Part shown: piece by piece, positions 1-64,000 of the stretch | How positions within the stretch are numbered: position 1 is the stretch's first letter | Layout of the letters: the number at the start of each line of letters is the position of its first letter | Program-made: the position numbers and the translations under genes | Notes under the pieces: model-generated | Database searches by the model: none | What the model was told of the DNA's origin: nothing | What the model saw: the letters and a program-made list of their open reading frames with translations, nothing else | DNA from: a virus | Lineage: Duplodnaviria; Caudoviricetes | Length of the DNA: 64,000 nt | Direction: 5' to 3' (one strand) | IMG/VR virus record: IMGVR_UViG_2639763012_000002 | Span: 29,914 to 93,913 of that record

Positions 1-885
1 CGCTCCCGCCGCGGGGAAATCGTCATCGAGGCGCAGGACGTCACTGCCTGGCTGGAGCAGCTGGTCAACACCTACCGCGTCGGCTACACCACGGCGACAC
101 CGGACGCCCAGGGGCGCCGTCGCGGCACGATCGCCTACATCGCGGCCAACCATCTCAGGCTGAACATGATCGAGTCGGCGCTGTCTGACCCTGCGGATTA
201 CGCGGGGATCATGCAGCACCTGGTGGTGCGTGAGGACGGCCTGCCCACCATCAAGGTCGAGCGCGACGGATCAACGAACGACGCGATCTGGACGGTGCCG
301 ATGGCGGACGCCTGGCGGGAGTGGACCAAACGCGGCCTGACCTGGACCACCGTGGGCAGGTCGATCGTGCTGCGTGGCTCACCGACCGAGCAGACGATCC
401 CGCAGGCCCGCCTGACCATGGATGATTTCGCCGGCGACGTGGAGATCATCCGCGACGGCCTGGAGGCTGCCACCTACGCATTCGCCACGACCCAACGACC
501 GGGCAGCCAGGACATCTCCGAGGGTGTGACGGTCGGCACCGGCCGCACGGGGACGCCGTACGGGCGGCTGGATCGGATCGTCGTGGTCGATGAGGACGAC
601 CCGGACCCGGCCGACCTGGAGCGCGCCGCGCGGGAGGAACTGTCAGGCCGCTACCCGGCGCCAATGGTGATCTCCATGCCGGCCGACGCGCAACTCGCCC
701 CCGACGCACCGATCACGGTGCGGCAGCTGGTGCCCGGGGAGCGCATCGACGTGACCGGCGACGAGTGCTGGCGCATCCAGCGAGGGTTCCGACTCACCGA
801 CGTGCGCGGGGTGTGGCAGTCCGGGGTGGAGCGGATCTCGATCGGCCTGGTGCCGCTCGGCGATACGGAGGTGCCGACGGGTTGA
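1..885 (+). CDS. Phage minor tail protein, 5'-partial
   Basis: Frame 1 is open from base 1 to TGA 883-885; C-terminus (YGRLDRIV...LVPGERIDV...V.G.W....ERISIGL) resembles actinophage siphovirus minor tail proteins; sits in tail-gene context. Confidence 0.65.
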   Translation, partial: RSRRGEIVIEAQDVTAWLEQLVNTYRVGYTTATPDAQGRRRGTIAYIAANHLRLNMIESALSDPADYAGIMQHLVVREDGLPTIKVERDGSTNDAIWTVPMADAWREWTKRGLTWTTVGRSIVLRGSPTEQTIPQARLTMDDFAGDVEIIRDGLEAATYAFATTQRPGSQDISEGVTVGTGRTGTPYGRLDRIVVVDEDDPDPADLERAAREELSGRYPAPMVISMPADAQLAPDAPITVRQLVPGERIDVTGDECWRIQRGFRLTDVRGVWQSGVERISIGLVPLGDTEVPTG

Positions 886-1050
886 CTTCCTCCCCCGCCT
901 AAAGGCGGGGGATTCCAGCGGTCGCCCGCTGGGTTTCCTGCTTCACCAACGACCGCCCCGTCCGGGAGGACTCCCGTTGAGGTCTTACACCGTCTCCACA
1001 GGCAGACGCCGCCAGCCCGGCGGCCAGGATGTTGCGTGCCGCGTTCACGT
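862..1050 (-). ncRNA. Predicted TnpB omegaRNA (reRNA); guide about CCCGTCGGCACCTCCGTATC
   Basis: TnpB reRNAs are known to overlap the tnpB 3' end and right end and to take their guide from flanking DNA (862-881); the 5' boundary is a guess. Confidence 0.6.
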
Positions 1051-2268
1051 CACGGTCATGCGCCGTGCCGCACTCGCACGTCCACTCGCGGACGTTGAGC
1101 GGCATCTTCGCCGTGACCGTGCCGCAGGCCCCGCACAGCTTGCTGGAGGGGAACCAGCGGTCGATCACGACGAGTTCACGCCCGTACCAGGCGCACTTGT
1201 ACTCCAGCATGGAGCGCAGTTCCGTCCACGATGCGTCCGAGATAGCGCGCGCCAGGGAATGACTCTTCAGCAGGTTGCGGACCGACAGGTCCTCGATCAC
1301 GACCACTTGGTTCTCATGGACGAGTCGAGTCGACAGCTTGTGCAGGAAGTCACGACGCCGGTCGACGATCCGCGCATGGACCTTGGCCACCTTGCGCCGG
1401 GCCTTCTCCCGGTTCGCCGATCCCTTCGCCTTGCGGCACAGCTCACGCTGTGCCTTCGCCAGGCGCGCCCGGTCCCGCCGTTCATGCCGGGGATTGGCGA
1501 TCTTCTCCCCGGTGGACAGGGTCACCAGCGAGGTGATGCCCGCGTCGATGCCGACCGCCGCCGTGGTGGGCCGTGCCGGGGTAATGGTGTCCTCGCACAG
1601 CAGGGACACGAACCAACGTCCGGCACTGTCGCGAGAGACGGTCACCGTCGTCGGTACCGAACCTTCGGGAAGCGGACGCGACCAACGGATATCCAACGGC
1701 TCGGCCATCTTCGCCAGCGTCAGCTTCCCGTCGCGCCACTTGAAGGCGCTGCGGGTGTACTCGGCCGACGCGCGGGACTTCTTCCGGCTCTTGTACCGGG
1801 GGTACTTCGCCCGCTTGGCGAAGAAGTTGGCGAACGCCGTCTGAAGATGTCTGAGCGCCTGCTGGAGCGGGACGGAGGACACCTCCCTCAGGAAGGCGAG
1901 TTCCTCGGTCTTCTTCCACTCCGTGAGCGCGGTCGAGGACTGCACGTAGGAGACACGGCGGTGTTCGCCGTACCACGCGCGAGTGCGCTCCTCCAGCGCC
2001 TTGTTGTACACGAGACGGACGCAGCCGAACGTGCGCGACAGCTCAGCTGCCTGCTCGTCCGTGGGGTAAAAGCGGTACCGAAAAGCCCGCTTGACCTGCT
2101 GCGTCATGCCTCACATTCTATCAACTTCCCTGTCAGCGCCGGGCGTTGGCTGTTGGCCGGTGGACGCCGGTCCGCCCTGGCGGCGAACCGGCTTTCCCTG
2201 CCCTGCTCCGCAGGAGCTTCGTTTCCTCCCCGACCTGAAGGCCGGGGTATCCACGAAGGAAGGCGCCG
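882..2268 (-). mobile_element. IS200/IS605-family (IS1341-type, tnpB only) insertion sequence
   Basis: Subterminal hairpins CCCCCGCC-TAAA-GGCGGGGG (892-911) and CCCCGACC-TGAA-GGCCGGGG (2228-2247). On the minus strand the right end finishes in TCAA with guide GAAT; left-end guide GATA predicts a TCnT target and TCAT lies at 2269-2272. No tnpA. Confidence 0.9.
899..2107 (-). CDS. tnpB: RNA-guided endonuclease TnpB
   Basis: N-terminal AFRYRFYPT HTH; RuvC-I GIDAG; RuvC-II VIEDL; CxxC...CxC zinc finger; RuvC-III HDRDVNAARNI; D-E-D triad intact. Confidence 0.96.
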   Translation of the reverse strand: MTQQVKRAFRYRFYPTDEQAAELSRTFGCVRLVYNKALEERTRAWYGEHRRVSYVQSSTALTEWKKTEELAFLREVSSVPLQQALRHLQTAFANFFAKRAKYPRYKSRKKSRASAEYTRSAFKWRDGKLTLAKMAEPLDIRWSRPLPEGSVPTTVTVSRDSAGRWFVSLLCEDTITPARPTTAAVGIDAGITSLVTLSTGEKIANPRHERRDRARLAKAQRELCRKAKGSANREKARRKVAKVHARIVDRRRDFLHKLSTRLVHENQVVVIEDLSVRNLLKSHSLARAISDASWTELRSMLEYKCAWYGRELVVIDRWFPSSKLCGACGTVTAKMPLNVREWTCECGTAHDRDVNAARNILAAGLAASACGDGVRPQRESSRTGRSLVKQETQRATAGIPRL

Positions 2269-2475
2269 ATGAGCGGGAGTTTGGTGCCGGGGCAGCGATC
2301 GGCGCAGGACCCGCAGCGCGCGGCTGGGTACGCGGTGCGGGCGATGGGACGCGGCTCCCGGCCACAGGCCGGTCTGTCGAGCGTGATGTGGCTGACGATC
2401 AAGGGCCGCCGTATGCGGCTCACCGTGGGCGAGGACGGCCGGGAGCGGCTGGAGAGCATGGAGGGAGACGGCTGA
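2269..2475 (+). CDS. Small hypothetical tail-module protein
   Basis: ATG after GAAGGAAGG; TGATG overlap with the next gene. Confidence 0.65.
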   Translation: MSGSLVPGQRSAQDPQRAAGYAVRAMGRGSRPQAGLSSVMWLTIKGRRMRLTVGEDGRERLESMEGDG

Positions 2476-4343
2476 TGGGTGTGCCGTGTGGGTGCGGCGG
2501 CGGGCAGGTCACGGTGTCGGGTATCGCCCCGATCTACGTGAACCGATCCGGGGTACGGCCGGTGGACTACCAGGTGGGGATCGGGCCGCCCGGGGCCGAT
2601 CCGTGTCAGGCGATCACGGACTGTGTGCACCTGGGACCCGGGCTCGTGCGGGACGAGGGCACCGGCGCCATCCAGGCGTTCCTGTCCCGCGATGCGGGCA
2701 ACACGCTGCACTTCGGGACCGACGGCGGGCTGAAGAACCTGGAGGGCGGCGAACCTTCCCCTGATGAGTGCCGGGTGACGGTCGACTCACTGCCCGAGGC
2801 CGACCTGATCGGTGCCAAAGCGTTGGCCGGCCTCCACAACCCCTACAGCTCGCCGTACGGGCTGGAGTACTGCCTGGCCAACCGGATCGACCTGATCCAC
2901 TACATCGTCGGCACCACCGCTGACGGGGTCGGCGTGGTGTCGGACTACTGGGCGATGGAGATGGTGACCCGCCGCTCCAGCATCTACGTCGACACCCCGA
3001 TCGCCCTCCTCAACTCCGCCACAGTCAAGACCGCCTACAACTACGCCGGCAACGTAGACGATCCGGTCTCCCATACTCCGACGAGCCGATCTGACCGGGG
3101 CGGAGGCTGGTACGGGTGGCTCGCCCAGCGCTACCACCAGCCGTTGGCCGAGGATTTCCTGCGCACCATCAACGGCCGGGCGATCGCGGTGATGGCGTGC
3201 GTGCCGTCCGGGGCCACCGTTGGTTCGGAGGCGCACCACGTGCAGGGCGCGATCCGCGCCGCGATGCAGACCTGCACGCAGGACTCCGTGATGATCGCCG
3301 TGGCCGAGATCCCCAACGCCACCACGGTCCTCAACGCCGGCATCACGCCGATCATGATGCCGGACGGGCAGAACCCGCCCGCGACGTGGGGCGTGGACAC
3401 CCTGCCGTACCCGCCCGCCGATCTCACCGCGGCCGGCATCGGCTGGATCATCCTGTCCGACCACTACACGGACGCGGTGATCTCGGCCTACGTGGACGCA
3501 GGGCTGAGCGTCATCCTCATGGGCAACTCCCGCCACGAGCAGCGCCCCCGCGAACAGGCGCTGGGAGTGCGCGGCGTGATGGGCCTGGACCCGGTGTACT
3601 ACCGAGCCGGGCGCGGCGCCCCCAGCTACGTGGGCGAGTACGACCCGATAGGGCTGCGCCGCCCCGGGGTCGGGCAGCTGACGCACCGCACCGACCAGCA
3701 CGGCGTGATCGACAACGCCGGCCTGGTCCGTGGCCGACCCAAGGCCGAGGGGCAGGGCCTGATCCTGCCGCCAGGGTTCGGCGGCGGCCTCGGGCGGCCG
3801 AGCGTGCTGTGCGGCTGGGAGTCCGACGGCACCCCGGCGCCGGCGTCGTACCGCATCACCTACGACTGCCGGTGGAACACGCTCGCCCCGGACTCAGCCG
3901 GCCGCGCCAAGATGTCGCTGCTGTTTGGGGCGTTGACCGACGAGAGCACGCTGGCCTACCCGCAGGACAACCCGGACCTGAACCCGGCCGGCTACCCGGA
4001 CGGGCAGGTCACCATGTACCGCGCGTTCCAACGCCAGTCCGGGGAGATCGGGATCGCGAAATGGGGCGCGCCTGGCGAGACCATCACCTACCTCGCGACG
4101 CTCGACACCCCGCCGATCGCCGCCGGGTTCTGGAGCACGTACACGATCGAGGTCAGCGGCGACCAGATCGTGTTCTCCCGCGAGCTGACGGACGGCACCA
4201 CCTACTCGGTGACGGCGGCCGATGACCAGTACCGCGGGCCGTACATGTACATCGAGAAGGAAGAGACGTTCGTCGGCGCGAGTGGCGACGAGCCGAACGA
4301 GTTCGAGGGAGAGTTCCGCAACGTGGACAGGGTGGCACTGTGA
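2475..4343 (+). CDS. Tail/receptor-binding protein with degenerate glycerophosphodiester phosphodiesterase-like domain and C-terminal beta-rich (lectin-like) domain
   Basis: MGVPCGCGGG start at the TGATG overlap; GLEYCLANRIDLIHYIVGTTADGVGVVSD resembles the GDPD N-terminus; tail context. Confidence 0.55.
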   Translation: MGVPCGCGGGQVTVSGIAPIYVNRSGVRPVDYQVGIGPPGADPCQAITDCVHLGPGLVRDEGTGAIQAFLSRDAGNTLHFGTDGGLKNLEGGEPSPDECRVTVDSLPEADLIGAKALAGLHNPYSSPYGLEYCLANRIDLIHYIVGTTADGVGVVSDYWAMEMVTRRSSIYVDTPIALLNSATVKTAYNYAGNVDDPVSHTPTSRSDRGGGWYGWLAQRYHQPLAEDFLRTINGRAIAVMACVPSGATVGSEAHHVQGAIRAAMQTCTQDSVMIAVAEIPNATTVLNAGITPIMMPDGQNPPATWGVDTLPYPPADLTAAGIGWIILSDHYTDAVISAYVDAGLSVILMGNSRHEQRPREQALGVRGVMGLDPVYYRAGRGAPSYVGEYDPIGLRRPGVGQLTHRTDQHGVIDNAGLVRGRPKAEGQGLILPPGFGGGLGRPSVLCGWESDGTPAPASYRITYDCRWNTLAPDSAGRAKMSLLFGALTDESTLAYPQDNPDLNPAGYPDGQVTMYRAFQRQSGEIGIAKWGAPGETITYLATLDTPPIAAGFWSTYTIEVSGDQIVFSRELTDGTTYSVTAADDQYRGPYMYIEKEETFVGASGDEPNEFEGEFRNVDRVAL

Positions 4344-5362
4344 GGGTTGTTGCGTCGGTGCACTTCGCGGCACCACACCGGATGGCCGGCAGCGAGACGA
4401 TGCTGCACACCATGATGCGGTCCGTGGCCGAGGCCGGGCACGAGGCGCACGTTGTCGTCTCCGACCTACCCGACGCCCCACCAACGTGGGAGTACCAGGG
4501 CGTGACGGGGCACTCCCGCCGTGGGGTGGCTGAGGCGACGCGGTTCCTGCGGCAGCTGCGGCCGGACGTGATCGTGACGCACCACCAGAACGCCATCCAG
4601 GGCATCATGGAGGCGCGCCGGCTGGGCGTGCAGTCCGTGTTCATCCAGCACAACTCGTTCGGCCTCAACCGGCAGATCCTCGCACTGCGCCCGGACCTGA
4701 CGGTGTTCAACACGGAGTGGATCAAGGCGATGTGGGGCCAGCAGGCCGGCCGCAGCATCGTGATCCACCCACCGGTGCGGGCCGACGACCACGCGACCAC
4801 CCCGGGCAACCACGTCACCCTCATCAACCTCAACCGGCACAAAGGCGTCGACCTGTTCTACAGGCTCGCTCGCCATTTCCCCCACCAGCCGTTCCTGGGT
4901 GTGCATGGGGGACACGGGCAGCAGATCGTGCACGGCGCCCCACCGAACGTTCGGATCATCCCGCAGACCAACAACATGCGCGACGACGTGTGGGCCCGCA
5001 CCCGCGTGCTCCTCGTCCCCTCGGTGTACGAGTCGTACGGCATGGTCGCAGCCGAGGCCCTGTGCTCCGGCATCCCCGTGATGGCCAACGCCACCCCTGG
5101 CCTCCAGGAGTGCCTGGGCGCGGCCGGGATCTGGCCGGGCGGGGTGCGGGCCGTGACCCAGCCGGTGCCCTCCAACATCGTCCACACCAGCGCGGGGGCC
5201 CTCGCGCAGTGGGTGGCGATCCTGCGCCGCCTGCTGACTGACCACGAGGAGTGGGAGCGGGTCTCGGCCGTGTGCCGGCAGCGGTCGGCCGAGCTGGCCC
5301 CTGGGCCGGAGATGGCCCGCTGGGTCGCCGAGCTGGAGGCGATGGCGCCCGCCAAGGCGTGA
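4340..5362 (+). CDS. Glycosyltransferase family 4 (GT-B)
   Basis: AGSETMLH N-terminal motif; HKGVDLF; LLVPSVYESYGMVAAEALCSGIPV (EX7E motif). Confidence 0.9.
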   Translation: MRVVASVHFAAPHRMAGSETMLHTMMRSVAEAGHEAHVVVSDLPDAPPTWEYQGVTGHSRRGVAEATRFLRQLRPDVIVTHHQNAIQGIMEARRLGVQSVFIQHNSFGLNRQILALRPDLTVFNTEWIKAMWGQQAGRSIVIHPPVRADDHATTPGNHVTLINLNRHKGVDLFYRLARHFPHQPFLGVHGGHGQQIVHGAPPNVRIIPQTNNMRDDVWARTRVLLVPSVYESYGMVAAEALCSGIPVMANATPGLQECLGAAGIWPGGVRAVTQPVPSNIVHTSAGALAQWVAILRRLLTDHEEWERVSAVCRQRSAELAPGPEMARWVAELEAMAPAKA

Positions 5363-5380
5363 GCGTGTCCGGGTGCGCGC

Positions 5381-6178
5381 CTACCAGCGGGGCGCGCGCC
5401 CGACCCGCTTCCTCCACTCGGCGTGCAACTGGGCTCGCTCGTCCAGGAGTTCCGCGTGCCGTGCAGCCAACTGCGCCGCTGCTTCGCTGTGTAGCTGGCG
5501 GGCCTCGGCGGCTGCTGCGTCCGCGTCCCGCTGGACCTGGGCCAAGCGCTGCTGGAGCGACTTGATGGTGAGCTTGTCCTCTTGGAGCCGGCCAGGCAGC
5601 CTTTTGGCCGTGGTGTACAGGTCGTTGAAGAAGTCGGTGCGCGCCTCGGCTGAACCGAAAGGGAGCGGGAGCGAGTAGTACTCGTGCTCGCCATTCGGCC
5701 AGCGGAACACCAGCTCTTCCTCACCTCGAACTCGGGTGATGTCGTGGGTGATGCCCTGGAGAGGGATCTCGACGGGCTTCGGTGGTAGCGCCGGCTCTAC
5801 GGCAGGAGGCGCGTCGGCTGGCGCAGTACTGGTCTCCACCCGTGGTTCCTCCTGGACGCGGAAAAGGACCCGTTCGTGGAGGACGAGAGGCAGGAGCCGA
5901 TTCACCTCTTGGCCGCTCCCTGGGAACTGCGCCGCTTCGATCTCTGGCTCTAGCTCTGCGGCTTGCCGCTCGAAGGGCTGGCGTGCGGCCTGCTCATCGA
6001 CCTCAACTGAGTTCTGTCCGCGTGCGTTGACGGCGGCCTTCCGGAGCGCCATGCGGTTGTGGTGTAGTCGCTGACGGAGGTCTGCCAGGTCTGCGCGGAA
6101 CGGTGCGCCCGGGTAGGCCGTCCAGCGCCAGAACACCCATGCCGCGCCAGCGGCCAGCAGTGTCAGCAGTAACGCCAC
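5381..6178 (-). CDS. Membrane-anchored coiled-coil hypothetical protein
   Basis: GTG after GGGAGGGG RBS; N-terminal TM helix; C-terminal heptads. Confidence 0.6.
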   Translation of the reverse strand: MALLLTLLAAGAAWVFWRWTAYPGAPFRADLADLRQRLHHNRMALRKAAVNARGQNSVEVDEQAARQPFERQAAELEPEIEAAQFPGSGQEVNRLLPLVLHERVLFRVQEEPRVETSTAPADAPPAVEPALPPKPVEIPLQGITHDITRVRGEEELVFRWPNGEHEYYSLPLPFGSAEARTDFFNDLYTTAKRLPGRLQEDKLTIKSLQQRLAQVQRDADAAAAEARQLHSEAAAQLAARHAELLDERAQLHAEWRKRVGRAPRW

Positions 6179-6570
6179 GGTAAGCCCCTCCCATGTCCCG
6201 TCGTCGGCGGGAGGGATTCTGCCAGCGCGAGCGGGCACGGGGGGCCACATTCACCAGATCGTGTGACCGGTCGAGCACTTCATGTCAACGCGAGGCGCGT
6301 GCTTGGATCTTCGCTGTTTCTACCCGGGCGCGGGTGACGATGTACGTGATGAGGGTGACGCCAGCGACAGCGCAGACGCCCAGGAGTGCGGTGACGATCG
6401 CGGTGGTTCCGGCCATGAGCAATACACCTCCGGGGGCACGTCGATGATGTGGTGCCCCCTGGTCGCCCTCGCTGTGCACACCGGGCAGCGAGGGCGACCC
6501 ACACGCATCGCACTGCAACAGCCGCCAACCAGGAACATGTTGACGCAGGTCAGTGTACGTGGGATCGCCC

Positions 6571-7170
6571 TCAGGCGGGCGGGTTGATAGTGCCGCGCCA
6601 GACGGGCGGCTCGTGCTCGGCGAGCTGCCATCGGTTGATGGTGATGGCGATGTCGCGCCCGTACCGGTCTAGGTCCATGGCGTAGATCTCGCGGTGCTCC
6701 ATCTGATGGCCGGGGGCCAGTTCGCCCTGGAGGGAGGCGCTGACGTCGGGTACCCATGCGGGGGTTGCGCTGCCGCCGGTGGTGGTTCCCTCGACGCGGG
6801 TCCCGATGTCGCTGAGGTCGAGGGGTGCGTCGCTGTCGTTAACGAGGGTCATGTTGATCCAGAACGCGGTGAGGCCGTCGTCGACGGTGTAGCCCTCGGG
6901 GAGGTCGGTGGGTCCGATCTCGTGGGCGCTGGTGATGGTGGTGGTGATGCCGTCGCCCCAGTCATGAGCGTCTCCAGGGACGAGGTCACCGAGTGCCGTG
7001 GTGTCGCGGGCCTCCTCGCTGTCCGTGGGCTGCCCCTCCTGGGCCTGCTCGGACTGGCCGGCGGGCGGCGCGTCGCCAGCGTCGTCGCTGGAGCAGCCAG
7101 TGAGGGCGAGCAGGGTCGCTGCGGCGAGCGCGGTGGCCGTGGCTCTGCGTGTACTCACGGTGCTGGGCAT
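6571..7170 (-). CDS. Lipoprotein (DUF4352-like; possible superinfection exclusion)
   Basis: Signal peptide with lipobox LALTGC, acidic linker, beta-sandwich-like domain. Confidence 0.75.
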   Translation of the reverse strand: MPSTVSTRRATATALAAATLLALTGCSSDDAGDAPPAGQSEQAQEGQPTDSEEARDTTALGDLVPGDAHDWGDGITTTITSAHEIGPTDLPEGYTVDDGLTAFWINMTLVNDSDAPLDLSDIGTRVEGTTTGGSATPAWVPDVSASLQGELAPGHQMEHREIYAMDLDRYGRDIAITINRWQLAEHEPPVWRGTINPPA

Positions 7171-7355
7171 GTCAGGTTCCCCCCGGGGGTGAGTGGGCGT
7201 GTCGAGAGGATAATGCCTCACCGATCGCTGGACGCGAGCGCCGTTTGACGCAGTGTGACACCCCTGTGATGCGGTCGCGCCATCGCAGTTGGTCCAGCAG
7301 ACGAGTGCGGACATGCTGGAGGCCGCACAGTGGGCGGTTGAGCCAGGGAGGCAGC

Positions 7356-7814
7356 ATGTCGAGTCTGAGTCCGCGCGGGACGTATCTCCAGGTCGCCGAT
7401 GCGATTCGTGGGCGGATCGAGGAGGACGAGGAGCTGGTGTGGCTGCCGCCGGTGAGCGCGCTGCGCGCCGAGTGCGGCGGCGTGTCCCGAGGGCTCGTGA
7501 CGCGAGCACTCAAGGCGTTGGAGTCCGAGGGGGTGGTGGTGTCGATGCAGGGGCGAGGGTGGCGTGTGGCTAGGGGGGTGGATCGGCGTCCGCTGGTGGA
7601 GCGGATGCGGGCGCTGTTCTCCGAGGACGGGCTGACGCTGGGGGGCGAGTACCCGAGCGAGGCCGAGCTGGGTGAGCGATTCGGCTACTCGCGGGTGGCG
7701 GTGCGGTCCGCCCTGGCGGAGCTGGAAGGGGCTGGGCTGTTGGAGTCGCGGCAGGGGCATCGGCGGGTGGTGCTGCGGCTGCCGACAGCGGACGGTGACG
7801 GCGGAGTCCGATAG
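7356..7814 (+). CDS. Tandem GntR winged-helix regulator
   Basis: Two wHTH motifs: YLQVADAIR...VSRGLVTRAL and YPSEAELGERFGYSRVAVRSAL. Confidence 0.85.
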   Translation: MSSLSPRGTYLQVADAIRGRIEEDEELVWLPPVSALRAECGGVSRGLVTRALKALESEGVVVSMQGRGWRVARGVDRRPLVERMRALFSEDGLTLGGEYPSEAELGERFGYSRVAVRSALAELEGAGLLESRQGHRRVVLRLPTADGDGGVR

Positions 7815-7945
7815 GGGCGGCGGTCTGACCGCTCCTCGCGGGGATGTTGGCCGGTTGTCGCTACCGCCCTGGTGGCGAGACGCGCCAGGGTGAGGGCCTG
7901 CCAGCGCCCGGGCGGGCGCTGGCAGGCCCCGACCAGAGGAGCAGC

Positions 7946-8512
7946 ATGGTGCACACCCGCGAGACAGCCCCCGCAGTGAGCGAGACGCCGGCGGTGCCGG
8001 CCGGGCGGCGAGCCGCAGCGGCCGTTGTGGTGACCGATCCTGCGGGCCGGGTGCTGCTCGTGCAGACCGTGGACGAGGACCCGCCGCGGTGGGGTCTGCC
8101 CGCCGGAGGCGTGGAGCCCGGCGAGCTGGCGCACGTGGGGGCGGCGCGGGAGCTGTGGGAGGAGACCGGGCTGCGCGCCGAGGTCGCCGAGGTCCTGGTG
8201 GTGGATCAGATGCCGGCCCGCCCTGCGGTGGCCGTGCCGCAGGGCGAGCCGGTGCCGCCGGGGGCGCGGTGGCTGTCGGAGGGGCTGACGCTGGTGTTCC
8301 GGGGCCCGCAGCTGTCCGCCGAGGAGGCTGCGGCCGTCACGGTGCCGGCGCACGCCGCCGGGGAGATCGGCGCGGTGGCGTGGGTGGCGGAGGGCGAGCT
8401 GGACGGGTGGGTGTCCGAGACGCAGGCAGGGCGGATCAGGCAGGCCCTGGTGCGGTTGCGTGCTGGTGCCGGCTGGCCGCTGCTCGTGCTCGGTGAGCCT
8501 GTCGGCAGCTAG
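7946..8512 (+). CDS. NUDIX hydrolase
   Basis: Nudix box WGLPAGGVEPGELAHVGAARELWEETGL. Confidence 0.9.
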   Translation: MVHTRETAPAVSETPAVPAGRRAAAAVVVTDPAGRVLLVQTVDEDPPRWGLPAGGVEPGELAHVGAARELWEETGLRAEVAEVLVVDQMPARPAVAVPQGEPVPPGARWLSEGLTLVFRGPQLSAEEAAAVTVPAHAAGEIGAVAWVAEGELDGWVSETQAGRIRQALVRLRAGAGWPLLVLGEPVGS

Positions 8513-8522
8513 ACGGAAAGTA

Positions 8523-8573
8523 GTGGCGTCACGCCACGAAAATGTGGACAGATGCCAATGCGGCGTGTAGTGT
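8523..8573 (+). promoter_or_regulatory. Promoter (TGGACA-17-TAGTGT) with upstream palindrome GTGGCGT-C-ACGCCAC
   Basis: Seen directly in sequence upstream of a two-gene cassette. Confidence 0.55.
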
Positions 8574-8618
8574 TGTTCTCACGGCAAGCGCAGAGCTTCA
8601 CGCAACGGAGGACACCCC

Positions 8619-8825
8619 ATGCACCCCATGATCGACACCATCAGGGAACTCACCACCGCCGCCGCCACCGCCGGCCAGGTCATCACGATCCAGGCGTACG
8701 GCCCGGACGGTGAGCGCCTGCGCGGCACCTACCTCGGAACCAACGGCAAGGTCGTCAGCATCGACACCGGCGACGACGTGGTGTACGTGACCGGCGACCG
8801 CATCGCCGGCGTGGACGCCGCCTGA
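8619..8825 (+). CDS. Small hypothetical protein (Sm/SH3-like beta fold)
   Basis: GGAGG RBS; TGATG coupling to next gene. Confidence 0.7.
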   Translation: MHPMIDTIRELTTAAATAGQVITIQAYGPDGERLRGTYLGTNGKVVSIDTGDDVVYVTGDRIAGVDAA

Positions 8826-9214
8826 TGACCAACACGCCCGCCAACGCTGCTGCGGCAGCCCAACTCGCTACCGCCGTACGGAAGGCCGTCACCGCCTACG
8901 AGACAGCCACCGGCACCACGCCGAGCACACTCACCACCAGCCTCGCCCGCCGCTACCGCGCCGCACACACCGCAGACGAGCGCCGGCAGTTGGCCGACGA
9001 CGTAGCGGGACTTCAGTTGGATGAGATCGCGGACATCGTCGTCGCCGCTCGCGCCGTTGAGCTGGCGCTGCCGCGCATCATCTCGGCCGCCGTCGACACT
9101 GGCACACCGGTCTCGGAGATCACCCGGGCACTGGGGTATCGGGACCCCAAGGGGGTCTACCGGCTCCTCCAGCGCGATGATGCGCCCCGCCGCACGCAAG
9201 ACGTCCCGAGATAG
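8825..9214 (+). CDS. C-terminal HTH DNA-binding protein
   Basis: GTPVSEITRALGYRDPKGVYRLL HTH. Confidence 0.7.
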   Translation: MTNTPANAAAAAQLATAVRKAVTAYETATGTTPSTLTTSLARRYRAAHTADERRQLADDVAGLQLDEIADIVVAARAVELALPRIISAAVDTGTPVSEITRALGYRDPKGVYRLLQRDDAPRRTQDVPR

Positions 9215-9275
9215 CCCCTGGGGCGGGGCCTTGCTGGTCCCTGCGCCCGTCCACTGCCGGTGTGCGGCGTCCCCG

Positions 9276-9767
9276 TCAGCCAGTGACGACGACTCGCCAC
9301 GGCGAGCCCGAGACGCTGGCGGTGTCGATGGGTTCGTATCCGTTGGCCTCTGGGGCTGGGCCCCAGTTGGGGTTGTCGGCGAGCCATCCCGTGATGATGC
9401 GGCCTCCTGGGCCGGGTTGGGTGCTCGGCGTGAGGTTGGGCAGGCAGGCGCGGACAGTGCGCTGATCCGTGTGGTGCCAGGTCTCAACTGCGACCCTCTC
9501 GTGCCCGCTGGGCACGATGGGGAGCGGTGGTCCACCCGACCGGATGGAGATGGTGGCGTGGCAGCGGAGCGGGGCGCGGACTGCAACCAGGTCCCCGGTG
9601 TGCCCCTCGACATGGTGGATGGTGAGGCTGCCTGGAGCCCATGCCGGGGTGGCGCAGGCGTGCTGGTGGAGCGGAGCGCCGTCGAGCTGGAGCGGGGTGA
9701 TGCGTATCCAGTCCACGAAGTAGTAGGCCACCAGGTTGTCGTCGTGCTCGGGCTGGATGTCGATCAC
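9276..9767 (-). CDS. Hypothetical protein
   Basis: ORF with RBS in leftward operon. Confidence 0.6.
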   Translation of the reverse strand: MIDIQPEHDDNLVAYYFVDWIRITPLQLDGAPLHQHACATPAWAPGSLTIHHVEGHTGDLVAVRAPLRCHATISIRSGGPPLPIVPSGHERVAVETWHHTDQRTVRACLPNLTPSTQPGPGGRIITGWLADNPNWGPAPEANGYEPIDTASVSGSPWRVVVTG

Positions 9768-9977
9768 GTGTGCTCCTGCTGTCGCTGGGCGTATGCCTCG
9801 ATGTCCGCTGTGGTGATCGGGCGCTGCTGCCTGCGGTAGATCAGGTCTCTGATGTCGTCGATGTAACCGGGGTGTTCGCCGCCGAGGACGTACCCGTATG
9901 CGGTGAGCGCGGCCGTTCGGTTGGCGTAGATGCCGGGGAGCCAGCCGCTTGCTGCGGCGAGTTGGAAGCTGCCGTCC

Positions 9978-10562
9978 TCAAGCCGTAGCTCGGGGGGGCA
10001 CGGGAAGGAGGCGGTTGTACTCGTCTGTCGAGTACAGCTTGGCGCATCCGACGTGTTCGACCAACGGCGTGGGCTGCTCTTGCCGTCTGCGTTCCTCACG
10101 TTCCTGTACTTGTTCGGGGTCGCTGAACAGCTCGGGGGCGATGGCTCGTTCGAGGTGTTCGACAGTGCGCGCGTTGTCGAGTTGGGCGAGGTGTGGGGAG
10201 CCGGGTGGGCTGCCGAGGTGGATGCCGTGGGCGACTGCTGCCGTGTCGGCCGGGGTGCTGGTGGGGTCGTTCTTACCGCTGTGGCTGTCGGCGAGCCAGG
10301 CCCGGTCGAAGTCAGGCCGGGCCTGGTAGCGGCGCGCGAACACCCTGAGCACGTAGGTGTGGGCGATGGCGTCCAGCGTGGTGGGGTCGTATGCGAGGTG
10401 CGCCTCGGCGACGGCGGCGCACACGCGCTTGCCCTCGATGGCGTCGCGCTCGAAGTCGGTCGGGCCTGCCTGGGCCTCCTCATCCCATCGGGCCCGGAGG
10501 TAGGCGATCAGTCCAGGGTTGAGGTGGGCGGCCTGCGTGTCTGGCGCCGGATGCTGGCTCAC
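9978..10562 (-). CDS. DUF6221-like protein
   Basis: LIAYLRARWDEE...LRVFARRYQARPDFDRAW; GTGA overlap with upstream gene. Confidence 0.55.
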   Translation of the reverse strand: MSQHPAPDTQAAHLNPGLIAYLRARWDEEAQAGPTDFERDAIEGKRVCAAVAEAHLAYDPTTLDAIAHTYVLRVFARRYQARPDFDRAWLADSHSGKNDPTSTPADTAAVAHGIHLGSPPGSPHLAQLDNARTVEHLERAIAPELFSDPEQVQEREERRRQEQPTPLVEHVGCAKLYSTDEYNRLLPVPPRATA

Positions 10563-11017
10563 GGGGCCCACTCCTGCTGGTAGTCGGGGTGGCCGGACCA
10601 GACGGAGGCGAGGAGTCGGATCGTTTGGCACCAGCCCTCTGGGTTGCCGTTGTAGCCAGCGTGGGGACCGCATTCGAGGCATCCTCGCTTGCGGGCATCG
10701 GGCTCGTTGTTGAGCCAATCTTCCCAGTCGTGGCTTCCGATGCGTCCGTGGACGTTGGCGATAGCTCGCAGGGCTGTGGTCTGCTGTAGAGCGCGGGCCG
10801 GGTCGTGGCGGGCGAGGTGGTTGAGGACTCCGGGCTTGAAGGGGCGACCGTCCGGCAGGTGAGCCAGGACGTGGCCGTTGGCCGTGCGTAGGGCCGTGTT
10901 GCTGTCTGCTTCCCACTGGCCATCGAACGGGGCGCTCCGATCCTGTACAGCACGGGCAGTCGCCTCGTCCTCGTCCAGGCGAGCGCGCAGGAACTCGACG
11001 AGCATCACGGTGTCCAT
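10559..11017 (-). CDS. DUF6221 family protein
   Basis: LVEFLRARLDEDE...HDPARAL...TIRLLASVWSGHPDYQQEW. Confidence 0.8.
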   Translation of the reverse strand: MDTVMLVEFLRARLDEDEATARAVQDRSAPFDGQWEADSNTALRTANGHVLAHLPDGRPFKPGVLNHLARHDPARALQQTTALRAIANVHGRIGSHDWEDWLNNEPDARKRGCLECGPHAGYNGNPEGWCQTIRLLASVWSGHPDYQQEWAP

Positions 11018-11020
11018 GGG

Positions 11021-11347
11021 CTATCGCCTCGAGGGCTCTGGGGGCGTTTGCCCGTCCTGCACGATCGCGAAATACATCCTGGCGCAGGCTCCGGCTGGGC
11101 CGTCCCATAGGACGTCGGCGGACTCGATCATGTAGGGCTCCTCGGGGTTGACGGCCCCCTCAAGGAGACGTTGCACGAGCAGCACGGCGTTGCCTTCGTC
11201 CCATCGCATGGCGCGCATGATCATGTGGGCGATGGCCTCAGTTCGCGTGAGGCTGACGTCATCGAGCCCCCACCGGGCGCCCGGTGGGGCGTCTGCGGCG
11301 CGGGACACGACGTCATAGGTGGGAGCGGGCGTATCGGCAGAGGGCAT
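11021..11347 (-). CDS. Hypothetical protein
   Basis: Coding-like portion of ORF starting MPSADTP. Confidence 0.55.
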   Translation of the reverse strand: MPSADTPAPTYDVVSRAADAPPGARWGLDDVSLTRTEAIAHMIMRAMRWDEGNAVLLVQRLLEGAVNPEEPYMIESADVLWDGPAGACARMYFAIVQDGQTPPEPSRR

Positions 11348-11784
11348 GGCGGCATTGTCTCGTGTTGCTCTGCAACGCGGACGATTGCGCCCCGCGCCGG
11401 TTGGTGCCGGGCGGGGCGCTGGGTGGTGGCCGGTCAGTCGGCGTTGGGGGCGTTGCGCTTCTCGCGCTTCCTCGCGGCCTGGGACTGCTCGTTGCGGCGG
11501 CGCACCTCGTCCACGGTGATCGTCTTCTCCAGTGGCATGATGCGGGTTCCTCTCCTGCTCGGTTTGCGGGTGGGTGGGGGCCCGGGGCGGCCGGTGAGGT
11601 GTGGCAGCCGTGGTCGGCCGCCCCGGGGCGTTATCGCTTCGCGCTGCGCGCGAGGAACTGTCCTTCGGGACACATGTCGTGGGTCGTGCGCGCGCTCTTG
11701 CACTGGGCGCAGTCACGGTTGTGGGCTGCGGCCTCGGAGGGTCGGGGGTGTGTCGGTTTGGGGATCGGGGTGGGCTTGCGGCGC

Positions 11785-12315
11785 TTACCGAACATGTCGG
11801 CCTCGTCGGGGTGTGGCGGCGGTGACCGCGGCGGCGGCGAGCACGATGCGGTGCAGGGCCTGGTCGACGGTGGCGCCGGCGGACGGGTCGCGTTGGAGCC
11901 AGGCCCCCTTGCCAGCCTTGTGGAACAGGCGGACGAGGCCGCGGGCCGTCTCGGGCGGGTCCTGCCATTGTCCGGCGTGACGGTCGATCCAGTAGTGCGT
12001 GGCGCCGCTGATGGTGAGTGCGAGAGCGGCGCGGCGTGGGGTGAGGCCGAGGCGCAGGGCGCGGTTGGTGGCGTAGAGCGCAGCTCCCTGGGTGGCGACG
12101 TAGCTGAGGACGTGGGCGGTGCACGCGGCGCGGCCCTCGCGGGCGCCGCAGACGATGGTGCGTCCGGTAGCTGGGTCCGCGTAGGTGACGGGCCGTCGCT
12201 TTCGGCCGCCCTTGGGGTCTGCCCAGCGGTCAAGCTGGACGATGTAGTCGCCGGCGTCGTGGCTGGCGCTGAGCGCGAGCCAGACGGCGCCAGCTCGGGC
12301 TGCTGGGGATGTCAC
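11785..12315 (-). CDS. Hypothetical protein
   Basis: GTG after GGAGG; coding-like composition. Confidence 0.55.
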   Translation of the reverse strand: MTSPAARAGAVWLALSASHDAGDYIVQLDRWADPKGGRKRRPVTYADPATGRTIVCGAREGRAACTAHVLSYVATQGAALYATNRALRLGLTPRRAALALTISGATHYWIDRHAGQWQDPPETARGLVRLFHKAGKGAWLQRDPSAGATVDQALHRIVLAAAAVTAATPRRGRHVR

Positions 12316-12361
12316 AGGGGCCTCCAGGTAGGTGGGTGTTATGCGTTTCAGGGTCAGGGAG

Positions 12362-12949
12362 TTAGTGGGTCTGGTCTGCACAGTCAGTGGCGGCCAGGGG
12401 GTGATGTGCGGCACTCGGCTGGTACTGGTTGATGGCCTTGATGGCGGTGGTGATCGTGTCGGGCAGGGTGTGCCGGACCGGTACGCCGTGGAGGCCAGCG
12501 AGGTGGATCAGGTACCTGTTGCGTTCGGGGTTGGGGCAGTCCGGGGGGCAGCCGAGGACGACGCGGCGGCCGGAAGCGATGTCGTAGCCGTACTCGACGT
12601 TGGTAGTCATGCCGGGCAGGGTGCGCAGGTCGCGGGGTATCCAGAACACGATCACGTCGGCGTCGGCGCGGGCGGCGTGTTCCCACTCAACCTGATCGTC
12701 GTAGTGGGCTGCCCTGATACCGCCGCGTGACTCGGGGGTCAGCACGGTCAACTCGGGGCCGTCGTCCGGCCACTGGGCGGAGAGCTCGCGGATGGCTTCG
12801 GGACGCCAGGAGTCGACGGGGTCGCCGGCGCGGGGGGTGGGGCCGGCGATGAACACGGTTGGGCTGGCCCCGGGGGCGGGGAGGGGTTCGCGGGCCCAGA
12901 TGATGCGCAGGTTCGGTGTGACGGGCCAGGGGTCGGGCAGAGGGCTCAC
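12362..12949 (-). CDS. Nucleoside 2-deoxyribosyltransferase-like protein
   Basis: VFIAGPTP...SWR...QVEWE...ADVIVFWIPR...TTNVEYG. Confidence 0.85.
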   Translation of the reverse strand: MSPLPDPWPVTPNLRIIWAREPLPAPGASPTVFIAGPTPRAGDPVDSWRPEAIRELSAQWPDDGPELTVLTPESRGGIRAAHYDDQVEWEHAARADADVIVFWIPRDLRTLPGMTTNVEYGYDIASGRRVVLGCPPDCPNPERNRYLIHLAGLHGVPVRHTLPDTITTAIKAINQYQPSAAHHPLAATDCADQTH

Positions 12950-13326
12950 AGGGTCTCCTGGGTGTGTCGGATGCCTCGGCGGTTGGGCCACGGCAGAGTG
13001 ATGTCGTCATGGGCGGCGCGCGGGATCAGGTGCCAGTGAAGATGCATCACCGTCTGCGTGGCGTCCTCGCCGGCGCTGGTGATCAAGTTGCTTTGCACAC
13101 CGAGCGCCCTGCCGAGTTGCGCGGCGCGACGGGCGCTCGCGCCGGTGACATCGGGGTCGTCGGCGTAGTCGACGACGTGGCGGCGTGGGATGACGAGGAC
13201 GTGTCCGGGGTGGACGCCGCCTCTGGGGAGGATGGCTATGGTGTCGGGCCATTCGCGGACGACTGCGGCGGGTGCGCGGCCGGCGATGATCTCGCAGAAC
13301 GGGCAGGGTGCGGCGTTGTCAGGCAT
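12946..13326 (-). CDS. HIT family nucleotide hydrolase
   Basis: CPFC; GHVLVIPRRH; QTVMHLHWHLIPR histidine triad. Confidence 0.92.
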   Translation of the reverse strand: MPDNAAPCPFCEIIAGRAPAAVVREWPDTIAILPRGGVHPGHVLVIPRRHVVDYADDPDVTGASARRAAQLGRALGVQSNLITSAGEDATQTVMHLHWHLIPRAAHDDITLPWPNRRGIRHTQETL

Positions 13327-13495
13327 GGCGTCCTCGGCTGGCGCGGACGGTGACGCCGTCATCGGCTTCGGCGGCCAACTCAACGGCGTCCATGGCTTGG
13401 TCGACGCTGTCGGAGCCGATGACCTCGGCACGGCGGGTCTGGGTCCCGGCGGGGGTGTCGAGATCGACCTCGACGATATGCCGGTTGTTGGGCAT
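13319..13495 (-). CDS. Small hypothetical protein (58 aa, MPNNRHIVEVDLD...)
   Basis: GAGGAG RBS; fills the gap before the HIT gene; below the ORF-track size cutoff. Confidence 0.55.
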   Translation of the reverse strand: MPNNRHIVEVDLDTPAGTQTRRAEVIGSDSVDQAMDAVELAAEADDGVTVRASRGRHA

Positions 13496-13546
13496 GGTGG
13501 CTCCTCGCGGTGTTGGTGTGGGGGTGCCGGCTCTCGGGTTGGTCCG

Positions 13547-13583
13547 GCTCTCCTCACCGCCCTGGTGGGGCGGTGAGGAGAGC
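13547..13583. terminator. 16-bp stem hairpin
   Basis: GCTCTCCTCACCGCCC-TGGTG-GGGCGGTGAGGAGAGC. Confidence 0.6.
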
Positions 13584-13615
13584 TGTCCGGGCCTGGGTTG
13601 CTCGGCGCGTGGGGC

Positions 13616-13704
13616 GGTAGATGGGGTGGGAGATGGCCGGTAGATAGGGGGTAGATGGGCCGGTAGATGGGGGCGGTAGATGGGGTCTGAGCTGGTGATC
13701 TACC
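13616..13704. repeat. Six 8-mer GGTAGATG direct repeats plus one inverted copy
   Basis: Copies start at 13616, 13628, 13639, 13650, 13662 and 13675 (period 11-13 bp; two carry one mismatch); inverted ATCTACC at 13698-13704; intergenic. Confidence 0.85.
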
Positions 13705-13719
13705 TCTGCCTGGGGCGGG

Positions 13720-14757
13720 TCACGCGGCGGTCTCGGGTGAGTGGTTGGGGACGGCGGTGAGGTGGCGCTGGGGTGGGGTGGGTTCGGTGGTTGTGGCGGG
13801 GGTCGGGTGTGGGGTGTTGGTGGGGTCCTCGGGGTGGGGTTGGTCGGGGGTTGGCTGGGGGGTGTGGGTGGGGGGTTGGTCGAGGAGGGTGAGGGCGTCT
13901 CGGAGGGGGGCTCCGAGGGCGTGGGTGAGGGCGTCGACGCGCACGCCCCATGTGGGGCCGGCGCCGCGGATTTTGACGTTGCGGTCGGTGGGGAATCCGC
14001 ATGCCTCTAGGACCTCGCGGAGTGAGGTCACGTCGGGGAAGTTATGGATGCCTTCGCCCTCGTCGCTGAGCGTCTTGACGAGCTGGTTGATGTGGACGCC
14101 CTTGAGTCCGGCGCCTTCGGCGTCGGCGACGGCGGCGATGACGTGACGGGATATGCGGTGGGTGAGGTTTGTGGGGTTGGGCTGCTCCCCTGTGTCCGCC
14201 TCATTTTCATGATCATCGTGGGTGGCGTGGCCGGTGGCTGCCGGGCTCTCCTCGCCCGGGGCCGGGTGGTCGTCCCGTGCTGGCGCGACGAATTGGGCGG
14301 TGATGAACCACGCCAGGGCCAGGCCGATGAGGATCAGCGGCATGTGAGGCGCGATGTGGGGCCAGGCGATGGAGATGGCTGTGGCCGCGGTGCCTCCCGC
14401 GACGGCGAGTGCGATAGCGGCTGTCAGGCATCCGAGGCCGATGGTCTCCAGGCGGTCACCGGCCGAGGGCGCCGACCTCTTCTTCGTGCTCTTCTTACCC
14501 TTGGGGGTCTTGCCTTTGGTGAGGTTGGGCGTGCTCTCGGATGCCTGGCTGTCGCCCTCGGAGGCATCCCCTGTGGCGTCGCTGTCGGTCGTGTAGCTGG
14601 TGCCGGTGGCTGCTCTCCAGCCGTACCTGATGGCGTAGATGGCGCCCCTGGTGAGGGCAGTGAGGATGATGCGGGAGCCAGCGGCGAGGTCCCGGCCGGC
14701 CTCGCCGATGCCCTGGAACGGGATGGCGAGGGCGTTGCGGATGCTGCGGAGGGCCAC
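13720..14757 (-). CDS. Membrane protein with C-terminal winged-helix-like domain
   Basis: Two TM helices; GLKGVHINQLV...WGVR motif. Confidence 0.65.
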   Translation of the reverse strand: MALRSIRNALAIPFQGIGEAGRDLAAGSRIILTALTRGAIYAIRYGWRAATGTSYTTDSDATGDASEGDSQASESTPNLTKGKTPKGKKSTKKRSAPSAGDRLETIGLGCLTAAIALAVAGGTAATAISIAWPHIAPHMPLILIGLALAWFITAQFVAPARDDHPAPGEESPAATGHATHDDHENEADTGEQPNPTNLTHRISRHVIAAVADAEGAGLKGVHINQLVKTLSDEGEGIHNFPDVTSLREVLEACGFPTDRNVKIRGAGPTWGVRVDALTHALGAPLRDALTLLDQPPTHTPQPTPDQPHPEDPTNTPHPTPATTTEPTPPQRHLTAVPNHSPETAA

Positions 14758-14758
14758 G

Positions 14759-15241
14759 TCACTCGGCTCCGGCGAGGCGGAGGATGGTGGAGCGAATGAG
14801 GTCGGTGAGGATCGTTCCGTAGCCTCCGGAGCGGGTGGCGGCGACAGCTGTGGCGATCCCAAGGAACGCGGGGATGATCATCCGCTTCCACTTGGGGCCG
14901 AATGTCAGGAGTGCGAGGACGATCGATACGGCGGCCGGGCCCGGGTCGCCGAATCGGCCGCTCGCGTCCCCTTCGAGGGCTCCGGAAGGGATGGAGTGGA
15001 TGCCGTTGGCGATGTCGGCCCAGGCGCCGCCGGCGGCGAGGGCGACGATGCCGAAAATGATCGAGGTGACACCGACGGACTGCTTGGTGTTGATCCGGAT
15101 GGTGTCAGATCCGCGGAGCCCGAGGAGCAGCAGCGTGCCGATGATGAGGGCGACGCCGGAGGCTGTGATGGTGCCGAGGACCTGGGCGCCCGGGGCGGCC
15201 TCGGCGGCGAACTCCGCTGCGTGGGTGAGGTGACTGTTCAT
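14759..15241 (-). CDS. Multi-pass membrane protein (plasmid transfer/spread-like)
   Basis: About four hydrophobic helices. Confidence 0.7.
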   Translation of the reverse strand: MNSHLTHAAEFAAEAAPGAQVLGTITASGVALIIGTLLLLGLRGSDTIRINTKQSVGVTSIIFGIVALAAGGAWADIANGIHSIPSGALEGDASGRFGDPGPAAVSIVLALLTFGPKWKRMIIPAFLGIATAVAATRSGGYGTILTDLIRSTILRLAGAE

Positions 15242-15253
15242 GGTCTTTCCAGG

Positions 15254-16249
15254 TCAGGCGATGCCGGGCCCGTAGAGGGCGCAGGCGAGGACGGATGAGA
15301 CGAAGGGGATACGGGCCAGCCAGCGGGTGAGGGGGCCTTGGTGGCGGAGGCGCCACACGAGCCCTCCGGTGGGGCCGCAGATACCGGCGGCGACAACGAG
15401 GAGCGCGGTCTGCTGGTAGGTGAGGCCGGCGTACTGGGCGGCGTAGGGGGCGATGGCGGTGACGGCCAGCTCGCCGGATTGGCGGCCGACCTCGGCGGCG
15501 ATGAGGATGGCGGCGATCTGCCCGAGGATGTGCAGGTACCGGGAGATGATGGGCGTGGTCACCAGCCACCACGTGCCGTAGCCGCAGGCGATGGCGCCTG
15601 CGGCGCCGAAAACTCCGCCGGCGGCCCATTCCGCTGCCGGGGGCAGGAGGCTGAGGTAGCTGGTGAGGCCGATATACGAGCCAGCCGCAGCGGCTGACCC
15701 GTTGTAGGCCAGCCACCTCCAGAACGGCTGCTGGAGGCGCTTGGGTACCAGCGCGGCGAGTGCGCCGCGTTCCCCGTCTTGAGCCGGGGCGGAGCGGGGT
15801 GCGGGTGGGTTGTCGGGCTCGTCTTCCGGGGGGGTCTCGCGTGGGCTGCGTGGGGGCCGGAGGCGTGCCGGCTCGTCGTCGCCTCCCTCGTCCTCAGGGT
15901 CGTCTTCCAGGCCGTCGTCCTTGGCGCCGTCGCCGCCCGACTTCGGCTGGGTGGGGCGATGCTCCTTGCCGAGGTCGATGGTTTGGCCGGGGGGCGGGAG
16001 GCTGCCGGCCGTGGTGACGCGCATGGGGCGGACACGGGGCTCGGGCGAGATCTCAGGGACCTCAGGGGGCGGGAGGGTGTTGTCCGGGACCAGTGCGCGG
16101 CTCTGCCCAGAGCTGCGCTTGATGCCGTCCTCGGCCCGGTCGGCGTAGTCCTTGGTGTCGTTGTCCTCGGATCCCGGGGCGGCGGCGGATGTCCCATCGA
16201 GGACGGCGTCGATGTTGGCGAGCACATCGTCGACGGAGTTGGTGCTCAC
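15254..16249 (-). CDS. Membrane protein with disordered N-terminus
   Basis: GTG after GGAGG; acidic/Pro-rich N-half and hydrophobic C-half. Confidence 0.65.
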   Translation of the reverse strand: MSTNSVDDVLANIDAVLDGTSAAAPGSEDNDTKDYADRAEDGIKRSSGQSRALVPDNTLPPPEVPEISPEPRVRPMRVTTAGSLPPPGQTIDLGKEHRPTQPKSGGDGAKDDGLEDDPEDEGGDDEPARLRPPRSPRETPPEDEPDNPPAPRSAPAQDGERGALAALVPKRLQQPFWRWLAYNGSAAAAGSYIGLTSYLSLLPPAAEWAAGGVFGAAGAIACGYGTWWLVTTPIISRYLHILGQIAAILIAAEVGRQSGELAVTAIAPYAAQYAGLTYQQTALLVVAAGICGPTGGLVWRLRHQGPLTRWLARIPFVSSVLACALYGPGIA

Positions 16250-16693
16250 CGTGGGCCTCCAAAAGGGTGTGCGTCGGCTGCTATGAGTCGGTCGCGTATG
16301 GCGAGTTCGGGGTCGATCATCGGTTTCGTGCTCGGGGCGAGGGCTTGTTCGGGTGCCTGCTGTTTGAACTCTGCGGGGATGGGCGGGAGTTCGGTTTCGG
16401 GCGTGAGGTGTACAGGGCTGGGCTGTTGGGGCCCGGGGAGGAGGAGCCGCACGGTGGGGCTCCCCTCCCCCGGGGTGGTGGCCGGCCGGTAGCGGGCACG
16501 CCACCAGGTAGACGCCCAGGTCAGGGGGCTCATGGTCACCATCTCCCTCGGCGCCTCTGCCGGCCGCGGAGGGGTTCGCCGAACCGTTCGGCGGCGCGCT
16601 GTTGGTCCTCGTCGGCGGCGGCTCGCCGCTTGGAGAGCCGGGTGGTTCGGTCGGGACGGCCCATAGAGGAGCGTGGGGTTCGGCGGGGCCACA

Positions 16694-17371
16694 TCAGCTG
16701 GCCTTGGGGAGGAGACGGCGCAGGATGCGCCTGGTGGAGTCCTCGTTGGTGTCCGGGCCGTGGACGGTGCGGGCGTAGGCCACGACGTCATCCGGGTGCG
16801 TCTTGCCCATGCTGATCGCTGTCCGGACGGTGTCGGACAGGCGGCCGGACACGGTCTCGATCGGCCGGACTACGCGCTCCTTTTTGGCGGGGCGTTGCGT
16901 GGCGATGTACCGAGTGATGTTCGGGGCGAGGTCGAACCATTCGGTGTTGCCGTTGCGGTGTTGCGCGAAATGGCGGTGCAACGCCCGTTCCAGTTCGGGG
17001 CCGCCGTGCAACGCCAATAGGACGGCGTCGGAACGCAGAGCGAGGGAGCCGAGGCGGTTCTTGAGGTTGGTGGTGTAGCCGATCTTGACTCGTCCGCCGT
17101 TGGCGATGAAGTACACGACGCTGTCGTGGACGCCGTGCAACAGGTCCTCGACCGTTGCGGTGCGGGTTGTTGCAACGAGGTCGTTGCGCACGGGGGGCGT
17201 CGCGGTGTTGCGCAACGCTGTTGCGAGTTGGTCGCGCAACACCTCGGGGATGAGAGTGAGGGCGATCTCGATGCGATGGGCGTTGCACAGCGGGACGGGG
17301 CGGAGTGCGACGGCGTTGCGGTGGCAGGGCCGGCCGTCGTCCTCGGCGTTGCAGGTGGGTTCGGTGTTCAT
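16694..17371 (-). CDS. GIY-YIG (T5orf172/MUG113-like) nuclease domain protein
   Basis: VVYFIANGGRVKIGYTTNLKNRL...LERALHRHF...TEWF. Confidence 0.85.
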   Translation of the reverse strand: MNTEPTCNAEDDGRPCHRNAVALRPVPLCNAHRIEIALTLIPEVLRDQLATALRNTATPPVRNDLVATTRTATVEDLLHGVHDSVVYFIANGGRVKIGYTTNLKNRLGSLALRSDAVLLALHGGPELERALHRHFAQHRNGNTEWFDLAPNITRYIATQRPAKKERVVRPIETVSGRLSDTVRTAISMGKTHPDDVVAYARTVHGPDTNEDSTRRILRRLLPKAS

Positions 17372-17830
17372 GGCGGGGGCCTTAGTCGAGTTCGGCTACG
17401 TCGGCGGGGTGGAAGAGGTTGTGGCCGTTGTCGTCGCGGCTGCGGGGGGTGAGGCGGCCTCGGTTGACCCAGGAGCGGACGGTGCCGGGAGAGACGCCTT
17501 TGAGCTTGGCGACCTGGGCGCCGGTGAGGAGGGGCTGGTCGTTGTCTGCTGCGACGTTGCGGGCGGCTTCCTCGACGACCTGTTCCAGATGCGACGTGTC
17601 GGCCGTTGCGGTGTTGCGGCTGCTGGGTGTTGCGGGCTCAGGCGCTGCAACGTCTTGGGGGGTGGTGTTGGGTGTTGCGACCGTTGCTGCCACGGGAGTT
17701 GCGGTGTTGCGGGGTGCACCGGGTGTTGCGATGCCTGGTGTTGCGGGCGGCGTTGCGGTGTTGCGGGTGCCGTTGCGGCGTTGCAGTGTCGCGGTGTTGC
17801 GGGCTGGCGTTGCGGGTCGGCGTTGCGATG
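16890..17830. repeat. Dispersed GTTGC(G)/(C)GCAAC motif array
   Basis: Roughly 30 copies by eye, in both orientations, spanning two genes. Confidence 0.75.
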
Positions 17831-19046
17831 CTTCGAGCACACGACGGTTCGCTTCCTCCCGCTCGGTGTTGATGCGCTCGATCTCGGCCTGGGCGCGGGC
17901 GTCTTCGATCTGCTCCTGCCGGCGGGCGGCGCGTTCCTCACGCTCCCGCTCGGCGGCGAGGCGGGCGGCCTCGGCGCGGGCGCGTTCCTCGGCGATGCGG
18001 CGTGCCTCCTCGGCTGCGGCCTGAGCGCGGGCCTGGGCAGCCTCGGTGTCGGCGTCCGCGGCGGCCTGGCGGGCGCGCAGTTCGGCGAGCCGGGTGGCCT
18101 CCTCTTCGTCGGCGAGGCGCCGCTGCCGTTCCGCCTCCTCGCGGCGGGCTTCCTCTTCCTCGGCGGCGCGCTTCCGCTCCTTCTCGGCGGCCTCGTCGGC
18201 GCGCCGCAGCTCCTCGTCGACGTCGCGCTTCTGGTTGGTGTGCTGGCTGGTGCGGCGCATGGCGCGCAGGCTCTGCTGGTGCGCTGCTTCGGCGCGTTCC
18301 TCGCGCTCCTGGTCAGGCAGGGCGAGGGCCTCGGCGAGGGGGAGACCGTAGCGGGCCATGCGCAGTGGCAGGACGCGTTCCGCGCTGCGCCACCACAGCC
18401 GGCCGTGCTCCTCCCGCATCCGGGCGCGGTAGACCTTCATGTCGCGGCGGCGGTCGACCACTTCGCGGTAGGTGGTGAGGCCGTGGCGGGTCTGGGCGCG
18501 CCAGATGCGGGCGGTGGCGATGGGGGCGACGAGCCACATGCGGCCGGGTGGGTATTCGGTGGCGGTTCCGGCGTTGATGTCGGCGGCGCGGGCGATGGCG
18601 TGCCGGGCGGCCTCGGCGACGAGGATGAACAGGCATGGGGTGGTGGCGTGCATGGCCATGGCCAGCATGTCGGGGTAGGCCGACCAGGCGTTGAACACTA
18701 CGGTGGCGGCGGTCAGCGTCCATGCGGCGGGGCGCAGCAGGGGGAAGGGGATACGCAGCCACGTGAGGAGGAGGTCCAGGGCGACGCAGATCCCGATGCC
18801 GAAGTCGAGGCCGATGGGGAACCAGGCCGCGAACGACCCGAAGCCCTTGCGCTCGGCCAGCTCGGCGACGGCGTGGTAGGAGCCGACGAACCCGATGCCG
18901 GCGATGACGAGGGCGCCGGCGATGACGATGCCGACGAGGGCCCACTGGCCGCGGCTCAGCTCAACGCGCGGCCGGAGGGCTTCGCGGGGCTGGGTGGCGG
19001 GGTGAGGCTGCTCCCGGGGTGGGGTGGGGGCGGCCTGGGCTTGCAT
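17382..19046 (-). CDS. DUF2637 (Spd-like) membrane protein with coiled coil and C-terminal MerR/excisionase-type HTH
   Basis: IGFVGSY...FPIGLD..I...DL...TVVFNA TM block; long E/R/A coiled coil; LTGAQVAKLKGVSPGTVRSWVNRGRL. Confidence 0.85.
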   Translation of the reverse strand: MQAQAAPTPPREQPHPATQPREALRPRVELSRGQWALVGIVIAGALVIAGIGFVGSYHAVAELAERKGFGSFAAWFPIGLDFGIGICVALDLLLTWLRIPFPLLRPAAWTLTAATVVFNAWSAYPDMLAMAMHATTPCLFILVAEAARHAIARAADINAGTATEYPPGRMWLVAPIATARIWRAQTRHGLTTYREVVDRRRDMKVYRARMREEHGRLWWRSAERVLPLRMARYGLPLAEALALPDQEREERAEAAHQQSLRAMRRTSQHTNQKRDVDEELRRADEAAEKERKRAAEEEEARREEAERQRRLADEEEATRLAELRARQAAADADTEAAQARAQAAAEEARRIAEERARAEAARLAAEREREERAARRQEQIEDARAQAEIERINTEREEANRRVLEASQRRPATPARNTATLQRRNGTRNTATPPATPGIATPGAPRNTATPVAATVATPNTTPQDVAAPEPATPSSRNTATADTSHLEQVVEEAARNVAADNDQPLLTGAQVAKLKGVSPGTVRSWVNRGRLTPRSRDDNGHNLFHPADVAELD

Positions 19047-19085
19047 GGCAGTGGGTCCTCTCTCGGGTGGGAGTCGGGGGTCGGG

Positions 19086-19379
19086 TCAGGGGAGGAAGGC
19101 GGCGAGGGTGGTGATGCCGATCAGTTCGAGCGAGAGGTAGGCCCCGATGGCGCTGGCGGCGATGATGAGGGCCGCGATGACGGCGACCGTGGGGTGCCCG
19201 ACGATGACGTTTTCGATCAGGTTGGGGTGCCGGATGCCGTCCCGGTCGATGGGGATGAGGCCGTCGTGGGCCGCGTTGCGGTGGGCGAACATGTCGTCGT
19301 GGGCGTCGGCGTGCTCAATGTCGCCGGTGCGCAGGGGCCCGATGTAGGGGCACTGGTTGCACTGGTAGACGAGAGGCAT
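19086..19379 (-). CDS. Hypothetical zinc-binding membrane protein
   Basis: CxxC...H...H motif plus C-terminal TM helix. Confidence 0.55.
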   Translation of the reverse strand: MPLVYQCNQCPYIGPLRTGDIEHADAHDDMFAHRNAAHDGLIPIDRDGIRHPNLIENVIVGHPTVAVIAALIIAASAIGAYLSLELIGITTLAAFLP

Positions 19380-19480
19380 GGGGCTGCTCCTGGCGGCGGG
19401 TTAGGTGAGTGCGGTGGTGGCCCAGATGGCGAGTGCCAGGGCGTGTGCGATGAGCGCGATGAGGGCGACGGTGCGGAGGC

Positions 19481-19867
19481 TCACGAGGTGGTGAGGACGA
19501 GAGCGAGGGCCACGATGGCGCCCGCGATCAGGCAGGCGAACAAGAGGAGGTCGTGCCCGGTGGGCTCGGTGCCGGTGGCGGGGCGCGTGGTGTTGAGGAG
19601 CGCGGTGCATTGAGCCGCGTGGGCCTGGGCTTGTCCGTGAGCGTTCTCGTGCCAGATGTGGTGGCGGCTGGCCGGGCAGGCGGCGCAGGACCATTCGGAG
19701 TCGGACGCCTGGTCGTCGGTGACGTTCACGACGTGGTCGCGGTCACCGAGCGCGGTGCCGGCGGCGGTGAGGTAGCGGTGGGTGGTGCTGGCCGGCGAGG
19801 GATGCGGGTCGGCGGGGCGGGGTGTGCGTCCGATGTGGAGATGGGCGCGGAGGCGGCGGCTGTTCAT
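19481..19867 (-). CDS. Hypothetical zinc-finger membrane protein
   Basis: WSCAAC...AQAHAAQC plus C-terminal TM helix. Confidence 0.6.
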   Translation of the reverse strand: MNSRRLRAHLHIGRTPRPADPHPSPASTTHRYLTAAGTALGDRDHVVNVTDDQASDSEWSCAACPASRHHIWHENAHGQAQAHAAQCTALLNTTRPATGTEPTGHDLLLFACLIAGAIVALALVLTTS

Positions 19868-19913
19868 GGCTGCGGGGTCTCCTGACTGTGGCGATGGGGC
19901 GGAGTGGTGCGGG

Positions 19914-20696
19914 TCAGCCAGCGGTGGCGTTGGCGGCGTGGGCGCGGAGGTGGCGGATCTCCGCGCAGGGCCCGTTGGTGGCGCACCCGGATTCCCAACT
20001 GGTCTCGGGCACGGTCCGGCCGAACATGTCGCTGGCGACCTGAGCGACGATCCGGCTCATCTGCGGGTCGGAGGGCCGGCACAGGCTGGCCTGGGTTCCG
20101 ACGCCGTGGCGTTGGGCGCTGAGGACGTGTTGGCGGGCCTGCTTCCCGGCCCACCTGCGGGCGTTGGGGCCGGTGTTGGCCTGCACGTGCCCGATGTCGT
20201 GGAGGGTGTTGGCGTGGCAGCGAGTGCAGTGGTAGGTGACGAGCGGCTGATCGGGCCGGTTGGGGCTCCGGGAGCCGTGGTACTCGTAGACGATGACCTG
20301 GCTGTTCCCGTCGGGGTGGGGGTGGGTGGTGAGGATGCCGCGGCCGTCCGGGTGCCAGGTGAGGTTGGGGATGTAGTCGGCCCACCCGGAGCCTTCGGGC
20401 CAGAACTCGTAGATGTGGCCCTGACGCTGGTCGAAGGTCGCGGTGCCGTCGGCGTTCTCAGCCTGGTACTGCTGCACCTGCTCAATGGGGCCGAAGTAGA
20501 GGGCGGAGTGTTCCTCCGACTCCAGGAAGATGAGGCCGTAGCCGTCGGGCCGCTTGTGCTCGTCAGCGAGGAAGGCGGTCATCTCGTCGAACCGGGGGTG
20601 GGCGGGGGTGAGGTAGCCGACGATCGGGAGCCGGTAGCGGTCGGCGCCGGTGACTCGGGCGGGGTGGGTGTCGCTGACGTAGTGGTACGTGGTCAT
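19914..20696 (-). CDS. Hypothetical protein
   Basis: Good RBS; YHCTRCH motif. Confidence 0.65.
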   Translation of the reverse strand: MTTYHYVSDTHPARVTGADRYRLPIVGYLTPAHPRFDEMTAFLADEHKRPDGYGLIFLESEEHSALYFGPIEQVQQYQAENADGTATFDQRQGHIYEFWPEGSGWADYIPNLTWHPDGRGILTTHPHPDGNSQVIVYEYHGSRSPNRPDQPLVTYHCTRCHANTLHDIGHVQANTGPNARRWAGKQARQHVLSAQRHGVGTQASLCRPSDPQMSRIVAQVASDMFGRTVPETSWESGCATNGPCAEIRHLRAHAANATAG

Positions 20697-20742
20697 GGCT
20701 GGGCCTCTCGTGGTCCTAGGGCGGATGGCGGATGGGGGCTGC

Positions 20743-21537
20743 TTATCGCTGCGGGATGCGGACGCGGCCGGACTTGGTGCGGGTGCGCACAGACAGGCGG
20801 GCGGCGATGGCCGGTGCGGTGGCGGTGATGGTGATGTCGCCGGACCTCGTGTCGGCGGTGATGCCGCACTCTGCGGTGGCGTGGGCGGCGATGTCGCCGG
20901 ACTCGGTGGTGGCCCAGATGTGGCCGCTCGCGTTGAGGATGTTGATGTCGCCGGATCGGGTGTTGGCGTCGGCGATTTGGGTGTGGCCGAGGGTGATGTT
21001 GCCGAGGTGGGTTTTCGCGCTGGTGTTGGCGGCCCGCTCGATGTGGATGTGGCCGGACTGGGTGGCGGCGGTGGCGTCTGTGATCGTCCCGGCGATGGTG
21101 ATGTCCGCCGAGTTGGTGCGGGCGGTGACCGAGCTGTTCTCGGGCACGGTGACGTCGATGGTGATCGGCGCCGGTTGTTGGGGCGCGGTGGCGGTGAGTG
21201 TGGCCTGGCTGCCGCCGAGGTGGATAGCGCCGTTGATGGTGTCGGCCTGGATGGTGGGCGCCCCGCTGCTGGCGGGGTTGATGATGTTCCGTGCGTGGTG
21301 GCGGGTGGCGTGGCTGTTGTTGATGGCCCTGACGATGAGCCTCGCGCCGTCCTGTCGGAGGGTGGCCGTGCGGACGATGTCGGCGGCCGGGCCCGACCGG
21401 CTGCTGGTGCGGATGGTGAGGGTGGCGCGCGTGCACTGGGGGGTGGCGCGGACGGTGATGGTGCCGGGGTGGTTGAGGAGGTGGGCGTCGATGGTGATGG
21501 GTCCGGTGGTGTTGGCGGTGAGGGTGCGGATGGTCAC
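20743..21537 (-). CDS. DUF4097-like beta-strand repeat protein
   Basis: Repeated T.SGDI motifs. Confidence 0.8.
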   Translation of the reverse strand: MTIRTLTANTTGPITIDAHLLNHPGTITVRATPQCTRATLTIRTSSRSGPAADIVRTATLRQDGARLIVRAINNSHATRHHARNIINPASSGAPTIQADTINGAIHLGGSQATLTATAPQQPAPITIDVTVPENSSVTARTNSADITIAGTITDATAATQSGHIHIERAANTSAKTHLGNITLGHTQIADANTRSGDINILNASGHIWATTESGDIAAHATAECGITADTRSGDITITATAPAIAARLSVRTRTKSGRVRIPQR

Positions 21538-22565
21538 GGTGTCGTCTCCTGGTAGGGGCGCGGTGATGGTTGGGGGTTGGTGCCCTGGGCGGGTCTCGAA
21601 TCCGCTGTGCTGCTCCCCTGGTTGGGGCCAGCTGCCAGGGCTGGGGGCCTACTGGCCTCGGGTGGCGGCCTCGCGGGCCTGTCGGACGTGGTCGGGCGAG
21701 TCGGGGGGTGGGGGCGGCGGGTCGCTGCCTTCGGCGGGCGCGGAGGGGTTGCTCATCTTGGTTGTTGTGTCCTGTTCTGGGTGGGGGCTGGCCGGCCGTG
21801 TGCAGGTGGGCCGGCCAGCCCCAGGGTTATCGGTTGGGGCGTCTCATCGGGGCGGAGGTGGGGGGTTGGGGCAGGCGTGCACGTCCCCGACGGGGATGGG
21901 CCGCTGGCACCCGGGGCAGGTCACGAACGGCCGCGCGGGCGGGTAGTTCGTCATCGCCGCCCCTGTGCGGTGCTGGGGTGCGGGGCGGGGATGGTCCTCG
22001 ACTTGAGTACTTGGGCTCCGCAGGAGCAGGCCCACCATCCGTTGCCCACGCTGTTCGTGAAGCCGCACTTGTGGGCCACGTCAGAACCCCTCGCTGCTCC
22101 GGTCGCAGGCGCCGCACGTGCAGGTGCGGGTCCGGCGATCAGCGCTGTAGGTCCACTTGTGCTTGTGCGCCATCAGCGGCCCCCGTTCGTGGGCCCGCTG
22201 TCCGGCTGGGGGGGCTCGCTGCGCTGGGTGGGGTCGGGGTACCAGGGGTGCGGGTCGCATTGCGGGCAGCCGCTGCTGGCGGAGCAGTTGGGGCCGTGGG
22301 TTCCGCTGGTCACCGGGTGCCTCCGATGAGGGTGGCGGCGTGGTGGCCGGCCCGGGCGCGCCCGGTGGGGGTGTAGGGCGGGATGGTGGGCGGGGTGGTG
22401 CCGGTGGGCCGCACGGGGGTGCGGCGTGTACAGGTAGCGCGTTCGCGGATACGCTGCACGGCGATCCTCCTTCTTGATCTTGCGGTTGGGTTGGGGGTCA
22501 GCGGTCCCCGCTGCCATATGGCGCTGCAATCGCCGGCAGTCGGGGGCCGTTTCTCGCGTCCGGGC

Positions 22566-22760
22566 TCAGGTGGCCGGGGACAGCTCCTCGGCGTGGACGG
22601 TGGACTCGCGGCCGTCGTCCTCGCGGATGCGGACCAGGTTGCCGTTGGCGGTGGTGACCTTGCCGGTCTCGCCGCCCTTGTGTCGGGTGGGCTGGATCGG
22701 GCTGGTGACGGTGACGCGGTCACCCGGGCTGTACGTCATATGACATTCCTGTTTGCTCAT
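22566..22760 (-). CDS. Small KOW/SH3-like protein
   Basis: YSPGDRVTV...GETGKV...VHAEEL. Confidence 0.55.
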   Translation of the reverse strand: MSKQECHMTYSPGDRVTVTSPIQPTRHKGGETGKVTTANGNLVRIREDDGRESTVHAEELSPAT

Positions 22761-22818
22761 CAGGGTTGGGTTGGGACCAGCGGCCCGGGGCGTTCCAGCG
22801 CCCGGCGGGCCTCAGGGG

Positions 22819-23007
22819 TCAGGCCGCGAGGTGGCCTTTCACCTCGGACTCGGGGATACGGATCGCGCCTCCCGGGCCACTGTCCGGGGCGCCCGGGGTC
22901 ACGAGGCGGCCGTAGCGGTACGCCTGAAGGCGTCCGATCTTGACCCATCGGTAGACGGTGGACGGGTGCACCTTGAGTCGGGCCGCCACCTCCTTCACGC
23001 GCAGCAT
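22819..23007 (-). CDS. Excisionase-like HTH protein
   Basis: MLRVKEVAARLKVHPSTVYRWVKIGRL...IRIPESEV. Confidence 0.85.
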   Translation of the reverse strand: MLRVKEVAARLKVHPSTVYRWVKIGRLQAYRYGRLVTPGAPDSGPGGAIRIPESEVKGHLAA

Positions 23008-23171
23008 TTGTCGCTCCTGATCTGGTAGTTGCAGGCTTCGCGCCTGTCGCAGAGCTTAATAGCTCGCCGACCTTTTTAGCAAGCTCTTGGGGGTAGAAGT
23101 GGATCTACGCAGGTGGGAGGCTTACTCATTAAGGATCTAAGGTGGCGCCTGCCGTCACATGGAGGGGCAGC

Positions 23172-23927
23172 ATGACTAAGAAGCAGTGGGACAGGCGTCC
23201 GGCCGCCGAACGGATCGCGGCCAGCATCCGAACAATGATCATGAGAGGAGAGGAAGGGTGGGAGCCGGCGGCACAGCTCCCGACCACAGCAGACTTGATG
23301 GCCGAGCACGGGGTCTCCAACGTGACGATCCAGAGGGCTGTCGGCGTTCTCAAGTCGGAGGGCCTGCTGGTTGGGCGCTCCGGGAGTGGCGTCTACGTGA
23401 GGGATGAGGCGCCACACGTCATCACACCGGCGTCGTACATCTCGCCGGAACCCGACAGCGCTGCGGACCGCTGGAAAATCAGCGCCTCTCACCGCGGCCG
23501 AGAGACCAACCGCGTCCTGGCAGCCGGGGAGATCGTCGCCCCCAAGCGGGTCGCCGAGGCGTTGGGCGAGGAGACGGTGATCCGCCGCAAGCGCCTGGGG
23601 TTGCTCGATGGGGAGCCTGCGGAGGTGACCTACTCGTACTACCCCGCCTCATGGGCGCGGGGGACAGAGCTTGCGCAGCGGAGGAAGATCCGCGGCGGAT
23701 CGCCACGGGTCCTCGCCGAGCTGGGGCACCGCTTGGCACCTCCTCAGGTGGATGAGGTTTCCGCGAGGTGGGCGACGCCTGAGGAGTACGAGCTGCTCCA
23801 ACTCCCTGGCGATGTACCGGTTTTCGACGTGTTCCGCATGGTGCCCGACAGCGAGGGGGTGGCGGTTGAGGTCACCGAGCTGATTAAGCCTGGGCACATT
23901 TTCAAGCTGGGGTACCGCGTGTCCTGA
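23172..23927 (+). CDS. GntR/HutC-family regulator with UTRA domain (KorSA/TraR-like)
   Basis: LPTTADLMAEHGVSNVTIQRAV...GSGVYV wHTH plus UTRA; divergent from xis/spd genes as in Streptomyces AICEs and plasmids. Confidence 0.88.
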   Translation: MTKKQWDRRPAAERIAASIRTMIMRGEEGWEPAAQLPTTADLMAEHGVSNVTIQRAVGVLKSEGLLVGRSGSGVYVRDEAPHVITPASYISPEPDSAADRWKISASHRGRETNRVLAAGEIVAPKRVAEALGEETVIRRKRLGLLDGEPAEVTYSYYPASWARGTELAQRRKIRGGSPRVLAELGHRLAPPQVDEVSARWATPEEYELLQLPGDVPVFDVFRMVPDSEGVAVEVTELIKPGHIFKLGYRVS

Positions 23928-24123
23928 CCTGCGAGGCCAGCCTCAACAGGCACACAACAAACGCAAAGCTTGCCGCAATTTCTATTATGCTTTACGGTGT
24001 TACTCAGTGCCACGCAGTGAACGCGTAAAGACCCCCAGGGCGCCGCAGTGGCGACATCCTGAGGGCCGGCACCAGCGGACTGCCATCCGCTGATCAATGA
24101 GTCCCTGCTGGAAGGACTACGCA

Positions 24124-24876
24124 ATGAGCGTAGCAACGCCGATGCCGCCTGCCCGTGTGCAGGCTGAGCACGCCCGCCCCACCCCGGCCGCCGAGGCTGA
24201 CGGCTGGTGGCCCGCCGGCCATCCGCACCCCGCGTGGTGTGCGCGTGACGAGCATGACGACACCGAGCCGGCCATGTACTCCTGTGTGGGTGACTCCGCC
24301 CGTACGGACCTGTCTCTCCCTCAGCATCAGGCCGTTGCTGGCATGGGCCTGTGGCTCCAGGTTGAGGTGCAGCAGCATGTGGCTGATGAGGCGCCGACGG
24401 TCCACGTGATGGCGGGGGACCTGGCTGAGCAGGAGCGTGTGTTGACAGTGGATGAGGCTGAGGCGCATGCGCGGGATCTGCTGGAGGCGGTGCGCGCGGT
24501 GCGGGCCGAGTCCGGGGCGTGCTTCGGAGCGTCCGTGGCTGCTGTCTCGGTGCCGGCGTGGTCGCCGGGGCCAGGTGTGGCGGTGGAGTGGGGTGTGCGT
24601 TTGCCGGACATTGGTGGTGAGCCGGCTGAGGTGGATGTGCGGGATAACCTGGCGGACGCCTTGGCGGCGTTGGGGCGGTACTCGTCGGTGGTGACGGGCG
24701 TGGCGCTGGTGTGGCGTGCGGTGCAGCTCGGCGAGTGGGTGGTGGCTGCTGAGGCGGGGGGGAGCCTGGCGCCTGCTGTGGCTGACGGGAACTGCTCGGT
24801 GACGCACGGCCGTTCGCAGGGTGAGGGCTACAGCACCCACGGTGAGGCCGTGGCGCAGAATGGGGGCAGGGCGTGA
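24124..24876 (+). CDS. Hypothetical protein (DUF6907-like N-terminus)
   Basis: HPAWC...LTVDEAEAHARDL. Confidence 0.55.
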   Translation: MSVATPMPPARVQAEHARPTPAAEADGWWPAGHPHPAWCARDEHDDTEPAMYSCVGDSARTDLSLPQHQAVAGMGLWLQVEVQQHVADEAPTVHVMAGDLAEQERVLTVDEAEAHARDLLEAVRAVRAESGACFGASVAAVSVPAWSPGPGVAVEWGVRLPDIGGEPAEVDVRDNLADALAALGRYSSVVTGVALVWRAVQLGEWVVAAEAGGSLAPAVADGNCSVTHGRSQGEGYSTHGEAVAQNGGRA

Positions 24877-25598
24877 CCGAGCGGAGTGTGGTTGAGCACG
24901 CACTGACGGTCTACTACGACAGCGCCGAGATGGCGCGGCGGGTCCTCGCACAGCACGACGAGGCTGAGGTCGCCCGCCTGCGGGGCGCGTTGTCGGACGC
25001 GGCGGACCAAGTTGCGGGGTTGGAGTCCGATCTGGGGGGCGAGTCCGCCGAGGTCACCCGGCTGCGGGCCCGCGTTGAGGAGCTGGTGCGGCAGCGGGAT
25101 GACGCGCTGGTGGGGATCGTCACGGCCAAGGCCGATGACGAGTTGGGGCCGGTGACTCCGCTCCGCTGGGGCCTGGGCGATGTGGAGGCGGACGACGACG
25201 GCAACCTGATGATCCTCATGTCCGGGCCCGACCGCGAGCCGTACATGCTGGAGCTGGACGCCGAGCGCGCCGCCGCGCTGCGCGACGAGCTGCCGGTCGC
25301 CGGCCCGGCCAGCGGAGGCTACCCGCCGGCCCTGCCCTGGGCGGCCTGGCTGGACGCCGACGACCTGTCCGCGCTGCTGGACGCCGTATCCGACGTGGTG
25401 GTGCCGCATGCGCCGGCCGGCGAGCGGCTGACCGCGCTGGAGGAGGTGCTGGCCATGTACCGGCTGATCGCCGAGGTCGACCACGCCCAGGCGGTCGTAT
25501 CCGGGCCCGGTCCGGATAGTGACGGGGACGTGTTGGTGGCGGTGCTGGACGCCCACGGCGTCGCCGACATCCCGGTCAGGGGTGACGGCCGTGGCTAA
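24873..25598 (+). CDS. Hypothetical coiled-coil protein
   Basis: GTGA overlap; shares LRWGL.D.E..DD domain with ORF 43617-44558. Confidence 0.65.
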   Translation: MTERSVVEHALTVYYDSAEMARRVLAQHDEAEVARLRGALSDAADQVAGLESDLGGESAEVTRLRARVEELVRQRDDALVGIVTAKADDELGPVTPLRWGLGDVEADDDGNLMILMSGPDREPYMLELDAERAAALRDELPVAGPASGGYPPALPWAAWLDADDLSALLDAVSDVVVPHAPAGERLTALEEVLAMYRLIAEVDHAQAVVSGPGPDSDGDVLVAVLDAHGVADIPVRGDGRG

Positions 25599-25872
25599 CC
25601 GGACGCCGATGAGTGCCCGCGCGACGCTGGAGGTCATGGTCCGCACGGGCCGGGGCCAGATGACGGTCTGGTCTCCGACCGAGGTCAAGCAGGCGCTCGA
25701 CCGCTACCGGGCTGAGGCGCGGGCCGACGTGCTGGTCGAGCAGGCCGACGAGATGGTGGACGCCTGCCCGGCGCACGGGGAGGCCGAGGAGGCGTGGACG
25801 GTGTGCCACTGCGAGGTCGCCGACGAGATGCGGCGCCTCGCCGACCTGATGCGTCCGGGAGGTGACCGGTGA
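25591..25872 (+). CDS. Hypothetical protein
   Basis: Coupled ORF with C/H cluster. Confidence 0.55.
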   Translation: MANRTPMSARATLEVMVRTGRGQMTVWSPTEVKQALDRYRAEARADVLVEQADEMVDACPAHGEAEEAWTVCHCEVADEMRRLADLMRPGGDR

Positions 25873-26939
25873 GCGCGACGACCAAGATCGAATGGACGGA
25901 CGCTACATGGAACCCGGTGACGGGCTACACGAAAGTCTCCCCAGGGTGCGACAACTGCTACGCGGAGACGCTGGCGGAGCGCTTCCGGGGCACCGGCGGC
26001 CACTACTTCGAGCAGGGCTTCGACGTGACATTGCGGCCGGAAAAGCTGCTGGAGCCGCTGCGGTGGCGGAAGCCGCGCCGGGTGTTTGTCAATTCGATGA
26101 GCGATCTCTTCCATGCCTCGGTGCCGGACGAGTATGTGGCGCGGGTGTGGGCGGTGATGGCCCTGGCCCCGCAGCACACATTCCAGGTGCTGACGAAGCG
26201 GCACGGGCGGCTGCGGGCGCTGCTCAGCAGCCCCCAGTTCCGGGAGCTGTGCGAGGCAGAGTGGAACTGGTTGGTGGGCGACGAGTCCACTCCGATGCCG
26301 CAGTACCGGCGTGACGCGTTCATGCGGCAGTGGTGGAGCGAGTTCTCCAGGCCGTTGCGCAACGTCTGGTTGGGCGTCTCTGCGGAGGACCAGGAGCGCG
26401 CCGATCTGCGGGTGCCGGCCCTGTTGGAAACGCCGGCTGCTGTGCGGTTCCTGTCCTGTGAACCACTCCTCGGGCCGATCGACCTCGAAGGGCCGCTGGA
26501 CGGGCCCGGGACCCGCCGGCAGTTGACGTACTGGCTGACGGGACGCCCCGGGGTCGGGGCGCCGAGCCCGACGCTCAGCGGTGTGGACATGCGGCCCCTG
26601 ACGGTGGGGCCGCGCCTTGACTGGGTGATTGCTGGGGGTGAGTCCGGGCGCGGTGCGCGTCCGATGCACCCCGACTGGGCCCGCCGGCTGCGGGACCAGT
26701 GCCAGCAGGCGGGCGTGCCGTTCCTGTTCAAGCAGTGGGGCGAGTACGTGCCGACTGGCTACCTGGTGATCGGTGGCACGGGCAGCGGCACGCTGGCCTT
26801 CAAGGACCCGGTGGACGAGTTGGGCCACCGGGTGGAGGTGCGGCGCGTGGGGAAGGGGCGCGCTGGCCGTGAGTTGGATGGACGGGTCTGGGACGAGTTC
26901 CCGACCCCGAGCCGGGCGCGCGGGGGTGAGGCGTCGTGA
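25869..26939 (+). CDS. DUF5131 (phage Gp37/Gp68, radical-SAM-like) protein
   Basis: TKIEWTDATWNPVTG.TKVSPGCDNCYAE, FVNSMSDLFH, FLSCEPLLG, WVIAGGESG, FKQWG. Confidence 0.92.
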   Translation: MSATTKIEWTDATWNPVTGYTKVSPGCDNCYAETLAERFRGTGGHYFEQGFDVTLRPEKLLEPLRWRKPRRVFVNSMSDLFHASVPDEYVARVWAVMALAPQHTFQVLTKRHGRLRALLSSPQFRELCEAEWNWLVGDESTPMPQYRRDAFMRQWWSEFSRPLRNVWLGVSAEDQERADLRVPALLETPAAVRFLSCEPLLGPIDLEGPLDGPGTRRQLTYWLTGRPGVGAPSPTLSGVDMRPLTVGPRLDWVIAGGESGRGARPMHPDWARRLRDQCQQAGVPFLFKQWGEYVPTGYLVIGGTGSGTLAFKDPVDELGHRVEVRRVGKGRAGRELDGRVWDEFPTPSRARGGEAS

Positions 26940-27655
26940 GCGTGGAAACCCTCACTGCCGAGCTGCCGGCCGATGTGGAGGCCCTGCGGGAGCTGTGTCT
27001 GGCGCAGCGGGAGCAGCTGCGGCGGCTGGAGCGGGACGCGTTGACGGGGCTGCTGCGGCGTGAGCCCTGGCACGACCGCGCGGAGGCGTGGCTGGCCGAT
27101 CCGGAGACCGGCCCGTGGGCGCTGGCATTCCTGGATCTGGACGGGTTCAAGCCGGTCAACGACCGGCTGGGGCACGCGGCCGGCGACGAGCTGCTGCGCG
27201 CCATCGGTGGCCGCCTCTCCGCGTGGGCCGAGCGGGCGGGCGCTCTGGTTGGCCGGCTGGGCGGCGACGAGTTCGCCGCGCTGTGGCCGTCTGCCGGGCC
27301 GGAGGCGGCCCGAGTGGGGGCGGCCGAGGTGGCGCGGCGCATCGCCGTCCCGGTGCTGCTGACCGGGGACGGGCTGCCGCCTGCTGTGCGCGGCGCCCAG
27401 GTACGGGTGACGGCCTCGGTCGGCGTTGTTCGGCAGGCGGACCATCCGGACGCTGGGCTGGGCGAGTTGCTGGGGCTGGCCGACGCGGCGATGTACCGGG
27501 CCAAGGAGGCCGGCGAGGCCGGCGCTCCGGGGCCCCGGGTGTGGCTGGCCGACCCGGACGTCGCCGCATGGCGCGAGCGGGCTGCCTGCCAGCGGCCGGC
27601 TGGTGAGCGGCGGGCGGGACGGCCCTACCCAGCCCCCACCACCCCGCCCGAATAA
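26936..27655 (+). CDS. Stand-alone diguanylate cyclase (GGDEF)
   Basis: DALTGL, DLDGFKPVNDRLGHAAGD, GRLGGDEF, ADAAMYRAK. Confidence 0.93.
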   Translation: MSVETLTAELPADVEALRELCLAQREQLRRLERDALTGLLRREPWHDRAEAWLADPETGPWALAFLDLDGFKPVNDRLGHAAGDELLRAIGGRLSAWAERAGALVGRLGGDEFAALWPSAGPEAARVGAAEVARRIAVPVLLTGDGLPPAVRGAQVRVTASVGVVRQADHPDAGLGELLGLADAAMYRAKEAGEAGAPGPRVWLADPDVAAWRERAACQRPAGERRAGRPYPAPTTPPE

Positions 27656-27987
27656 CCACTGGGGACGGCCACCGCGCCGCCCCCACCTCTCCCACGCCAG
27701 GGCCCTGGCCGCGCACACCTGCGTCTGGCCGGGGCCCTGGCCCACCCATGCCTCACACACCCCCAACGCCCTGCCCGGGGCGGCTGGTTGAGCTGGCGCG
27801 GCGCGCTGGCGGGTCGGCGGTTTTCACGCGCTCCTGTGAACCGTCGCGCCGCCCTCGTGCGCCCGTGCCGCCGCTCCCACCCCCCGGGTCGGCCTGACCG
27901 GAGAACTACCGTGCCCCCGCACAAGAACCACCCCACCCACGACCGCCGCCAGGCACAGGCCGGAGCGTCCCGCCAGGCGGTGTCCCG

Positions 27988-29508
27988 GTGAGCATCGAGG
28001 CGCTGAACTACGCCGTGAGAGTCCGGGTAGGCGACCTGACGGCGAAATTTGTTCTCGGCCGTCTGGCCGACCGCGCTGACGAGCGCTACTCCTGCTACCC
28101 CTCGGTCCCGCTGCTGGCCGCCGAGGCCGAGAAATCACCGCGCGTCATCCAGCGGGCGCTGGCCACGCTCCGCACGTTGGGTCTGGTCTCCGACCGTGTG
28201 ACCATGCGCGCCGACGGCAGCCAAGGGGCGAACAGGTACTACCTGCACGGCCCTTGGGACGACTACGGCGGCACTGGGACGCCGTTCCCGGAGATCGTGA
28301 CGCCCAAGGAGGCGCGGGCCGCGCGGTGGGCTCAGGCGCCAGCTGAGGGCGAGTTCCGGGCTGGTACGGCGGCGGCCGTCGCCGAGGACGGGGACGAGGA
28401 GGCCGCCGCCGAAGTGCGGCGGCGCGTGGCCGAGGCGGCGCAGGCCGGACAGGAACGCCTCGAAGCGCGACGCGAGAAGGCAAGGAAAGCGGCCGCGGCA
28501 GCCCACGCGAAATCGCAGGTCAGCGACATTTCCGCAGGTGGGGATGGGGTGACGTCCACGTCGTCCCCCCCGGTGACGTGCACGTCGCCCCCCGGGGTGA
28601 CGCCCACGTCACCCCTAGAACCATCAGTAGTAACCACCAACGAGGAACCCTCTCCCGTCCGTCCGTCTCGTAACGGTGAGGAGTGTGCGCGTGAGGCCGG
28701 AGACGAAACGGAGGGACGGACGGGCAGCGGCTCCCCCAGGGCAGGCGGTGGCACATCCGGCGCCCGGCCGGGGCCGGGTACCCCGGGTGTGCCGACGACC
28801 GAGGCCGAGGGCGAGGACCAGGGGCAGGACGTGCCGGCGGTGCGCGGCGCCGCAGCCCGGCCAGTGCCGTCCGGCGCACCTGCCGGCCGCCGGTCGCCCG
28901 GTGTCGAGTTGCTGCTCGCGATCGGCCAGGAGCGGCCGGAGTATCTGCTGACCGGCCGGACGCTGTCGGATCAGGGCCTGATGGTCACGGGGATGCTGGA
29001 CGCCGGGTGGTCGCCGGAGTTGGTGCGGCAGATCGTGGCGGGCCGGCCGCTGCCGCCGGCGGGTGAGATCCGGGCGAGCGTGGGGGCGATCGTCGCCGCC
29101 CGGCTGCGGGATGCGGTCAGCTCTGGCCCCCCGCCCCCACCCGGGCAACACCCGTTCGGGGCCGGCTCGTTGAACGGGAATGACCACGGCCACAGCCTCG
29201 ACCACGGCGCCGGCAGTTCGGGCAGGCCCGGCAGTCCCGGGCGGCCCTGGGACACGCCCACGCCGACCGCGCCCACCTACGGCCAGCACCTCACCCGGGT
29301 CATGTCGGAATGCGAGGGCCAGGACGGGGCGTGCGGCCGACCCGTGCGCCCCGGCTACGACCTGTGCACCGGCTGCCTGGACCTGCCCTGGTGCGAGTGC
29401 GGCGCGGCCCGCATCGACCCCGGCCGAGGCGAGGAGCGCTGCCCGGACTGCGGGGCGGCGGCCGAGGCCCTGGGCGCCGCGCTCCACGCTCCGCACACGG
29501 CCCGCTGA
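27988..29508 (+). CDS. Phage/plasmid replication initiator-like protein (N-terminal wHTH)
   Basis: AKFVLGRLADRAD...CYPSV..LA....S.R.IQRAL..L...GL...NRY; C-terminal Cys clusters. Confidence 0.75.
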   Translation: MSIEALNYAVRVRVGDLTAKFVLGRLADRADERYSCYPSVPLLAAEAEKSPRVIQRALATLRTLGLVSDRVTMRADGSQGANRYYLHGPWDDYGGTGTPFPEIVTPKEARAARWAQAPAEGEFRAGTAAAVAEDGDEEAAAEVRRRVAEAAQAGQERLEARREKARKAAAAAHAKSQVSDISAGGDGVTSTSSPPVTCTSPPGVTPTSPLEPSVVTTNEEPSPVRPSRNGEECAREAGDETEGRTGSGSPRAGGGTSGARPGPGTPGVPTTEAEGEDQGQDVPAVRGAAARPVPSGAPAGRRSPGVELLLAIGQERPEYLLTGRTLSDQGLMVTGMLDAGWSPELVRQIVAGRPLPPAGEIRASVGAIVAARLRDAVSSGPPPPPGQHPFGAGSLNGNDHGHSLDHGAGSSGRPGSPGRPWDTPTPTAPTYGQHLTRVMSECEGQDGACGRPVRPGYDLCTGCLDLPWCECGAARIDPGRGEERCPDCGAAAEALGAALHAPHTAR

Positions 29509-29542
29509 ACCACTAACCGCCACCCGATACCGGAGGAGCCCG

Positions 29543-30187
29543 ATGATGGACGACTACGAAACGCCCGACGCTCTCGAAGCGCTGCTCGACGACCTCCGCC
29601 TACCGGCCGGCGTCCACGCTGCCGTGCTGTCCGATACCAGCGCATACGACAACAGCCTCGTCACGCGCTGCGTGGTGTGGAGCGACCGCCCCGACCGCAC
29701 TTGCCCCATGTGCACGCAGCCCATCAATCAGGACCTGAGCGAGTACTGCCCGGTCGTCCTCGACGGCAGCGCGGCCCCCGCCCCCACGGTGCTGGACCGA
29801 GACCAGGAGCACGGCTGCGGGCACTGGCTGGCCGTCTACACCGACGTCGTGCAGGGCACCGGAGATGAGGGCGAGGTCACCGAGGCCGACGTCCTCGAAT
29901 CCGCGCAGGGGGTTGCTGAGGAGCTGCGTGACCACAAGCAGAGGCTCCACGAAGCGGCGATGCGGAGACTGCACGAGGAGCTGACGGACGTGCTGGAGAG
30001 GCTGGCCGCGCCCCTCGCCCCTGGCGAGACCAGGCGGGAGAGGGAGGAGTCGCTGGTCACTGGCAGCGAGATGTATCCCGGCGCCTTCCGCAACGACGGT
30101 GGCCAGTGGGTCGCCTGGGACTACAACCCCAACCTGCCCGGCGAGATCATCGAGGTTACCGCTGACGCGGACCGCCGGGCGGGCTGA
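29543..30187 (+). CDS. Hypothetical protein
   Basis: GGAGGAG RBS; acidic. Confidence 0.65.
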   Translation: MMDDYETPDALEALLDDLRLPAGVHAAVLSDTSAYDNSLVTRCVVWSDRPDRTCPMCTQPINQDLSEYCPVVLDGSAAPAPTVLDRDQEHGCGHWLAVYTDVVQGTGDEGEVTEADVLESAQGVAEELRDHKQRLHEAAMRRLHEELTDVLERLAAPLAPGETRREREESLVTGSEMYPGAFRNDGGQWVAWDYNPNLPGEIIEVTADADRRAG

Positions 30188-30280
30188 CCGGCAGCGCCGC
30201 AGGGGCCCCGCCCCTCGCTGTCAAGGCAGGGCGCGACCCCATTCGGCAGCGTCCGTCGCAAGCTGGCTACCGTGGAGACC

Positions 30281-30595
30281 ATGAGCGACACAACCGACCT
30301 ACCGGCAACTTCCCTGCCTCACGCCCTCACCAAAGGCCAGTTGGTGCGGATGCTCAGCGAAGGCGACTTCAGGGACCTACCTGACGACACCCCCCTCATC
30401 CTCAGCAAGGATGCTGAGGGCAACGGGTACTCGCCGGTATCTGGCGCGACCCTCGCGATGTACGTGGCGGAGACCACATGGTCCGGCGAGACCTACCCGC
30501 CCGACAGCGTCATCGACGCGTCCGACGTCTACGGGGACGAGGATCGCGCCCCCGAGGGAGCCGTGCTGGTGATCGAGTTCTCGCCTGTCAACTGA
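30281..30595 (+). CDS. Hypothetical protein
   Basis: RBS; SKDAEGNGYSP motif. Confidence 0.65.
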   Translation: MSDTTDLPATSLPHALTKGQLVRMLSEGDFRDLPDDTPLILSKDAEGNGYSPVSGATLAMYVAETTWSGETYPPDSVIDASDVYGDEDRAPEGAVLVIEFSPVN

Positions 30596-30604
30596 CCGGG
30601 GCGA

Positions 30605-30946
30605 TCAGAACCCGCCTCCGCCCGCGTCGCCACCTGCCGAGCCGCCGCTGTCGCCACCGCCGCCCCACGATGATGAGTCGCTACCGCTCGACGACGACCA
30701 GCCCGAGGACGACGACGGGGGAACGGACCAGAACGAGGCCCCAGGGTCGGCCACAGGGGCAGCCGCCTGCGTCGACGTGTCCGCGGGCAACGGCGCGGGC
30801 GGGGGCGCTTCGCCCGGCAGGTCGGGTGCCTCGGTGGTGATGATGTCGATTGCGGCCCCGGCGGCCCCCTCGAACCCACTGTGGTTGTGCCGGCCGTGAT
30901 CGCGGCGGTTCGTGCTGCGCCTGCTGCGGCGCTTGAAAATACCCAT
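30605..30946 (-). CDS. Hypothetical protein with Gly/Ser-rich tail
   Basis: ORF track; low-complexity C-terminus. Confidence 0.5.
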   Translation of the reverse strand: MGIFKRRSRRSTNRRDHGRHNHSGFEGAAGAAIDIITTEAPDLPGEAPPPAPLPADTSTQAAAPVADPGASFWSVPPSSSSGWSSSSGSDSSSWGGGGDSGGSAGGDAGGGGF

Positions 30947-31014
30947 GCCTTGAGGGTGCCCGACGGTCAGTCAACTGATGGGCGATTTGAGGGAGTTCAG
31001 AGGGTTCACGCGGC

Positions 31015-31302
31015 TCATCCCTGGCGGGCGAACACCAGGAACAACACCACGACCACGACCACCAGCGCGCACGACACCCACCGATCCAGGCCGGACAGTT
31101 CGTCCGGTTCGGGCTCAGGGGCGTCCTGGTACGGCTCGGACGGTTCCGGCAGCTGAACGTCGATCCGCTCGCCGTCCGGGGCCAGCCCGTGGTGGGCCGC
31201 GGCGCGGTGCTCGGTCTGGTCGTCCTGGGCCTGGCGACGGGTACGGCGGGGCTCGGCGGTGACACCGCACAGGGCGCAGCGGTAGGTGTAGGGGCGGGAC
31301 AC
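31015..31302 (-). CDS. Zinc-finger membrane-anchored protein
   Basis: YRCALC...HR...H; C-terminal TM helix. Confidence 0.6.
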   Translation of the reverse strand: MSRPYTYRCALCGVTAEPRRTRRQAQDDQTEHRAAAHHGLAPDGERIDVQLPEPSEPYQDAPEPEPDELSGLDRWVSCALVVVVVVLFLVFARQG

Positions 31303-31399
31303 GACCGGTGAGCGTAGTGGTCAGTCGGCCGTGCCGCAGCGAGATCATGCGGATTCACCGGCCGCCCCACGCCGGCCGACCGTGCGGGCTATCCTCGTC

Positions 31400-31429
31400 C
31401 TGATCATCAGTCCCTGGAGGGATCATGCC
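31400..31429 (+). repeat. Solitary degenerate type I-B-like CRISPR repeat in the cas8 leader
   Basis: CTGATCATCAGTCCCTGGAGGGATCATGCC resembles recalled actinobacterial I-B repeats (GTCCTCATCA.CCCT.GAGGGATCGCAAC); TCCCT-GG-AGGGA stem; TATCCT -10 box at 31390. Confidence 0.5.
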
Positions 31430-31472
31430 TCGGGCTCCAGCCGGTGCCCGTCGTCCCCCTGGGAGCCCTTTC

Positions 31473-32810
31473 GTGACTACTACCACTGTCCTGTCGCTCA
31501 CTCACCACCCCCTCCAGCGTGCTGGCGCATGGGCTGTCACGCACATCGCGGGCCGGTTCCGGCCCGAGGAGGTGTCAGGGGATGACCTGGAGCTGGTCGT
31601 TGGGCTGATCGTCCGAGACGCGACTCGGGCTGCTGTCGCGCCGAAGGACGATGGCCCGGCTGGCTACGACTGGTGGAAGGTACTCTTCGCGCTCTTCCCG
31701 AACTCCAAGCCGACCCACGCCAAGCGCGGCCGGGACCAGGAGGTGATCCGTAGCAAGGTCGCGGCGCTGTTCGCCCCGGACGGCGTCACCGGCCGGTCGT
31801 GGCCGTGTACGTTCTGCGCCCAGATGACGGGCACGGCGTGGGGGAAGTCGAATCTCCCCCTGTTCGACACGTCCAAGGCGTTGAACAACGTGCCGCCGGG
31901 CGTGCCGGGTTGGCCGATCTGCCGTGGATGCCGGGTCGCGATCTGGACCCTGCCCTACGGGGCGTGGGTGACGGCTGGCTCGGCGACGGTTTTCACCTGC
32001 GAGGACGAGGCAGCCGAGCGCCGGTTCGTCGAGCACAGCGTGGCCCGGTCCCGGCGGATCGTCGACGGCGGGTTCGAGGCGCTGGCGGCGGACGGGGTGG
32101 AGGACGGGCCGTTCGCCCTCGCCCTCCAGCAGCTGCGGGATGTCGGGGGCCGGCAGCACGCCGCCGGCGGGCTGGCCAGTTCCACGTTGTGGCGGTTCAA
32201 GAACGACAACGAGGAGCCCTGGCTGCGGGCGTCCTTCACCCGTCGGGCCGTGCCGCGCTTCCTGGCTCTGGTGCAGGGCAACGCGCCGCTGCGGGAGGCA
32301 TGGGCGCTGCTGGAGGAGGCGTTGGTACAGCGGGACCGGCGCGGCAGGGTCGTGGCCAGCGGTGCGGGAGAGGCGGCGCGGCTGGTGTTCGAGGCCGAGG
32401 ACGGAACGAGCCGGTCGTTGCTGTGGGCGTTGCACGAACTACGAGGCTCTGAGCGCCTGACCTCGGCGCAGCGGCACAACATCGCCCGGCTGGCCGGCGA
32501 GTACGGCCGGCATGTACTGGGGATCGATGATGGCAATCTGGCGCCGGCTGCCGAGGTGTTGGCCACGTGGATCTGGCGTGGCGGTCCCGAGGGGCAGCGG
32601 CAGCAGCGGCGGGCGGAGTACCTGGAGGCCGCGCCCAACCCCTACAAGTTGGGGTTGGTGATGATGCGGGCGAACTCCCGGCTGTTCCTGGCCGGTCTGC
32701 CGGTCAGGGCGACGGTGGAGGACTGGCGTCCGCTGCTCCAGTCTGACGCGCGTGCGTGGGCGCGTCGGCTGCTGTTGGGTGCGGCCGTGGATCGGCAACC
32801 CGTCGGCTGA
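31473..32810 (+). CDS. cas8b: Orphan type I-B Cas8b1/Cst1-like (CXXC-CXXC) protein
   Basis: LTHHPLQRAGAW N-terminus, LFPNS motif, WPCTFC...PLF....LNN.P...ICRGC zinc motifs, about 445 aa; recognised by resemblance to actinobacterial Cas8b1/Cst1. Confidence 0.72.
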   Translation: MTTTTVLSLTHHPLQRAGAWAVTHIAGRFRPEEVSGDDLELVVGLIVRDATRAAVAPKDDGPAGYDWWKVLFALFPNSKPTHAKRGRDQEVIRSKVAALFAPDGVTGRSWPCTFCAQMTGTAWGKSNLPLFDTSKALNNVPPGVPGWPICRGCRVAIWTLPYGAWVTAGSATVFTCEDEAAERRFVEHSVARSRRIVDGGFEALAADGVEDGPFALALQQLRDVGGRQHAAGGLASSTLWRFKNDNEEPWLRASFTRRAVPRFLALVQGNAPLREAWALLEEALVQRDRRGRVVASGAGEAARLVFEAEDGTSRSLLWALHELRGSERLTSAQRHNIARLAGEYGRHVLGIDDGNLAPAAEVLATWIWRGGPEGQRQQRRAEYLEAAPNPYKLGLVMMRANSRLFLAGLPVRATVEDWRPLLQSDARAWARRLLLGAAVDRQPVG

Positions 32811-32847
32811 TCTCGTGGGGTGGTCTGCGTGGCTCCCCCAACCCGCT

Positions 32848-32892
32848 TGTAACGTGCCCCCGTTGACTTTCGTAACGGGGGCACGTTACATT
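32848..32892 (+). promoter_or_regulatory. Promoter TTGACT-18-TACATT covered by a 17-bp inverted repeat operator
   Basis: TGTAACGTGCCCCCGTT...AACGGGGGCACGTTACA. Confidence 0.8.
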
Positions 32893-32929
32893 CGTGGTGT
32901 TGGGCCACCCACTCACCATGGAGGACACC

Positions 32930-33556
32930 ATGACCGACGCCCCCCTCGCCACCGTCACCGTCGCCGACTGGGACGCCGCCGAGGTGTACCTCGCCGAGCA
33001 CACCAGCGACGCCACCTACACCCTCACCGAGCTGACCGCCGCCCACGACGCCGACCTCCACGAGATCCGCCTCGACCCCGAAACCCGCACCATCTGGTGG
33101 GCCTACGACAACGGCCCCGTCCGCGGCAAGGGCTGGACCGTCGACCACCTCACCCCGGCGGCCGCCGCCGAACAGGCCGAGCCCATCATCGACACGACCC
33201 AGGACCGCATGGGCGACCCCGAGGGGTACGCCGGGCAGATCCACCGCCTCGACGACGACCAGGCGCTCCTCGACGAGTACACCGAGATCCTGCGCCTGAC
33301 CCTCCCTGCCGACCCGCAGGCCGCCCGCGCCGAGATCCGCACCCGCCGTGCTCTCGCCGACGCCTTGTGGCAGCGCGCCGACGCCGAGCTGGTCCGCAGC
33401 CTCGCCGGCAGCGACCGGGGCGGCAAGGCCGCCGCCGCACGGACCCTGGGCATCACCCGGATGCAGGTCACCCGTCTCATCAGCGACGACGACAGGCGGC
33501 GGGACGCCCTCACCCAGGCCGTGCGGGAGGCGGAAGCCGACTACCCCGACCGCTGA
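32930..33556 (+). CDS. Acidic N-domain plus C-terminal HTH protein (Acr-Aca fusion-like)
   Basis: GGAGG RBS; GGKAAAARTLGITRMQVTRL HTH. Confidence 0.75.
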   Translation: MTDAPLATVTVADWDAAEVYLAEHTSDATYTLTELTAAHDADLHEIRLDPETRTIWWAYDNGPVRGKGWTVDHLTPAAAAEQAEPIIDTTQDRMGDPEGYAGQIHRLDDDQALLDEYTEILRLTLPADPQAARAEIRTRRALADALWQRADAELVRSLAGSDRGGKAAAARTLGITRMQVTRLISDDDRRRDALTQAVREAEADYPDR

Positions 33557-33585
33557 TCGACCCAGCCGCGCCGCGCTATAGTGCT

Positions 33586-33615
33586 AACCTCATCGCCCCT
33601 ACGAGGGGACCCCTG
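33586..33615 (+). repeat. Solitary type I-B-like CRISPR repeat unit
   Basis: AACCTCATCGCCCCTACGAGGGGACCCCTG; 21 contiguous nt match the recalled Streptomyces-type I-B repeat GTCCTCATCGCCCCTACGAGGGGTCGCAAC; TATAGT -10 box at 33577. Confidence 0.65.
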
Positions 33616-33666
33616 CCAGCCAGCCGTGGCCCATGGTGCGCCACGGCCGACCGACGGACGGCCCTC

Positions 33667-35115
33667 GTGCACTACGGCGACCGCGACGGATACGGCCAGT
33701 ACGGCATCCTGGACGACGACGGCGAGCGGGTGCTGTGCCACGAGTGCGGGCGGCGCTACCGCCAGCTCCCGTACCACATCAATCGGGCGCACGGGATGAC
33801 GGCAGTCGAGTACCGGGCAGCCCACGGCCTGAGCGTGACGCAGCCGTTGGCGTCCGACAGCCTGACGGCGACGCAGCGCGCCAACTCCACCAGGGTCTAC
33901 GCCCAACGCCCCGACATCCGGGCCATGCTCGCCGACGCGCTGAGCCGGGGCTGCTCCGCGGCGGCGTCCCGGGCTGCGCAGGCCGCCGCGCCGGACTCCC
34001 TCGCCCGTGCCGCCGAGCGGCATCGCCGCCGGGTCGCATCTGCTCGCCTGGCGGAGCGCGAGCGGGCCGCGAAGCGGCGCAGGCTCGACGAGGCCGCCCG
34101 GGCTCACGGCTATGCCGATATCGACGCGTGGCTGACGGATCACGCGGATCTCACCGCCAGCCAGATCAGGGAGGTGCTGGGGGTGTCGGGGGCAGCGGCG
34201 CGCGAGTTGCGGCGTGGCGTGGTCAGCGCGCAGCGACCAAGCGCGCTGGCCAAGGAGCGCGCCATAGATAGGGTGATCGATGGCGAACAGCTCAGGGCCG
34301 TGGCCCCAGACGCAGGAGTGGGCCCGGATGCACTGCGGGCGTGGGTAGTCGCCTCCCCCCAGGGCGTGGCAGCAGCCACGGCGGCCGGCTACGCGGACGC
34401 GGGCACATGGCTCACTGAACGCTCCCGTGTGAACGCCGATATGCGCCGGGCTGCTGTAGATGTCGTCAGCGGCGGAGAGTCCAAAGCGGCGGTGGCTCGA
34501 CGGCTCGGCGTCAGCGATGTGGCTGTGGGGAAGTGGGTTCGGGCTGCGGGCCACCGTCAACGCCTGGAGCCGGGGATCGACACAACGCCCCAATCCACTC
34601 CTCCAGCGTCGACTCGGGAGGTCGAGCGGCAGCGCGCGTACGACGAGATCCGCCGCCTGTGGCTCACCGGCATGACGCTCCAGCAGATCGGGCTGCAGGT
34701 CGACCGATCCCCGTCTAGCGTGTCCCACGCCGCGCGCCGCCTCGGCCTGCCCCCGCGCCTCACACGGGCATCGGACGAGTCGATCCAGCGGGTGCGCGAG
34801 CTGTGGCCTGACAGGTCGCTCACCACGGACGAGATCGCGCGCCAGGTGGGCGTCTCGCGTGCGTCGGTCTCCTACATCGCCCACCAACTGGGGCTGCCCC
34901 GCCGTCGCGCAAAAGAGCGACTGCGCGGTGAGCAGCTACGGACGGCCCGCGCCCGGCTGCCCGAGCTATGGATGGACGAGTCCCTGAGTCTGCCGGCCAT
35001 CGCTCAGCGGCTCGGGGTCGGCAGCTCACCGACCCTGTCCAGGTGGGCGCGCGAGATGGGCCTCCCGCCAAGGAGTCGGGGGCGGAAACGGCCGCACCCC
35101 AAGAGTGATCGCTGA
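33667..35115 (+). CDS. ROS/MucR-type zinc finger plus multiple tandem HTH protein
   Basis: VLCHECGRRYRQLPYHINRAHGMTAVEYRAAHGL followed by about 5-6 HTH units (e.g. KAAVARRLGVS, LQQIGLQVDRS, DEIARQVGVS, PAIAQRLGVG). Confidence 0.75.
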   Translation: MHYGDRDGYGQYGILDDDGERVLCHECGRRYRQLPYHINRAHGMTAVEYRAAHGLSVTQPLASDSLTATQRANSTRVYAQRPDIRAMLADALSRGCSAAASRAAQAAAPDSLARAAERHRRRVASARLAERERAAKRRRLDEAARAHGYADIDAWLTDHADLTASQIREVLGVSGAAARELRRGVVSAQRPSALAKERAIDRVIDGEQLRAVAPDAGVGPDALRAWVVASPQGVAAATAAGYADAGTWLTERSRVNADMRRAAVDVVSGGESKAAVARRLGVSDVAVGKWVRAAGHRQRLEPGIDTTPQSTPPASTREVERQRAYDEIRRLWLTGMTLQQIGLQVDRSPSSVSHAARRLGLPPRLTRASDESIQRVRELWPDRSLTTDEIARQVGVSRASVSYIAHQLGLPRRRAKERLRGEQLRTARARLPELWMDESLSLPAIAQRLGVGSSPTLSRWAREMGLPPRSRGRKRPHPKSDR

Positions 35116-35702
35116 CAGACGACGTCGCACTCGTCGACCTCCTGGTCCACTGGATCGAGCAGCCGGAGGACCAGCGGGAGCGGGTGACGCGGATGTCGGA
35201 GCTCGTGGGCGCCCTCCCCACCCGCAGCGCCTCGGAGCGGCTCCTGCGGCGCGTGCGCGACGAGGCGCCCGCTGACGCCGTGGCAGCCTGTGCGGAGGAG
35301 ACGCGCGAGCGGGCGGCCCGCAGGGCGCGGGGGGAGAGGAATCCTCCCGTGCCCGGTCGGGGCCGTCGGGCCGCGGTCGCCCGTGTCATCAGGCAGACCG
35401 ACCGCAACATCCGGAACCTCTACGAGGCGCAGCTGGCCGCCCGGGCGGAGGCGCGCGAGCCGCGCCGCCTCCGTCCGCCGGATGACGCCTACGCGATGCT
35501 GCCCGACGCCCAGGCCGCGGTGGACGAGGTCAGGCGAGCCCGGGACGCCTACTACGCGGCCATCGCCGACGCCCTGCCGCCCCACACCGCGGGGACCCGG
35601 CCCAGCGGGGCCGACGCTGCCCGCTTCGCCGAGGTGCGGTCGGTCACCGGCCTTGATCCCGCGCACCTACGACGCATCCAGCGCACCGTCCACGCCCGTT
35701 GA
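35112..35702 (+). CDS. Hypothetical helical protein (start uncertain: CTG 35112 or GTG 35184)
   Basis: Frame open from the CTGA overlap with the upstream stop; possible C-terminal HTH (VRSVTGLDPAHLRRI). Confidence 0.55.
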   Translation: MTDDVALVDLLVHWIEQPEDQRERVTRMSELVGALPTRSASERLLRRVRDEAPADAVAACAEETRERAARRARGERNPPVPGRGRRAAVARVIRQTDRNIRNLYEAQLAARAEAREPRRLRPPDDAYAMLPDAQAAVDEVRRARDAYYAAIADALPPHTAGTRPSGADAARFAEVRSVTGLDPAHLRRIQRTVHAR

Positions 35703-35777
35703 ATCACACAGAGTGGGTAGCACGGCGGCAGCCCGGCCGTTATCGTGTGGGGCACGCCCGCTGAGCGGGTTGAGACC

Positions 35778-35908
35778 CTTTTCCCCGCATGAGCGGGGGT
35801 GAGCCCACGTACAGCTACTCGCATACGTGTAGCCCCTCGTGGTCCCCGCGCCAGCGGGGGTAACCCAGCTGCGGTCTCTTGTGTCCCCGCGCAAGCGGGG
35901 GTGACCCT
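35778..35908 (+). CRISPR. Degenerate type I-E mini-array, 3 repeats (29 bp), spacers 32 and 12 bp
   Basis: R1 35778-35806 CTTTTCCCCGCATGAGCGGGGGTGAGCCC; R2 35839-35867 GTGGTCCCCGCGCCAGCGGGGGTAACCCA; R3 35880-35908 TGTGTCCCCGCGCAAGCGGGGGTGACCCT. Confidence 0.88.
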
Positions 35909-35922
35909 ATTCTCGCCTCCCT

Positions 35923-36543
35923 GTGATTGCCGTGTATCGAGTCCTGTACGACCTGCCGTCCCTGGGGTACCTGCGTCCGTCCGAGGTGTGGCGGGGCATC
36001 ACCTCCCGCGTGCCGACGGAGCACACGGAAGCGTCTGAGGGCCCGCGACTGCTCTGGCGTCTGGAATCCCCCACAGAACTCCTGGTCCAGTACCCTGTGC
36101 GCCCGGACCCCACATGGCTGCTACCGGGCGCGCGCAGCCGTCCCAAGGCGTTCGCCATGCAGCAGCTCATGGATTCGCTGGCCGCCGGCCAGCGGTGGGA
36201 CTTCGTGTTGGCCGCCAACACGGTCCGCCGATCAACCGGACGAGCACGTGCCCGGCAGGCGCAGGCCCAACGGGTGTCGGCACGAGAGTGGCTCACAGGT
36301 GAGACGGATGTGGATGCTGACAGCGGCACGTCCCGCGCGTACCAGTCCGGATTCCGGGTGCTGGCAATCGCCGAGACCACTCAGCGCCGCGGCGGCCCGC
36401 GCCAGGCGCACTTGGTGCGCATCACAGGTCGCCTGGAGGTTGAGGACACCGAGGCGCTGCAAGCCGCCCTTGAGGAAGGCATTGGCCGAGGGAAGGCCCA
36501 GGGGGCCGGGATGCTATCCCTCTCCCCGCTACCGCGGGGTTGA
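35923..36543 (+). CDS. cas6e: Orphan type I-E Cas6e (Cse3/CasE)-like protein
   Basis: LLWRLE...LLVQ...PDPTWL, GQRWDFVLAANTVR, GRLEVED..AL..AL.EGIGRGKAQGAGML G-rich loop. Confidence 0.9.
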   Translation: MIAVYRVLYDLPSLGYLRPSEVWRGITSRVPTEHTEASEGPRLLWRLESPTELLVQYPVRPDPTWLLPGARSRPKAFAMQQLMDSLAAGQRWDFVLAANTVRRSTGRARARQAQAQRVSAREWLTGETDVDADSGTSRAYQSGFRVLAIAETTQRRGGPRQAHLVRITGRLEVEDTEALQAALEEGIGRGKAQGAGMLSLSPLPRG

Positions 36544-36658
36544 TCCAAGTTCCGGGTTGGCCACCTGTGGTGGCTTGCACTGAATCCCCGCGTGCGCGGG
36601 GATGCCCCGATGAGGATGCCGTGGACACCACGGCCCCTGCATACGCGGGGAGAGATCA
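36519..36658 (+). CRISPR. Second degenerate type I-E mini-array, 3 repeats, spacers 33 and 20 bp; first repeat overlaps cas6e 3' end
   Basis: R4 36519-36547 CCTCTCCCCGCTACCGCGGGGTTGATCCA; R5 36581-36609 TGAATCCCCGCGTGCGCGGGGATGCCCCG; R6 36630-36658 ACGGCCCCTGCATACGCGGGGAGAGATCA. Confidence 0.75.
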
Positions 36659-36687
36659 ACGAGACCCCGGCCACGCCGGGGTCTCGT
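36659..36687 (+). terminator. Hairpin closing the array/cas6e unit
   Basis: ACGAGACCCCGGC-CAC-GCCGGGGTCTCGT. Confidence 0.65.
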
Positions 36688-36722
36688 CGTGTCCCGCTCG
36701 GTCGGCTGGGCACAATGCCGAG

Positions 36723-37439
36723 GTGACGATCAACACCATCCCCGGCCGCACCCTGTCCGCCTCCGTGCTCGCCACGGTCCTCACCCTGACCGCCGTGGCA
36801 TGCACGGAAGCTGACGACGCGGCAGCCGACACCAGTACCAGCGGCAGCCCCAGCGCGCCGGCCGACGACGCCAACCCGCCAGCCGACGACGGTTCCGACG
36901 CGGGCGGCACCGAGGCCGGGGACGCGCTCGCCCTACTCGCCGAGCTGGAGGTCGCTGCCGAGGACCGCACCGGCTACGACCGTGACCTGTTCGACCATTG
37001 GTCCAGCCAGGGCAACAACTGCAACACCCGCGAGGCCGTCCTCGCCCGCGACGGCCAGGACGTCGAGACCGACGACCAGTGCCGCGCCACCGCCGGCACC
37101 TGGGAGTCCGTCTACGACGGAGAGACCTGGACGGACGCCGCCGACCTCGACATCGACCACGTCGTGCCGCTCGCCGAGGCATGGGACTCCGGCGCCGACA
37201 CCTGGACCGACGAAGAGCGGGAGGCGTTCGCCAACGACCTCGACGGGCCGCAGCTGCTGGCCGTCACCAGCAGCGTCAACCGCGCCAAGGGCGACAAAGA
37301 CCCTGCCGAATGGATGCCGCCGCTGGAGTCGTACCACTGCACCTACGCCGCGGACTGGATCCAGGTGAAGCACGACTACGGCCTGGCCGTCGACCAGGAC
37401 GAGCACGACGCCCTGACCGGCATCCTGGAGAGCTGCTGA
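36723..37439 (+). CDS. Secreted lipoprotein HNH endonuclease (DUF1524-like)
   Basis: Lipobox LTAVAC; GYDRDLF.HW, CNTRE.VL.RDG, DIDHVVPLAEAW.SGA, NRAKGDKDPAEW. Confidence 0.9.
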   Translation: MTINTIPGRTLSASVLATVLTLTAVACTEADDAAADTSTSGSPSAPADDANPPADDGSDAGGTEAGDALALLAELEVAAEDRTGYDRDLFDHWSSQGNNCNTREAVLARDGQDVETDDQCRATAGTWESVYDGETWTDAADLDIDHVVPLAEAWDSGADTWTDEEREAFANDLDGPQLLAVTSSVNRAKGDKDPAEWMPPLESYHCTYAADWIQVKHDYGLAVDQDEHDALTGILESC

Positions 37440-37588
37440 ACCCGATAGCCTGACGGGACGGCAGGGCATGCACGCCAAGCCGCCGCCACCCGGGCGTCCA
37501 CAGTGGTGGCCGGCGGCCGAGGCCCACGGGGCCCATGCGAGAGCGCCCCTACACCAGCTCGGTGTGGGGGCGCTCTGCTGAGCGGGGG

Positions 37589-38236
37589 TCAGACATCCAG
37601 GCTGGCGATCCTCACCGCATCCACCAGGTGCGGGGTGGCGGCCAGAGCGAGCTCGGCGCCAGCGGACGGATCGGTTGGAGCCCGGCCCGCAGCCTCCTGG
37701 AGAGCGATACAGGCCGAGGCAGTGTGCTGCACGATCGCGCCAGCCAGCAGCTCGGCCACCGGAACCTCGAACTCGGCAGCAACAGTTCGGACACGTCCGG
37801 GGGTGACCTCCTCGCCCAGGAGCGCATCGATCGCCCCAGCCGGCGCCAGAGCTGCCCCCTGCTGGGCCGTCATCTCCGGCACCGCCGGCCGCGCCACCGG
37901 CTCGGCAGCGGTGTCCGGCTCCATGTCGAGCAGCTGCTCGACCTCAGCGAGTACCGCCCGTTCCCGGGCCGCACGCTGGCTGTCGGCCTCCTCGCTGCGC
38001 GAGATGGCAGCCCATTGGTCGCGGTCCATCTGTGTCGCCCGGTCGAGCCGCGTGGCCGCAGTGATCCCCAACATGTAGATCTCCCGGCCGGAGACGACGA
38101 CCGGCTCACCTCCCGCGCCCGCAACCGTGTTGTAGACCTCGGCTGCGGCATGGCCGATCTCGGCAATGAGTTGGGCGCAGGTGGCGATGAGGTGGGTGTT
38201 CCGGCGGCGGGCGGCCGGCGGGGTGTGCGCGGTCAC
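37589..38236 (-). CDS. Hypothetical protein
   Basis: GTG after GGAG; coding-like. Confidence 0.6.
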   Translation of the reverse strand: MTAHTPPAARRRNTHLIATCAQLIAEIGHAAAEVYNTVAGAGGEPVVVSGREIYMLGITAATRLDRATQMDRDQWAAISRSEEADSQRAARERAVLAEVEQLLDMEPDTAAEPVARPAVPEMTAQQGAALAPAGAIDALLGEEVTPGRVRTVAAEFEVPVAELLAGAIVQHTASACIALQEAAGRAPTDPSAGAELALAATPHLVDAVRIASLDV

Positions 38237-38318
38237 GTCGATCTCCAGGGAGCGGTTGGCGGGTTGATGGTGATGGTCGCTGGTCGGGCCCGGGTGTTGG
38301 GCCCGACCAGGGGCAGGA

Positions 38319-38753
38319 TCACCCGTTCGGGTGTGTGAGGCGGTCGATGAGGCGGGCGCCGGCGGGGGTAATCGCGCTGCTCCAGCGGATACCGGGCCAG
38401 CGCCCCACGATGAGTGGCCATGCCCGGTCGACCAAGCGCTGCCCCCGGTAGGCGGGGGCGACGTATACCCAGCTGACATGCGGTGTCTCGGGCTCAACCG
38501 CGACCGCTCCGGCGAGGGATAGCCCACCTCTGGCCGATGCGGCCGGGAACGGGGTGGGCAGGGCCACGATGGTCTCGGTGCCGGGGCACCGGGCCAGGTA
38601 GGCATGGTCCTGTCCCAGGCCGGTCTCGTCGCAGAACGCCCGACTCAGCTGCTCTACCGCCTCACGGGCAGCCAGGGGCGCGGTGGGGCCGACGATCGGG
38701 TAGGACGCCCAGGGCTGGAGCTGGGCGCCCTCCTCGGGGGTCGGCGGGGTCAT
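38319..38753 (-). CDS. GNAT acetyltransferase-like protein
   Basis: WVYVAPAYRGQRL acetyl-CoA motif A. Confidence 0.7.
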   Translation of the reverse strand: MTPPTPEEGAQLQPWASYPIVGPTAPLAAREAVEQLSRAFCDETGLGQDHAYLARCPGTETIVALPTPFPAASARGGLSLAGAVAVEPETPHVSWVYVAPAYRGQRLVDRAWPLIVGRWPGIRWSSAITPAGARLIDRLTHPNG

Positions 38754-39589
38754 CAGCGGTTCCTCTCCTGATACGACGGCAGTGCGGCGCGTGCGCGGTC
38801 GGCGAGTTGACGGGCGGCGGGCGGGGCGGGGGTGGTGGTGCCGGCGCGCAGCTCAGCGAGGAGCCCAGCGGTGGGGATGATGCGGACGCCGCGCACGGTG
38901 ATACCGCCACCGGCGACCGGAGCGCCGTGCACCACGATGACTGGGGTGACGGTGACGCCGCCGAGGGCGCGGGACACCTCCCGAGCCTCGTACTCGACAG
39001 AGTCCAGCGCGCGCGTCCAGTCCTCGGAGCCCCGGTAGAGGCGGCCCCGGCGGGCGTGCACGGTGCCGGTGCGTGCCGACCAGCGCTTGCTGTCCGGCAT
39101 CCACACCCGGGCGCACGGCGAGATCACCAGGTGGTCGACGTTGGCCCGCCCCCGGGGCAGCGCCCGGTCGTGCAGCACCGTCCAGCCGGCGGGCAGCTGG
39201 CGGAGGATGCCAGCGGTGGCCCGCTCCCCAGCGGCGCCAGCCTCCCAGCGTGCCGCCTGGGCGCGCTGCCGGTCCCCGGCCGCATCCGGCACGCCGAGCG
39301 CGGCGAGGGCCTGGCGGCCGAGGCCGCCGCGCGCGGAACGACGCAGGTGTGCGGCGCGGGCGGCGGCCGAACTCCCGGCGTCGCCGGTGGGGTTCGGGCG
39401 GTGGCGCGGGCCGGGGACGCGGCCGGCCGGGCGCCGGCCACCGGCGGCGGTGCGCCGGCGAACGGGGGAAGCGCCCCGCCGGCCAGGCCGGCGAGGTGGT
39501 CCACCACGGCGGCGGGGCCGCCGGCCGGCCGGGGCGCGGCGGTACAGCCACACCCCGACCGCCACGAGAGCGGCGAGCAGCAGATCCAC
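38753..39589 (-). CDS. NERD nuclease-domain protein
   Basis: GAAGERAT...WTVLHD...ANVDHLVI....V...DSK.W. Confidence 0.88.
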   Translation of the reverse strand: MDLLLAALVAVGVWLYRRAPAGRRPRRRGGPPRRPGRRGASPVRRRTAAGGRRPAGRVPGPRHRPNPTGDAGSSAAARAAHLRRSARGGLGRQALAALGVPDAAGDRQRAQAARWEAGAAGERATAGILRQLPAGWTVLHDRALPRGRANVDHLVISPCARVWMPDSKRWSARTGTVHARRGRLYRGSEDWTRALDSVEYEAREVSRALGGVTVTPVIVVHGAPVAGGGITVRGVRIIPTAGLLAELRAGTTTPAPPAARQLADRARAALPSYQERNR

Positions 39590-39591
39590 GG

Positions 39592-40056
39592 CTACTCCTC
39601 GTCAACGGGGTCGACAACCAGGGTGAACGTGCCGCAGTGATCGGCGGTATCGGTGGCGTGCTCGTCGTGCGCGGCGTAGCACCCTGGGCGGGTGCAGTAC
39701 GCCGAGGGCCCCTCGTCCGGGGCCTCACAGTCGCTCTCCTCGCAGACCGGGCACACCTGCTCGCCCGCCAGCGCGAGAGACACCCTGATCACAGCGTCCT
39801 CATCGCAGCAGGAGCAGCCCACCACCAAAGTCCCGGCCACCCGGGCGCACCTCATCAGTGCGTCCATCAGGGGCTGCCCGGGCTCCACCCGCTCGACATG
39901 GCCGGCAACGGGCAGGCTGGCGTTGGTGGCGGCGATGGCCACGGACTGGCCGTGCGGGTCATGCAGGATCAGGTGGGCGCCGCTGACCGCCGCGCGGGTC
40001 AGCGCGGTCAGCAGGGCGTCAGGATCGTCAGCCGGGGTGCGTAGGGTGATGTGCAT
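39592..40056 (-). CDS. Hypothetical Cys-rich protein
   Basis: RBS; in leftward operon. Confidence 0.55.
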   Translation of the reverse strand: MHITLRTPADDPDALLTALTRAAVSGAHLILHDPHGQSVAIAATNASLPVAGHVERVEPGQPLMDALMRCARVAGTLVVGCSCCDEDAVIRVSLALAGEQVCPVCEESDCEAPDEGPSAYCTRPGCYAAHDEHATDTADHCGTFTLVVDPVDEE

Positions 40057-40121
40057 GGTGCTCTCTCTGGTGGGGGCCGGCCAGCCCCGGCTCGCAGGGC
40101 CGGCCAGCCAGCGGGGCGTGG

Positions 40122-40580
40122 TCAGGGGCGGGTGTTGGAGGTAAGCGCGGCGACGCGGGCGACGATGCCCTCGGCCGAGTCGGCGCCGACCATGTCGCGC
40201 ACATGCGCCAGCAGGCCCGCGTACCGGGTCACCAGCGCCTCCAGCTCTGCGATGCGCTCGGCCTCGGCCCGCACCCGGCGCAGGTCGGAGCAGACGCGCT
40301 CTCCGATACCGGCGAGCTGCTCGGCGAGCCGCGCCGCCTCGCCCAGATCAGCGACGAGCGGGGCCAGTTCGCGTCCGCCGGCCTGCGGGGTCGGGACGGC
40401 GCCAGCGCCACGCGCCTGTTCGTCCTCCCGCTCCCACCGGGTCTGGTAGCGGGCCAGCGCCCGCCGGAACCCGCGCTCCTCCTCCGTACGCCCGTTGTTC
40501 CGGGCCTGCTCAATCTCCTCCAGCAGGGCGACGCGCACGGCCTCACGGCTGGCAGGCGGGGTGAGTTGGATGGTCTGCAT
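40122..40580 (-). CDS. Hypothetical coiled-coil protein
   Basis: GAGGAG RBS. Confidence 0.6.
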   Translation of the reverse strand: MQTIQLTPPASREAVRVALLEEIEQARNNGRTEEERGFRRALARYQTRWEREDEQARGAGAVPTPQAGGRELAPLVADLGEAARLAEQLAGIGERVCSDLRRVRAEAERIAELEALVTRYAGLLAHVRDMVGADSAEGIVARVAALTSNTRP

Positions 40581-40688
40581 ATGACGTTTCTCCTCAGGGT
40601 GTTGGTGGCCGGCCCCGCCCGGGCGCCGGCCGGTGTGTGGTCAGGGGCGGATGTCGGCGGGTCGGGAAGTCCCGGCCGACCGGCAGGG

Positions 40689-41279
40689 TCAGTGGCTGTA
40701 GGGGCGGCGGTACGCCTCGGGGATGTCCTCCGACGGCGCCTTGGCGAGGGTCGATGCCTGGGCGGCGCTCAGGCCACGCGGGCGGCCGTCGTGCCCGGAC
40801 CAGATACCCAGGGCGGCGCGGGCCGTCGCGGTCCACAGCTCCTCCCGGCTCCCGTACGCCTCCGGGTACACATCGCCCTCCACGTAGGTGACCAGGCCGT
40901 GCAGGTCGCGGTGCGACAGGTGGATGTGAGCGACGACGACGTAGGGCCACAGTCCGAGGTCCCAGCCCTCGGAGCCCCACACGCCAGGCGTTTCCCAGCC
41001 CTCGCCCCTGATGCGGGTCATCCAGTCCCAGCCGTCCTCGCCGGACTCCAGGTCGGGGGTGATGTCGGGCAGTTGGCTGGTGTGCGGCGCGGCCAGCGAG
41101 GTGACCGGCACGGTCTCGTGGGGCAGCAGGCAGACGGGCAGGCCGCCGACCCACAACGCGACGAACGGGCTGTCCTCGTCGGGCTGGCTGGTGCCGGAGA
41201 CCATGCCGGTCTCGCCGTGCAGGGTGACGGTGTCGCCAACGGCGATCTGGTCGGCGCGGAGGGTGCGGGTGGCGTTCAT
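40689..41279 (-). CDS. Hypothetical protein
   Basis: AAGGAG RBS; WG.EGWDLG.WPY...YVEGD. Confidence 0.65.
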   Translation of the reverse strand: MNATRTLRADQIAVGDTVTLHGETGMVSGTSQPDEDSPFVALWVGGLPVCLLPHETVPVTSLAAPHTSQLPDITPDLESGEDGWDWMTRIRGEGWETPGVWGSEGWDLGLWPYVVVAHIHLSHRDLHGLVTYVEGDVYPEAYGSREELWTATARAALGIWSGHDGRPRGLSAAQASTLAKAPSEDIPEAYRRPYSH

Positions 41280-41304
41280 CGGGCGCGGCTCCTTCGAGGG
41301 CTGG

Positions 41305-41667
41305 TCAGTTGGTGCAGCCGCCGGCGGGGCCGGCGCAGGAGTAGAGCGGGTACTGGCAGGGGGCGGGGTGGCGGACGGTGGCCTGCATCGCGGCGTGCAT
41401 CTCCACGGGGTCGGTGATCAGCAGGGCCGGCGCGGGGCGCTCGGCGAGCGAGATGACGGCCAGTGGCCAGTCCGGATGCTGGACCTCGATCGGGTCCGGC
41501 CAGGTCTCGCCGGTGGCGGTGAGTGCGTAGATGCGCTGCCAGGAGGCGGGGCGCGGCCCGCTGGTGGGGGCGGTCTGGACGGAGGTGACGGTGGCTGGGG
41601 CGCCGCCGTCGGTCCGGATGACGTCGCCAGCACGGACGTGGCGGGCCTTGATCCAGGTGTAGGTCAT
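41305..41667 (-). CDS. Hypothetical protein
   Basis: GGAGG RBS before MTYTWIK. Confidence 0.55.
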   Translation of the reverse strand: MTYTWIKARHVRAGDVIRTDGGAPATVTSVQTAPTSGPRPASWQRIYALTATGETWPDPIEVQHPDWPLAVISLAERPAPALLITDPVEMHAAMQATVRHPAPCQYPLYSCAGPAGGCTN

Positions 41668-41988
41668 CTCGGTGCCTCCGTAGACGTGAGAGCGGCGGGT
41701 CAGCCGTAGTAGGCGGGGTCGTAGGGGCCGGTCGGCCCGTCGGTGGCGCAGCTCCCGCAGAGCAGGTCGCCGGTGTCGGGGTCGAGGTCCCAGTCGTGGT
41801 TGTCGCGGGCGGTGTCCGGGCCGCCGGGGGCCGGGGCCCAGCAGCCGGAGCACAGGGCCTCGTCGTCCTCGGCGGGGGCCGCGTCGGCGGTGCTGATGGT
41901 GGTGAGGAGGCCAGCGAGGGCGGGGATGGCGGTGGTGATCAGCACGGCGGGCCTCCTACGGGGCGGGTCTGCGGACGGTGGTGGTCGG

Positions 41989-42423
41989 TCAGGCGGCGAG
42001 GGCGAGCGCGGTGTAGTCGTCGAGCGCGTAGTCGTCGTCGTCGCGGGACAGTTCGCGGGCAATGACCTCGCCGGGGGTGGCCGGCCGCTGCTCGGGGTCG
42101 GCACCGTCCACGGCCACGGTGATGGCCGGGAGCGGGGTGTCGGTGATGTAGCTCATGTGGCGGTGGACGGTGTAGGCGGTGATCCGGTCCAGGCGCCAGG
42201 AGCGCTGCTCGCCGGTCGCGCGGTCGATGATGTGGCCGGCGCCGGTGGTGTGGATGTCGTAGATCTCGATCGTGCGCACCGTCTCAACCAAGCGGCCGGT
42301 GGGGCGGCCGGTCTCATCCCACTCCTGCTTGAGGGCGGTGATGGTGACGGGCTGGTGGCGGTCGGCGGCGCGGAGGAGGTCCGCGAGGGTGCGGGTGGTG
42401 GTCTGGGTGGCGGTGCGCCTCAT
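41989..42423 (-). CDS. Stand-alone WYL domain protein
   Basis: PVTIT...TVRTIEIY...DRATGEQRSWRLDRI. Confidence 0.8.
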   Translation of the reverse strand: MRRTATQTTTRTLADLLRAADRHQPVTITALKQEWDETGRPTGRLVETVRTIEIYDIHTTGAGHIIDRATGEQRSWRLDRITAYTVHRHMSYITDTPLPAITVAVDGADPEQRPATPGEVIARELSRDDDDYALDDYTALALAA

Positions 42424-42460
42424 CGGTCCCCCTGAGGTGTTGTCCCTGTGTGGTGACTCC

Positions 42461-42509
42461 ACCATATAGCCCAACACGTTGGGCTGTCAAGCCCAACGTG
42501 TTGGGCTAT
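42461..42509 (-). promoter_or_regulatory. Promoter TTGACA-18-TATGGT within a 20-bp perfect inverted repeat
   Basis: ATAGCCCAACACGTTGGGCT-GTCA-AGCCCAACGTGTTGGGCTAT (42466-42509); extra GCCCAAC half sites near 42540 and 42568. Confidence 0.85.
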
Positions 42510-42594
42510 CCTGGGTGCCGTGACCCACTCCCCCCAAGGGCCCAACATGCCCACCACGAAACCGATAGCCCAACGCTGTGGGACCATGCCCCGC

Positions 42595-42867
42595 ATGGCC
42601 AGCAGCAGCTACACACCACCTGAGAACGCCGCCGAGGTGTTCGAGCAGTACAGAGACGCCCTCGCAACAGCCCGACGCCTCAAACCTCAGGTACGCAAGC
42701 TCGCCGAGGAGGAGCTGCGCCGTGGCGTGACCGCCGGCCAGCTCGCCCACGCCACCGGCGAGACAGACGAGGTGTACCGACGCATAGCGAGAAGCCTCGG
42801 GATCGACCAAAAGCGCCCCCCCACCCGCACCTCGTTTCCGTCCGGAGAGAGCGGCGGCACCAGCTGA
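42595..42867 (+). CDS. Small HTH repressor
   Basis: GVTAGQLAHATGETDEVYRRIAR; divergent from the operator. Confidence 0.7.
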   Translation: MASSSYTPPENAAEVFEQYRDALATARRLKPQVRKLAEEELRRGVTAGQLAHATGETDEVYRRIARSLGIDQKRPPTRTSFPSGESGGTS

Positions 42868-43616
42868 CCTGCCGAAACTGTCAGTGCCGTGTGCTATTAG
42901 TGGATCGTCCCGGCCGGCCAACCCGCGGATAACCGGCCAACACATCCCCACGACACGGGAGTTCACATGCTCGGCGGACTGATCGTTCACCTGGGTCTGA
43001 TTGTGACTGTCCTCTTCTGACAGTCAGCAGCCCCACACGTCTGTGCCCCCACCAATCATGGGTGGGGGCACAGGTGTTTCCGGGTTCTGCCCGGCGGCCG
43101 GCGCGACGAGCGGCTGTCGGCTCACGCGTCTGCGCTACTGCCGGTTGTAGGCGCGCCTGCTGCCGAGCACCCTCATGACGGTGGAGCCGCGCCACCGGCG
43201 GACGCCGTCGGTGATGTCGTCGGCGGCCGGCCACCGGCCGCGCGGGTCTGCTCCTGCTGGGCCAGATGCTCGGACGGGAGCTGCGGGGTCATCGCGCACC
43301 CCCGGCGGTGTCGATGCCGGCCAGCCAGTCGTCGGTGAGATCCGGACGATGCCGGGCCCACTGGGCGCGCGCCGCCTCGTACCGGGGCGGGTCGTAGTCC
43401 TCGGACCAATTCTCGGCGTGGGTGCGCCAGCTGGCGCGCACGGTCTCGTAGGCGGCGTCGGAGTAGTCGTAGCCCGTCGCCGGATCAATGTCGGCGATGG
43501 CAGTTCCGCGTGCGAGGCACAGCGCCGTGCGCGCGTCCGCGAGGCTGGTCCGCCTGTCGGGTCCGGGCGTCGCCGCTACGGCCATCAGCCGTGCGATGGC
43601 CCGGCGGGTGGCGCGC

Positions 43617-44558
43617 TCAGCCACGGTCGCCACCCCCGGCGGTGTCAGCCTCGTCGGCCATGCTGGCGACCACCCGGGCGGCAGCCGCCCAGACGGCAGA
43701 CTCCAGCCGCTCAGCGTGCAGCAGCAGGCGGGCCTCCGCCTCCCGCAGCACCTCGGCGCGGGTCGTGTCGCCGTGGGGTCCGGCGAGGGCGGTGCGCAGC
43801 GCGGCGGCCTGCTCCGGCTCCAGCTCCAGCGTGTAGGGCTCCAGGTCCTCGTCGGACAGCAGCACCCGCGTCGTGTCGTCGTCGCCGTACTCGATGTCGT
43901 CCAGCCCCCACCGCAGCTGGGGCGGGTCGACCAGGTCGTCCTGCTGCTCCGCCACCACCGCGCGGGCCGCGTCACGCTGGTGCGTCAGGTCCGCGACCTG
44001 GGTGCGCAGCCGCTCCACCTCGGCCAGCAGGGCGGGCACGTCGGCGCGGCTGTGGGCGATGAACCGCCAGTCGGCCTCGGGGTACTCACTGACGTCGTCG
44101 CGACGCTCGCCGTCCGCATAGAGCGCGGAGACGTAGGCGCCGTGGTGGCAGTAGCCGTCTGAGCAGTCGCACAGCTCCGTCTCCAACCGCCACGGCCCCG
44201 GGGTCGCGGCCTCCACGCGGGCGGCGATCTCCGCCAACCGCTCCGGCACACCTACGTGCTCCGTGTGCAGCGCCGTCATCCGCGACCGCCCGCCCCCGAC
44301 GTGCACCAGCACGTCGCCGGACGGCCTCACGTCGCCGCCCATCAGGCGGTGCGCCGCCTCCAGCAACTCCGGCCCGTCGGGACCCACGGCGCTGACACGC
44401 AGCCCCACCGTGCCATCCGGCTGACGCCCCACATCCCAGGAGACGCCCGTCGGGTCGCCCATGTCGGGCAGCAGGTCCAGCAACTCACCCATCACGCGAT
44501 GCAGATCGCGCATTGTCGGGTGCGGGGAGGGTTCGGTCTTGCGGGTAGGCTCGGACAC
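43617..44558 (-). CDS. Ead/Ea22-like phage protein
   Basis: RLAEIAARVEAATPGPW...FIAHSRADVPALLAEVERLR. Confidence 0.7.
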   Translation of the reverse strand: MSEPTRKTEPSPHPTMRDLHRVMGELLDLLPDMGDPTGVSWDVGRQPDGTVGLRVSAVGPDGPELLEAAHRLMGGDVRPSGDVLVHVGGGRSRMTALHTEHVGVPERLAEIAARVEAATPGPWRLETELCDCSDGYCHHGAYVSALYADGERRDDVSEYPEADWRFIAHSRADVPALLAEVERLRTQVADLTHQRDAARAVVAEQQDDLVDPPQLRWGLDDIEYGDDDTTRVLLSDEDLEPYTLELEPEQAAALRTALAGPHGDTTRAEVLREAEARLLLHAERLESAVWAAAARVVASMADEADTAGGGDRG

Positions 44559-44657
44559 GGCCTACTCCTCTCTCGTAGTGGTGCAGGGGATAGGTCAGGC
44601 GCCGCGGCTGCGGCGCCCGGGCCGCTGTGTGGGGCGGCCCTCCGGCGTGGGCGGGGG

Positions 44658-44960
44658 TTAGGCGGCGTGCTGCTCGGCCGCAGTGATGAGGTGGCGCAGC
44701 GCGTGCTCGTCGCTCCCCGTGCGCAGCGGGACGCCGGCCGTCGGCGTCGCCTCGAATCCGGCGATCGTGGTACGGACCTCGCCAAGCCGGCGGCCCGTCT
44801 CGTCATCGACCAGCACGCCCTTCCAGCCCGGCGCCAGCACCAGCCGGCGGCCGGCGACGACCCGGATGGTCGGCATCACCACCACCAACAGGTCGGGGTG
44901 CGGGTCAGGGTCGACCTGCCCGCAGTAGGTGCGGCGGACGCGTGCGGTGAGGTTGGTCAT
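44658..44960 (-). CDS. Hypothetical protein
   Basis: GGAGG RBS downstream of the IR promoter. Confidence 0.6.
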   Translation of the reverse strand: MTNLTARVRRTYCGQVDPDPHPDLLVVVMPTIRVVAGRRLVLAPGWKGVLVDDETGRRLGEVRTTIAGFEATPTAGVPLRTGSDEHALRHLITAAEQHAA

Positions 44961-44992
44961 GGTGATTGGTCCTCCGGCCGATCAATTAACTA

Positions 44993-45028
44993 TGTGGGTA
45001 CACGGTAACGTAAAACCGTGTACCCACA
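44993..45028. promoter_or_regulatory. 14-bp inverted repeat operator between divergent genes
   Basis: TGTGGGTACACGGT-8-ACCGTGTACCCACA. Confidence 0.75.
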
Positions 45029-45069
45029 CAAGCTGGGGTGTGGTCGAACCGTGTGGGAACATGACCGGC

Positions 45070-45339
45070 ATGGCCGACGACGACAAGGACCACACCTTCT
45101 CGACCCGCTTCCGCATCCCACGCCGCATGTGGGCCGCCTACGGCCGCGCCCTCGGGCCCGGCCAGGACCGGACCGCCGACCTCCTCGACCACATCCGAGC
45201 CGTCATCACCACCCGCGGCGACGACCACGACCGCGCCGAGCTGGCCGGCGCAGAAGAGGAGTTGGCCGCGCGCCGCGCACGAAGAGGGGGCAGGCCGCGA
45301 AAAAGCCCGTCGAAACCCCCGCCGGACGCCAGCACCTGA
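45070..45339 (+). CDS. Ribbon-helix-helix-like repressor
   Basis: STRFRIPRRMWAAY...RTADLLDHIR. Confidence 0.65.
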   Translation: MADDDKDHTFSTRFRIPRRMWAAYGRALGPGQDRTADLLDHIRAVITTRGDDHDRAELAGAEEELAARRARRGGRPRKSPSKPPPDAST

Positions 45340-45347
45340 ACGCCGCA

Positions 45348-45746
45348 TCACCCCCAACCACCAGCCGCTCGCACCAGCTCAGCGGGGAGCCCGTGCCCTC
45401 CCCGCGGCACCAGGGCCAGCCCGACCTCCGTCAACTCGACCTGTCTCCCTCGCGTCCCCTCACGCCACTCGCGTCCAGCCGGCCCGTGCAGGTACTGCGG
45501 CATCTCGGCCAGGTCGCCCAGGGTGATGAGCCCGCGCTCGACGGCCAGCCGTATCTGGCTGGCCTGGTAGGTGTGGCCCCACTCGTACCGCTCCAGCACG
45601 GGCTGGACCAGACCGTGCTCCCCGCTGGGGTCGCCCTCGGGCGGGGGCACCAGCCACGAGTGCGAGCCGAACTCGGCCAGCGGGTGGGAGAGTTGCAGGT
45701 CGCGCACGAGGCGGCGCACGGGCAGGGCGATGATCTGCTCAGACAT
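45348..45746 (-). CDS. Hypothetical protein
   Basis: GAGG RBS. Confidence 0.55.
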   Translation of the reverse strand: MSEQIIALPVRRLVRDLQLSHPLAEFGSHSWLVPPPEGDPSGEHGLVQPVLERYEWGHTYQASQIRLAVERGLITLGDLAEMPQYLHGPAGREWREGTRGRQVELTEVGLALVPRGGHGLPAELVRAAGGWG

Positions 45747-46060
45747 GAGTGGTCCTCACGTAGTAGCGGGGGCGGTGCGACGGACGGGCCGGAAGCGGCG
45801 GGCGAGGGCGCGTAGCCGGCGGCGCGTGCCGTCACCGCCACCGGAGTTCCACCAGTTCCACGCCGCCCAGGCCGCGCCCGCCGTGTTGATCGCAGCACCG
45901 GCCCGGCTGTCGACGGAGATCGATCCCGCGAGTAGCAGGACGTGTGCCAGGACCATCCACGCGAAGAACGCGCGCGGCCGGATGTGTCCACACCTGAGGG
46001 CGAGGGATGCGCATACAAACACGCCGAGGCTGGCACTGGCAGAAACTTCCCACAACGCCA

Positions 46061-46735
46061 TCAGAACGTCCCGTAGTTGACCTGCCAGGTCGGCAGTCCC
46101 AGGCGCCGCCACAGGGCGACGACGCGGTCGCGGTCGTCCAGCACGAGCCGCACGTTGTAGCGGCCCCTCACCTGGGCGTCGAACAGCTCGGCTTTCAGGA
46201 TGTCGTCGCGGCGGTAGTCGTCGGCCGGCCGCATCCACAACTCGTCGTGCGGCACTCCGTTGCTGTACAGCCATGCCTCGGTCTCGGTCCGCCAGGTGTC
46301 GGGCCGGCCGGAGAGCAGCACGATGCCGGCGCCATAGGTATGCCGCCATGCCACCAGCGTGTCGCGCACCGGGTGGTTGAGGCGGTCGGTGTCGCAGCGG
46401 GCGAACTCGAAGGGGGCGCGGTCGTGGTGAAGGGCGAGGGTGCCGTCGATGTCGCAGAGCACGACCGGCGGCAGGGATGGGTCGGGCGTGTAGGAACGCG
46501 TAGGGAAATGTATGAAGTTGCCCCGGCCATGCTGTTTGTCGACGAGCCCCTGAGTGACGAGCACGGCAAGAGCCTGGCGCAGGGTCGGGACTGAGACCCC
46601 GTAGTGGCTAGCGAGGCGGGCCTCGGACGGCAGGATCTGACCGTGAGCCAGGCTGCCGCCCATGATCTGCTCGCGGACGTCGGCGGCTATGCGCTGGTAG
46701 TGCGGCTGGCGACGTTCGGGGGGCGGTTCGAGCAC
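46061..46735 (-). CDS. GntR wHTH fused to T4 PNKP-type HAD 3'-phosphatase
   Basis: YQRIAADVR...LPSEARLASHYGVSVPTLRQAL...GRGNF followed by DIDGTLA, LSGR, MRP..D.R.D...K, LDDR. Confidence 0.85.
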   Translation of the reverse strand: MLEPPPERRQPHYQRIAADVREQIMGGSLAHGQILPSEARLASHYGVSVPTLRQALAVLVTQGLVDKQHGRGNFIHFPTRSYTPDPSLPPVVLCDIDGTLALHHDRAPFEFARCDTDRLNHPVRDTLVAWRHTYGAGIVLLSGRPDTWRTETEAWLYSNGVPHDELWMRPADDYRRDDILKAELFDAQVRGRYNVRLVLDDRDRVVALWRRLGLPTWQVNYGTF

Positions 46736-46751
46736 AGGGCTTCCTCTTCGT

Positions 46752-47030
46752 CTATCGGCGCGGCCTGCGGCGGCGCACGGTCTTACGGTCGTCTTGGGTG
46801 AGGCCGCCCCAGACGGCGGTGCCGGCCTCGGTGGGGTGGTCCAGTGCCCAGTCGCGGCATGCCTGCCGGACGGGGCAGGTGGCACAGATGGCGCATGCGT
46901 CTCGCTGTTGGGCTGGGGTGCCGCCGTCGTGGATGCGGCTGCCAGTACAGGGCGGGGGCTCCGGCAGCCCGCGGAGGAATGGGGGTACGCCTCGGAGCCA
47001 TTCGGCGGGCCAGGCAGGGTCAGGGCTCAT
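46752..47030 (-). CDS. WhiB-family (Wbl) Fe-S transcription factor
   Basis: C...C..CPVRQAC..WA...AVWGGLT plus basic tail. Confidence 0.85.
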   Translation of the reverse strand: MSPDPAWPAEWLRGVPPFLRGLPEPPPCTGSRIHDGGTPAQQRDACAICATCPVRQACRDWALDHPTEAGTAVWGGLTQDDRKTVRRRRPRR

Positions 47031-47398
47031 GTGCGCCTCCGGCGGCGGTAGTCGGTGAGGGACACCACGCCGGCCGGCAGCCCGGTGGCGCTACGGCGGC
47101 GAGCCTGCGGCGCGGGACGGGGCTGTTCGGCGTGCGTGTCGGCCCGTCCGCCGGGCCGCTGTGGCTGGTTGGCCGCGCACGTCGCGGCGTGCGGGACGCA
47201 CACGCGTTCCCACGGCATCGCCGGCCGCTCCGCAGTGATCCGGCGGGAGCGCAGGCGTCCGGTCGCGTCCCGGTGCACGGCGGTGTTGCCGTACTGAGGG
47301 TCCGGGGTCGGGTCGATGAGCAGCATGCGGCCGGCCTCGGTCGTCGTGACGGCGACCGGGGCCAGGCAGCGGCGGCACAGCGGGTGTCGGGCGGGCAT
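47027..47398 (-). CDS. Hypothetical zinc-binding protein
   Basis: CRRC...IDPTPD..GN...PHAATC. Confidence 0.6.
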   Translation of the reverse strand: MPARHPLCRRCLAPVAVTTTEAGRMLLIDPTPDPQYGNTAVHRDATGRLRSRRITAERPAMPWERVCVPHAATCAANQPQRPGGRADTHAEQPRPAPQARRRSATGLPAGVVSLTDYRRRRRT

Positions 47399-47767
47399 GG
47401 CGTCAGGCGTCGTCCTTGCCGAACGCCGGCAGGCCGGGAGTGGTGGGCCCGACGTCCTCGACCCTGATCTGGCGGGGGCGCCCAGCAGCGTCTACGTCGG
47501 CGGGGTGGCAGGCCGCGTAGACCTGCCCGGGGTGGATGGTGTGCATCAAAAGGGCTCCTGTCAGTCGTCGACAAGGACGATCAGTGCGTGGCCGAGCCAG
47601 GTGACGACGGCGACGATCAGGCCGACGATGGCGGCGAGTTGACTGTCTGAGGTGAGGGCGTAGGTGCCGCCGCCGGAGAGGGCGCCGAGGAGCAGGCCGA
47701 GGAGGAAGAGAGGCATGTGAGGGTCCGTTCGTTCAGGGGTGGTTGAGGCGGCCGCGGACCCACTTGG

Positions 47768-48158
47768 TCACGGTTGCTCTCCCTGCTGGCCGGTGAATGC
47801 GTTGGTGTCGATGAGGTGTTGGATACGGCCGGTGAAGCGCTGGCCGAACTCGGGGCCCATGCGGTGGGCGAGGGCGAGGAGTTCGGTGACGAGCGCGGCG
47901 GCGCCGTCCTCATTCATCAGGTAGAGGTTCCTGGCGCGATCGCTGCTGCGGTTGATGCGCCCTTCGAGGAGCATGGCCAGGGCGGGGGTACCGTCGGCGG
48001 TCTCGACCTGCGAGACGGTGGAGGCATCGAGGAGGACAGCGTTGGTGGTGTCGACGATCACGGCGTTGCGGTCGTGGGGCCCGCCGGGGCCAGCGATGTC
48101 GCCGCCGCTCCGGCGGGGGTCTCCGCTGACGCGGCGGCCGTTGGGCTTACGGGGCATG
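47768..48158 (-). CDS. Hypothetical protein
   Basis: AGGAG RBS before MPRKPNG; coordinates approximate. Confidence 0.5.
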
Positions 48159-48794
48159 GCTCTCCTATGAGTGAGGGCGGGCTGTCTGGGCAGTTGATGG
48201 TGCGGCAGCCCTGGTCGCTGTAGCAGCCGTGGGCGCACCGAGGCCGGTTGTACTCGGGATCGGACTCGCGGTGTGGGGCTCGTCTCGCCGGATGTGTGGC
48301 GCGCTTGTGCCAGCCGTCCGGCTCGTCCTGGGTGTTGGGGTCCCAGGCGGTGTAGGCGGCCTCGACGGCGGCCGGGTCGCGCGGGTAGCACCAGCCGTGG
48401 TCGTAGCTGGTCAGCCCCTCGGAGCCGTGTGGTGTGGCGATGAGGCGGATGTTGTAGCCGTACCAGAGCCACAGGTATCGGTGGCTGGCATCGGCACCGA
48501 GGACATGGCCCTGCCAGTGCTCGTCGTAGGGCAGGCGGGCAGGCGTGCTCATCGTCGCGCTCCGGGCGGGGTGCGGTTTTCGCGGATGGCGTCGCCGAGG
48601 TAGACAAGCGCTGCGGCCATCGCGAGCTGGGCACGGGCCTGGACGATGCCTGTCAGCTCTTTCCGGTTGACAGAAACGCCGTCGAGCTTGTGGATCTCGC
48701 TGCTTGCAGAGTTGAAATGGTTGATCGCGCCTTCTCGTGCGCCGAGGGCATCGCTGTGGCTCATATCTGACTCCGGGGTGGCTCAGGCCGCGTC

Positions 48795-49239
48795 GCGGCG
48801 GTTGGTGTGGGCGAGGCAGGGGGTCATCACAATGGCGAATCGTGGGTGTGACAGGAGCACGGCTCTGGCCAGGAACCGCCGGCGTCCCGGAGGATCGACT
48901 CCAGGTCTGATATGTGCGTCGGGACGTCTTGCTGTGACGCGATGGTGTCCATGTCCTGTGTCCAGTCCACGAGCGCAGCCACCGCGCTGGCCGCATCGGT
49001 CGCGGCCTGCTGCGTGGGGAAACAGGCGAGGGAGTATCCGTTGCTCCGGTGCGCCAGGTACCAGCGGTCGCTCGCCTCATCGCAGAATCCGGGCGGCAGC
49101 TCGTAGACGAGCAGACCGGGGATCGGCTCTGCCGCGTCTACTCCTACGGTGCCGGCGGTGGTGTCGATGTGGTGGTGCGGCATGTGTGCTCCCGGTCGAT
49201 CAGGCCGCGGCGGGGCGGCGGTTGGTGTGGGCGAGGCAG
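48795..49239. repeat. 25-bp direct repeat pair (48795-48819 and 49215-49239)
   Basis: GCGGCGGTTGGTGTGGGCGAGGCAG twice, each preceded by TCAGGCCGCG. Confidence 0.8.
48827..49183 (-). CDS. Hypothetical protein flanked by direct repeats
   Basis: GGGAG RBS. Confidence 0.55.
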   Translation of the reverse strand: MPHHHIDTTAGTVGVDAAEPIPGLLVYELPPGFCDEASDRWYLAHRSNGYSLACFPTQQAATDAASAVAALVDWTQDMDTIASQQDVPTHISDLESILRDAGGSWPEPCSCHTHDSPL

Positions 49240-51761
49240 CGCCAGCACGCGTGGTGCTGGGCGCGGCCGTGGGGGCAGGTGGCCTGGTCGTGCTGGTCGT
49301 CGGCGTGCGCGTCGGCGAGGCTTGCGCGGAGCATGTCCAGGCGGTCGTTGAGGAGTTGGCGGCCGGTGCCCGCCGGGGCAGCGCCGGTGGCCGGTGTGGG
49401 GGTGCTGCGGGTGAGGCGCGTGGTCGCCTCGCGGGTGGCGCGGTCGCGCAGCTCGGTGGCGGCGAGCCGGCCCGCGAGGGCCTGAGCGTGCCGGTCGGCG
49501 CCCTGGGCGCGGGCGGCGTGCTGCGCTTGGTCGATCGAGAGGTAGGCGAGGCTGCGGCCGTGCTCGGCGCGCTCCTCGATGTCGGCCAGATCGTTCAGGT
49601 CGCCGACCGCTGGGGCGATCTCTGCGATGTCGGCCACCAACTCGGTCGTCTCGGCCTCGATCCGGCAGGTGGCACACACACCGTGGGTGAGCGCGTCGGT
49701 GTGCGTGCCGCAGTCGGAGCAGCGGCCGGCAGTGCGCCGGAGGATGGCCGGGGCCGGAAGGACGCCAGGGGCCTGACTGTGGGTTTGACCTGGCTTTTTC
49801 GTGGTGTCACGAACAAGCCCGTCGGGGCGCGAGCTTCGTGTCGAAGTGGCGCCCGCCCTGGGCTGGGGCGGCGGCAGCAGTTCCGGGATCGGCACGCCGG
49901 CCGCCCGGTCGGTCACGCACCCGGGGCAGGCCCCGGAACGCGTCATGGGGGTGGCGTGGTGAGGGCACAGGCCGGCAGCGATTCGCTCGTGCTGGACCCG
50001 GGCCAGCCGGCGGCGTGCCACCTCGGCCGAGCACACCGGGCACTCCACCGGTTCGCCGGGCGCCCATGGCCGGTACAGCAGCCCGCCGTCGCAGTCGGGC
50101 AGGTTGCAGCCCCAGCGGGCGATGCCGACATGCAGCAACCAGGCTGCGGGGTCGTGGGGCCGGCCGCCGTCCAACCTGGCGCGGCGGGCCTCGATGCGGC
50201 GCCGGATGCGGTCGACCATCCCCGGCTCGGCCGGCCCACCAGCAGGCCCGAGTTCGGCGCCGATGGCGCGGGCAGCACGGCGCAACATGTACGGCCGGAT
50301 CTCGGGCAGCAGGTCCCGCACCGGCTCCAGGACAGCCCAGATCCGCGGCGCGAGCGTCAGGCCTGGCCCGGTGTAGCCGGCTGGGGCAGTGCCGGCCGCG
50401 CGGTCGCCGCTGGCCGGAGAGCGCCGCTGACGTTCGCCGGTGGCGGGGCTGCTGCTGGCCGTGCCGATGCCGGCACCGGGATGGCTCGCGCCGGCCCCCG
50501 GCCGCTGCTCCTGGCCGGCGCCGCTGGCGGTGGGCTCGCGGCGGGCCCACCCCGGGACGTGGCCCGGCCGGGCAGCAGCCCGCGCCGGGTCCTCGCTGCT
50601 GCTTCCGTCGCGCCCGCTGTCGCCGCTGCTGATGGTCTGGTTGGTGGTCGAGCTGTGGTTGTCCGTCCGGGCCGCGAAGCGGTCCGAGCCCACGCCCGCG
50701 CGCGCTACGCGTAGTTGCCGCCTACGGCGGGACGTAGAGACGGCAGTGGGCAGGTACTCAACGTCAGTGAGTGGTAGGTCTTCCTCTGTCGCGAGGGATC
50801 CGCCGGAGTGATCATGACCCGATCCGCCTGAGAGGTGAGGACTCGCCCCGCCCATCTCGTCAGCGGCCAGGGGGAGTTCGAGTTGGCCCGGCAGTTCCTC
50901 CGGGGCGCCGAGGGCGAGTTCGAGCTGGCACCCATCGGCCGCCGGCGTGCTGGCGGAACCTTCGCCGTACTCCTGGCCCTCGTCCAGGTCGTGGCCATCC
51001 CCGTGCAGGACAGCGAGCCGGGCCCGGCCGGCGGCCAGCGCCTGGTCCTCGCCTCCGCACGCCGGCCCCTCGGGCGCCTCTCCCCGGCCAGCGTCCGGCA
51101 CCTCGGCAGATGCCCCGGTAGGTGCCTCAGTCTCACCAGCCCCGGGCACAGCGTGCAGGGGATGCCGGTGCGCCACGTACACGTGCCGGCCCTGCCGACC
51201 GGAGCGCTGCTGGACGCCGATCCACCCGGTGGCCTCCAGCTCACGCACCAGCACCCGGGCGCGGCTGGCTCCCACCCCGAGCAGCCGGCCCAGCTCCGCG
51301 AGGGTGACGGGCAGTTGACGGGCCTGAGCGTAGGCGATGCCGGCGTACAGCCGCAGCAGCCGCGGCGGCAGGGCCTCGGCCGCCGCCACCGGCAGCCACA
51401 CCCACCGCTCGCCGTCGGCGACGGGCCGGACGGACCGCTCGGCGGTCTGGCCGCGCCCCCCGCGGTGCGTGCGCCGCCGGGAGTGCACCTCGGTCAGCTC
51501 GTCGGCCCCGGTGGGGCGCATCAGCGCGGTGAGCCCCTTCTCAACCGAGGACACCGGCATCCCGAGCGACGCCGCTATGTAGTGGACGCCGGCCGTGCAC
51601 GACTCGCGCCGCGCGGACAGGGCCGCGACCTTGACGTACACCGGCAACGCCCGGTCGTCGTACGCCTGGTCGGCCACCACGCGCCAGGGGACCTGGACAC
51701 GCTGACCACGCCGGCCGCAGCCGGCAGCCACGCCGCGCGGCGTGGTGTGTGGTGAGCGCAT
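49200..51761 (-). CDS. Large replication initiator-like protein (two N-terminal wHTH, Cys clusters)
   Basis: VYVKVAALS...IAASLGM..SSVEKGL..L and VTLAELGRLLGV......LVRELEATGWI; C-terminal CxxC clusters. Confidence 0.65.
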   Translation of the reverse strand: MRSPHTTPRGVAAGCGRRGQRVQVPWRVVADQAYDDRALPVYVKVAALSARRESCTAGVHYIAASLGMPVSSVEKGLTALMRPTGADELTEVHSRRRTHRGGRGQTAERSVRPVADGERWVWLPVAAAEALPPRLLRLYAGIAYAQARQLPVTLAELGRLLGVGASRARVLVRELEATGWIGVQQRSGRQGRHVYVAHRHPLHAVPGAGETEAPTGASAEVPDAGRGEAPEGPACGGEDQALAAGRARLAVLHGDGHDLDEGQEYGEGSASTPAADGCQLELALGAPEELPGQLELPLAADEMGGASPHLSGGSGHDHSGGSLATEEDLPLTDVEYLPTAVSTSRRRRQLRVARAGVGSDRFAARTDNHSSTTNQTISSGDSGRDGSSSEDPARAAARPGHVPGWARREPTASGAGQEQRPGAGASHPGAGIGTASSSPATGERQRRSPASGDRAAGTAPAGYTGPGLTLAPRIWAVLEPVRDLLPEIRPYMLRRAARAIGAELGPAGGPAEPGMVDRIRRRIEARRARLDGGRPHDPAAWLLHVGIARWGCNLPDCDGGLLYRPWAPGEPVECPVCSAEVARRRLARVQHERIAAGLCPHHATPMTRSGACPGCVTDRAAGVPIPELLPPPQPRAGATSTRSSRPDGLVRDTTKKPGQTHSQAPGVLPAPAILRRTAGRCSDCGTHTDALTHGVCATCRIEAETTELVADIAEIAPAVGDLNDLADIEERAEHGRSLAYLSIDQAQHAARAQGADRHAQALAGRLAATELRDRATREATTRLTRSTPTPATGAAPAGTGRQLLNDRLDMLRASLADAHADDQHDQATCPHGRAQHHACWRCLAHTNRRPAAA

Positions 51762-51801
51762 CGAGGTCCCCTGGCGCGTGGTGGTGTACGGGAGAGGGCG
51801 G

Positions 51802-52041
51802 CTACTGTCCGGCCGCGATGGCGCGCAGTCGCTCCAGTCCGCCGCGCTGTCCGACCAGGGCCAGGGCTGCGGCGTACTCGGGCCACGCATCGCTGAGGCG
51901 GGAGGCGTTGTCGTCGTCGGCCCACGCCCAGGCTTCGAGCAGCTTGGCGGTGAACGATCCGGGCGGGTAGCCGCCGCGGTTCTCGTGGTAGAGGACGTGC
52001 GCGGCGACCTTGGCGGGGATGGTGACGGGCTGCTGGTTCAT
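51802..52041 (-). CDS. Hypothetical protein
   Basis: GYPPGSFTAKLLEAWAWADDDN phage-type small protein. Confidence 0.65.
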   Translation of the reverse strand: MNQQPVTIPAKVAAHVLYHENRGGYPPGSFTAKLLEAWAWADDDNASRLSDAWPEYAAALALVGQRGGLERLRAIAAGQ

Positions 52042-52217
52042 GGCGTGCTCGCTCTCGGGGTTGGGGTAGTTGGTTCAGTCGGCGTTGGTGAGCCAGCGGT
52101 CGTAGGTGTCGCACTCACAGGCGCAGCGGTGGCTGCGCGAGCACGGGCACGGCTCGCAGCAGTAGTGGGTCGGGCAATCCCGGCAGTAGGGCTGTCCGCA
52201 TTCCTCGCAGCGGTCCA

Positions 52218-52439
52218 TCACGCACCTCCGGTCGCTGAGCCGACGGCCCGGCGGCGCACGTCCGCCGCACGCCTGGCCCGCATCCGGGCGAGGATCTGGG
52301 CGCGGGTGGGCTGCTCCCACTGGTGCATCCCGGCCGACGCGACCCACCGGGAGCCGTGGCCGCGCTGCTCGGTGCCGCACCAGCGGCAGCCGAACGGCGT
52401 GGGCGGCTGGCTGTCGGGGTAGCGGGTCACGGGCGTCAC
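52218..52439 (-). CDS. Hypothetical zinc-binding protein
   Basis: PFGCRWCG....HG..W...GMHQW..P..AQILARM. Confidence 0.6.
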   Translation of the reverse strand: MTPVTRYPDSQPPTPFGCRWCGTEQRGHGSRWVASAGMHQWEQPTRAQILARMRARRAADVRRRAVGSATGGA

Positions 52440-53104
52440 GACTCACCTCCGTCGCCTCCGGGCCGTCGGTGCTCCTCGCACCGGATGCCCACACGAGGCA
52501 GCAACCACCGCAGCCGCGCCCAGCCAGCGAACCTGGCCGAGCAGCGGCAGCAGGTGTAGATATGCCACGGGCGAGGCTCCTCGGCGGACACCGCAACCGC
52601 ATGGCAGCCAGGGCAGCGGTGGGGTTTGTCGCTGTTCCACGGCAGCACCGGCCTGGGCGGGCGACCCATCACAGGACACCTCCCGCCACGGTGGTGATGT
52701 ACCGGTAGCCGCTGCTGGTCGGCCGCAGACGGCGCAACTGCACGCGCGTCTGCCGCCTCCGGCCACGCGCGACAGGCTGAGGAGTAACGCCACCCGTCGC
52801 CGGGTCGTAGGCGACGGGGATCATCACGGCGTGCGTGTCGGTGATCTCCTGGATCAGCAGGTAGCGGCCAGGCACACGCCGGTCGGCGTCCTGCCACACC
52901 TGCCCCACCGCAGGCTCCGGAGCGGCAGCGCCCTCCTCCGCCGGGGAAGCCAGCGCCAGAGGGAACCCCCACAGGCTCCGGCCGTCCGGCAGCACGATCT
53001 CCCATGGCCCCCTGAACAGGCCGTACGCCGCCCACCGCGCCGTATCGTCGCCGAACCGCTCCCGGGCCTCGGCCAGCAGCTCGTCCTGCGTCAGCTTGCG
53101 GTAC

Positions 53105-54031
53105 TCAGCCACGGCCGTCACCGCCCTCGGCAGCGCGGTCCCACTCGCCAGCAGCCCGAGCCACCCCCACTTCAGCGATACGCTCCAAATAGTCCAGCCG
53201 CGCCCCCTCAGCCCGCGCGTCCTTCCAGACCAGCCACACGGTCGCGGCATCGGGCACGCGGTACGCCTCGTGCAGATAGTCCCGGCCAGCAGGCGTCAAC
53301 GACCCGGGCGACACATCCGACAGGGCCTCTCGCACGATCGCCGCCGGCGTAGCCCACTGGCTCGCCCCGCCCGCCTCGGCCTTGCCCCAGGCATTGTGGA
53401 GATCCCGCCGAGTCAATTCGTGACGGTCAGCACCTCCCGCCGCCTCCCGCAACCCCTCGGCGCGACAGGCGTCCGTCGCGGGTCCCGCAGCGACCGGCGC
53501 CCCGGTGGCCGTCTCGCGCCGAGCGTCCTCCACAAGCAGGTCGTCGCGCTGCTGGATCGGCTCGGTGATGCGAGCACGCAGCTGCTCCAGCTCCTCGCGG
53601 TCCGCGTTGTGCTCCCGCAGGAGCCGCCCGTACCGCTGCGCCTGCTCGGCCAGAGCAGCGGCGGCATGGGCATGCTCGGTCCGCAGGCGGCGGATCTCGG
53701 TCGTGGAGAGGAGTACCGCGCGCCCCAGGTCAGCCAGGGCTGACGGCTCATCGCCATAGGCGCGCAGCATGGTCTCGGCCATGGCCTCCAGCGCCACCAC
53801 ACCCGGCGGCACATCCAACCCGACCGCCCGCGCCGCTTCCTCCGAGCACACCGGGCCGTCCGTGATGGCCCGCAGCCGCTCGACCTCGGTGGCGAGCGCC
53901 CCGGCGATGTCGGCCAGAGCGCGCTCGGTGCCGTCGTTGTAGGTGGCGGTGGACCACGTGCTGGTGCGCTCTCGGTACTGGCTCAGCCGCACCAACGCCT
54001 GACCAGCAGTCAACGGCTCCGGGGCAATCAC
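53105..54031 (-). CDS. Hypothetical coiled-coil protein
   Basis: Coupled ORF in leftward operon. Confidence 0.55.
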   Translation of the reverse strand: MIAPEPLTAGQALVRLSQYRERTSTWSTATYNDGTERALADIAGALATEVERLRAITDGPVCSEEAARAVGLDVPPGVVALEAMAETMLRAYGDEPSALADLGRAVLLSTTEIRRLRTEHAHAAAALAEQAQRYGRLLREHNADREELEQLRARITEPIQQRDDLLVEDARRETATGAPVAAGPATDACRAEGLREAAGGADRHELTRRDLHNAWGKAEAGGASQWATPAAIVREALSDVSPGSLTPAGRDYLHEAYRVPDAATVWLVWKDARAEGARLDYLERIAEVGVARAAGEWDRAAEGGDGRG

Positions 54032-54161
54032 CGGCCCTCACCGCTCTCGGCATCCCACGCATCGGCGATGTGCCGCAGCACGCGGGCCGCGTCCGGCTTA
54101 CTCACCCCGTTGGCAGCGGCCAGCCGGATCGTGGGCACCTGCCCAGGGATGAGCCGCGGCA

Positions 54162-54704
54162 TCAGGCGTCACCACCCGCGCCGCCGGAGACGGGCGTCAC
54201 CTGCACGGGCCGCCACCCGTAGTAGTCCGGCGTCGTATACGCCTCGACGTGGTGTGAGGGGATGGAGATCCTGTAGTGATCCGTCCCGGCCAACGGGATG
54301 TCCCGCAGGATCCGCCGCCATCCGAACGCCACCCCGAGCCCGTCACCAGGGGAGTCCCACCCAGGCGGCGGGACAGCAACGTGCGAGACGTGGAACTCGC
54401 CCTCCGTCGGGTGCCCGTAGGAACGGCCCGGCATGAAAAATCCGTGCAGGCCACGCAACCACTCGCTCACGCGCCTGACCGCCACCGTGGCCGCAGCGAT
54501 CTCGCGCTGTACCTCGTCCGGGCGCTGATCCAGGGCGAGAGGCATCTCACCGTGGTGGGTCTCCCACTCGTCGTGCACCAGGTACTCGGTCACTCGATCG
54601 CCGTGGGTGCACACCAGCTCGGCATATCGGCCCAGCAGCGCGTCACCCACGGCCGGCAGTTCGGTGGCCAGGGACACACGGGCACGCTCCATCAAAGTTG
54701 TCAC
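54162..54704 (-). CDS. Hypothetical protein
   Basis: Coding-like from VTTLMER. Confidence 0.5.
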   Translation of the reverse strand: MTTLMERARVSLATELPAVGDALLGRYAELVCTHGDRVTEYLVHDEWETHHGEMPLALDQRPDEVQREIAAATVAVRRVSEWLRGLHGFFMPGRSYGHPTEGEFHVSHVAVPPPGWDSPGDGLGVAFGWRRILRDIPLAGTDHYRISIPSHHVEAYTTPDYYGWRPVQVTPVSGGAGGDA

Positions 54705-54851
54705 AGGGGCTCTCTCTCGGGCGGGATGTGGGCGGCCTGGGCGCCGCCCGACGGCAAACCTCGCAGGGCGCGCGGCAGTTGGGGCCTGGCGGCCCGCGCC
54801 GGGGGCAAGACAGGGGAGCGCGAGCCACCAGGGGCTCAAGGGGTGCGGAGG

Positions 54852-55544
54852 TCAGGCGGGGAGGACGCCAGCCGCCCGGGCAGCCTCCAGCCACGCCGGA
54901 TACTCGTGGAGCAGCCCGTCGTACAGCTCGGCGTCGCCCATGGCGTGCGGGTCGGCGGCGTGCACCAGGCTGGCGTTGTCCACCCGCCGGCCCCTCAGAG
55001 AGTCCAGCTTCTCCAGGAACTCGATCCGGTCCCCGAACCCCACGAACGACCAAAACAGCGGCAGCCCAGAGACATCTCGCATCGTGTGGGCCGCGTCCCT
55101 GCGCGAGTTGGGATTGCCGTCCGTCTGTGTGATGACCAGCGCCGGGTCCGCCGAGCCCGAGGCCCGATAGTGCGCCACCACCGCCCGCATCGCCGCCGGC
55201 AGATTCGTCGTCCCCCACGGCTGCCGCACATGCAGGTGCTCAATGACGCCCTCGTACTCCGACAGGCGCACGTCCACGGCCGGCGCCGCCTCCGATCCGA
55301 AGAACACCACCGGCACCACGCCGTCATCGTCCAAGTGGGCGCACAGCGCCAACGCCTGCTCGGCGAGCCGCTGCACCGCGCCACTGCGGTAGTGCGGCTG
55401 CATCGAGCGGGAGTGGTCCAGCACCAGGTACACCGCAGCCGAGGCGTCGCCGAGGCCGCGCTGCTCCAACGCGACCGCAGCCTGCTTCGCCAGCGACACC
55501 AACGCGGGCGCCTCGGTCTCGACCTTGCTCAGGTTGATCGGCAC
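54852..55544 (-). CDS. vWA domain protein (TerF C-terminal-like)
   Basis: MIDAS motif LVLDHSRSM, LDDDG, TDG, FWSFVGFG, RRVDN. Confidence 0.85.
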   Translation of the reverse strand: MPINLSKVETEAPALVSLAKQAAVALEQRGLGDASAAVYLVLDHSRSMQPHYRSGAVQRLAEQALALCAHLDDDGVVPVVFFGSEAAPAVDVRLSEYEGVIEHLHVRQPWGTTNLPAAMRAVVAHYRASGSADPALVITQTDGNPNSRRDAAHTMRDVSGLPLFWSFVGFGDRIEFLEKLDSLRGRRVDNASLVHAADPHAMGDAELYDGLLHEYPAWLEAARAAGVLPA

Positions 55545-55814
55545 GTCAGTAACTCCTCATCGTCATCGGATCGTTGATGTCCGTCGCGCCGGCCGGCGCA
55601 ACGGGATGTCCTACACAGGCAGCCCGGTGCTCGCCTCGCACCTGGGCCACGAACGGCGGCACGGCCTCCTCGCCAGCTGCCGACAGCAACGCACCGCACC
55701 GGCCGCACCAGTAGTCCGCCGCCGGTACCTCCATCCACGTCCCATCCCGTAGCCGGCGCCCGAGGCCGACCCACAGCGAGGCGGCCACCCCGGGCACCGC
55801 CACCTCCGCGTGCG

Positions 55815-56015
55815 TCACCGGCCGGCCTCCCGCAGCTCGGCGATGTACCGAGACACCGTCCGCTGGCACACACCGAGCCGGCCGGCGATCTGCCGCGCAC
55901 TCCACCCCCGTGAACGCAGCCGCGCCGTGGCCTCCACCCGCTCCCTGCGGGACAGGCCATCCGGCGGGCCGCCAGACAGCACCGCGTCCACAGCCATCTT
56001 GTCGATGCCACTCAC
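55815..56015 (-). CDS. Small HTH protein
   Basis: GWSARQIAGRLGVCQRTVSRY. Confidence 0.75.
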   Translation of the reverse strand: MSGIDKMAVDAVLSGGPPDGLSRRERVEATARLRSRGWSARQIAGRLGVCQRTVSRYIAELREAGR

Positions 56016-56569
56016 CCCAGCCCCTGCCTCTCCCGCACACAGGCATGGCAGTAGGCGGTGCCATCAGGCAGCCGGCGCCGCCACACCGCCTGGTCGTGGC
56101 CTCGCCGGCACTCCTCCGCGTTGGCAATCCCGAGCAGCGCAGCCAGCGCCTCACGCACCCGCTGACGTCCGGCGGTGTCGTCCAGATGGGTCGGGGCTAC
56201 GCAGTCCTCGGGCATGTCACACTCGGGCAGCACATGCCCCACGGGCTCGCGACCGTTGGCCCAAACGAAAGCGAGGCGGCGCACGGGGTAGTGACGGCCA
56301 CGGTGGTTGATCTCCGGCATCCTGCGGTCTCGGGGGCCGTCCCACCTCACATGACCGCCGTCGACCAGCACGGCGTGCTGTGCCCACCGATGCAGCAACG
56401 GCGCAGTGGCGCGGCGCCCCCGGGACCGAGGCGGCATCCCCGCCTCGTCCCGGATGCGGTTGACCGTGCGCCACGCGAGCCCGAGATCACGGGCTACCCG
56501 CTGCACCGGGGCACCAGCACGCAACCGCCGCTCGATCTCGGCCCGTTGCCCGAACGTCACCTGCGCCAC
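56012..56569 (-). CDS. HTH plus HNH/zinc-binding-like protein
   Basis: N-terminal HTH; RRLAF....GR...C....CV.P.HL; CRRGH...CHAC. Confidence 0.65.
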   Translation of the reverse strand: MAQVTFGQRAEIERRLRAGAPVQRVARDLGLAWRTVNRIRDEAGMPPRSRGRRATAPLLHRWAQHAVLVDGGHVRWDGPRDRRMPEINHRGRHYPVRRLAFVWANGREPVGHVLPECDMPEDCVAPTHLDDTAGRQRVREALAALLGIANAEECRRGHDQAVWRRRLPDGTAYCHACVRERQGLG

Positions 56570-57132
56570 GGGCCAACCTCCGGCCAGCCCACCCTTTCCA
56601 GGCGTGCCCGTTGCGCCGCCGGCAGCTCAACCATCGGCACGCCGAGGTGTTCGAGGCCAGCAGCGCGCAGCCACCAGGCGTCGCACTGGTTGTCGTCGGT
56701 GAACTCGACCCCACCGCGCTTGTAGGCGGCGATCGCCATGGCCGCCTTGTCGCCGTTGCCGCGGCCGGTGGCAAACGCCTTGAGAGTGGCCGGGGTGATG
56801 ACCGCGTAGGGGATGTCGAGCCGGCACAGCAGCGTCCGGACGGCGCCGTGGACCATACCGACGATCCCTGCCGCCTTCGCGTGGGTCGGCAGGTCCTCCA
56901 GCACTACGAGGTCCGGTCCGGGGCCGAGCGCCAGAGCGAGTTCGCCCCCGAGCGCGATCTGGACAGCCTCCTCGATCTGGAGGAGCCGGCGGTCACCGTC
57001 CCTGGTCTTGGTCTTCACGGTTCCGGTGGTGCCATCGCGGTAGGCGATACCCGTGGCGGTGAGCGACAGGTCGAGCCCGACAACCTGGGGCCGCCGGCCG
57101 GCGCCGGGGTCAGGGCTTGTGGTGGTGTGCAT
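56557..57132 (-). CDS. RuvC-like Holliday junction resolvase
   Basis: VVGLDLSLTATG, VVLEDL, PATLKAFATG.GN.DK, DNQCDA. Confidence 0.85.
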   Translation of the reverse strand: MHTTTSPDPGAGRRPQVVGLDLSLTATGIAYRDGTTGTVKTKTRDGDRRLLQIEEAVQIALGGELALALGPGPDLVVLEDLPTHAKAAGIVGMVHGAVRTLLCRLDIPYAVITPATLKAFATGRGNGDKAAMAIAAYKRGGVEFTDDNQCDAWWLRAAGLEHLGVPMVELPAAQRARLERVGWPEVGPWRR

Positions 57133-57212
57133 GGGGTGTGTGGTCTCCTGGTTAGTGCGGCCCGCCACGCCCCCAGCGCGAATGGGGGCGGGGCGGGTTT
57201 CGCGCGTCGTGA

Positions 57213-57596
57213 TCACCGGCGGCGGTCAGTCGTATTGGCGGCCCACGCGGGCCGGGGAGGCTGCGGCGGCCCGGTCGCCACGAACGGCCGGTACACCGGC
57301 CTCGGCGGGGCGGGCAGCTCCGGCGGACGGCCGGCCGAGACCCGCAGCCGGGGGCCGTAATTGCCGGGGATGGGCGGGAGAGGCGCAACCCACCAGCCGG
57401 CGTCGATGAGCGCCCGCTCGACCGCTATGGCGTGCTGGCCGAACAGCAGGTGCAGCACCACGACCGCCCCGCCGTCACCGTCCCGCTCGTCGGCAACCGC
57501 CGACCGGATGCCCTCCGGGTATGGGTGCCCGGTGTGCCGCCCGATCGCGGCCTCCGCGATACGCCGCACCTCGGCCACGGCCTGGTCGTCATCCAC
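57213..57596 (-). CDS. Hypothetical protein
   Basis: Coupled ORF. Confidence 0.5.
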   Translation of the reverse strand: MDDDQAVAEVRRIAEAAIGRHTGHPYPEGIRSAVADERDGDGGAVVVLHLLFGQHAIAVERALIDAGWWVAPLPPIPGNYGPRLRVSAGRPPELPAPPRPVYRPFVATGPPQPPRPAWAANTTDRRR

Positions 57597-58397
57597 GGCG
57601 CGCCTCCGGCATCGACACGGTCAGCGTCGGCCCATCCGGATCGGGCTGCGTGATCTCCTGTGTGGTCTCCGCACGCCAGCAGCCACATCGCCCCCCACGG
57701 GACGGGTGAGCAGCCGTGGCGAGGTGACGCTCCAGCAGCTCCCGCGTCTCGTCCGGGCCCAGGCCCCAGTCCAGGCAGATGCCCGCCAGCCGGGCCCGAG
57801 GCCCGAGCTGCTGCTCGACCTCGGCCGGCGGGCGCACCCGCCGCCACACCGCGCGTACTCCGGCGGTGACGGCCATGCCCGTGGTGCCGAGGAGCACCGA
57901 GGTGCCCAGCAGCCACGGGCCGCCCCACACCACCACCATGGTGGTCAGGTCAGCCACGACCCTCACCTCGCGCGGCCAGTTCGTCAGCCAGCTCCTCCAC
58001 AGGGCTGGTTGTGCGGCAGAGCGCGGCGGCGGGGAGCCCCGCCACCGCGACCAGCCACAACGTGATCGATGTCATCGTCATCAGTGCTCCGGCAGTCGTG
58101 TTGGATGCCGCCGCCCCGGCCGGCCCGGCGCTGCATGGGGGGAGGGGCAGCGGCACGGCGGGGGCGGCGGCGGTCAGTTGGGAGACCCCTGGTGGGTCTC
58201 CATCGGGGGCGGCGTAAGCCGCACCCACTCCCGGACAGAACCGGCCTCAGGCTCAGGCTCAGGCGGAGGATCGGCAGCGAGGCGAACCAGTAGCCCCGGG
58301 CGCGGGGCGCGGCGGCGGCCAGTCGGCACCAGCCGCGCCCACCACGCCCACACCAGCACGACCGCGCACACCGCCAGCGCGACGGCCGCCACGACGG

Positions 58398-58802
58398 TCA
58401 CCGGTCTCCCCTATCCCTCGGCGCGGGGAGCGCCAGCACCGACGTCAGCTGGGACGCCAGCACGGAGCATCGGCCACGCTCCCTGTGCATCCGCGCGTAG
58501 TAGTACGCCGCTCGTCGCCGCGCCGACTGCCACGCAGACCGATACCGAGCCGTCTGCGCGCGAGACACGCACCGTTCCATGCGCAGCGCGGCGATCAGCT
58601 CCAACTGGTGGTTCAGGTGGCGGTTAGCTCCCATGAGCCGGCTGTCCAGCTCCTTCAACTCGCGCGCCAAGTCGGCAGCGGACGCAGCCGCGGCCGCTGC
58701 ACGCTGCTCTGCGGTACGCCGAGCCGCCCGCTCCCGGGCCACGACCGCACGCAAGGCCACGACCCGCCGCAGCAGACCGCGTCTCCTCCTACGCATCGGC
58801 AA
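58398..58802 (-). CDS. Hypothetical coiled-coil protein
   Basis: RYRSAWQSARRRA motif. Confidence 0.5.
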   Translation of the reverse strand: MPMRRRRRGLLRRVVALRAVVARERAARRTAEQRAAAAAASAADLARELKELDSRLMGANRHLNHQLELIAALRMERCVSRAQTARYRSAWQSARRRAAYYYARMHRERGRCSVLASQLTSVLALPAPRDRGDR

Positions 58803-58874
58803 CCGCCTTCCCCACCGGGATCAGCGCCCGTTCCGTCCCCGGGTCGAAACCGACCATGGGACCCGTGTGCCGGG

Positions 58875-60044
58875 TCACGCCCCGCCTCCCATCGCTGCCA
58901 GGAACGCAGCCAGCCGCTCCGGCCCAGCCTCGGCCGGAAGCAGCCCCTCGTTGAGGCGCGCGAACGCCGCCTCGGCCTGTCGCTCGGACAGGCCCCGCTC
59001 GGCAGCCCGAGTGAGGATGCTGCGCCACAGCCCTGCCGGCTCGTCATCCGGGACGATCTCCGCCTCAACGGGCGGCTCCTCTACCGCCGGGGGCGGGGCG
59101 GCGGTCGCGTCGCGCACGTCCTCCTCGAACTCCCGCTGCCGGCGGGCGGCGATCTCCGTCAGCTGTTGCGAGAGCGGGTCGGAGCCGTCGGCCGCACAGT
59201 GCCCGGCCGCACGCGCCTCCCGCCACACATCGCGCACATCCTCGGCAGTCAGGCCGGCCTCGGCCCGCGCGGTGTAGTCCGGCCGGCTGGAGCGCGGCGC
59301 CTCCAGAGCGCGCGGCCCCGTGTCCCCACTGGGGTTGAGCGCAACAGAGGTGGGGATCGGCCCGGACAGCGCCTGGCGCGGCGTCAACCCGCGCACCTCA
59401 ACGGCCACGACAGGGAAACGCTTAGTCATGCCGCTGGCGACACGTTGACGCGGCTCGATCCGCAGCCGCACCGGCACCAGCCCTTTACCGCCGGTGCCAG
59501 CCAGCACCATGTCCACCGTCGACGGCCACTCACCCGAGGCATAGAACGAGTGGGTCTCGGCCCGCCACACCCCCACGTCGGGGAGGTCCGGCAGCACCAC
59601 GCTGATCCGCGAGGTGACCGAGCACACCGTGCCCTTGGGCATCTGGTACCAGAACTCGCCGTGCTCGGCCTCGCACAGGCACGACCGGCGGGAGATCAAC
59701 TCCCGTTGCCCGTCACACCGCCGCTGGCAGCCGCCCTTGGACCACATCTCGTTGTACTGAGACAACGGGTCCCCAGGGGGCAGCAGGGCATCGATCGCCT
59801 CCGCTTCGGTGATGACCCGCCACTGCTCCGGCCCAGTGCCCTGCGGCTGCCACCGCTCAACGGTGCCGCCCCACTGCTCGGCGGCGGCCTGCACGTAGTG
59901 CTCGGCGTGCGAGGTCACCACCCACGTGCGGGACTTGACCGGGCGGGGCCGCTTGTTCGGGTCCTCGCTGGGCTGGCTGTAGCCGGTACGCAACCGGCCC
60001 AGCTCCCGGGCCGTGCGCTGCCGGGTGATGATGCGCGCCCCCAT
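58875..60044 (-). CDS. Actinophage recombination protein (recombination directionality factor-like)
   Basis: ARELGRLRTG...EMWSKGGCQRRCDG...GVWRAETHSFYA..E; adjacent to the exonuclease. Confidence 0.7.
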   Translation of the reverse strand: MGARIITRQRTARELGRLRTGYSQPSEDPNKRPRPVKSRTWVVTSHAEHYVQAAAEQWGGTVERWQPQGTGPEQWRVITEAEAIDALLPPGDPLSQYNEMWSKGGCQRRCDGQRELISRRSCLCEAEHGEFWYQMPKGTVCSVTSRISVVLPDLPDVGVWRAETHSFYASGEWPSTVDMVLAGTGGKGLVPVRLRIEPRQRVASGMTKRFPVVAVEVRGLTPRQALSGPIPTSVALNPSGDTGPRALEAPRSSRPDYTARAEAGLTAEDVRDVWREARAAGHCAADGSDPLSQQLTEIAARRQREFEEDVRDATAAPPPAVEEPPVEAEIVPDDEPAGLWRSILTRAAERGLSERQAEAAFARLNEGLLPAEAGPERLAAFLAAMGGGA

Positions 60045-60892
60045 CAGGCGGCCCTCCCCGCACCGGCGTCGACCAGTTCCCGGGACTCGGCTGGCGGCGG
60101 CGTCAGCGCCTCGTAGGTGTTGCCGGCGCTGGCGTGCATCCACTTCGTGGTTTCCAGCGCGCCACGGAACGCCCGCCACGCCCGCCGGTCACCCGGCATC
60201 GGCACCAGCGCCCGCGACCGGCGCCGCAAGTTCAAGATCCCGGTGCGGGCCACGGCCGGCACCGCCATCTCGGAGTCGTCCGGCAGCAGCACGGTCTCGG
60301 CGTACCGCAGCGCGGCCAACTGCATGGCCTGCTCGGGGAAGACCTGCTTCGCCGGCCGCTTCGCCGACGTCTTGTAGTCGATCAACCACAACTCCAGCGA
60401 CCAGCCAGGGCCTGTGGGCAGCCAGATCAGGCAGTCTCCCGTGCCGGCATAGCCCAACGCCCTGTGCAGGAACGTCATCTCGGCGGCCTCAATGTGCCGA
60501 TCGAGATCGACTCCCCAGGACTCCCACCAGCGCGCCAACTGCCGCGCGTACGGGTCCACCTCGGGATCCGGCGGGTACGGGGCGCCCAGCGCCATCATGT
60601 GCGCCCGGTGGTGGATGCGCGTACCCAGATCGGCCGCGCTCTCCCGTGCGTCCCGGTGCACCTTCTTGATGTCCTTCAGCAGCTCCGCGCGGTCCCGCAG
60701 CGCACGCCGCGCCACGGTCAGCCGGTTGTTCACGCAGTACTCGGCCGTGACCTTCACGGCCCACGGAGTGATCGCGTGCTTCGCGACCCCGGTGGACAGC
60801 ACGTTGGTGACGGACACCAGGTCCGGGCCGCCCTGCGGGTCCTCGTAGTAACGCCCGTTGTCGGTCTCCCGGGCCCACCTCGGATCGGTCAC
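60044..60892 (-). CDS. PD-(D/E)XK RecB/RecE-like phage exonuclease
   Basis: SVTNVL, GTRIH, GYAGTGD, IDYKTS, QLAAL. Confidence 0.88.
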   Translation of the reverse strand: MTDPRWARETDNGRYYEDPQGGPDLVSVTNVLSTGVAKHAITPWAVKVTAEYCVNNRLTVARRALRDRAELLKDIKKVHRDARESAADLGTRIHHRAHMMALGAPYPPDPEVDPYARQLARWWESWGVDLDRHIEAAEMTFLHRALGYAGTGDCLIWLPTGPGWSLELWLIDYKTSAKRPAKQVFPEQAMQLAALRYAETVLLPDDSEMAVPAVARTGILNLRRRSRALVPMPGDRRAWRAFRGALETTKWMHASAGNTYEALTPPPAESRELVDAGAGRAA

Positions 60893-61190
60893 CGTGCGCC
60901 TCCGGCGATCTCGTACCAGCACTCGCCATCAACACCAGGCCCGTGGCCGATCGCGAACCCGCGATCGGCTAGCGCCACCAGGTCCCGCTCGGCCTCGGCC
61001 GGATCGGTCAGCACCACACCATGGCCGGCGTACAGGGCACACACCCGCGCCCCGTCCCACCGACGGCCGTCCTCGGCCCGGACCATCGCACCGAGCAGCG
61101 TCACCTGGCGCATCGTCAGCCCGGAGGTGATCCCGCCGGAGACAGCAGCGCCCCCGGTGACCTTCCTCCCCAGCGTGTCCCTCGTGCCGG

Positions 61191-61553
61191 TCACAGGCCG
61201 ACCTCCTCACGACGCGCACGCGCGTACTCCGGCGAGGCCATCTCCAGCAGAGCCCGCGTCGCCGCGTCCCTGCGCCGCCTCGGCCGCCCCTTGGCCTCCT
61301 CAGCAGCCCCTGCACCAGACAGGTTGGCCAGCTCGCTGGTGTGGTTGGCGACGATCCGCAGGCGATCCGTGACCGCGTGCGGGTCAGCCAGATACGCCAC
61401 AGCCAGCCCCTGCACCAGCGACTCACGGTCACCCAACACCTCAGCGGCACGCCTCTCCGACCGCCCGCTACTCACACCGCGCAGCGCCAGCCAAAACGCG
61501 ACCAGGGCAACAATCGCGCCGAGGATCATCGCGATGGGCAGCCGTACCGTCAT
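61191..61553 (-). CDS. Membrane-anchored hypothetical protein
   Basis: N-terminal TM helix. Confidence 0.55.
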   Translation of the reverse strand: MTVRLPIAMILGAIVALVAFWLALRGVSSGRSERRAAEVLGDRESLVQGLAVAYLADPHAVTDRLRIVANHTSELANLSGAGAAEEAKGRPRRRRDAATRALLEMASPEYARARREEVGL

Positions 61554-62269
61554 GCCGCCACCCCCGGGCCAGCCGGAGGGATCGGCCGCCGCGCCTCAGC
61601 CATGAGGCTCCGCTCCTCCGGAGAGGCACACGCCGCCAGCTGGTCAGCCATGCGGCCCGGCTGCCACAGGCGGATCTCACCCGCGTCCAGGGAGTCGATC
61701 AGGCCATCCATCTCCCGGGCCGGCCCGAACTCCGGCTCCACCAGCAGCCGCTCAAAAATCTCCCCGATCTCGTCCGGGGTGTCCACGTACGCCTCTGCGA
61801 GGGTGCGCAGTACCCGCTCCATGTGCGCGGTGATATCCAACGCGGCCCCAACGGGCCGCCGATCCACATAGATCGGGGTGGGGACCGCGCCCAGCCTCAT
61901 ACGGGAGGCACCCTCCAGCGCAGGGGGCACCGGGGCGTCGACCGGCGCCAGCGCGGCGACCCGGGCACGCAAGCGACGCCGATCGTCCCCGACGGGGATG
62001 GTGGTGTGGAGGGCCCACGTCTCAACGCCGTCCCACGGCGGGGAGATCGCCGGCGTGCCTCCCAGCGCGAGGGCCCACTCCGCCAGGTCATCCAGGGTGG
62101 CAACGGTCACGCCGACCTCGGTTGGGGTCGGGGTGATAGTGGAGTGCGGCAGTGGCATGTAGCCCAGCAGCGCATCCATCTCTCGCGCGTTCCGGTCGCG
62201 GGCAATGCCGCGCGCGACGGCCGGATCAGGCGGTGTCAGTGCCGCCGGGGGGACAGTAGGGTTGGGCAT
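61550..62269 (-). CDS. Hypothetical protein
   Basis: GAGG RBS; coupled. Confidence 0.6.
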   Translation of the reverse strand: MPNPTVPPAALTPPDPAVARGIARDRNAREMDALLGYMPLPHSTITPTPTEVGVTVATLDDLAEWALALGGTPAISPPWDGVETWALHTTIPVGDDRRRLRARVAALAPVDAPVPPALEGASRMRLGAVPTPIYVDRRPVGAALDITAHMERVLRTLAEAYVDTPDEIGEIFERLLVEPEFGPAREMDGLIDSLDAGEIRLWQPGRMADQLAACASPEERSLMAEARRPIPPAGPGVAA

Positions 62270-62608
62270 AGCGCCTACCTCTCGTCATCGGTGTTCGGGG
62301 ATGCAGGTGGGCCTGGGCCGTCCCCCCGTAGCGGGTAGGGGGCGGCCCCAGTCGTTATGCGGCGTTGGCTGCAGTCGAGTTGTGGCGTGTCAGGAGTGTC
62401 GCGACCAGTGCGATCTCCCGATCCGTCATGCGGCAGTCGGCGCAGTGCGTCGGGCTGGAGCGGTGCACACACTGCGCGGCCCACCCCGCCTGCCAGACCA
62501 ACTCGACGTCGTCGAGACGACGGTGGTGCGCCCGGCCACGGCCACATGACCCGCAGGAACTGCGCTCATCGCCGTTCGATGCGCCGCAATCGCACGGCCA
62601 CGCGGCGC

Positions 62609-62896
62609 TCATCGCCGCGCATCCATAGTCAAAACCTCCAGCACTGGGGCCCCCTCTGCGGGCTCCTTGCGCTCCAGCAGCATCGGAGGGCACCCCAGGG
62701 CGCCGGCCAAGCGGGCGCGATTCTCCGGAGTGGCATTCCGCCGACCGTTCTCCATGTCCCTGACCAGGGAACACGCGATGCCAGCGCGGTCTGCGAGCTG
62801 CTGCTGCGTCAGCCCTGCGTGCTGTCGCGCCCACCGCAGCGCCTCCGGGTCGTGATCCAGCGGTGAACCCCGTTTGCGGTACTTACGCACGGTCAT
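62609..62896 (-). CDS. Cro-like XRE HTH regulator
   Basis: LRWARQHAGLTQQQLADRAGIACSLVRDMENGRRN; heads the leftward early operon. Confidence 0.85.
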   Translation of the reverse strand: MTVRKYRKRGSPLDHDPEALRWARQHAGLTQQQLADRAGIACSLVRDMENGRRNATPENRARLAGALGCPPMLLERKEPAEGAPVLEVLTMDARR

Positions 62897-62914
62897 GCCG
62901 GTAACGGTAGCGCC

Positions 62915-62960
62915 GCACTGCGCGCAGTGCAACTCGAGTGCGCGCAGAAGTGCGCGCAGC
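62915..62960. promoter_or_regulatory. Putative immunity operators (three TGCGCGCA palindromes)
   Basis: GCACTGCGCGCAGTGC...GTGCGCGCAGAAGTGCGCGCAG between divergent XRE genes. Confidence 0.65.
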
Positions 62961-63081
62961 TCCTATTTGTGACATTCACCGTGGCACCTCGGGGCGACTC
63001 ACGCGCACGCAGATGCCCTCTGACCTGGCCAATCTCCGCTACAGGTGGATTCAATGTGCCACGGTATGGAATGGTGACCGC

Positions 63082-63669
63082 ATGAGTGAACGCCCACCGC
63101 AGCGCCCAGAGGGCGCCCTTATCGAGACGGCACAAAGGAGTCTGCGCATCCAAGTCAAGGACGCCGCCCAAGCGGCCGGCATCTCTCTGAGTCACTGGCG
63201 CCAAATCGTCACCGGCTGCCAAGCGATCAAGGGCGGCTACAAAAGCGTGCGAGCACCCGACGGGACCCTCGCCAAAATGGCCAACGCGGTCGGCGTCACC
63301 CCCGAAGAGCTGGAGTCGGCCGGCCGCGCGGGCGCCGCATCTGCGCTCCGCGCCATCAAGGACGGCCTGACCAGGCCACCCGGACCACCGAGCGCGGCCA
63401 CACCAACCGCGAGCGACATCCCCCCACCACCCGATGAGGTCGTCTTCAGCCATCCGGTCGAGCTGGAAATCTGGCGCCAGCACGCCACAACCCCCGCAGA
63501 GCGCGCCGACTACATCGCCACCGTGCGCGTGCGTCGAGTCGCCACAGAGCTACGCCAAGAGAATCGGCAACTGCGCGCAGAAGTGCGCGAACTGCGAGCG
63601 CAACTAGAACAGCTACAGCACCAGAATGAATCGACCTCTGCCATCGCAACCCCCAGAGGCTCCCAGTAA
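63082..63669 (+). CDS. CI-like XRE repressor with C-terminal coiled coil
   Basis: VKDAAQAAGISLSHWRQIVTG...TLAKMANAVGVTPEELESAGR. Confidence 0.8.
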   Translation: MSERPPQRPEGALIETAQRSLRIQVKDAAQAAGISLSHWRQIVTGCQAIKGGYKSVRAPDGTLAKMANAVGVTPEELESAGRAGAASALRAIKDGLTRPPGPPSAATPTASDIPPPPDEVVFSHPVELEIWRQHATTPAERADYIATVRVRRVATELRQENRQLRAEVRELRAQLEQLQHQNESTSAIATPRGSQ

Positions 63670-63745
63670 CAAAACGATCACATCGGAAGCACTTTCGATT
63701 CGCAGGATGCGCCCCCCGTGACAGTGTGACCACGGAGGGACATGT

Positions 63746-64000
63746 ATGCCACAAATAGTGCTACTCGCAGTCAGCGCCACCGCCATCGTCATCGCCAGCG
63801 CGGCCCTGGTCTACGCGCGCCACATCCGCCGCGCCATACAGACGCAACTGAACGCCCTACACCTCGACATCGCCCACCTACGCGGCATCCTCATCCAGCA
63901 CGAACGCAACACACAGCCCAACCCGGAAGAGCGCACACTCCGCCTCATACGCCCCCCCGACTCCCCGCCAATACCCCGCCAACGCGGACGCCCCCGCTAG
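63746..64000 (+). CDS. Small membrane-anchored hypothetical protein
   Basis: GGAGGG RBS; N-terminal TM helix. Confidence 0.55.
   Translation: MPQIVLLAVSATAIVIASAALVYARHIRRAIQTQLNALHLDIAHLRGILIQHERNTQPNPEERTLRLIRPPDSPPIPRQRGRPR

Follow-up and report, generated by a model that had tools for sequence, protein, structure and literature searches.

Two clusters of type I-E-like repeats around a solitary cas6e-like gene in a Streptomyces-type prophage: inherited spacers and a possible decoy module

Six 29-nt type I-E-like repeats, arranged in two clusters around a cas6e-like gene, are present in the accessory region of an ~87-kb Streptomyces-type prophage. The four spacers between these repeats resemble decoy or linker RNA, passed on by inheritance, more than functional guides. 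The module as a whole is tentatively read as a phage RNA and protein decoy against type I-E CRISPR-Cas, at somewhat less than an even chance. A first-pass annotation had offered competition, repression or mimicry as the role of the spacers. Mimicry, with the formation of aberrant Cascades, is the most plausible of the three, and it is strengthened because the adjacent Cas6e lacks the catalytic His.

The window (the whole 64,000-nucleotide stretch of DNA that was analysed) lies inside the prophage, whose ends are marked by an endolysin and a terminase upstream and by a serine integrase just past the window; the mini-arrays are phage-carried, as had been supposed. The prophage genes include those for endolysin, TerL, portal, capsid, tail, tape measure and serine integrase. 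The two repeat clusters occupy positions 35778-35908 and 36519-36658 and are built on the stem CCCCGC-N4-GCGGGG. Re-extraction of the coordinates confirmed that the layout of repeats and spacers is genuine; the spacers of 32, 12, 33 and 20 nt read from the letters beforehand agreed letter for letter, and both clusters do hold one full-length and one short spacer each. The repeats, cas6e and the terminal hairpin all lie on one strand in a unit of ~0.95 kb, and the 610 nt separating R3 from R4 contain the cas6e-like gene. The features are as follows.

35751..35778, + strand: R0, a possible degenerate repeat-like hairpin abutting R1, uncertain (relaxed motif scan, 2 mismatches in the stem halves; folds as a hairpin)
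35778..35806, + strand: repeat R1, 29 nt, perfect stem, loop ATGA
35807..35838, + strand: spacer S1, 32 nt (coordinate extraction)
35839..35867, + strand: repeat R2, 29 nt, loop GCCA
35868..35879, + strand: short spacer S2, 12 nt (coordinate extraction)
35880..35908, + strand: repeat R3, 29 nt, loop GCAA, 23 nt 5' of the cas6e start codon
35932..36543, + strand: solitary cas6e-like gene, 203 aa (Pfam, PADLOC, AF2 + Foldseek)
36519..36547, + strand: repeat R4, 29 nt, loop TACC, overlapping the final codons and stop codon of cas6e
36548..36580, + strand: spacer S3, 33 nt (coordinate extraction)
36581..36609, + strand: repeat R5, 29 nt, loop GTGC
36610..36629, + strand: short spacer S4, 20 nt (coordinate extraction)
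36630..36658, + strand: terminal repeat R6, stem interrupted by a 1-nt insertion (T at 36638)
36660..36686, + strand: G+C-rich hairpin 3' of R6, strong (sequence and fold)

The clustering of the stem motif at this locus is far above chance. The exact CCCCGC-N4-GCGGGG occurs at 17 sites in the 7.74-Mb genome, among them 5 in the 0.8-kb stretch of the locus, which are the only ones in the window, and 3 on contig C15, in an orphan array that is degenerate. R6 is accepted as a true repeat because the corresponding repeat in a 99%-identical metagenome contig lacks the inserted base and has a perfect stem. The hairpin at 36660-36686 probably ends the transcription unit; it is without a T-run and is not a textbook intrinsic terminator. 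A consensus promoter and terminator scan of 35300-37000 gave no match and located no promoter, and Rfam returned no family at E <= 1 for 35500-36900.

The repeats have the hairpin and 8-nt 5' handle of a canonical I-E array. Column conservation was counted over 10 repeats, i.e. five from the window and five from the related locus L007, leaving out R6 and both hairpins of a second related locus, L006. The stems are conserved at 97-100%, the T before the stem (T5) in 10/10, and the handle positions T-G..C-C in 9/10 for the T, 8/10 for the G and 10/10 for the CC; the loop is conserved at 53%, and loops and flanks vary. Judged from this alignment, invariant stems beside randomised loops are a product of selection, not decay. 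All six repeats of the window differ from each other, and their spacing is irregular (61, 41, 62 and 49 nt). Arrays of the genus beside canonical cas6e or on plasmids have a 61-nt period with near-identical repeats, one 14-nt terminal spacer being the exception, and the fixed period of near-identical repeats seen in canonical I-E arrays is absent from the locus. Heterogeneous repeats and irregular spacing thus speak against recent acquisition by Cas1-Cas2. By blastn, R2 matches the repeats of enterobacterial I-E arrays at ~84-90%, and the repeats also match those of Streptomyces I-E arrays.

The encoded protein is assigned to Cas6e by Pfam (PF08798, E 6.9e-25), by PADLOC (E 6e-26) and by a PDB profile search. 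An AF2 model searched with Foldseek has T. thermophilus Cse3 as best match (E 1e-12), and the top matches are all Cse3/CasE. The start codon follows from the family alignment and from a relative that has ATG in place of GTG. Canonical Cas6e/Cse3/CasE (T. thermophilus 2Y9H, 3QRQ and 1WJ9; E. coli 4DZD) shares the fold at Foldseek E 1e-12 and TM 0.6-0.7, whereas identity is 27-30% and the PF08798 score is 89 bits, where a canonical protein of the genus scores 231. The locus protein further differs in a shorter N-terminus, in its position outside a Cascade operon and, as a family, in the replacement of His by Trp or Gln and of Tyr by Ala, Ser or Thr. Profile alignment to T. thermophilus Cse3, whose catalytic residues are numbered H26 and Y23, places Trp opposite the His of the ...YEMHR... 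motif and Ala, Ser or Thr opposite the Tyr. The His column, which holds Trp in the window protein, is His in 13/13 canonical Cas6e of the genus and never in the solo family (Trp in 6 and Gln in 2 of 8 members); a ninth member, P0009, also has Trp. In E. coli Cas6e, the His20Ala change abolished cleavage (PMC4499155). The glycine-rich RNA-binding C-terminal loop is retained in the locus protein. From these residues we infer that the window Cas6e binds repeat hairpins without cutting them. A missing His does not prove missing cleavage; an atypical active site has reportedly been described in a Cas6 from a crenarchaeon.

Going by sequence comparison, the solo Cas6e proteins form a conserved clade that is very rare and whose members are intact. 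Nine intact copies of the gene are recorded, 50-70% identical, and 58 columns are invariant across 8 of them. An exhaustive search of 1.84 billion representatives gave only 4 clusters at E <= 1e-30, with no match between E 7.7e-63 and E 1.4e-16. No protein relatives were found in IMG/VR viral contigs or JGI metagenome contigs, and tblastn against phage records gave no relative of the locus protein; against plasmid records it gave canonical Cas6e only, at <=30% identity in 5 records.

Repeats lie 5' of cas6e in all three loci for which DNA is at hand, i.e. the window, L007 with five repeats and L006 with two hairpins that are without the conserved 5' handle. Synteny among the three was not found beyond cas6e and the repeats, and their genomic contexts are unrelated. 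Metagenome relatives, from three DNA runs of one compost study, share the spacers with point changes. On these comparisons the spacers are inherited vertically and not newly acquired. S4 is identical in the 99% relative. In a relative whose Cas6e is ~68% identical, S1 is ~87% conserved (4/32 changed), the short spacing of S2 is retained with 3/12 letters changed, and the stretch from R3 to the start codon has 6 substitutions and 4 inserted bases in 23 nt. This hints at a sequence-level constraint on S1 that a pure decoy would not need. Two variants of S1 differ at spacer position 5; since this position falls in the seed, both cannot match one target. Across loci, spacer lengths of 12, 20, 41, 29 and 14 nt are not those of Cas1-Cas2 products.

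The earlier suggestion that the long spacers are directed at rival phages or plasmids found no backing. No spacer match was obtained in INPHARED phages, in PLSDB plasmids or, for exact matches only, in IMG/VR; among 400 other genomes of the genus, searched with up to 3 mismatches, there was none for S1 (0/400) or S3 (0/400); and in the host genome the best non-self matches equalled those of shuffled spacers. Nor were spacers from the window, L007, L006, the phage/plasmid ZL12 and two plasmid arrays found to target one another. PAM-adjacent matches, which the first-pass annotation had named as one half of the check on its proposal, were thus lacking in every collection searched. This absence of protospacers is weak evidence, given the exact or <=3-mismatch limits and a poorly sampled phage lineage. 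The prophage TerL is <=43% identical to that of any phage in the collection, so its lineage and natural competitors are unsampled. CreA-type RNAs are the comparison class for short or partly matching guides that repress. The proposal that the short spacers silence promoters fares no better, as the host has no I-E cas operon and partial matches near the locus, in the window's prophage part and upstream of canonical cas3 were no better than those of shuffled spacers. The spacers have a G+C of 0.56-0.70 against a canonical mean of 0.70, which is slightly low and not decisive. The idea of structured spacers was also considered: small palindromes occur in S1, S3 and the S4/R6 junction, but the folding energies are within the spread shown by 95 canonical array spacers of the genus (mean -8.9 kcal/mol), and the idea was set aside.

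The CRISPR-Cas system of the host, presumably active, is type I-B; its arrays have an unrelated repeat, and one I-B spacer is self-targeting. Type I-E adaptation and Cascade genes were not found in the host. A Pfam search of the whole host genome for Cas7e and Cse1 gave no match, at a sensitivity so limited that an E. coli control gave none either. With tblastn queries from a Pfam-verified I-E operon of the genus, Cas5e excepted, nothing in the host was matched apart from cas6e and the Cas3 helicase that belongs to the I-B locus. A search for Cas7e found none in the three module-carrying genomes (3/3), at a setting where a control genome gave E 1e-273. What the host does carry of type I-E is decayed, namely the orphan array on C15 and single repeat-like units on C22 and C23. 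Canonical Cas6e occurs in about 41/400 sampled genomes of the genus, so I-E hosts are available to such a phage. With a base rate of ~10% in the genus, 0/3 carriers with an I-E Cascade says little and is uninformative either way.

The four spacers are inter-repeat segments of two small, vertically inherited repeat clusters, and on the decoy reading they would not be targeting guides. The repeats preserve the stem recognised by Cas6e together with the T before the stem and the handle T-G..C-C recognised by Cascade, and two of the spacer units would be too short for a full Cas7 backbone. Repeat-mimic RNAs and a non-cleaving Cas6e could then occupy Cascade subunits or block pre-crRNA processing, and we infer on this basis that the module would inhibit I-E systems. 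Among established phage strategies are RNA anti-CRISPRs, which imitate repeats and give rise to aberrant Cas6/Cas7 subcomplexes, type I-E included, according to the accounts in PMC10651486 and PMC11656645. A more specific form is rather unlikely as it stands: a two-part anti-CRISPR in which a catalytically dead phage Cas6e and its own repeat-mimic RNAs, with 12- and 20-nt pseudo-spacers, would jam I-E processing or assembly. If true, this would be the first inhibitor derived from Cas6, and no Racr before it would have come with a protein partner of its own.

Several observations run against a decoy. The three carrier genomes are without a detectable I-E Cascade, which leaves nothing to inhibit in those lysogens. 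The hint of constraint on S1 and the handle-less hairpins of L006 also count against it, and no acr or aca gene was recognised among the neighbours of the module.

It is unlikely that the spacers are real guides. They would then belong to a portable crRNA unit, made up of the array and its own hairpin-binding Cas6e, that loads onto Cascade in I-E-positive hosts; long spacers would exclude competitors, and complexes with the short ones would be non-cleaving, would repress or would be mini-Cascades. The conserved stem and 5'-handle positions would suit such a unit, as would S1, which is better conserved in the diverged relative than the neighbouring untranslated stretch, and S4, which is unchanged in the close one. 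Some viral mini-arrays employ the effectors of the host against related viruses (PMC11656645), and Cascade with a dead Cas6e still interferes when given a unit-sized crRNA, as reported in PMC4499155. Missing protospacers also weigh little when competitors are unsampled. Against guides, however, stand the empty searches in every collection, the three carriers without I-E Cascade, a Cas6e without the residues required for crRNA production, spacer lengths foreign to Cas1-Cas2 and S1 variants that differ in the seed; on the guide question, neither target, nor effector, nor processing residues were found.

Two further explanations dispense with guides altogether. In one, which is improbable, the repeats are cis-acting hairpins bound by Cas6e with no link to Cascade; the protein would autoregulate or stabilise its own transcript through R3 and R4, the spacers would be linkers, and the real task of the protein would lie elsewhere. 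Its appeal is the position of the repeats directly 5' of cas6e in 3/3 loci, with R4 spanning the stop codon, and it would account for stems kept without handles in L006, for carriers without Cascade, and for loops and spacer lengths that vary freely. Yet the handle positions are conserved in the window and L007, and these positions are not known to be read by Cas6e. Autoregulation would also need fewer than five or six copies, and the rest of the prophage holds no other copies of the hairpin that could serve as trans targets. Most improbable is that an I-E locus was captured and that cas6e and the array ends are what remains of it, decaying and now without function. Heterogeneous repeats, the broken R6 and truncated spacers have the look of decay, the host carries decayed I-E remains of its own, and short terminal spacers also end other Streptomyces plasmid arrays. 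A decaying piece is, however, difficult to reconcile with a gene that is intact in 9 members, has 58 invariant columns and keeps its RNA-binding loop, with invariant stems beside randomised loops, with a linkage of gene and repeats that persists in three unrelated genomic contexts, and with the short S2 spacing retained in a diverged relative.

Among known systems, viral and prophage mini-arrays (PMC11656645) are like the locus in having one or two spacers between CRISPR-type repeats, a temperate phage carrier and no effector genes of their own. In that account their repeats are identical to those of the host and their spacers mostly match related viruses, whereas at this locus the repeats of the host (I-B) are unrelated, the spacers are unmatched, the repeats are mutually different and a cas6e-like gene sits between the arrays. 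Of the marks of a mini-array, carriage by a virus and two spacers per cluster are thus present, and repeats matching the host's CRISPR are not. Regulatory mini-arrays and cr-like RNAs (PMC10120712) similarly place a mini-array beside cas6, and its spacers, which are short or match in part, are proposed to act by repression instead of cleavage; those described there lie in complete cas loci with a PAM-flanked partial target in a cas promoter, whereas the locus lacks a cas operon and its partial matches do not exceed chance. A seed-anchored, PAM-flanked promoter match of the kind that marks cr-like RNAs was not found, as the best matches were at the level of shuffled spacers and left no candidate on which to score a PAM.

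Solitary repeat units, or Racrs (PMC10651486), are phage-borne repeat mimics that keep the Cas6-binding hairpin, and two I-E Racrs are shown there to work. The short-spacer units of the locus could seed aberrant sub-complexes in a Racr-like manner. Racrs as presented in that source are single repeats without a Cas protein, whereas the locus has six repeats with spacers and a His-less Cas6e homologue. Racrs are often found beside acr genes, and no such neighbour was recognised at the locus. Phage mini-arrays and repeat-mimic RNAs are already known, and the coupling to a His-less Cas6e would be the new element; in the literature searched, supplements aside, no phage module pairing mini-arrays or repeat mimics with a dedicated His-less Cas6e was found. 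If the protein binds but does not cut, a Cas protein would have been turned into a counter-defence or regulatory RNA-binding factor, and the locus would be a natural counterpart of the “dCas6e plus cognate hairpin” pair of synthetic biology.

The closest likeness to the second cluster (R4-S3-R5-S4-R6) is in ZL12, a Streptomyces phage/plasmid (GQ919031), where three I-E-type repeats at ~83.8-84.0 kb enclose spacers of 32 and 20 nt. As at the locus, the last repeat is degenerate and is followed by a hairpin, and the ZL12 mini-array is unannotated in its record. It differs in having no adjoining cas6e-like gene and in its unrelated spacer sequences. The design of a full-length spacer, a 12-20-nt spacer and a last repeat recurs, and calls for explanation: the window has it twice, and ZL12, a Streptomyces megaplasmid and L006 share it.

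The mini-array observation of the first-pass annotation was confirmed, and its spacers of 32, 12, 33 and 20 nt (S1-S4) were reproduced letter for letter from the coordinates. Six type I-E-like repeats (R1-R6) form two clusters round a solitary cas6e-like gene, with all parts of the module on the + strand and 3' of three + strand genes.

Features of the module (window positions)
35778-35806, +, repeat R1, 29 nt
35839-35867, +, repeat R2, 29 nt
35880-35908, +, repeat R3, 29 nt
35932-36543, +, cas6e-like gene, 203 aa
36519-36547, +, repeat R4, 29 nt, covering the last codons and stop codon of the cas6e-like gene
36581-36609, +, repeat R5, 29 nt
36630-36658, +, repeat R6, stem with a 1-nt insertion
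36660-36686, +, strong G+C hairpin directly 3' of R6
36723 (most likely start, GTG), +, lipoprotein-like DUF1524/GmrSD_C gene, next after the module

In each repeat, 5 nt precede a 6-bp stem (CCCCGC / GCGGGG) that encloses a 4-nt loop, and 8 nt follow. Of only 17 exact copies of the stem motif in the 7.74-Mb genome, five lie in the module stretch, and the base that breaks the R6 stem is missing in a metagenome contig of 99% identity. The 610-nt interval between R3 and R4 is no spacer but contains the cas6e-like gene. Placement of the start of this gene at 35932 rests on the family alignment and on a metagenome relative in which GTG is replaced by ATG; the public call (P0001, 177 aa) begins 26 codons too late. 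Two genes 5' of the module, 33571-35115 (+) encodes a ROS/MucR-like domain protein of ~514 aa with at least four helix-turn-helix units in a run; GC3 is high in two frames, which leaves the open reading frame boundaries on the record ambiguous.

The window protein matches PF08798 (Pfam, E 6.9e-25) and the PADLOC Cas6e model, its PDB profile matches are Cse3/CasE, and its AlphaFold model (pLDDT 80.6) has only T. thermophilus Cse3 structures as best matches (E 1e-12). When 5.8 billion proteins were searched by words, eight relatives at 49-99% identity emerged, one being P0001, the shorter public call of the window gene. Among 1.84 billion representatives searched exhaustively with a profile, only four reach E <= 1e-30; E-values then jump from 7.7e-63 to 1.4e-16, the level at which ordinary Cas6e start. 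Some Cas6e is present in 42 of 400 sampled genomes of the genus and this solo clade in one. Aligned with MAFFT, all 13 canonical genus proteins have H in the catalytic His column, against W in six and Q in two of the eight solo-clade proteins; a ninth member has W as well. When the clade is profile-aligned to T. thermophilus Cse3, W faces the His, and the Tyr three residues before it faces Ala/Ser/Thr. As the catalytic His is replaced, and His20Ala abolishes cleavage by E. coli Cas6e (PMC4499155), the solo clade would be expected to bind hairpins without cutting them. Among eight aligned clade members, the glycine-rich C-terminal loop and a total of 58 columns are invariant. Cas6 proteins with an atypical active site have reportedly been described, and the predicted loss of cleavage therefore falls short of proof.

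The best-supported reading, and a tentative one, is a prophage module in which repeat-mimic RNAs and a non-cleaving Cas6e would be directed against type I-E systems, which occur in about a tenth of the sampled genus. The phage mini-array and repeat-mimic theme is known; the dedicated His-less Cas6e clade and the paired arrays round the gene are new. Two further solo-clade members with DNA were compared. In L007 (Streptomyces sp. NPDC007346), five repeats with spacers of 41, 31, 32 and 29 nt lie 5' of the gene, near genes for an amidase, a lectin-domain protein and a minor-tail homologue; in L006 (S. montanisoli), two hairpins 14 nt apart lie 5' of the gene in non-phage-looking surroundings. 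Repeats or hairpins upstream are the sole feature common to the three loci beside the gene, and canonical Cas7e was not found in the three carrier genomes (control genome, E 1e-273). That the hairpins are cis-regulatory elements appears distinctly improbable. Over ten repeats (five from the window and five from L007, leaving out R6 and the two L006 hairpins), the stems are 97-100% conserved; the T before the stem and the handle CC are kept in 10/10, the handle T in 9/10 and the handle G in 8/10, while the loop is 53% conserved and the first four bases about 60% or less. These conserved columns are the positions read by Cas6e and by Cascade, and the retention of stem and handle beside a variable loop argues for selection rather than decay; a remnant, too, appears distinctly improbable. 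The L006 hairpins do not keep the handles, which counts against this. In genus arrays beside canonical cas6e or on plasmids, nearly identical repeats recur strictly every 61 nt; in the window clusters all repeats differ and spacing is 61, 41, 62 and 49 nt, which indicates no recent feeding by Cas1-Cas2.

The first-pass annotation had proposed the spacers as guides, the short ones perhaps silencing promoters or forming aberrant Cascades. Guides for a borrowed Cascade seem unlikely, and target searches did not support them, as every one was negative. Searched with blastn (E <= 10), 50,697 phage and 72,556 plasmid records matched the two clusters only in the repeats, an exact scan of IMG/VR found no S1, S3 or S4, and S1 and S3 were absent, with up to 3 mismatches allowed, from all 400 genus genomes. 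The best non-self host matches had 8 (S1), 10 (S3), 3 (S4) and 1 (S2) mismatches, equal to the best of 10 shuffles each. Shuffles also did equally well near the locus, over the prophage portion of the window and upstream of a canonical cas3. Most CRISPR spacers have no known match. These negatives are weak alone because of this and because the phage lineage is unsampled (no phage in the collection searched exceeds 43% identity to its terminase); they gain weight because no effector and no processing residues were found and the spacer lengths are odd.

Both window clusters share a design in which a full-length spacer is followed by a short spacer and a last, often degenerate repeat. The same design is present in ZL12, a Streptomyces phage-plasmid where three I-E-type repeats form an unannotated intergenic mini-array (L046 2941-3079; GQ919031 about 83.82-83.96 kb) with spacers of 32 and 20 nt and then a hairpin, in a Streptomyces megaplasmid array (32, 32 and 14 nt), and in L006 (14 nt). 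The 12-20 nt between handle and hairpin could leave room for two or three Cas7 subunits only, and short-spacer units fit the aberrant-complex idea behind Racrs (PMC10651486). Three DNA runs from one compost study contain small shares of the stretch. In a diverged relative, the start of the gene, translated by eye, equals P0002 (68% identical to the window protein) at 9/10 residues. R1 is unchanged over the covered part, R2 has one change, S1 changes at 4/32 and S2 at 3/12 positions, the start codon at 35932 is ATG for GTG, and the 23 nt from R3 to the start codon carry 6 substitutions and 4 inserted bases. Sixty extra letters after 35882 open with a further repeat, and thus represent one additional repeat-spacer unit. 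In a closer relative (99% over 36584-36727), S4 is unchanged. On these small counts from single low-depth contigs, the spacers are of old, inherited origin, and the short interval that follows R2 is retained. Some constraint may act on S1. The two S1 versions disagree at seed position 5, and no single target can therefore suit both.

The window is prophage-internal, with endolysin, large terminase, portal, major capsid, major tail and tape-measure genes upstream of it, a minor tail gene ending at 885, a Gp3-like recombination directionality factor (RDF), RuvC and exonuclease at 56-61 kb, and a large serine integrase just beyond its end. From the endolysin-to-integrase span, the prophage is roughly 87 kb (contig C17, about 200.6-287.3 kb). 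No further Cas protein was found among the window reading frames scanned (80 by Pfam, 30 by PADLOC). An IS605-family TnpB gene (OrfB_IS605 and Cas12f1-like TNB domain; 899-2107, -) is inserted after the minor tail gene, ahead of the large gene that comes next, and 25869-27655 (+) of the prophage carries a DUF5131 (phage Gp37/Gp68-like) gene and, after it, a stand-alone GGDEF diguanylate cyclase.

The window gene is the only Cas6e in the host genome. A Pfam search found no Cas7e or Cse1 there, a weak result since the E. coli control was also unmatched, and a Pfam-verified I-E operon from a same-genus genome (L041) was therefore used in tblastn against the whole host genome. Its Cse1, Cse2, Cas7e, Cas1e and Cas2e had no match (Cas5e was not among the queries), its cas6e matched the window gene only (28% identity), and its Cas3 matched the I-B locus.

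CRISPR loci elsewhere in the host genome
C23, about 390-400.3 kb and about 450.5-452.1 kb, complete type I-B CRISPR-Cas (Cas6b, Cas8b-like, Cas7b, Cas5b, Cas3b, Cas1b, Cas2b)
C15, about 38.6-39.1 kb, orphan I-E-like array in a degenerate state, its decayed repeats at 60-61-nt spacing
C22:890516 and C23:359288, two single I-E-like repeat units

The orphan array and the single units sit in a genome without detected I-E cas genes. The two I-B arrays have a repeat unrelated to the I-E type, and a scan for this 29-nt repeat gave 42 spacers of 34-40 nt in arrays of the two C23 regions. One 39-nt I-B spacer (C23:399937-399975) perfectly matches the resident prophage at 60176-60214 (C17:281965-282003), inside the exonuclease/RDF gene region. 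Such a self-targeting spacer in a lysogen suggests that I-B is inactive, that the PAM is wrong, or that the prophage encodes an inhibitor.

Follow-up and report, generated by a model that had tools for sequence, protein, structure and literature searches.

What is a lone Cas6e-like gene doing in a prophage whose carrier has no type I-E Cascade for the protein to join? The question is raised by a 64-kb stretch of viral DNA, here called the window. An initial annotation of the window described a Cas6e that had lost catalytic residues and might bind repeat hairpins without cutting them, blocking maturation of host crRNA. We give a probability of about 45% to a related reading, in which the gene would encode a Cas-derived hairpin binder with poor or no cleavage activity that joins repeat-mimic RNAs in countering type I-E CRISPR. 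The features concerned are collected in Table 1.

Table 1. Positions in the window of the cas6e-like gene and of the repeats, spacer-like segments and hairpins around it. Bit scores and E-values refer to the covariance model of canonical type I-E repeats.
Feature	Start	End	Strand	Description
Repeat R1	35778	35806	+	I-E-like; stem CCCCGC/GCGGGG; 3' flank GTGAGCCC; 26.2 bits, E 1.6e-4, full length
Spacer-like 1	35807	35838	+	32 nt, the canonical I-E spacer length
Repeat R2	35839	35867	+	GTGGT-CCCCGCGCCAGCGGGG-GTAACCCA; 28.0 bits, E 5e-5
Spacer-like 2	35868	35879	+	12 nt; start-to-start spacing 41
Repeat R3	35880	35908	+	Ends 23 nt 5' of the start codon; 28.8 bits, E 3e-5
cas6e-like gene	35932	36543	+	203 aa from the likely start; Trp20 at the predicted catalytic-His position
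Repeat-like hairpin R4	36519	36547	+	Overlaps the final codons and stop; weak model match, 16.7 bits, E 0.07
Spacer-like 3	36548	36580	+	33 nt
Repeat-like hairpin R5	36581	36609	+	21.6 bits, E 0.003
Spacer-like 4	36610	36629	+	20 nt
Degenerate hairpin R6	36630	36658	+	CCCTGC/GCGGGG with one G-U pair; hairpin only, absent from model matches at E <= 10
GC-rich hairpin of different sequence	36661	36685	+	GAGACCCCGGC-CAC-GCCGGGGTCTC; without T-run

The open reading frame at 35923-36543 (plus strand) has a stop-free translation of 206 residues, which includes RPSEVWRGITSRV. A GTG codon at 35932 is the likely start, giving a protein of 203 residues, because the homologues begin with MYRVLY; an alternative GTG lies further upstream, at 35923. 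The genes of two related loci, L005 and L006, have an ATG at the MYRVLY start, with GAGGAG just upstream in L006. One source provides a shorter gene call (P0002, 177 residues) that starts at 36010 and loses strand 1 and helix 1. The GC3 of the gene is 0.77, under that of most neighbouring ORFs tabulated.

The protein matches the Pfam family of Cas6e/Cse3/CasE proteins (PF08798) with 89 bits (E 6.9e-25, cut-off 25) over profile positions 29-223 of 223, and is the one PF08798 match in the carrier's own genome. The NCBIfam equivalog TIGR01907 gives 41.3 bits, below the curated cut-off of 45.2, and matches residues 79-203 alone. An AlphaFold2 model built with a 99-row alignment has a pLDDT of 90.8 and a pTM of 0.87. 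Its best Foldseek matches in the PDB are structures of RNA-bound Thermus thermophilus Cse3 (2y9h, 2y8w, 3qrq; E ~4e-12, TM up to 0.73), with E. coli CasE next. Judged by its sequence, the protein is a Cas6e/Cse3 homologue, and the predicted structure has a two-domain ferredoxin-like Cas6e fold with an intact C-terminal G-rich loop. The family assignment in the initial annotation is thus confirmed, as is its claim that the G-rich loop is kept: G183, G185, K188, G191 and G193 (203-residue numbering) are all present.

A phmmer search of PDB chains pairs P19-S20-E21-V22-W23-R24 of the 206-residue query with P22-Y23-E24-M25-H26-R27 of T. thermophilus Cse3 (1wj9/2y8w, E 4e-10). Relative to that enzyme, Y23 is replaced by Ser and H26 by Trp, and R27 is kept; W23 of the query is Trp20 of the 203-residue protein. 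We then aligned 99 sequences with MAFFT: the window protein, six close relatives and 92 canonical Cas6e proteins, the last taken from the best 150 representatives of an exhaustive HMMER search after removal of short, partial and multi-stretch entries. The catalytic column is His in 91 of the 92 canonical proteins and Arg in the other one, and Trp (5/7) or Gln (2/7) in the clade of the window protein, with no His. All 24 canonical Cas6e proteins of the same genus, extracted as ORFs from 28 loci, have His at this column, which brings the pooled canonical count to 115/116. An invariant His is likewise absent from every other column of the seven-member alignment. The H-to-W change noticed by eye in the initial annotation is therefore borne out, and the sequence alignment places no His at the catalytic site of any clade member. 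Trp20 is the probable equivalent of the catalytic His; the assignment comes from sequence alignments and not from superposed model coordinates. In the AlphaFold2 model Trp20 lies inside helix 16-24.

The companion change from Tyr to Ser, also pointed out at the outset, is correctly aligned but uninformative, because the Tyr23 column is not conserved in canonical Cas6e (of 92 sequences, 44 have Gln, 14 Tyr and 10 His). Arg21, adjoining Trp20, is conserved in six of the seven clade members, and R43, W120, G140 and G166 are kept in the clade like the G-rich loop. Among positions conserved in at least 75% of the canonical proteins, the clade has altered S54 (to Y), R92 (variable), P97 (T/A), Y190 (Q/H/A/K) and L194 (M).

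Canonical Cas6e cuts I-E repeat RNA at the 3' base of its hairpin. What the loss of the His would mean for catalysis can be gauged from characterised enzymes. His20 of E. coli Cas6e is described as needed for cleavage (PMC5965381), and catalysis by T. thermophilus Cas6e is attributed to His, Tyr and Lys (PMC3902920), yet S. solfataricus Cas6 enzymes without His are reported still to cut (PMC5965381, PMC3902920). After cleavage Cas6e is described as retaining its product, the affinity being sub-nanomolar to nanomolar, and as becoming a component of Cascade (PMC3727216).

The His-less proteins are very rare. A word-indexed search of 5.8 billion proteins returned seven members of the clade, the window's own among them. 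The exhaustive HMMER search gave 387 proteins at E <= 0.001, four representatives of which reached E <= 1e-30, with canonical Cas6e following at ~1e-10. In a genus sample of 401 genomes a Cas6e-like match was present in 78, and the His-less type in the own genome and G304 alone; canonical Cas6e occurred in ~19% of the genus genomes sampled (77/400). A family-wide sample of 401 genomes added one more genome with the His-less type, G515. G304 is the genome of L005, and we equated G515 and G401 with that of L006 by their identical contig number and coordinates. The two samples together thus contain three carriers, none beyond those of the window, L005 and L006, and these two loci were also the sole relatives in a scan of the genome collection. 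The phage collection yielded no match, either to megablast of positions 34000-39000 or to tblastn of the protein; scans of IMG/VR and JGI metagenomes gave no confirmed relative, and the protein matched no PHROG family. One apparent relative, P0009 (1100 residues, seven stretches), was rejected as a repetitive, unrelated protein.

All seven ORFs of the clade are intact, with a mutual identity of 47-70%. In a quick IQ-TREE analysis of 123 rows the clade is monophyletic (SH-aLRT 100), indicating a single origin of the His loss, and its stem, at 1.47 changes per site, is the longest internal branch. For the three genes whose DNA is available, the Nei-Gojobori method (NG86) gives pairwise dN/dS values of 0.29-0.45, which are rough since dS, at 1.2-1.7, is near saturation. 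The clade is under purifying selection and looks functional rather than decaying.

Phage families in the window include a minor tail protein (1-885), a replication initiator (27898-29508) and an exonuclease (60044-60928); further families are Gp3-like (58875-60188), polynucleotide kinase (46061-47026) and DUF2637 with MerR (17382-19085). The window is prophage-like and belongs to a Streptomyces-like genome. The cas6e-like gene is not part of a cas operon, and its neighbours are unrelated to cas genes: the ORF at 35109-35702 has no informative family and that at 36723-37439 matches GmrSD_C. The coding signal of the GmrSD_C ORF, which has a signal-peptide-like N-terminus, runs from ~36723 on, so that 36544-36722 is intergenic. 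A functional link to this downstream gene was rejected, the gene not being conserved in L005 or L006. No known acr or aca gene was recognised among the family matches of the neighbours, which may tell against the main reading.

We looked for a type I-E Cascade in the carriers, using PF09344 (Cas7e) and PF09481 (Cse1) in the own genome and PF09344 in the others. Neither family occurs in the own genome, for which marker genes indicate a completeness of 100%. The genomes of L005 and L006 have no Cas7e, and their sole Cas6e is the His-less one. The present host thus offers the protein no type I-E Cascade to block, which speaks against the wording of the initial annotation, and any target would have to sit in other hosts. 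The own genome does contain a different type I locus on C23, with a weak Cas7-like protein, Cas5, Cas3 and a Cas1 with an N-terminal extension, adjoining an array of ~65-nt period. It also has, on C15, an orphan and partly degenerate I-E array between genes for GH12 and UDP-glucose dehydrogenase.

The gene is flanked by hairpins of type I-E repeat character (Table 1). These were missing from the initial annotation and are the strongest clue to the RNA partner of the protein. The hairpin motif has seven matches in the window, six of them inside 35783-36650 (868 bp) and the seventh at 48103, against a genome background of 34 per Mb; the observed count was never reached in shuffled sequences. For a sequence-based comparison we collected canonical repeats from arrays beside canonical cas6e in eight other genomes, and built a covariance model from 12 canonical I-E repeats of seven other genomes, the alignment of which contains C-G to U-A covariation in the stem. 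The model finds R1-R3, 29-nt units that share the stem CCCCGC/GCGGGG, at full length on the strand of the gene (E 3e-5 to 1.6e-4). Because a model made from canonical repeats of other genomes scores them in this way, the upstream units R1-R3 imitate the I-E repeats of Streptomyces well, in the flanks as in the stem; what R4-R6 have in common with such repeats is mainly the hairpin. The 3' flank of R1 is identical in 7/8 positions to that of the canonical L045 repeat. R2 is similar to canonical repeats such as that of L040. The GC-rich hairpin beyond R6 may mark the end of the transcript, judging from its sequence and fold. Scans with promoter and terminator consensus sequences (35000-37800) found none, and no Rfam family matched 35500-36900 at E <= 1.

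With repeats 76-92% alike and spacers of 32, 12, 33 and 20 nt, the locus falls short of a bona fide CRISPR array. Spacer-like 1 has no target in the own genome or in phage, plasmid or viral collections: a single 18-nt plasmid match was taken as chance, and a scan of viral contigs for an exact 22-mer of it found none. When all spacer-like sequences were searched against the own genome and the loci examined, the matches were self matches; the best other one, an exact 17-nt match of spacer-like 3 at C19 (E 0.008), was judged to be chance. Both array regions, used as queries against the phage collection, gave weak repeat-level matches and no spacer target. Eight canonical I-E loci (159,208 bases) contained no match to the spacer-like sequences longer than 13 nt, and none in a cas promoter.

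These data bear on the alternative that comes closest to the main reading, namely that the protein still processes crRNA, by means of an atypical active site that contains no His, and matures the phage mini-array for a host's type I-E Cascade, so directing the latter against competing phages or plasmids. A crRNA with the 32-nt spacer 1 would then be loaded onto the host Cascade, as viral mini-arrays do. R1-spacer 1-R2 indeed has canonical I-E geometry, with 29-nt repeats, a 32-nt spacer and a near-canonical 3' flank, and the His-less S. solfataricus enzymes mentioned above are active. We nevertheless consider this alternative unlikely. The His is near-universal in Cas6e (115/116) and reported to be essential in E. 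coli; the repeats are 76-92% alike and two of the 'spacers' have 12 and 20 nt; no protospacer was found in the own genome or in the phage, plasmid and viral collections; Cas7e, onto which the crRNA would be loaded, is missing from all three carrier genomes; and a host with type I-E would already possess its own Cas6e.

The DNA context is known for three of the seven clade members, those of the window, L005 and L006. L005 has five repeat units 5' of the gene (model E 1e-8, 7e-6, 0.004, 0.03 and 1.7), and L006 has two, of which one is clear (E 4e-4) and the other degenerate. These upstream units are on the strand of the gene, and the last one ends 48 nt (L005) or 73 nt (L006) before the ATG; downstream hairpins were not seen in either locus. 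As tblastx of the loci gave many low-score matches and was uninformative, we compared them by blastp of their ORFs. The sole other gene shared among the loci is a minor-tail-like ORF (L005 9371-10711 against window 1-885, 40% identity). The module of L005 is surrounded by an amidase, an H-type lectin protein and a tail-like gene, a prophage-like setting, and that of L006 by Dak, MmyB-like and type III PKS genes, which look chromosomal. Upstream repeats are thus present in 3/3 loci and the neighbours are otherwise not shared, so the conserved unit is an I-E-like mini-array together with a His-less cas6e.

Such a unit might also be a private RNA-binding regulator outside any CRISPR conflict, with the protein binding the hairpins that flank its own gene, and perhaps other transcripts, and thereby setting how stable prophage mRNAs are or how well they are translated. 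In the window the gene has hairpins both 5' and 3' of it, one overlapping the stop codon, as would fit a regulator, and loss of catalysis with a kept fold suits a pure binder. However, L005 and L006 show no hairpins 3' of the gene, and the one other motif match in the window (48103) leaves no visible regulon. A loop that regulates purely itself has no output, and a private site would not need the canonical flanks that the upstream repeats retain beyond the stem. We regard this reading as distinctly unlikely.

It is very unlikely that the module is a decaying type I-E leftover, in which a cas6e gene and pieces of its array were picked up by mobile DNA, or left behind in it, and now serve no purpose. 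The orphan, degenerate I-E array that the own genome also has among housekeeping genes (C15), the degenerate repeats of the module, the GC3 of the gene and the rarity of the family (seven in 5.8 billion proteins; three genomes in two samples of 401) would agree with it. Against it, none of the seven ORFs is broken (mutual identity 47-70%), dN/dS is 0.29-0.45 and structural and RNA-binding residues are conserved; the repeats stand directly 5' of the start codon in 3/3 loci despite differing surroundings, the layout of repeats followed by gene differs from the canonical I-E order cas5e-cas6e-cas1, and the His loss has one common origin in the tree.

We return to the main reading, that of a hairpin binder directed against type I-E CRISPR. 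The locus would be a stand-alone, prophage-borne module in which a His-less, Cas6e-derived RNA-hairpin binder is encoded on the same strand as the I-E-like hairpins around its gene. The protein would bind I-E repeat hairpins, whether from its own module or from the I-E arrays of Streptomyces, and would cleave them poorly or not at all. Protein and repeat-mimic RNAs could then disturb type I-E immunity in susceptible hosts by two routes, acting singly or both: occupation of the repeats in pre-crRNA, which would prevent maturation, and the feeding of aberrant RNA-protein seeds, with 'spacers' of 12 and 20 nt, to Cascade subunits. So understood, the module would be an anti-CRISPR of cas origin that is paired with RNAs of the Racr/Cracr kind.

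Several findings count against this reading. Cas7e is present in 0/3 carrier genomes, which leaves the module with no cognate target beside it, although with canonical Cas6e in ~19% of the sampled genomes this is weak evidence either way. The spacer-like sequences match no phage or plasmid, nor the own genome or the eight canonical I-E loci, and relatives were not found in IMG/VR or the phage collection. Active His-less Cas6 enzymes exist, and the Arg beside Trp20 is conserved in six of the seven clade members. The surroundings of L006 look chromosomal. Of the hairpins 3' of the gene, the model gives weak scores or none, and L005 and L006 lack them.

A more elaborate form, which we hold to be doubtful, is a composite anti-CRISPR of protein and RNA. 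In this form the phage would make pseudo-crRNA precursors of its own as well as a catalytically dead Cas6e. The latter would clamp phage and host I-E hairpins, leaving host pre-crRNA unmatured, and Cas7 and Cas5 would nucleate on RNAs with 12- and 20-nt 'spacers' to form dead complexes. Since the gene lies between repeats, an active Cas6e of the host would cut the transcript there, so that expression of the decoy could depend on the very system that is blocked.

How does the module compare with known systems? The window protein shares the Pfam family, the two-domain fold and the G-rich loop with canonical Cas6e (T. thermophilus TTHB192, PDB 2y8w, 3qrq; E. coli CasE, 4dzd), and its gene too adjoins I-E-type repeats. 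It differs from them in its Trp/Gln-type site, the lack of a cas operon, the TIGR01907 score below cut-off and its long separate branch.

Orphan cas genes of viruses have been described as anti-CRISPRs, with AcrIB3 a Cas5 homologue, AcrIB4 a Cas8b homologue and AcrVIA2 a Cas3 homologue (Katz et al., bioRxiv 10.1101/2023.06.24.545427). The window gene resembles these in being a lone Cas homologue on a mobile element, and the dominant-negative logic proposed here, acting on the complex or the crRNA supply, would be similar. Unlike those inhibitors, no Cas6 or Cas6e homologue is discussed as an inhibitor in the main text of that study; its Table S3 may list one.

On the RNA side, Racr repeat mimics are described as solitary repeat units, two of them of type I-E, that inhibit CRISPR (PMC10651486), and prophage I-E Cracr arrays as having degenerate repeats and short spacers (bioRxiv 10.1101/2024.10.29.618823). 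The I-E examples are reported as validated in Pseudomonas and Salmonella systems (PMC10651486; bioRxiv 10.1101/2024.10.29.618823). The prophage of the window similarly bears I-E repeat-mimicking hairpins with degenerate repeats and shortened spacer-like parts. Racr and Cracr RNAs, however, are described as relying on the Cas6 and Cascade of the host, whereas the RNAs of the window accompany a His-less Cas6e gene of their own. A Cracr would have a spacer-like part that partially matches the promoter of a cas or toxin gene; the spacer-like parts of the window have no cas-promoter match in the eight canonical loci, but the relevant host may differ.

The type III-associated Cas6-2 of T. thermophilus HB27 is reported to lower type I-B interference by competing with the cognate Cas6 in Cascade assembly (PMC12102369). 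We propose a mechanism of this kind for the window protein too, but Cas6-2 is described as host-encoded, catalytically active and derived from another CRISPR system, and is neither mobile nor His-less. In the full texts covered we found no phage or prophage Cas6e without the His and no Cas6 homologue acting as an anti-CRISPR; the supplementary tables of Katz et al. (S3) and of the Cracr preprint (S2) may list such a case.

If the protein does bind I-E repeats without cutting them, it would be a Cas6 that a phage has co-opted as an inhibitor and physically coupled to repeat-mimic RNAs, linking two recent routes of counter-defence, Cas-derived Acr proteins and Racr/Cracr RNAs. It could then serve as a natural high-affinity, non-cleaving binder of I-E hairpins for tagging RNA, or as an off-switch for the type I-E systems of Streptomyces, which have an effect on the genetic manipulation of these bacteria. 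As described, the screen of Katz et al. (bioRxiv 10.1101/2023.06.24.545427) removed genes with predicted arrays nearby. Such a filter would exclude the module in the window, and modules of this kind can escape any search for orphan cas genes of viruses that leaves out array-adjacent genes.

The host genome that carries the window contains an orphan type I-E CRISPR array on its chromosome. Three good repeats in this array match a covariance model built from 12 canonical type I-E repeats of seven other genomes (E 2e-7 to 3e-6), with spacers of 31-32 nt, and are followed by degenerate repeats. Genes for a GH12 protein and a UDP-glucose dehydrogenase flank the array. Genome-wide searches for the I-E Cascade genes Cas7e and Cse1 found neither. 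A different type I CRISPR-Cas locus of the host encodes a weak Cas7/DevR-like protein, Cas5, Cas3, Cas1 with an N-terminal extension, and a 580-aa protein that has no family match; arrays with a period of about 65 nt lie on both sides.

I-E-like repeat hairpins also occur in Streptomyces phage ZL12, as an intergenic run that is followed by a terminator-like hairpin and is not annotated in the phage record. The three hairpins match the covariance model with E values of 9e-4, 3.5e-4, and 0.42, and no cas6e was found near them in the ZL12 locus. The run appears to be a mini-array or a solitary-repeat locus of the phage.

Features in the window, the host genome, and phage ZL12 (G000, host genome; C15 and C23, its contigs; L046, L047, and L037, loci cut from C15, C23, and ZL12; module, His-less cas6e-like gene with surrounding repeat hairpins)
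Feature	Location	Strand	Remarks
Glycosyltransferase	window 4226-5362	+	PF20706 (GT4 in conflict systems) and phrog_26352 matches
787-aa ORF	window 32752-35115	+	ROS/MucR domain (residues 325-377), then several helix-turn-helix domains
GmrSD_C (DUF1524-type nuclease) domain protein	window 36723-37439	+	directly 3' of module
Orphan type I-E array	G000 C15:38951-39087 and flanks (L046 about 8630-9093)	-	covariance model matches
Different type I CRISPR-Cas locus	G000 C23 about 391500-400300 (L047 3530-12260)		
Three I-E-like repeat hairpins	L037 2441-2578 (GQ919031, about 83823-83960)		intergenic run

The N-terminus of the GmrSD_C protein resembles a signal peptide or that of a lipoprotein, and the gene for this protein is not conserved beside the His-less cas6e of the relatives in two other genomes (L005, L006). 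The ROS/MucR ORF is the second gene upstream of the module.

Elsewhere in the window, the glycosyltransferase gene is close to a prophage tail gene. Positions 6000-26000 and 46000-50000 have strongly positive GC skew (up to +0.30) and negative AT skew, a pattern that differs from the remaining window.
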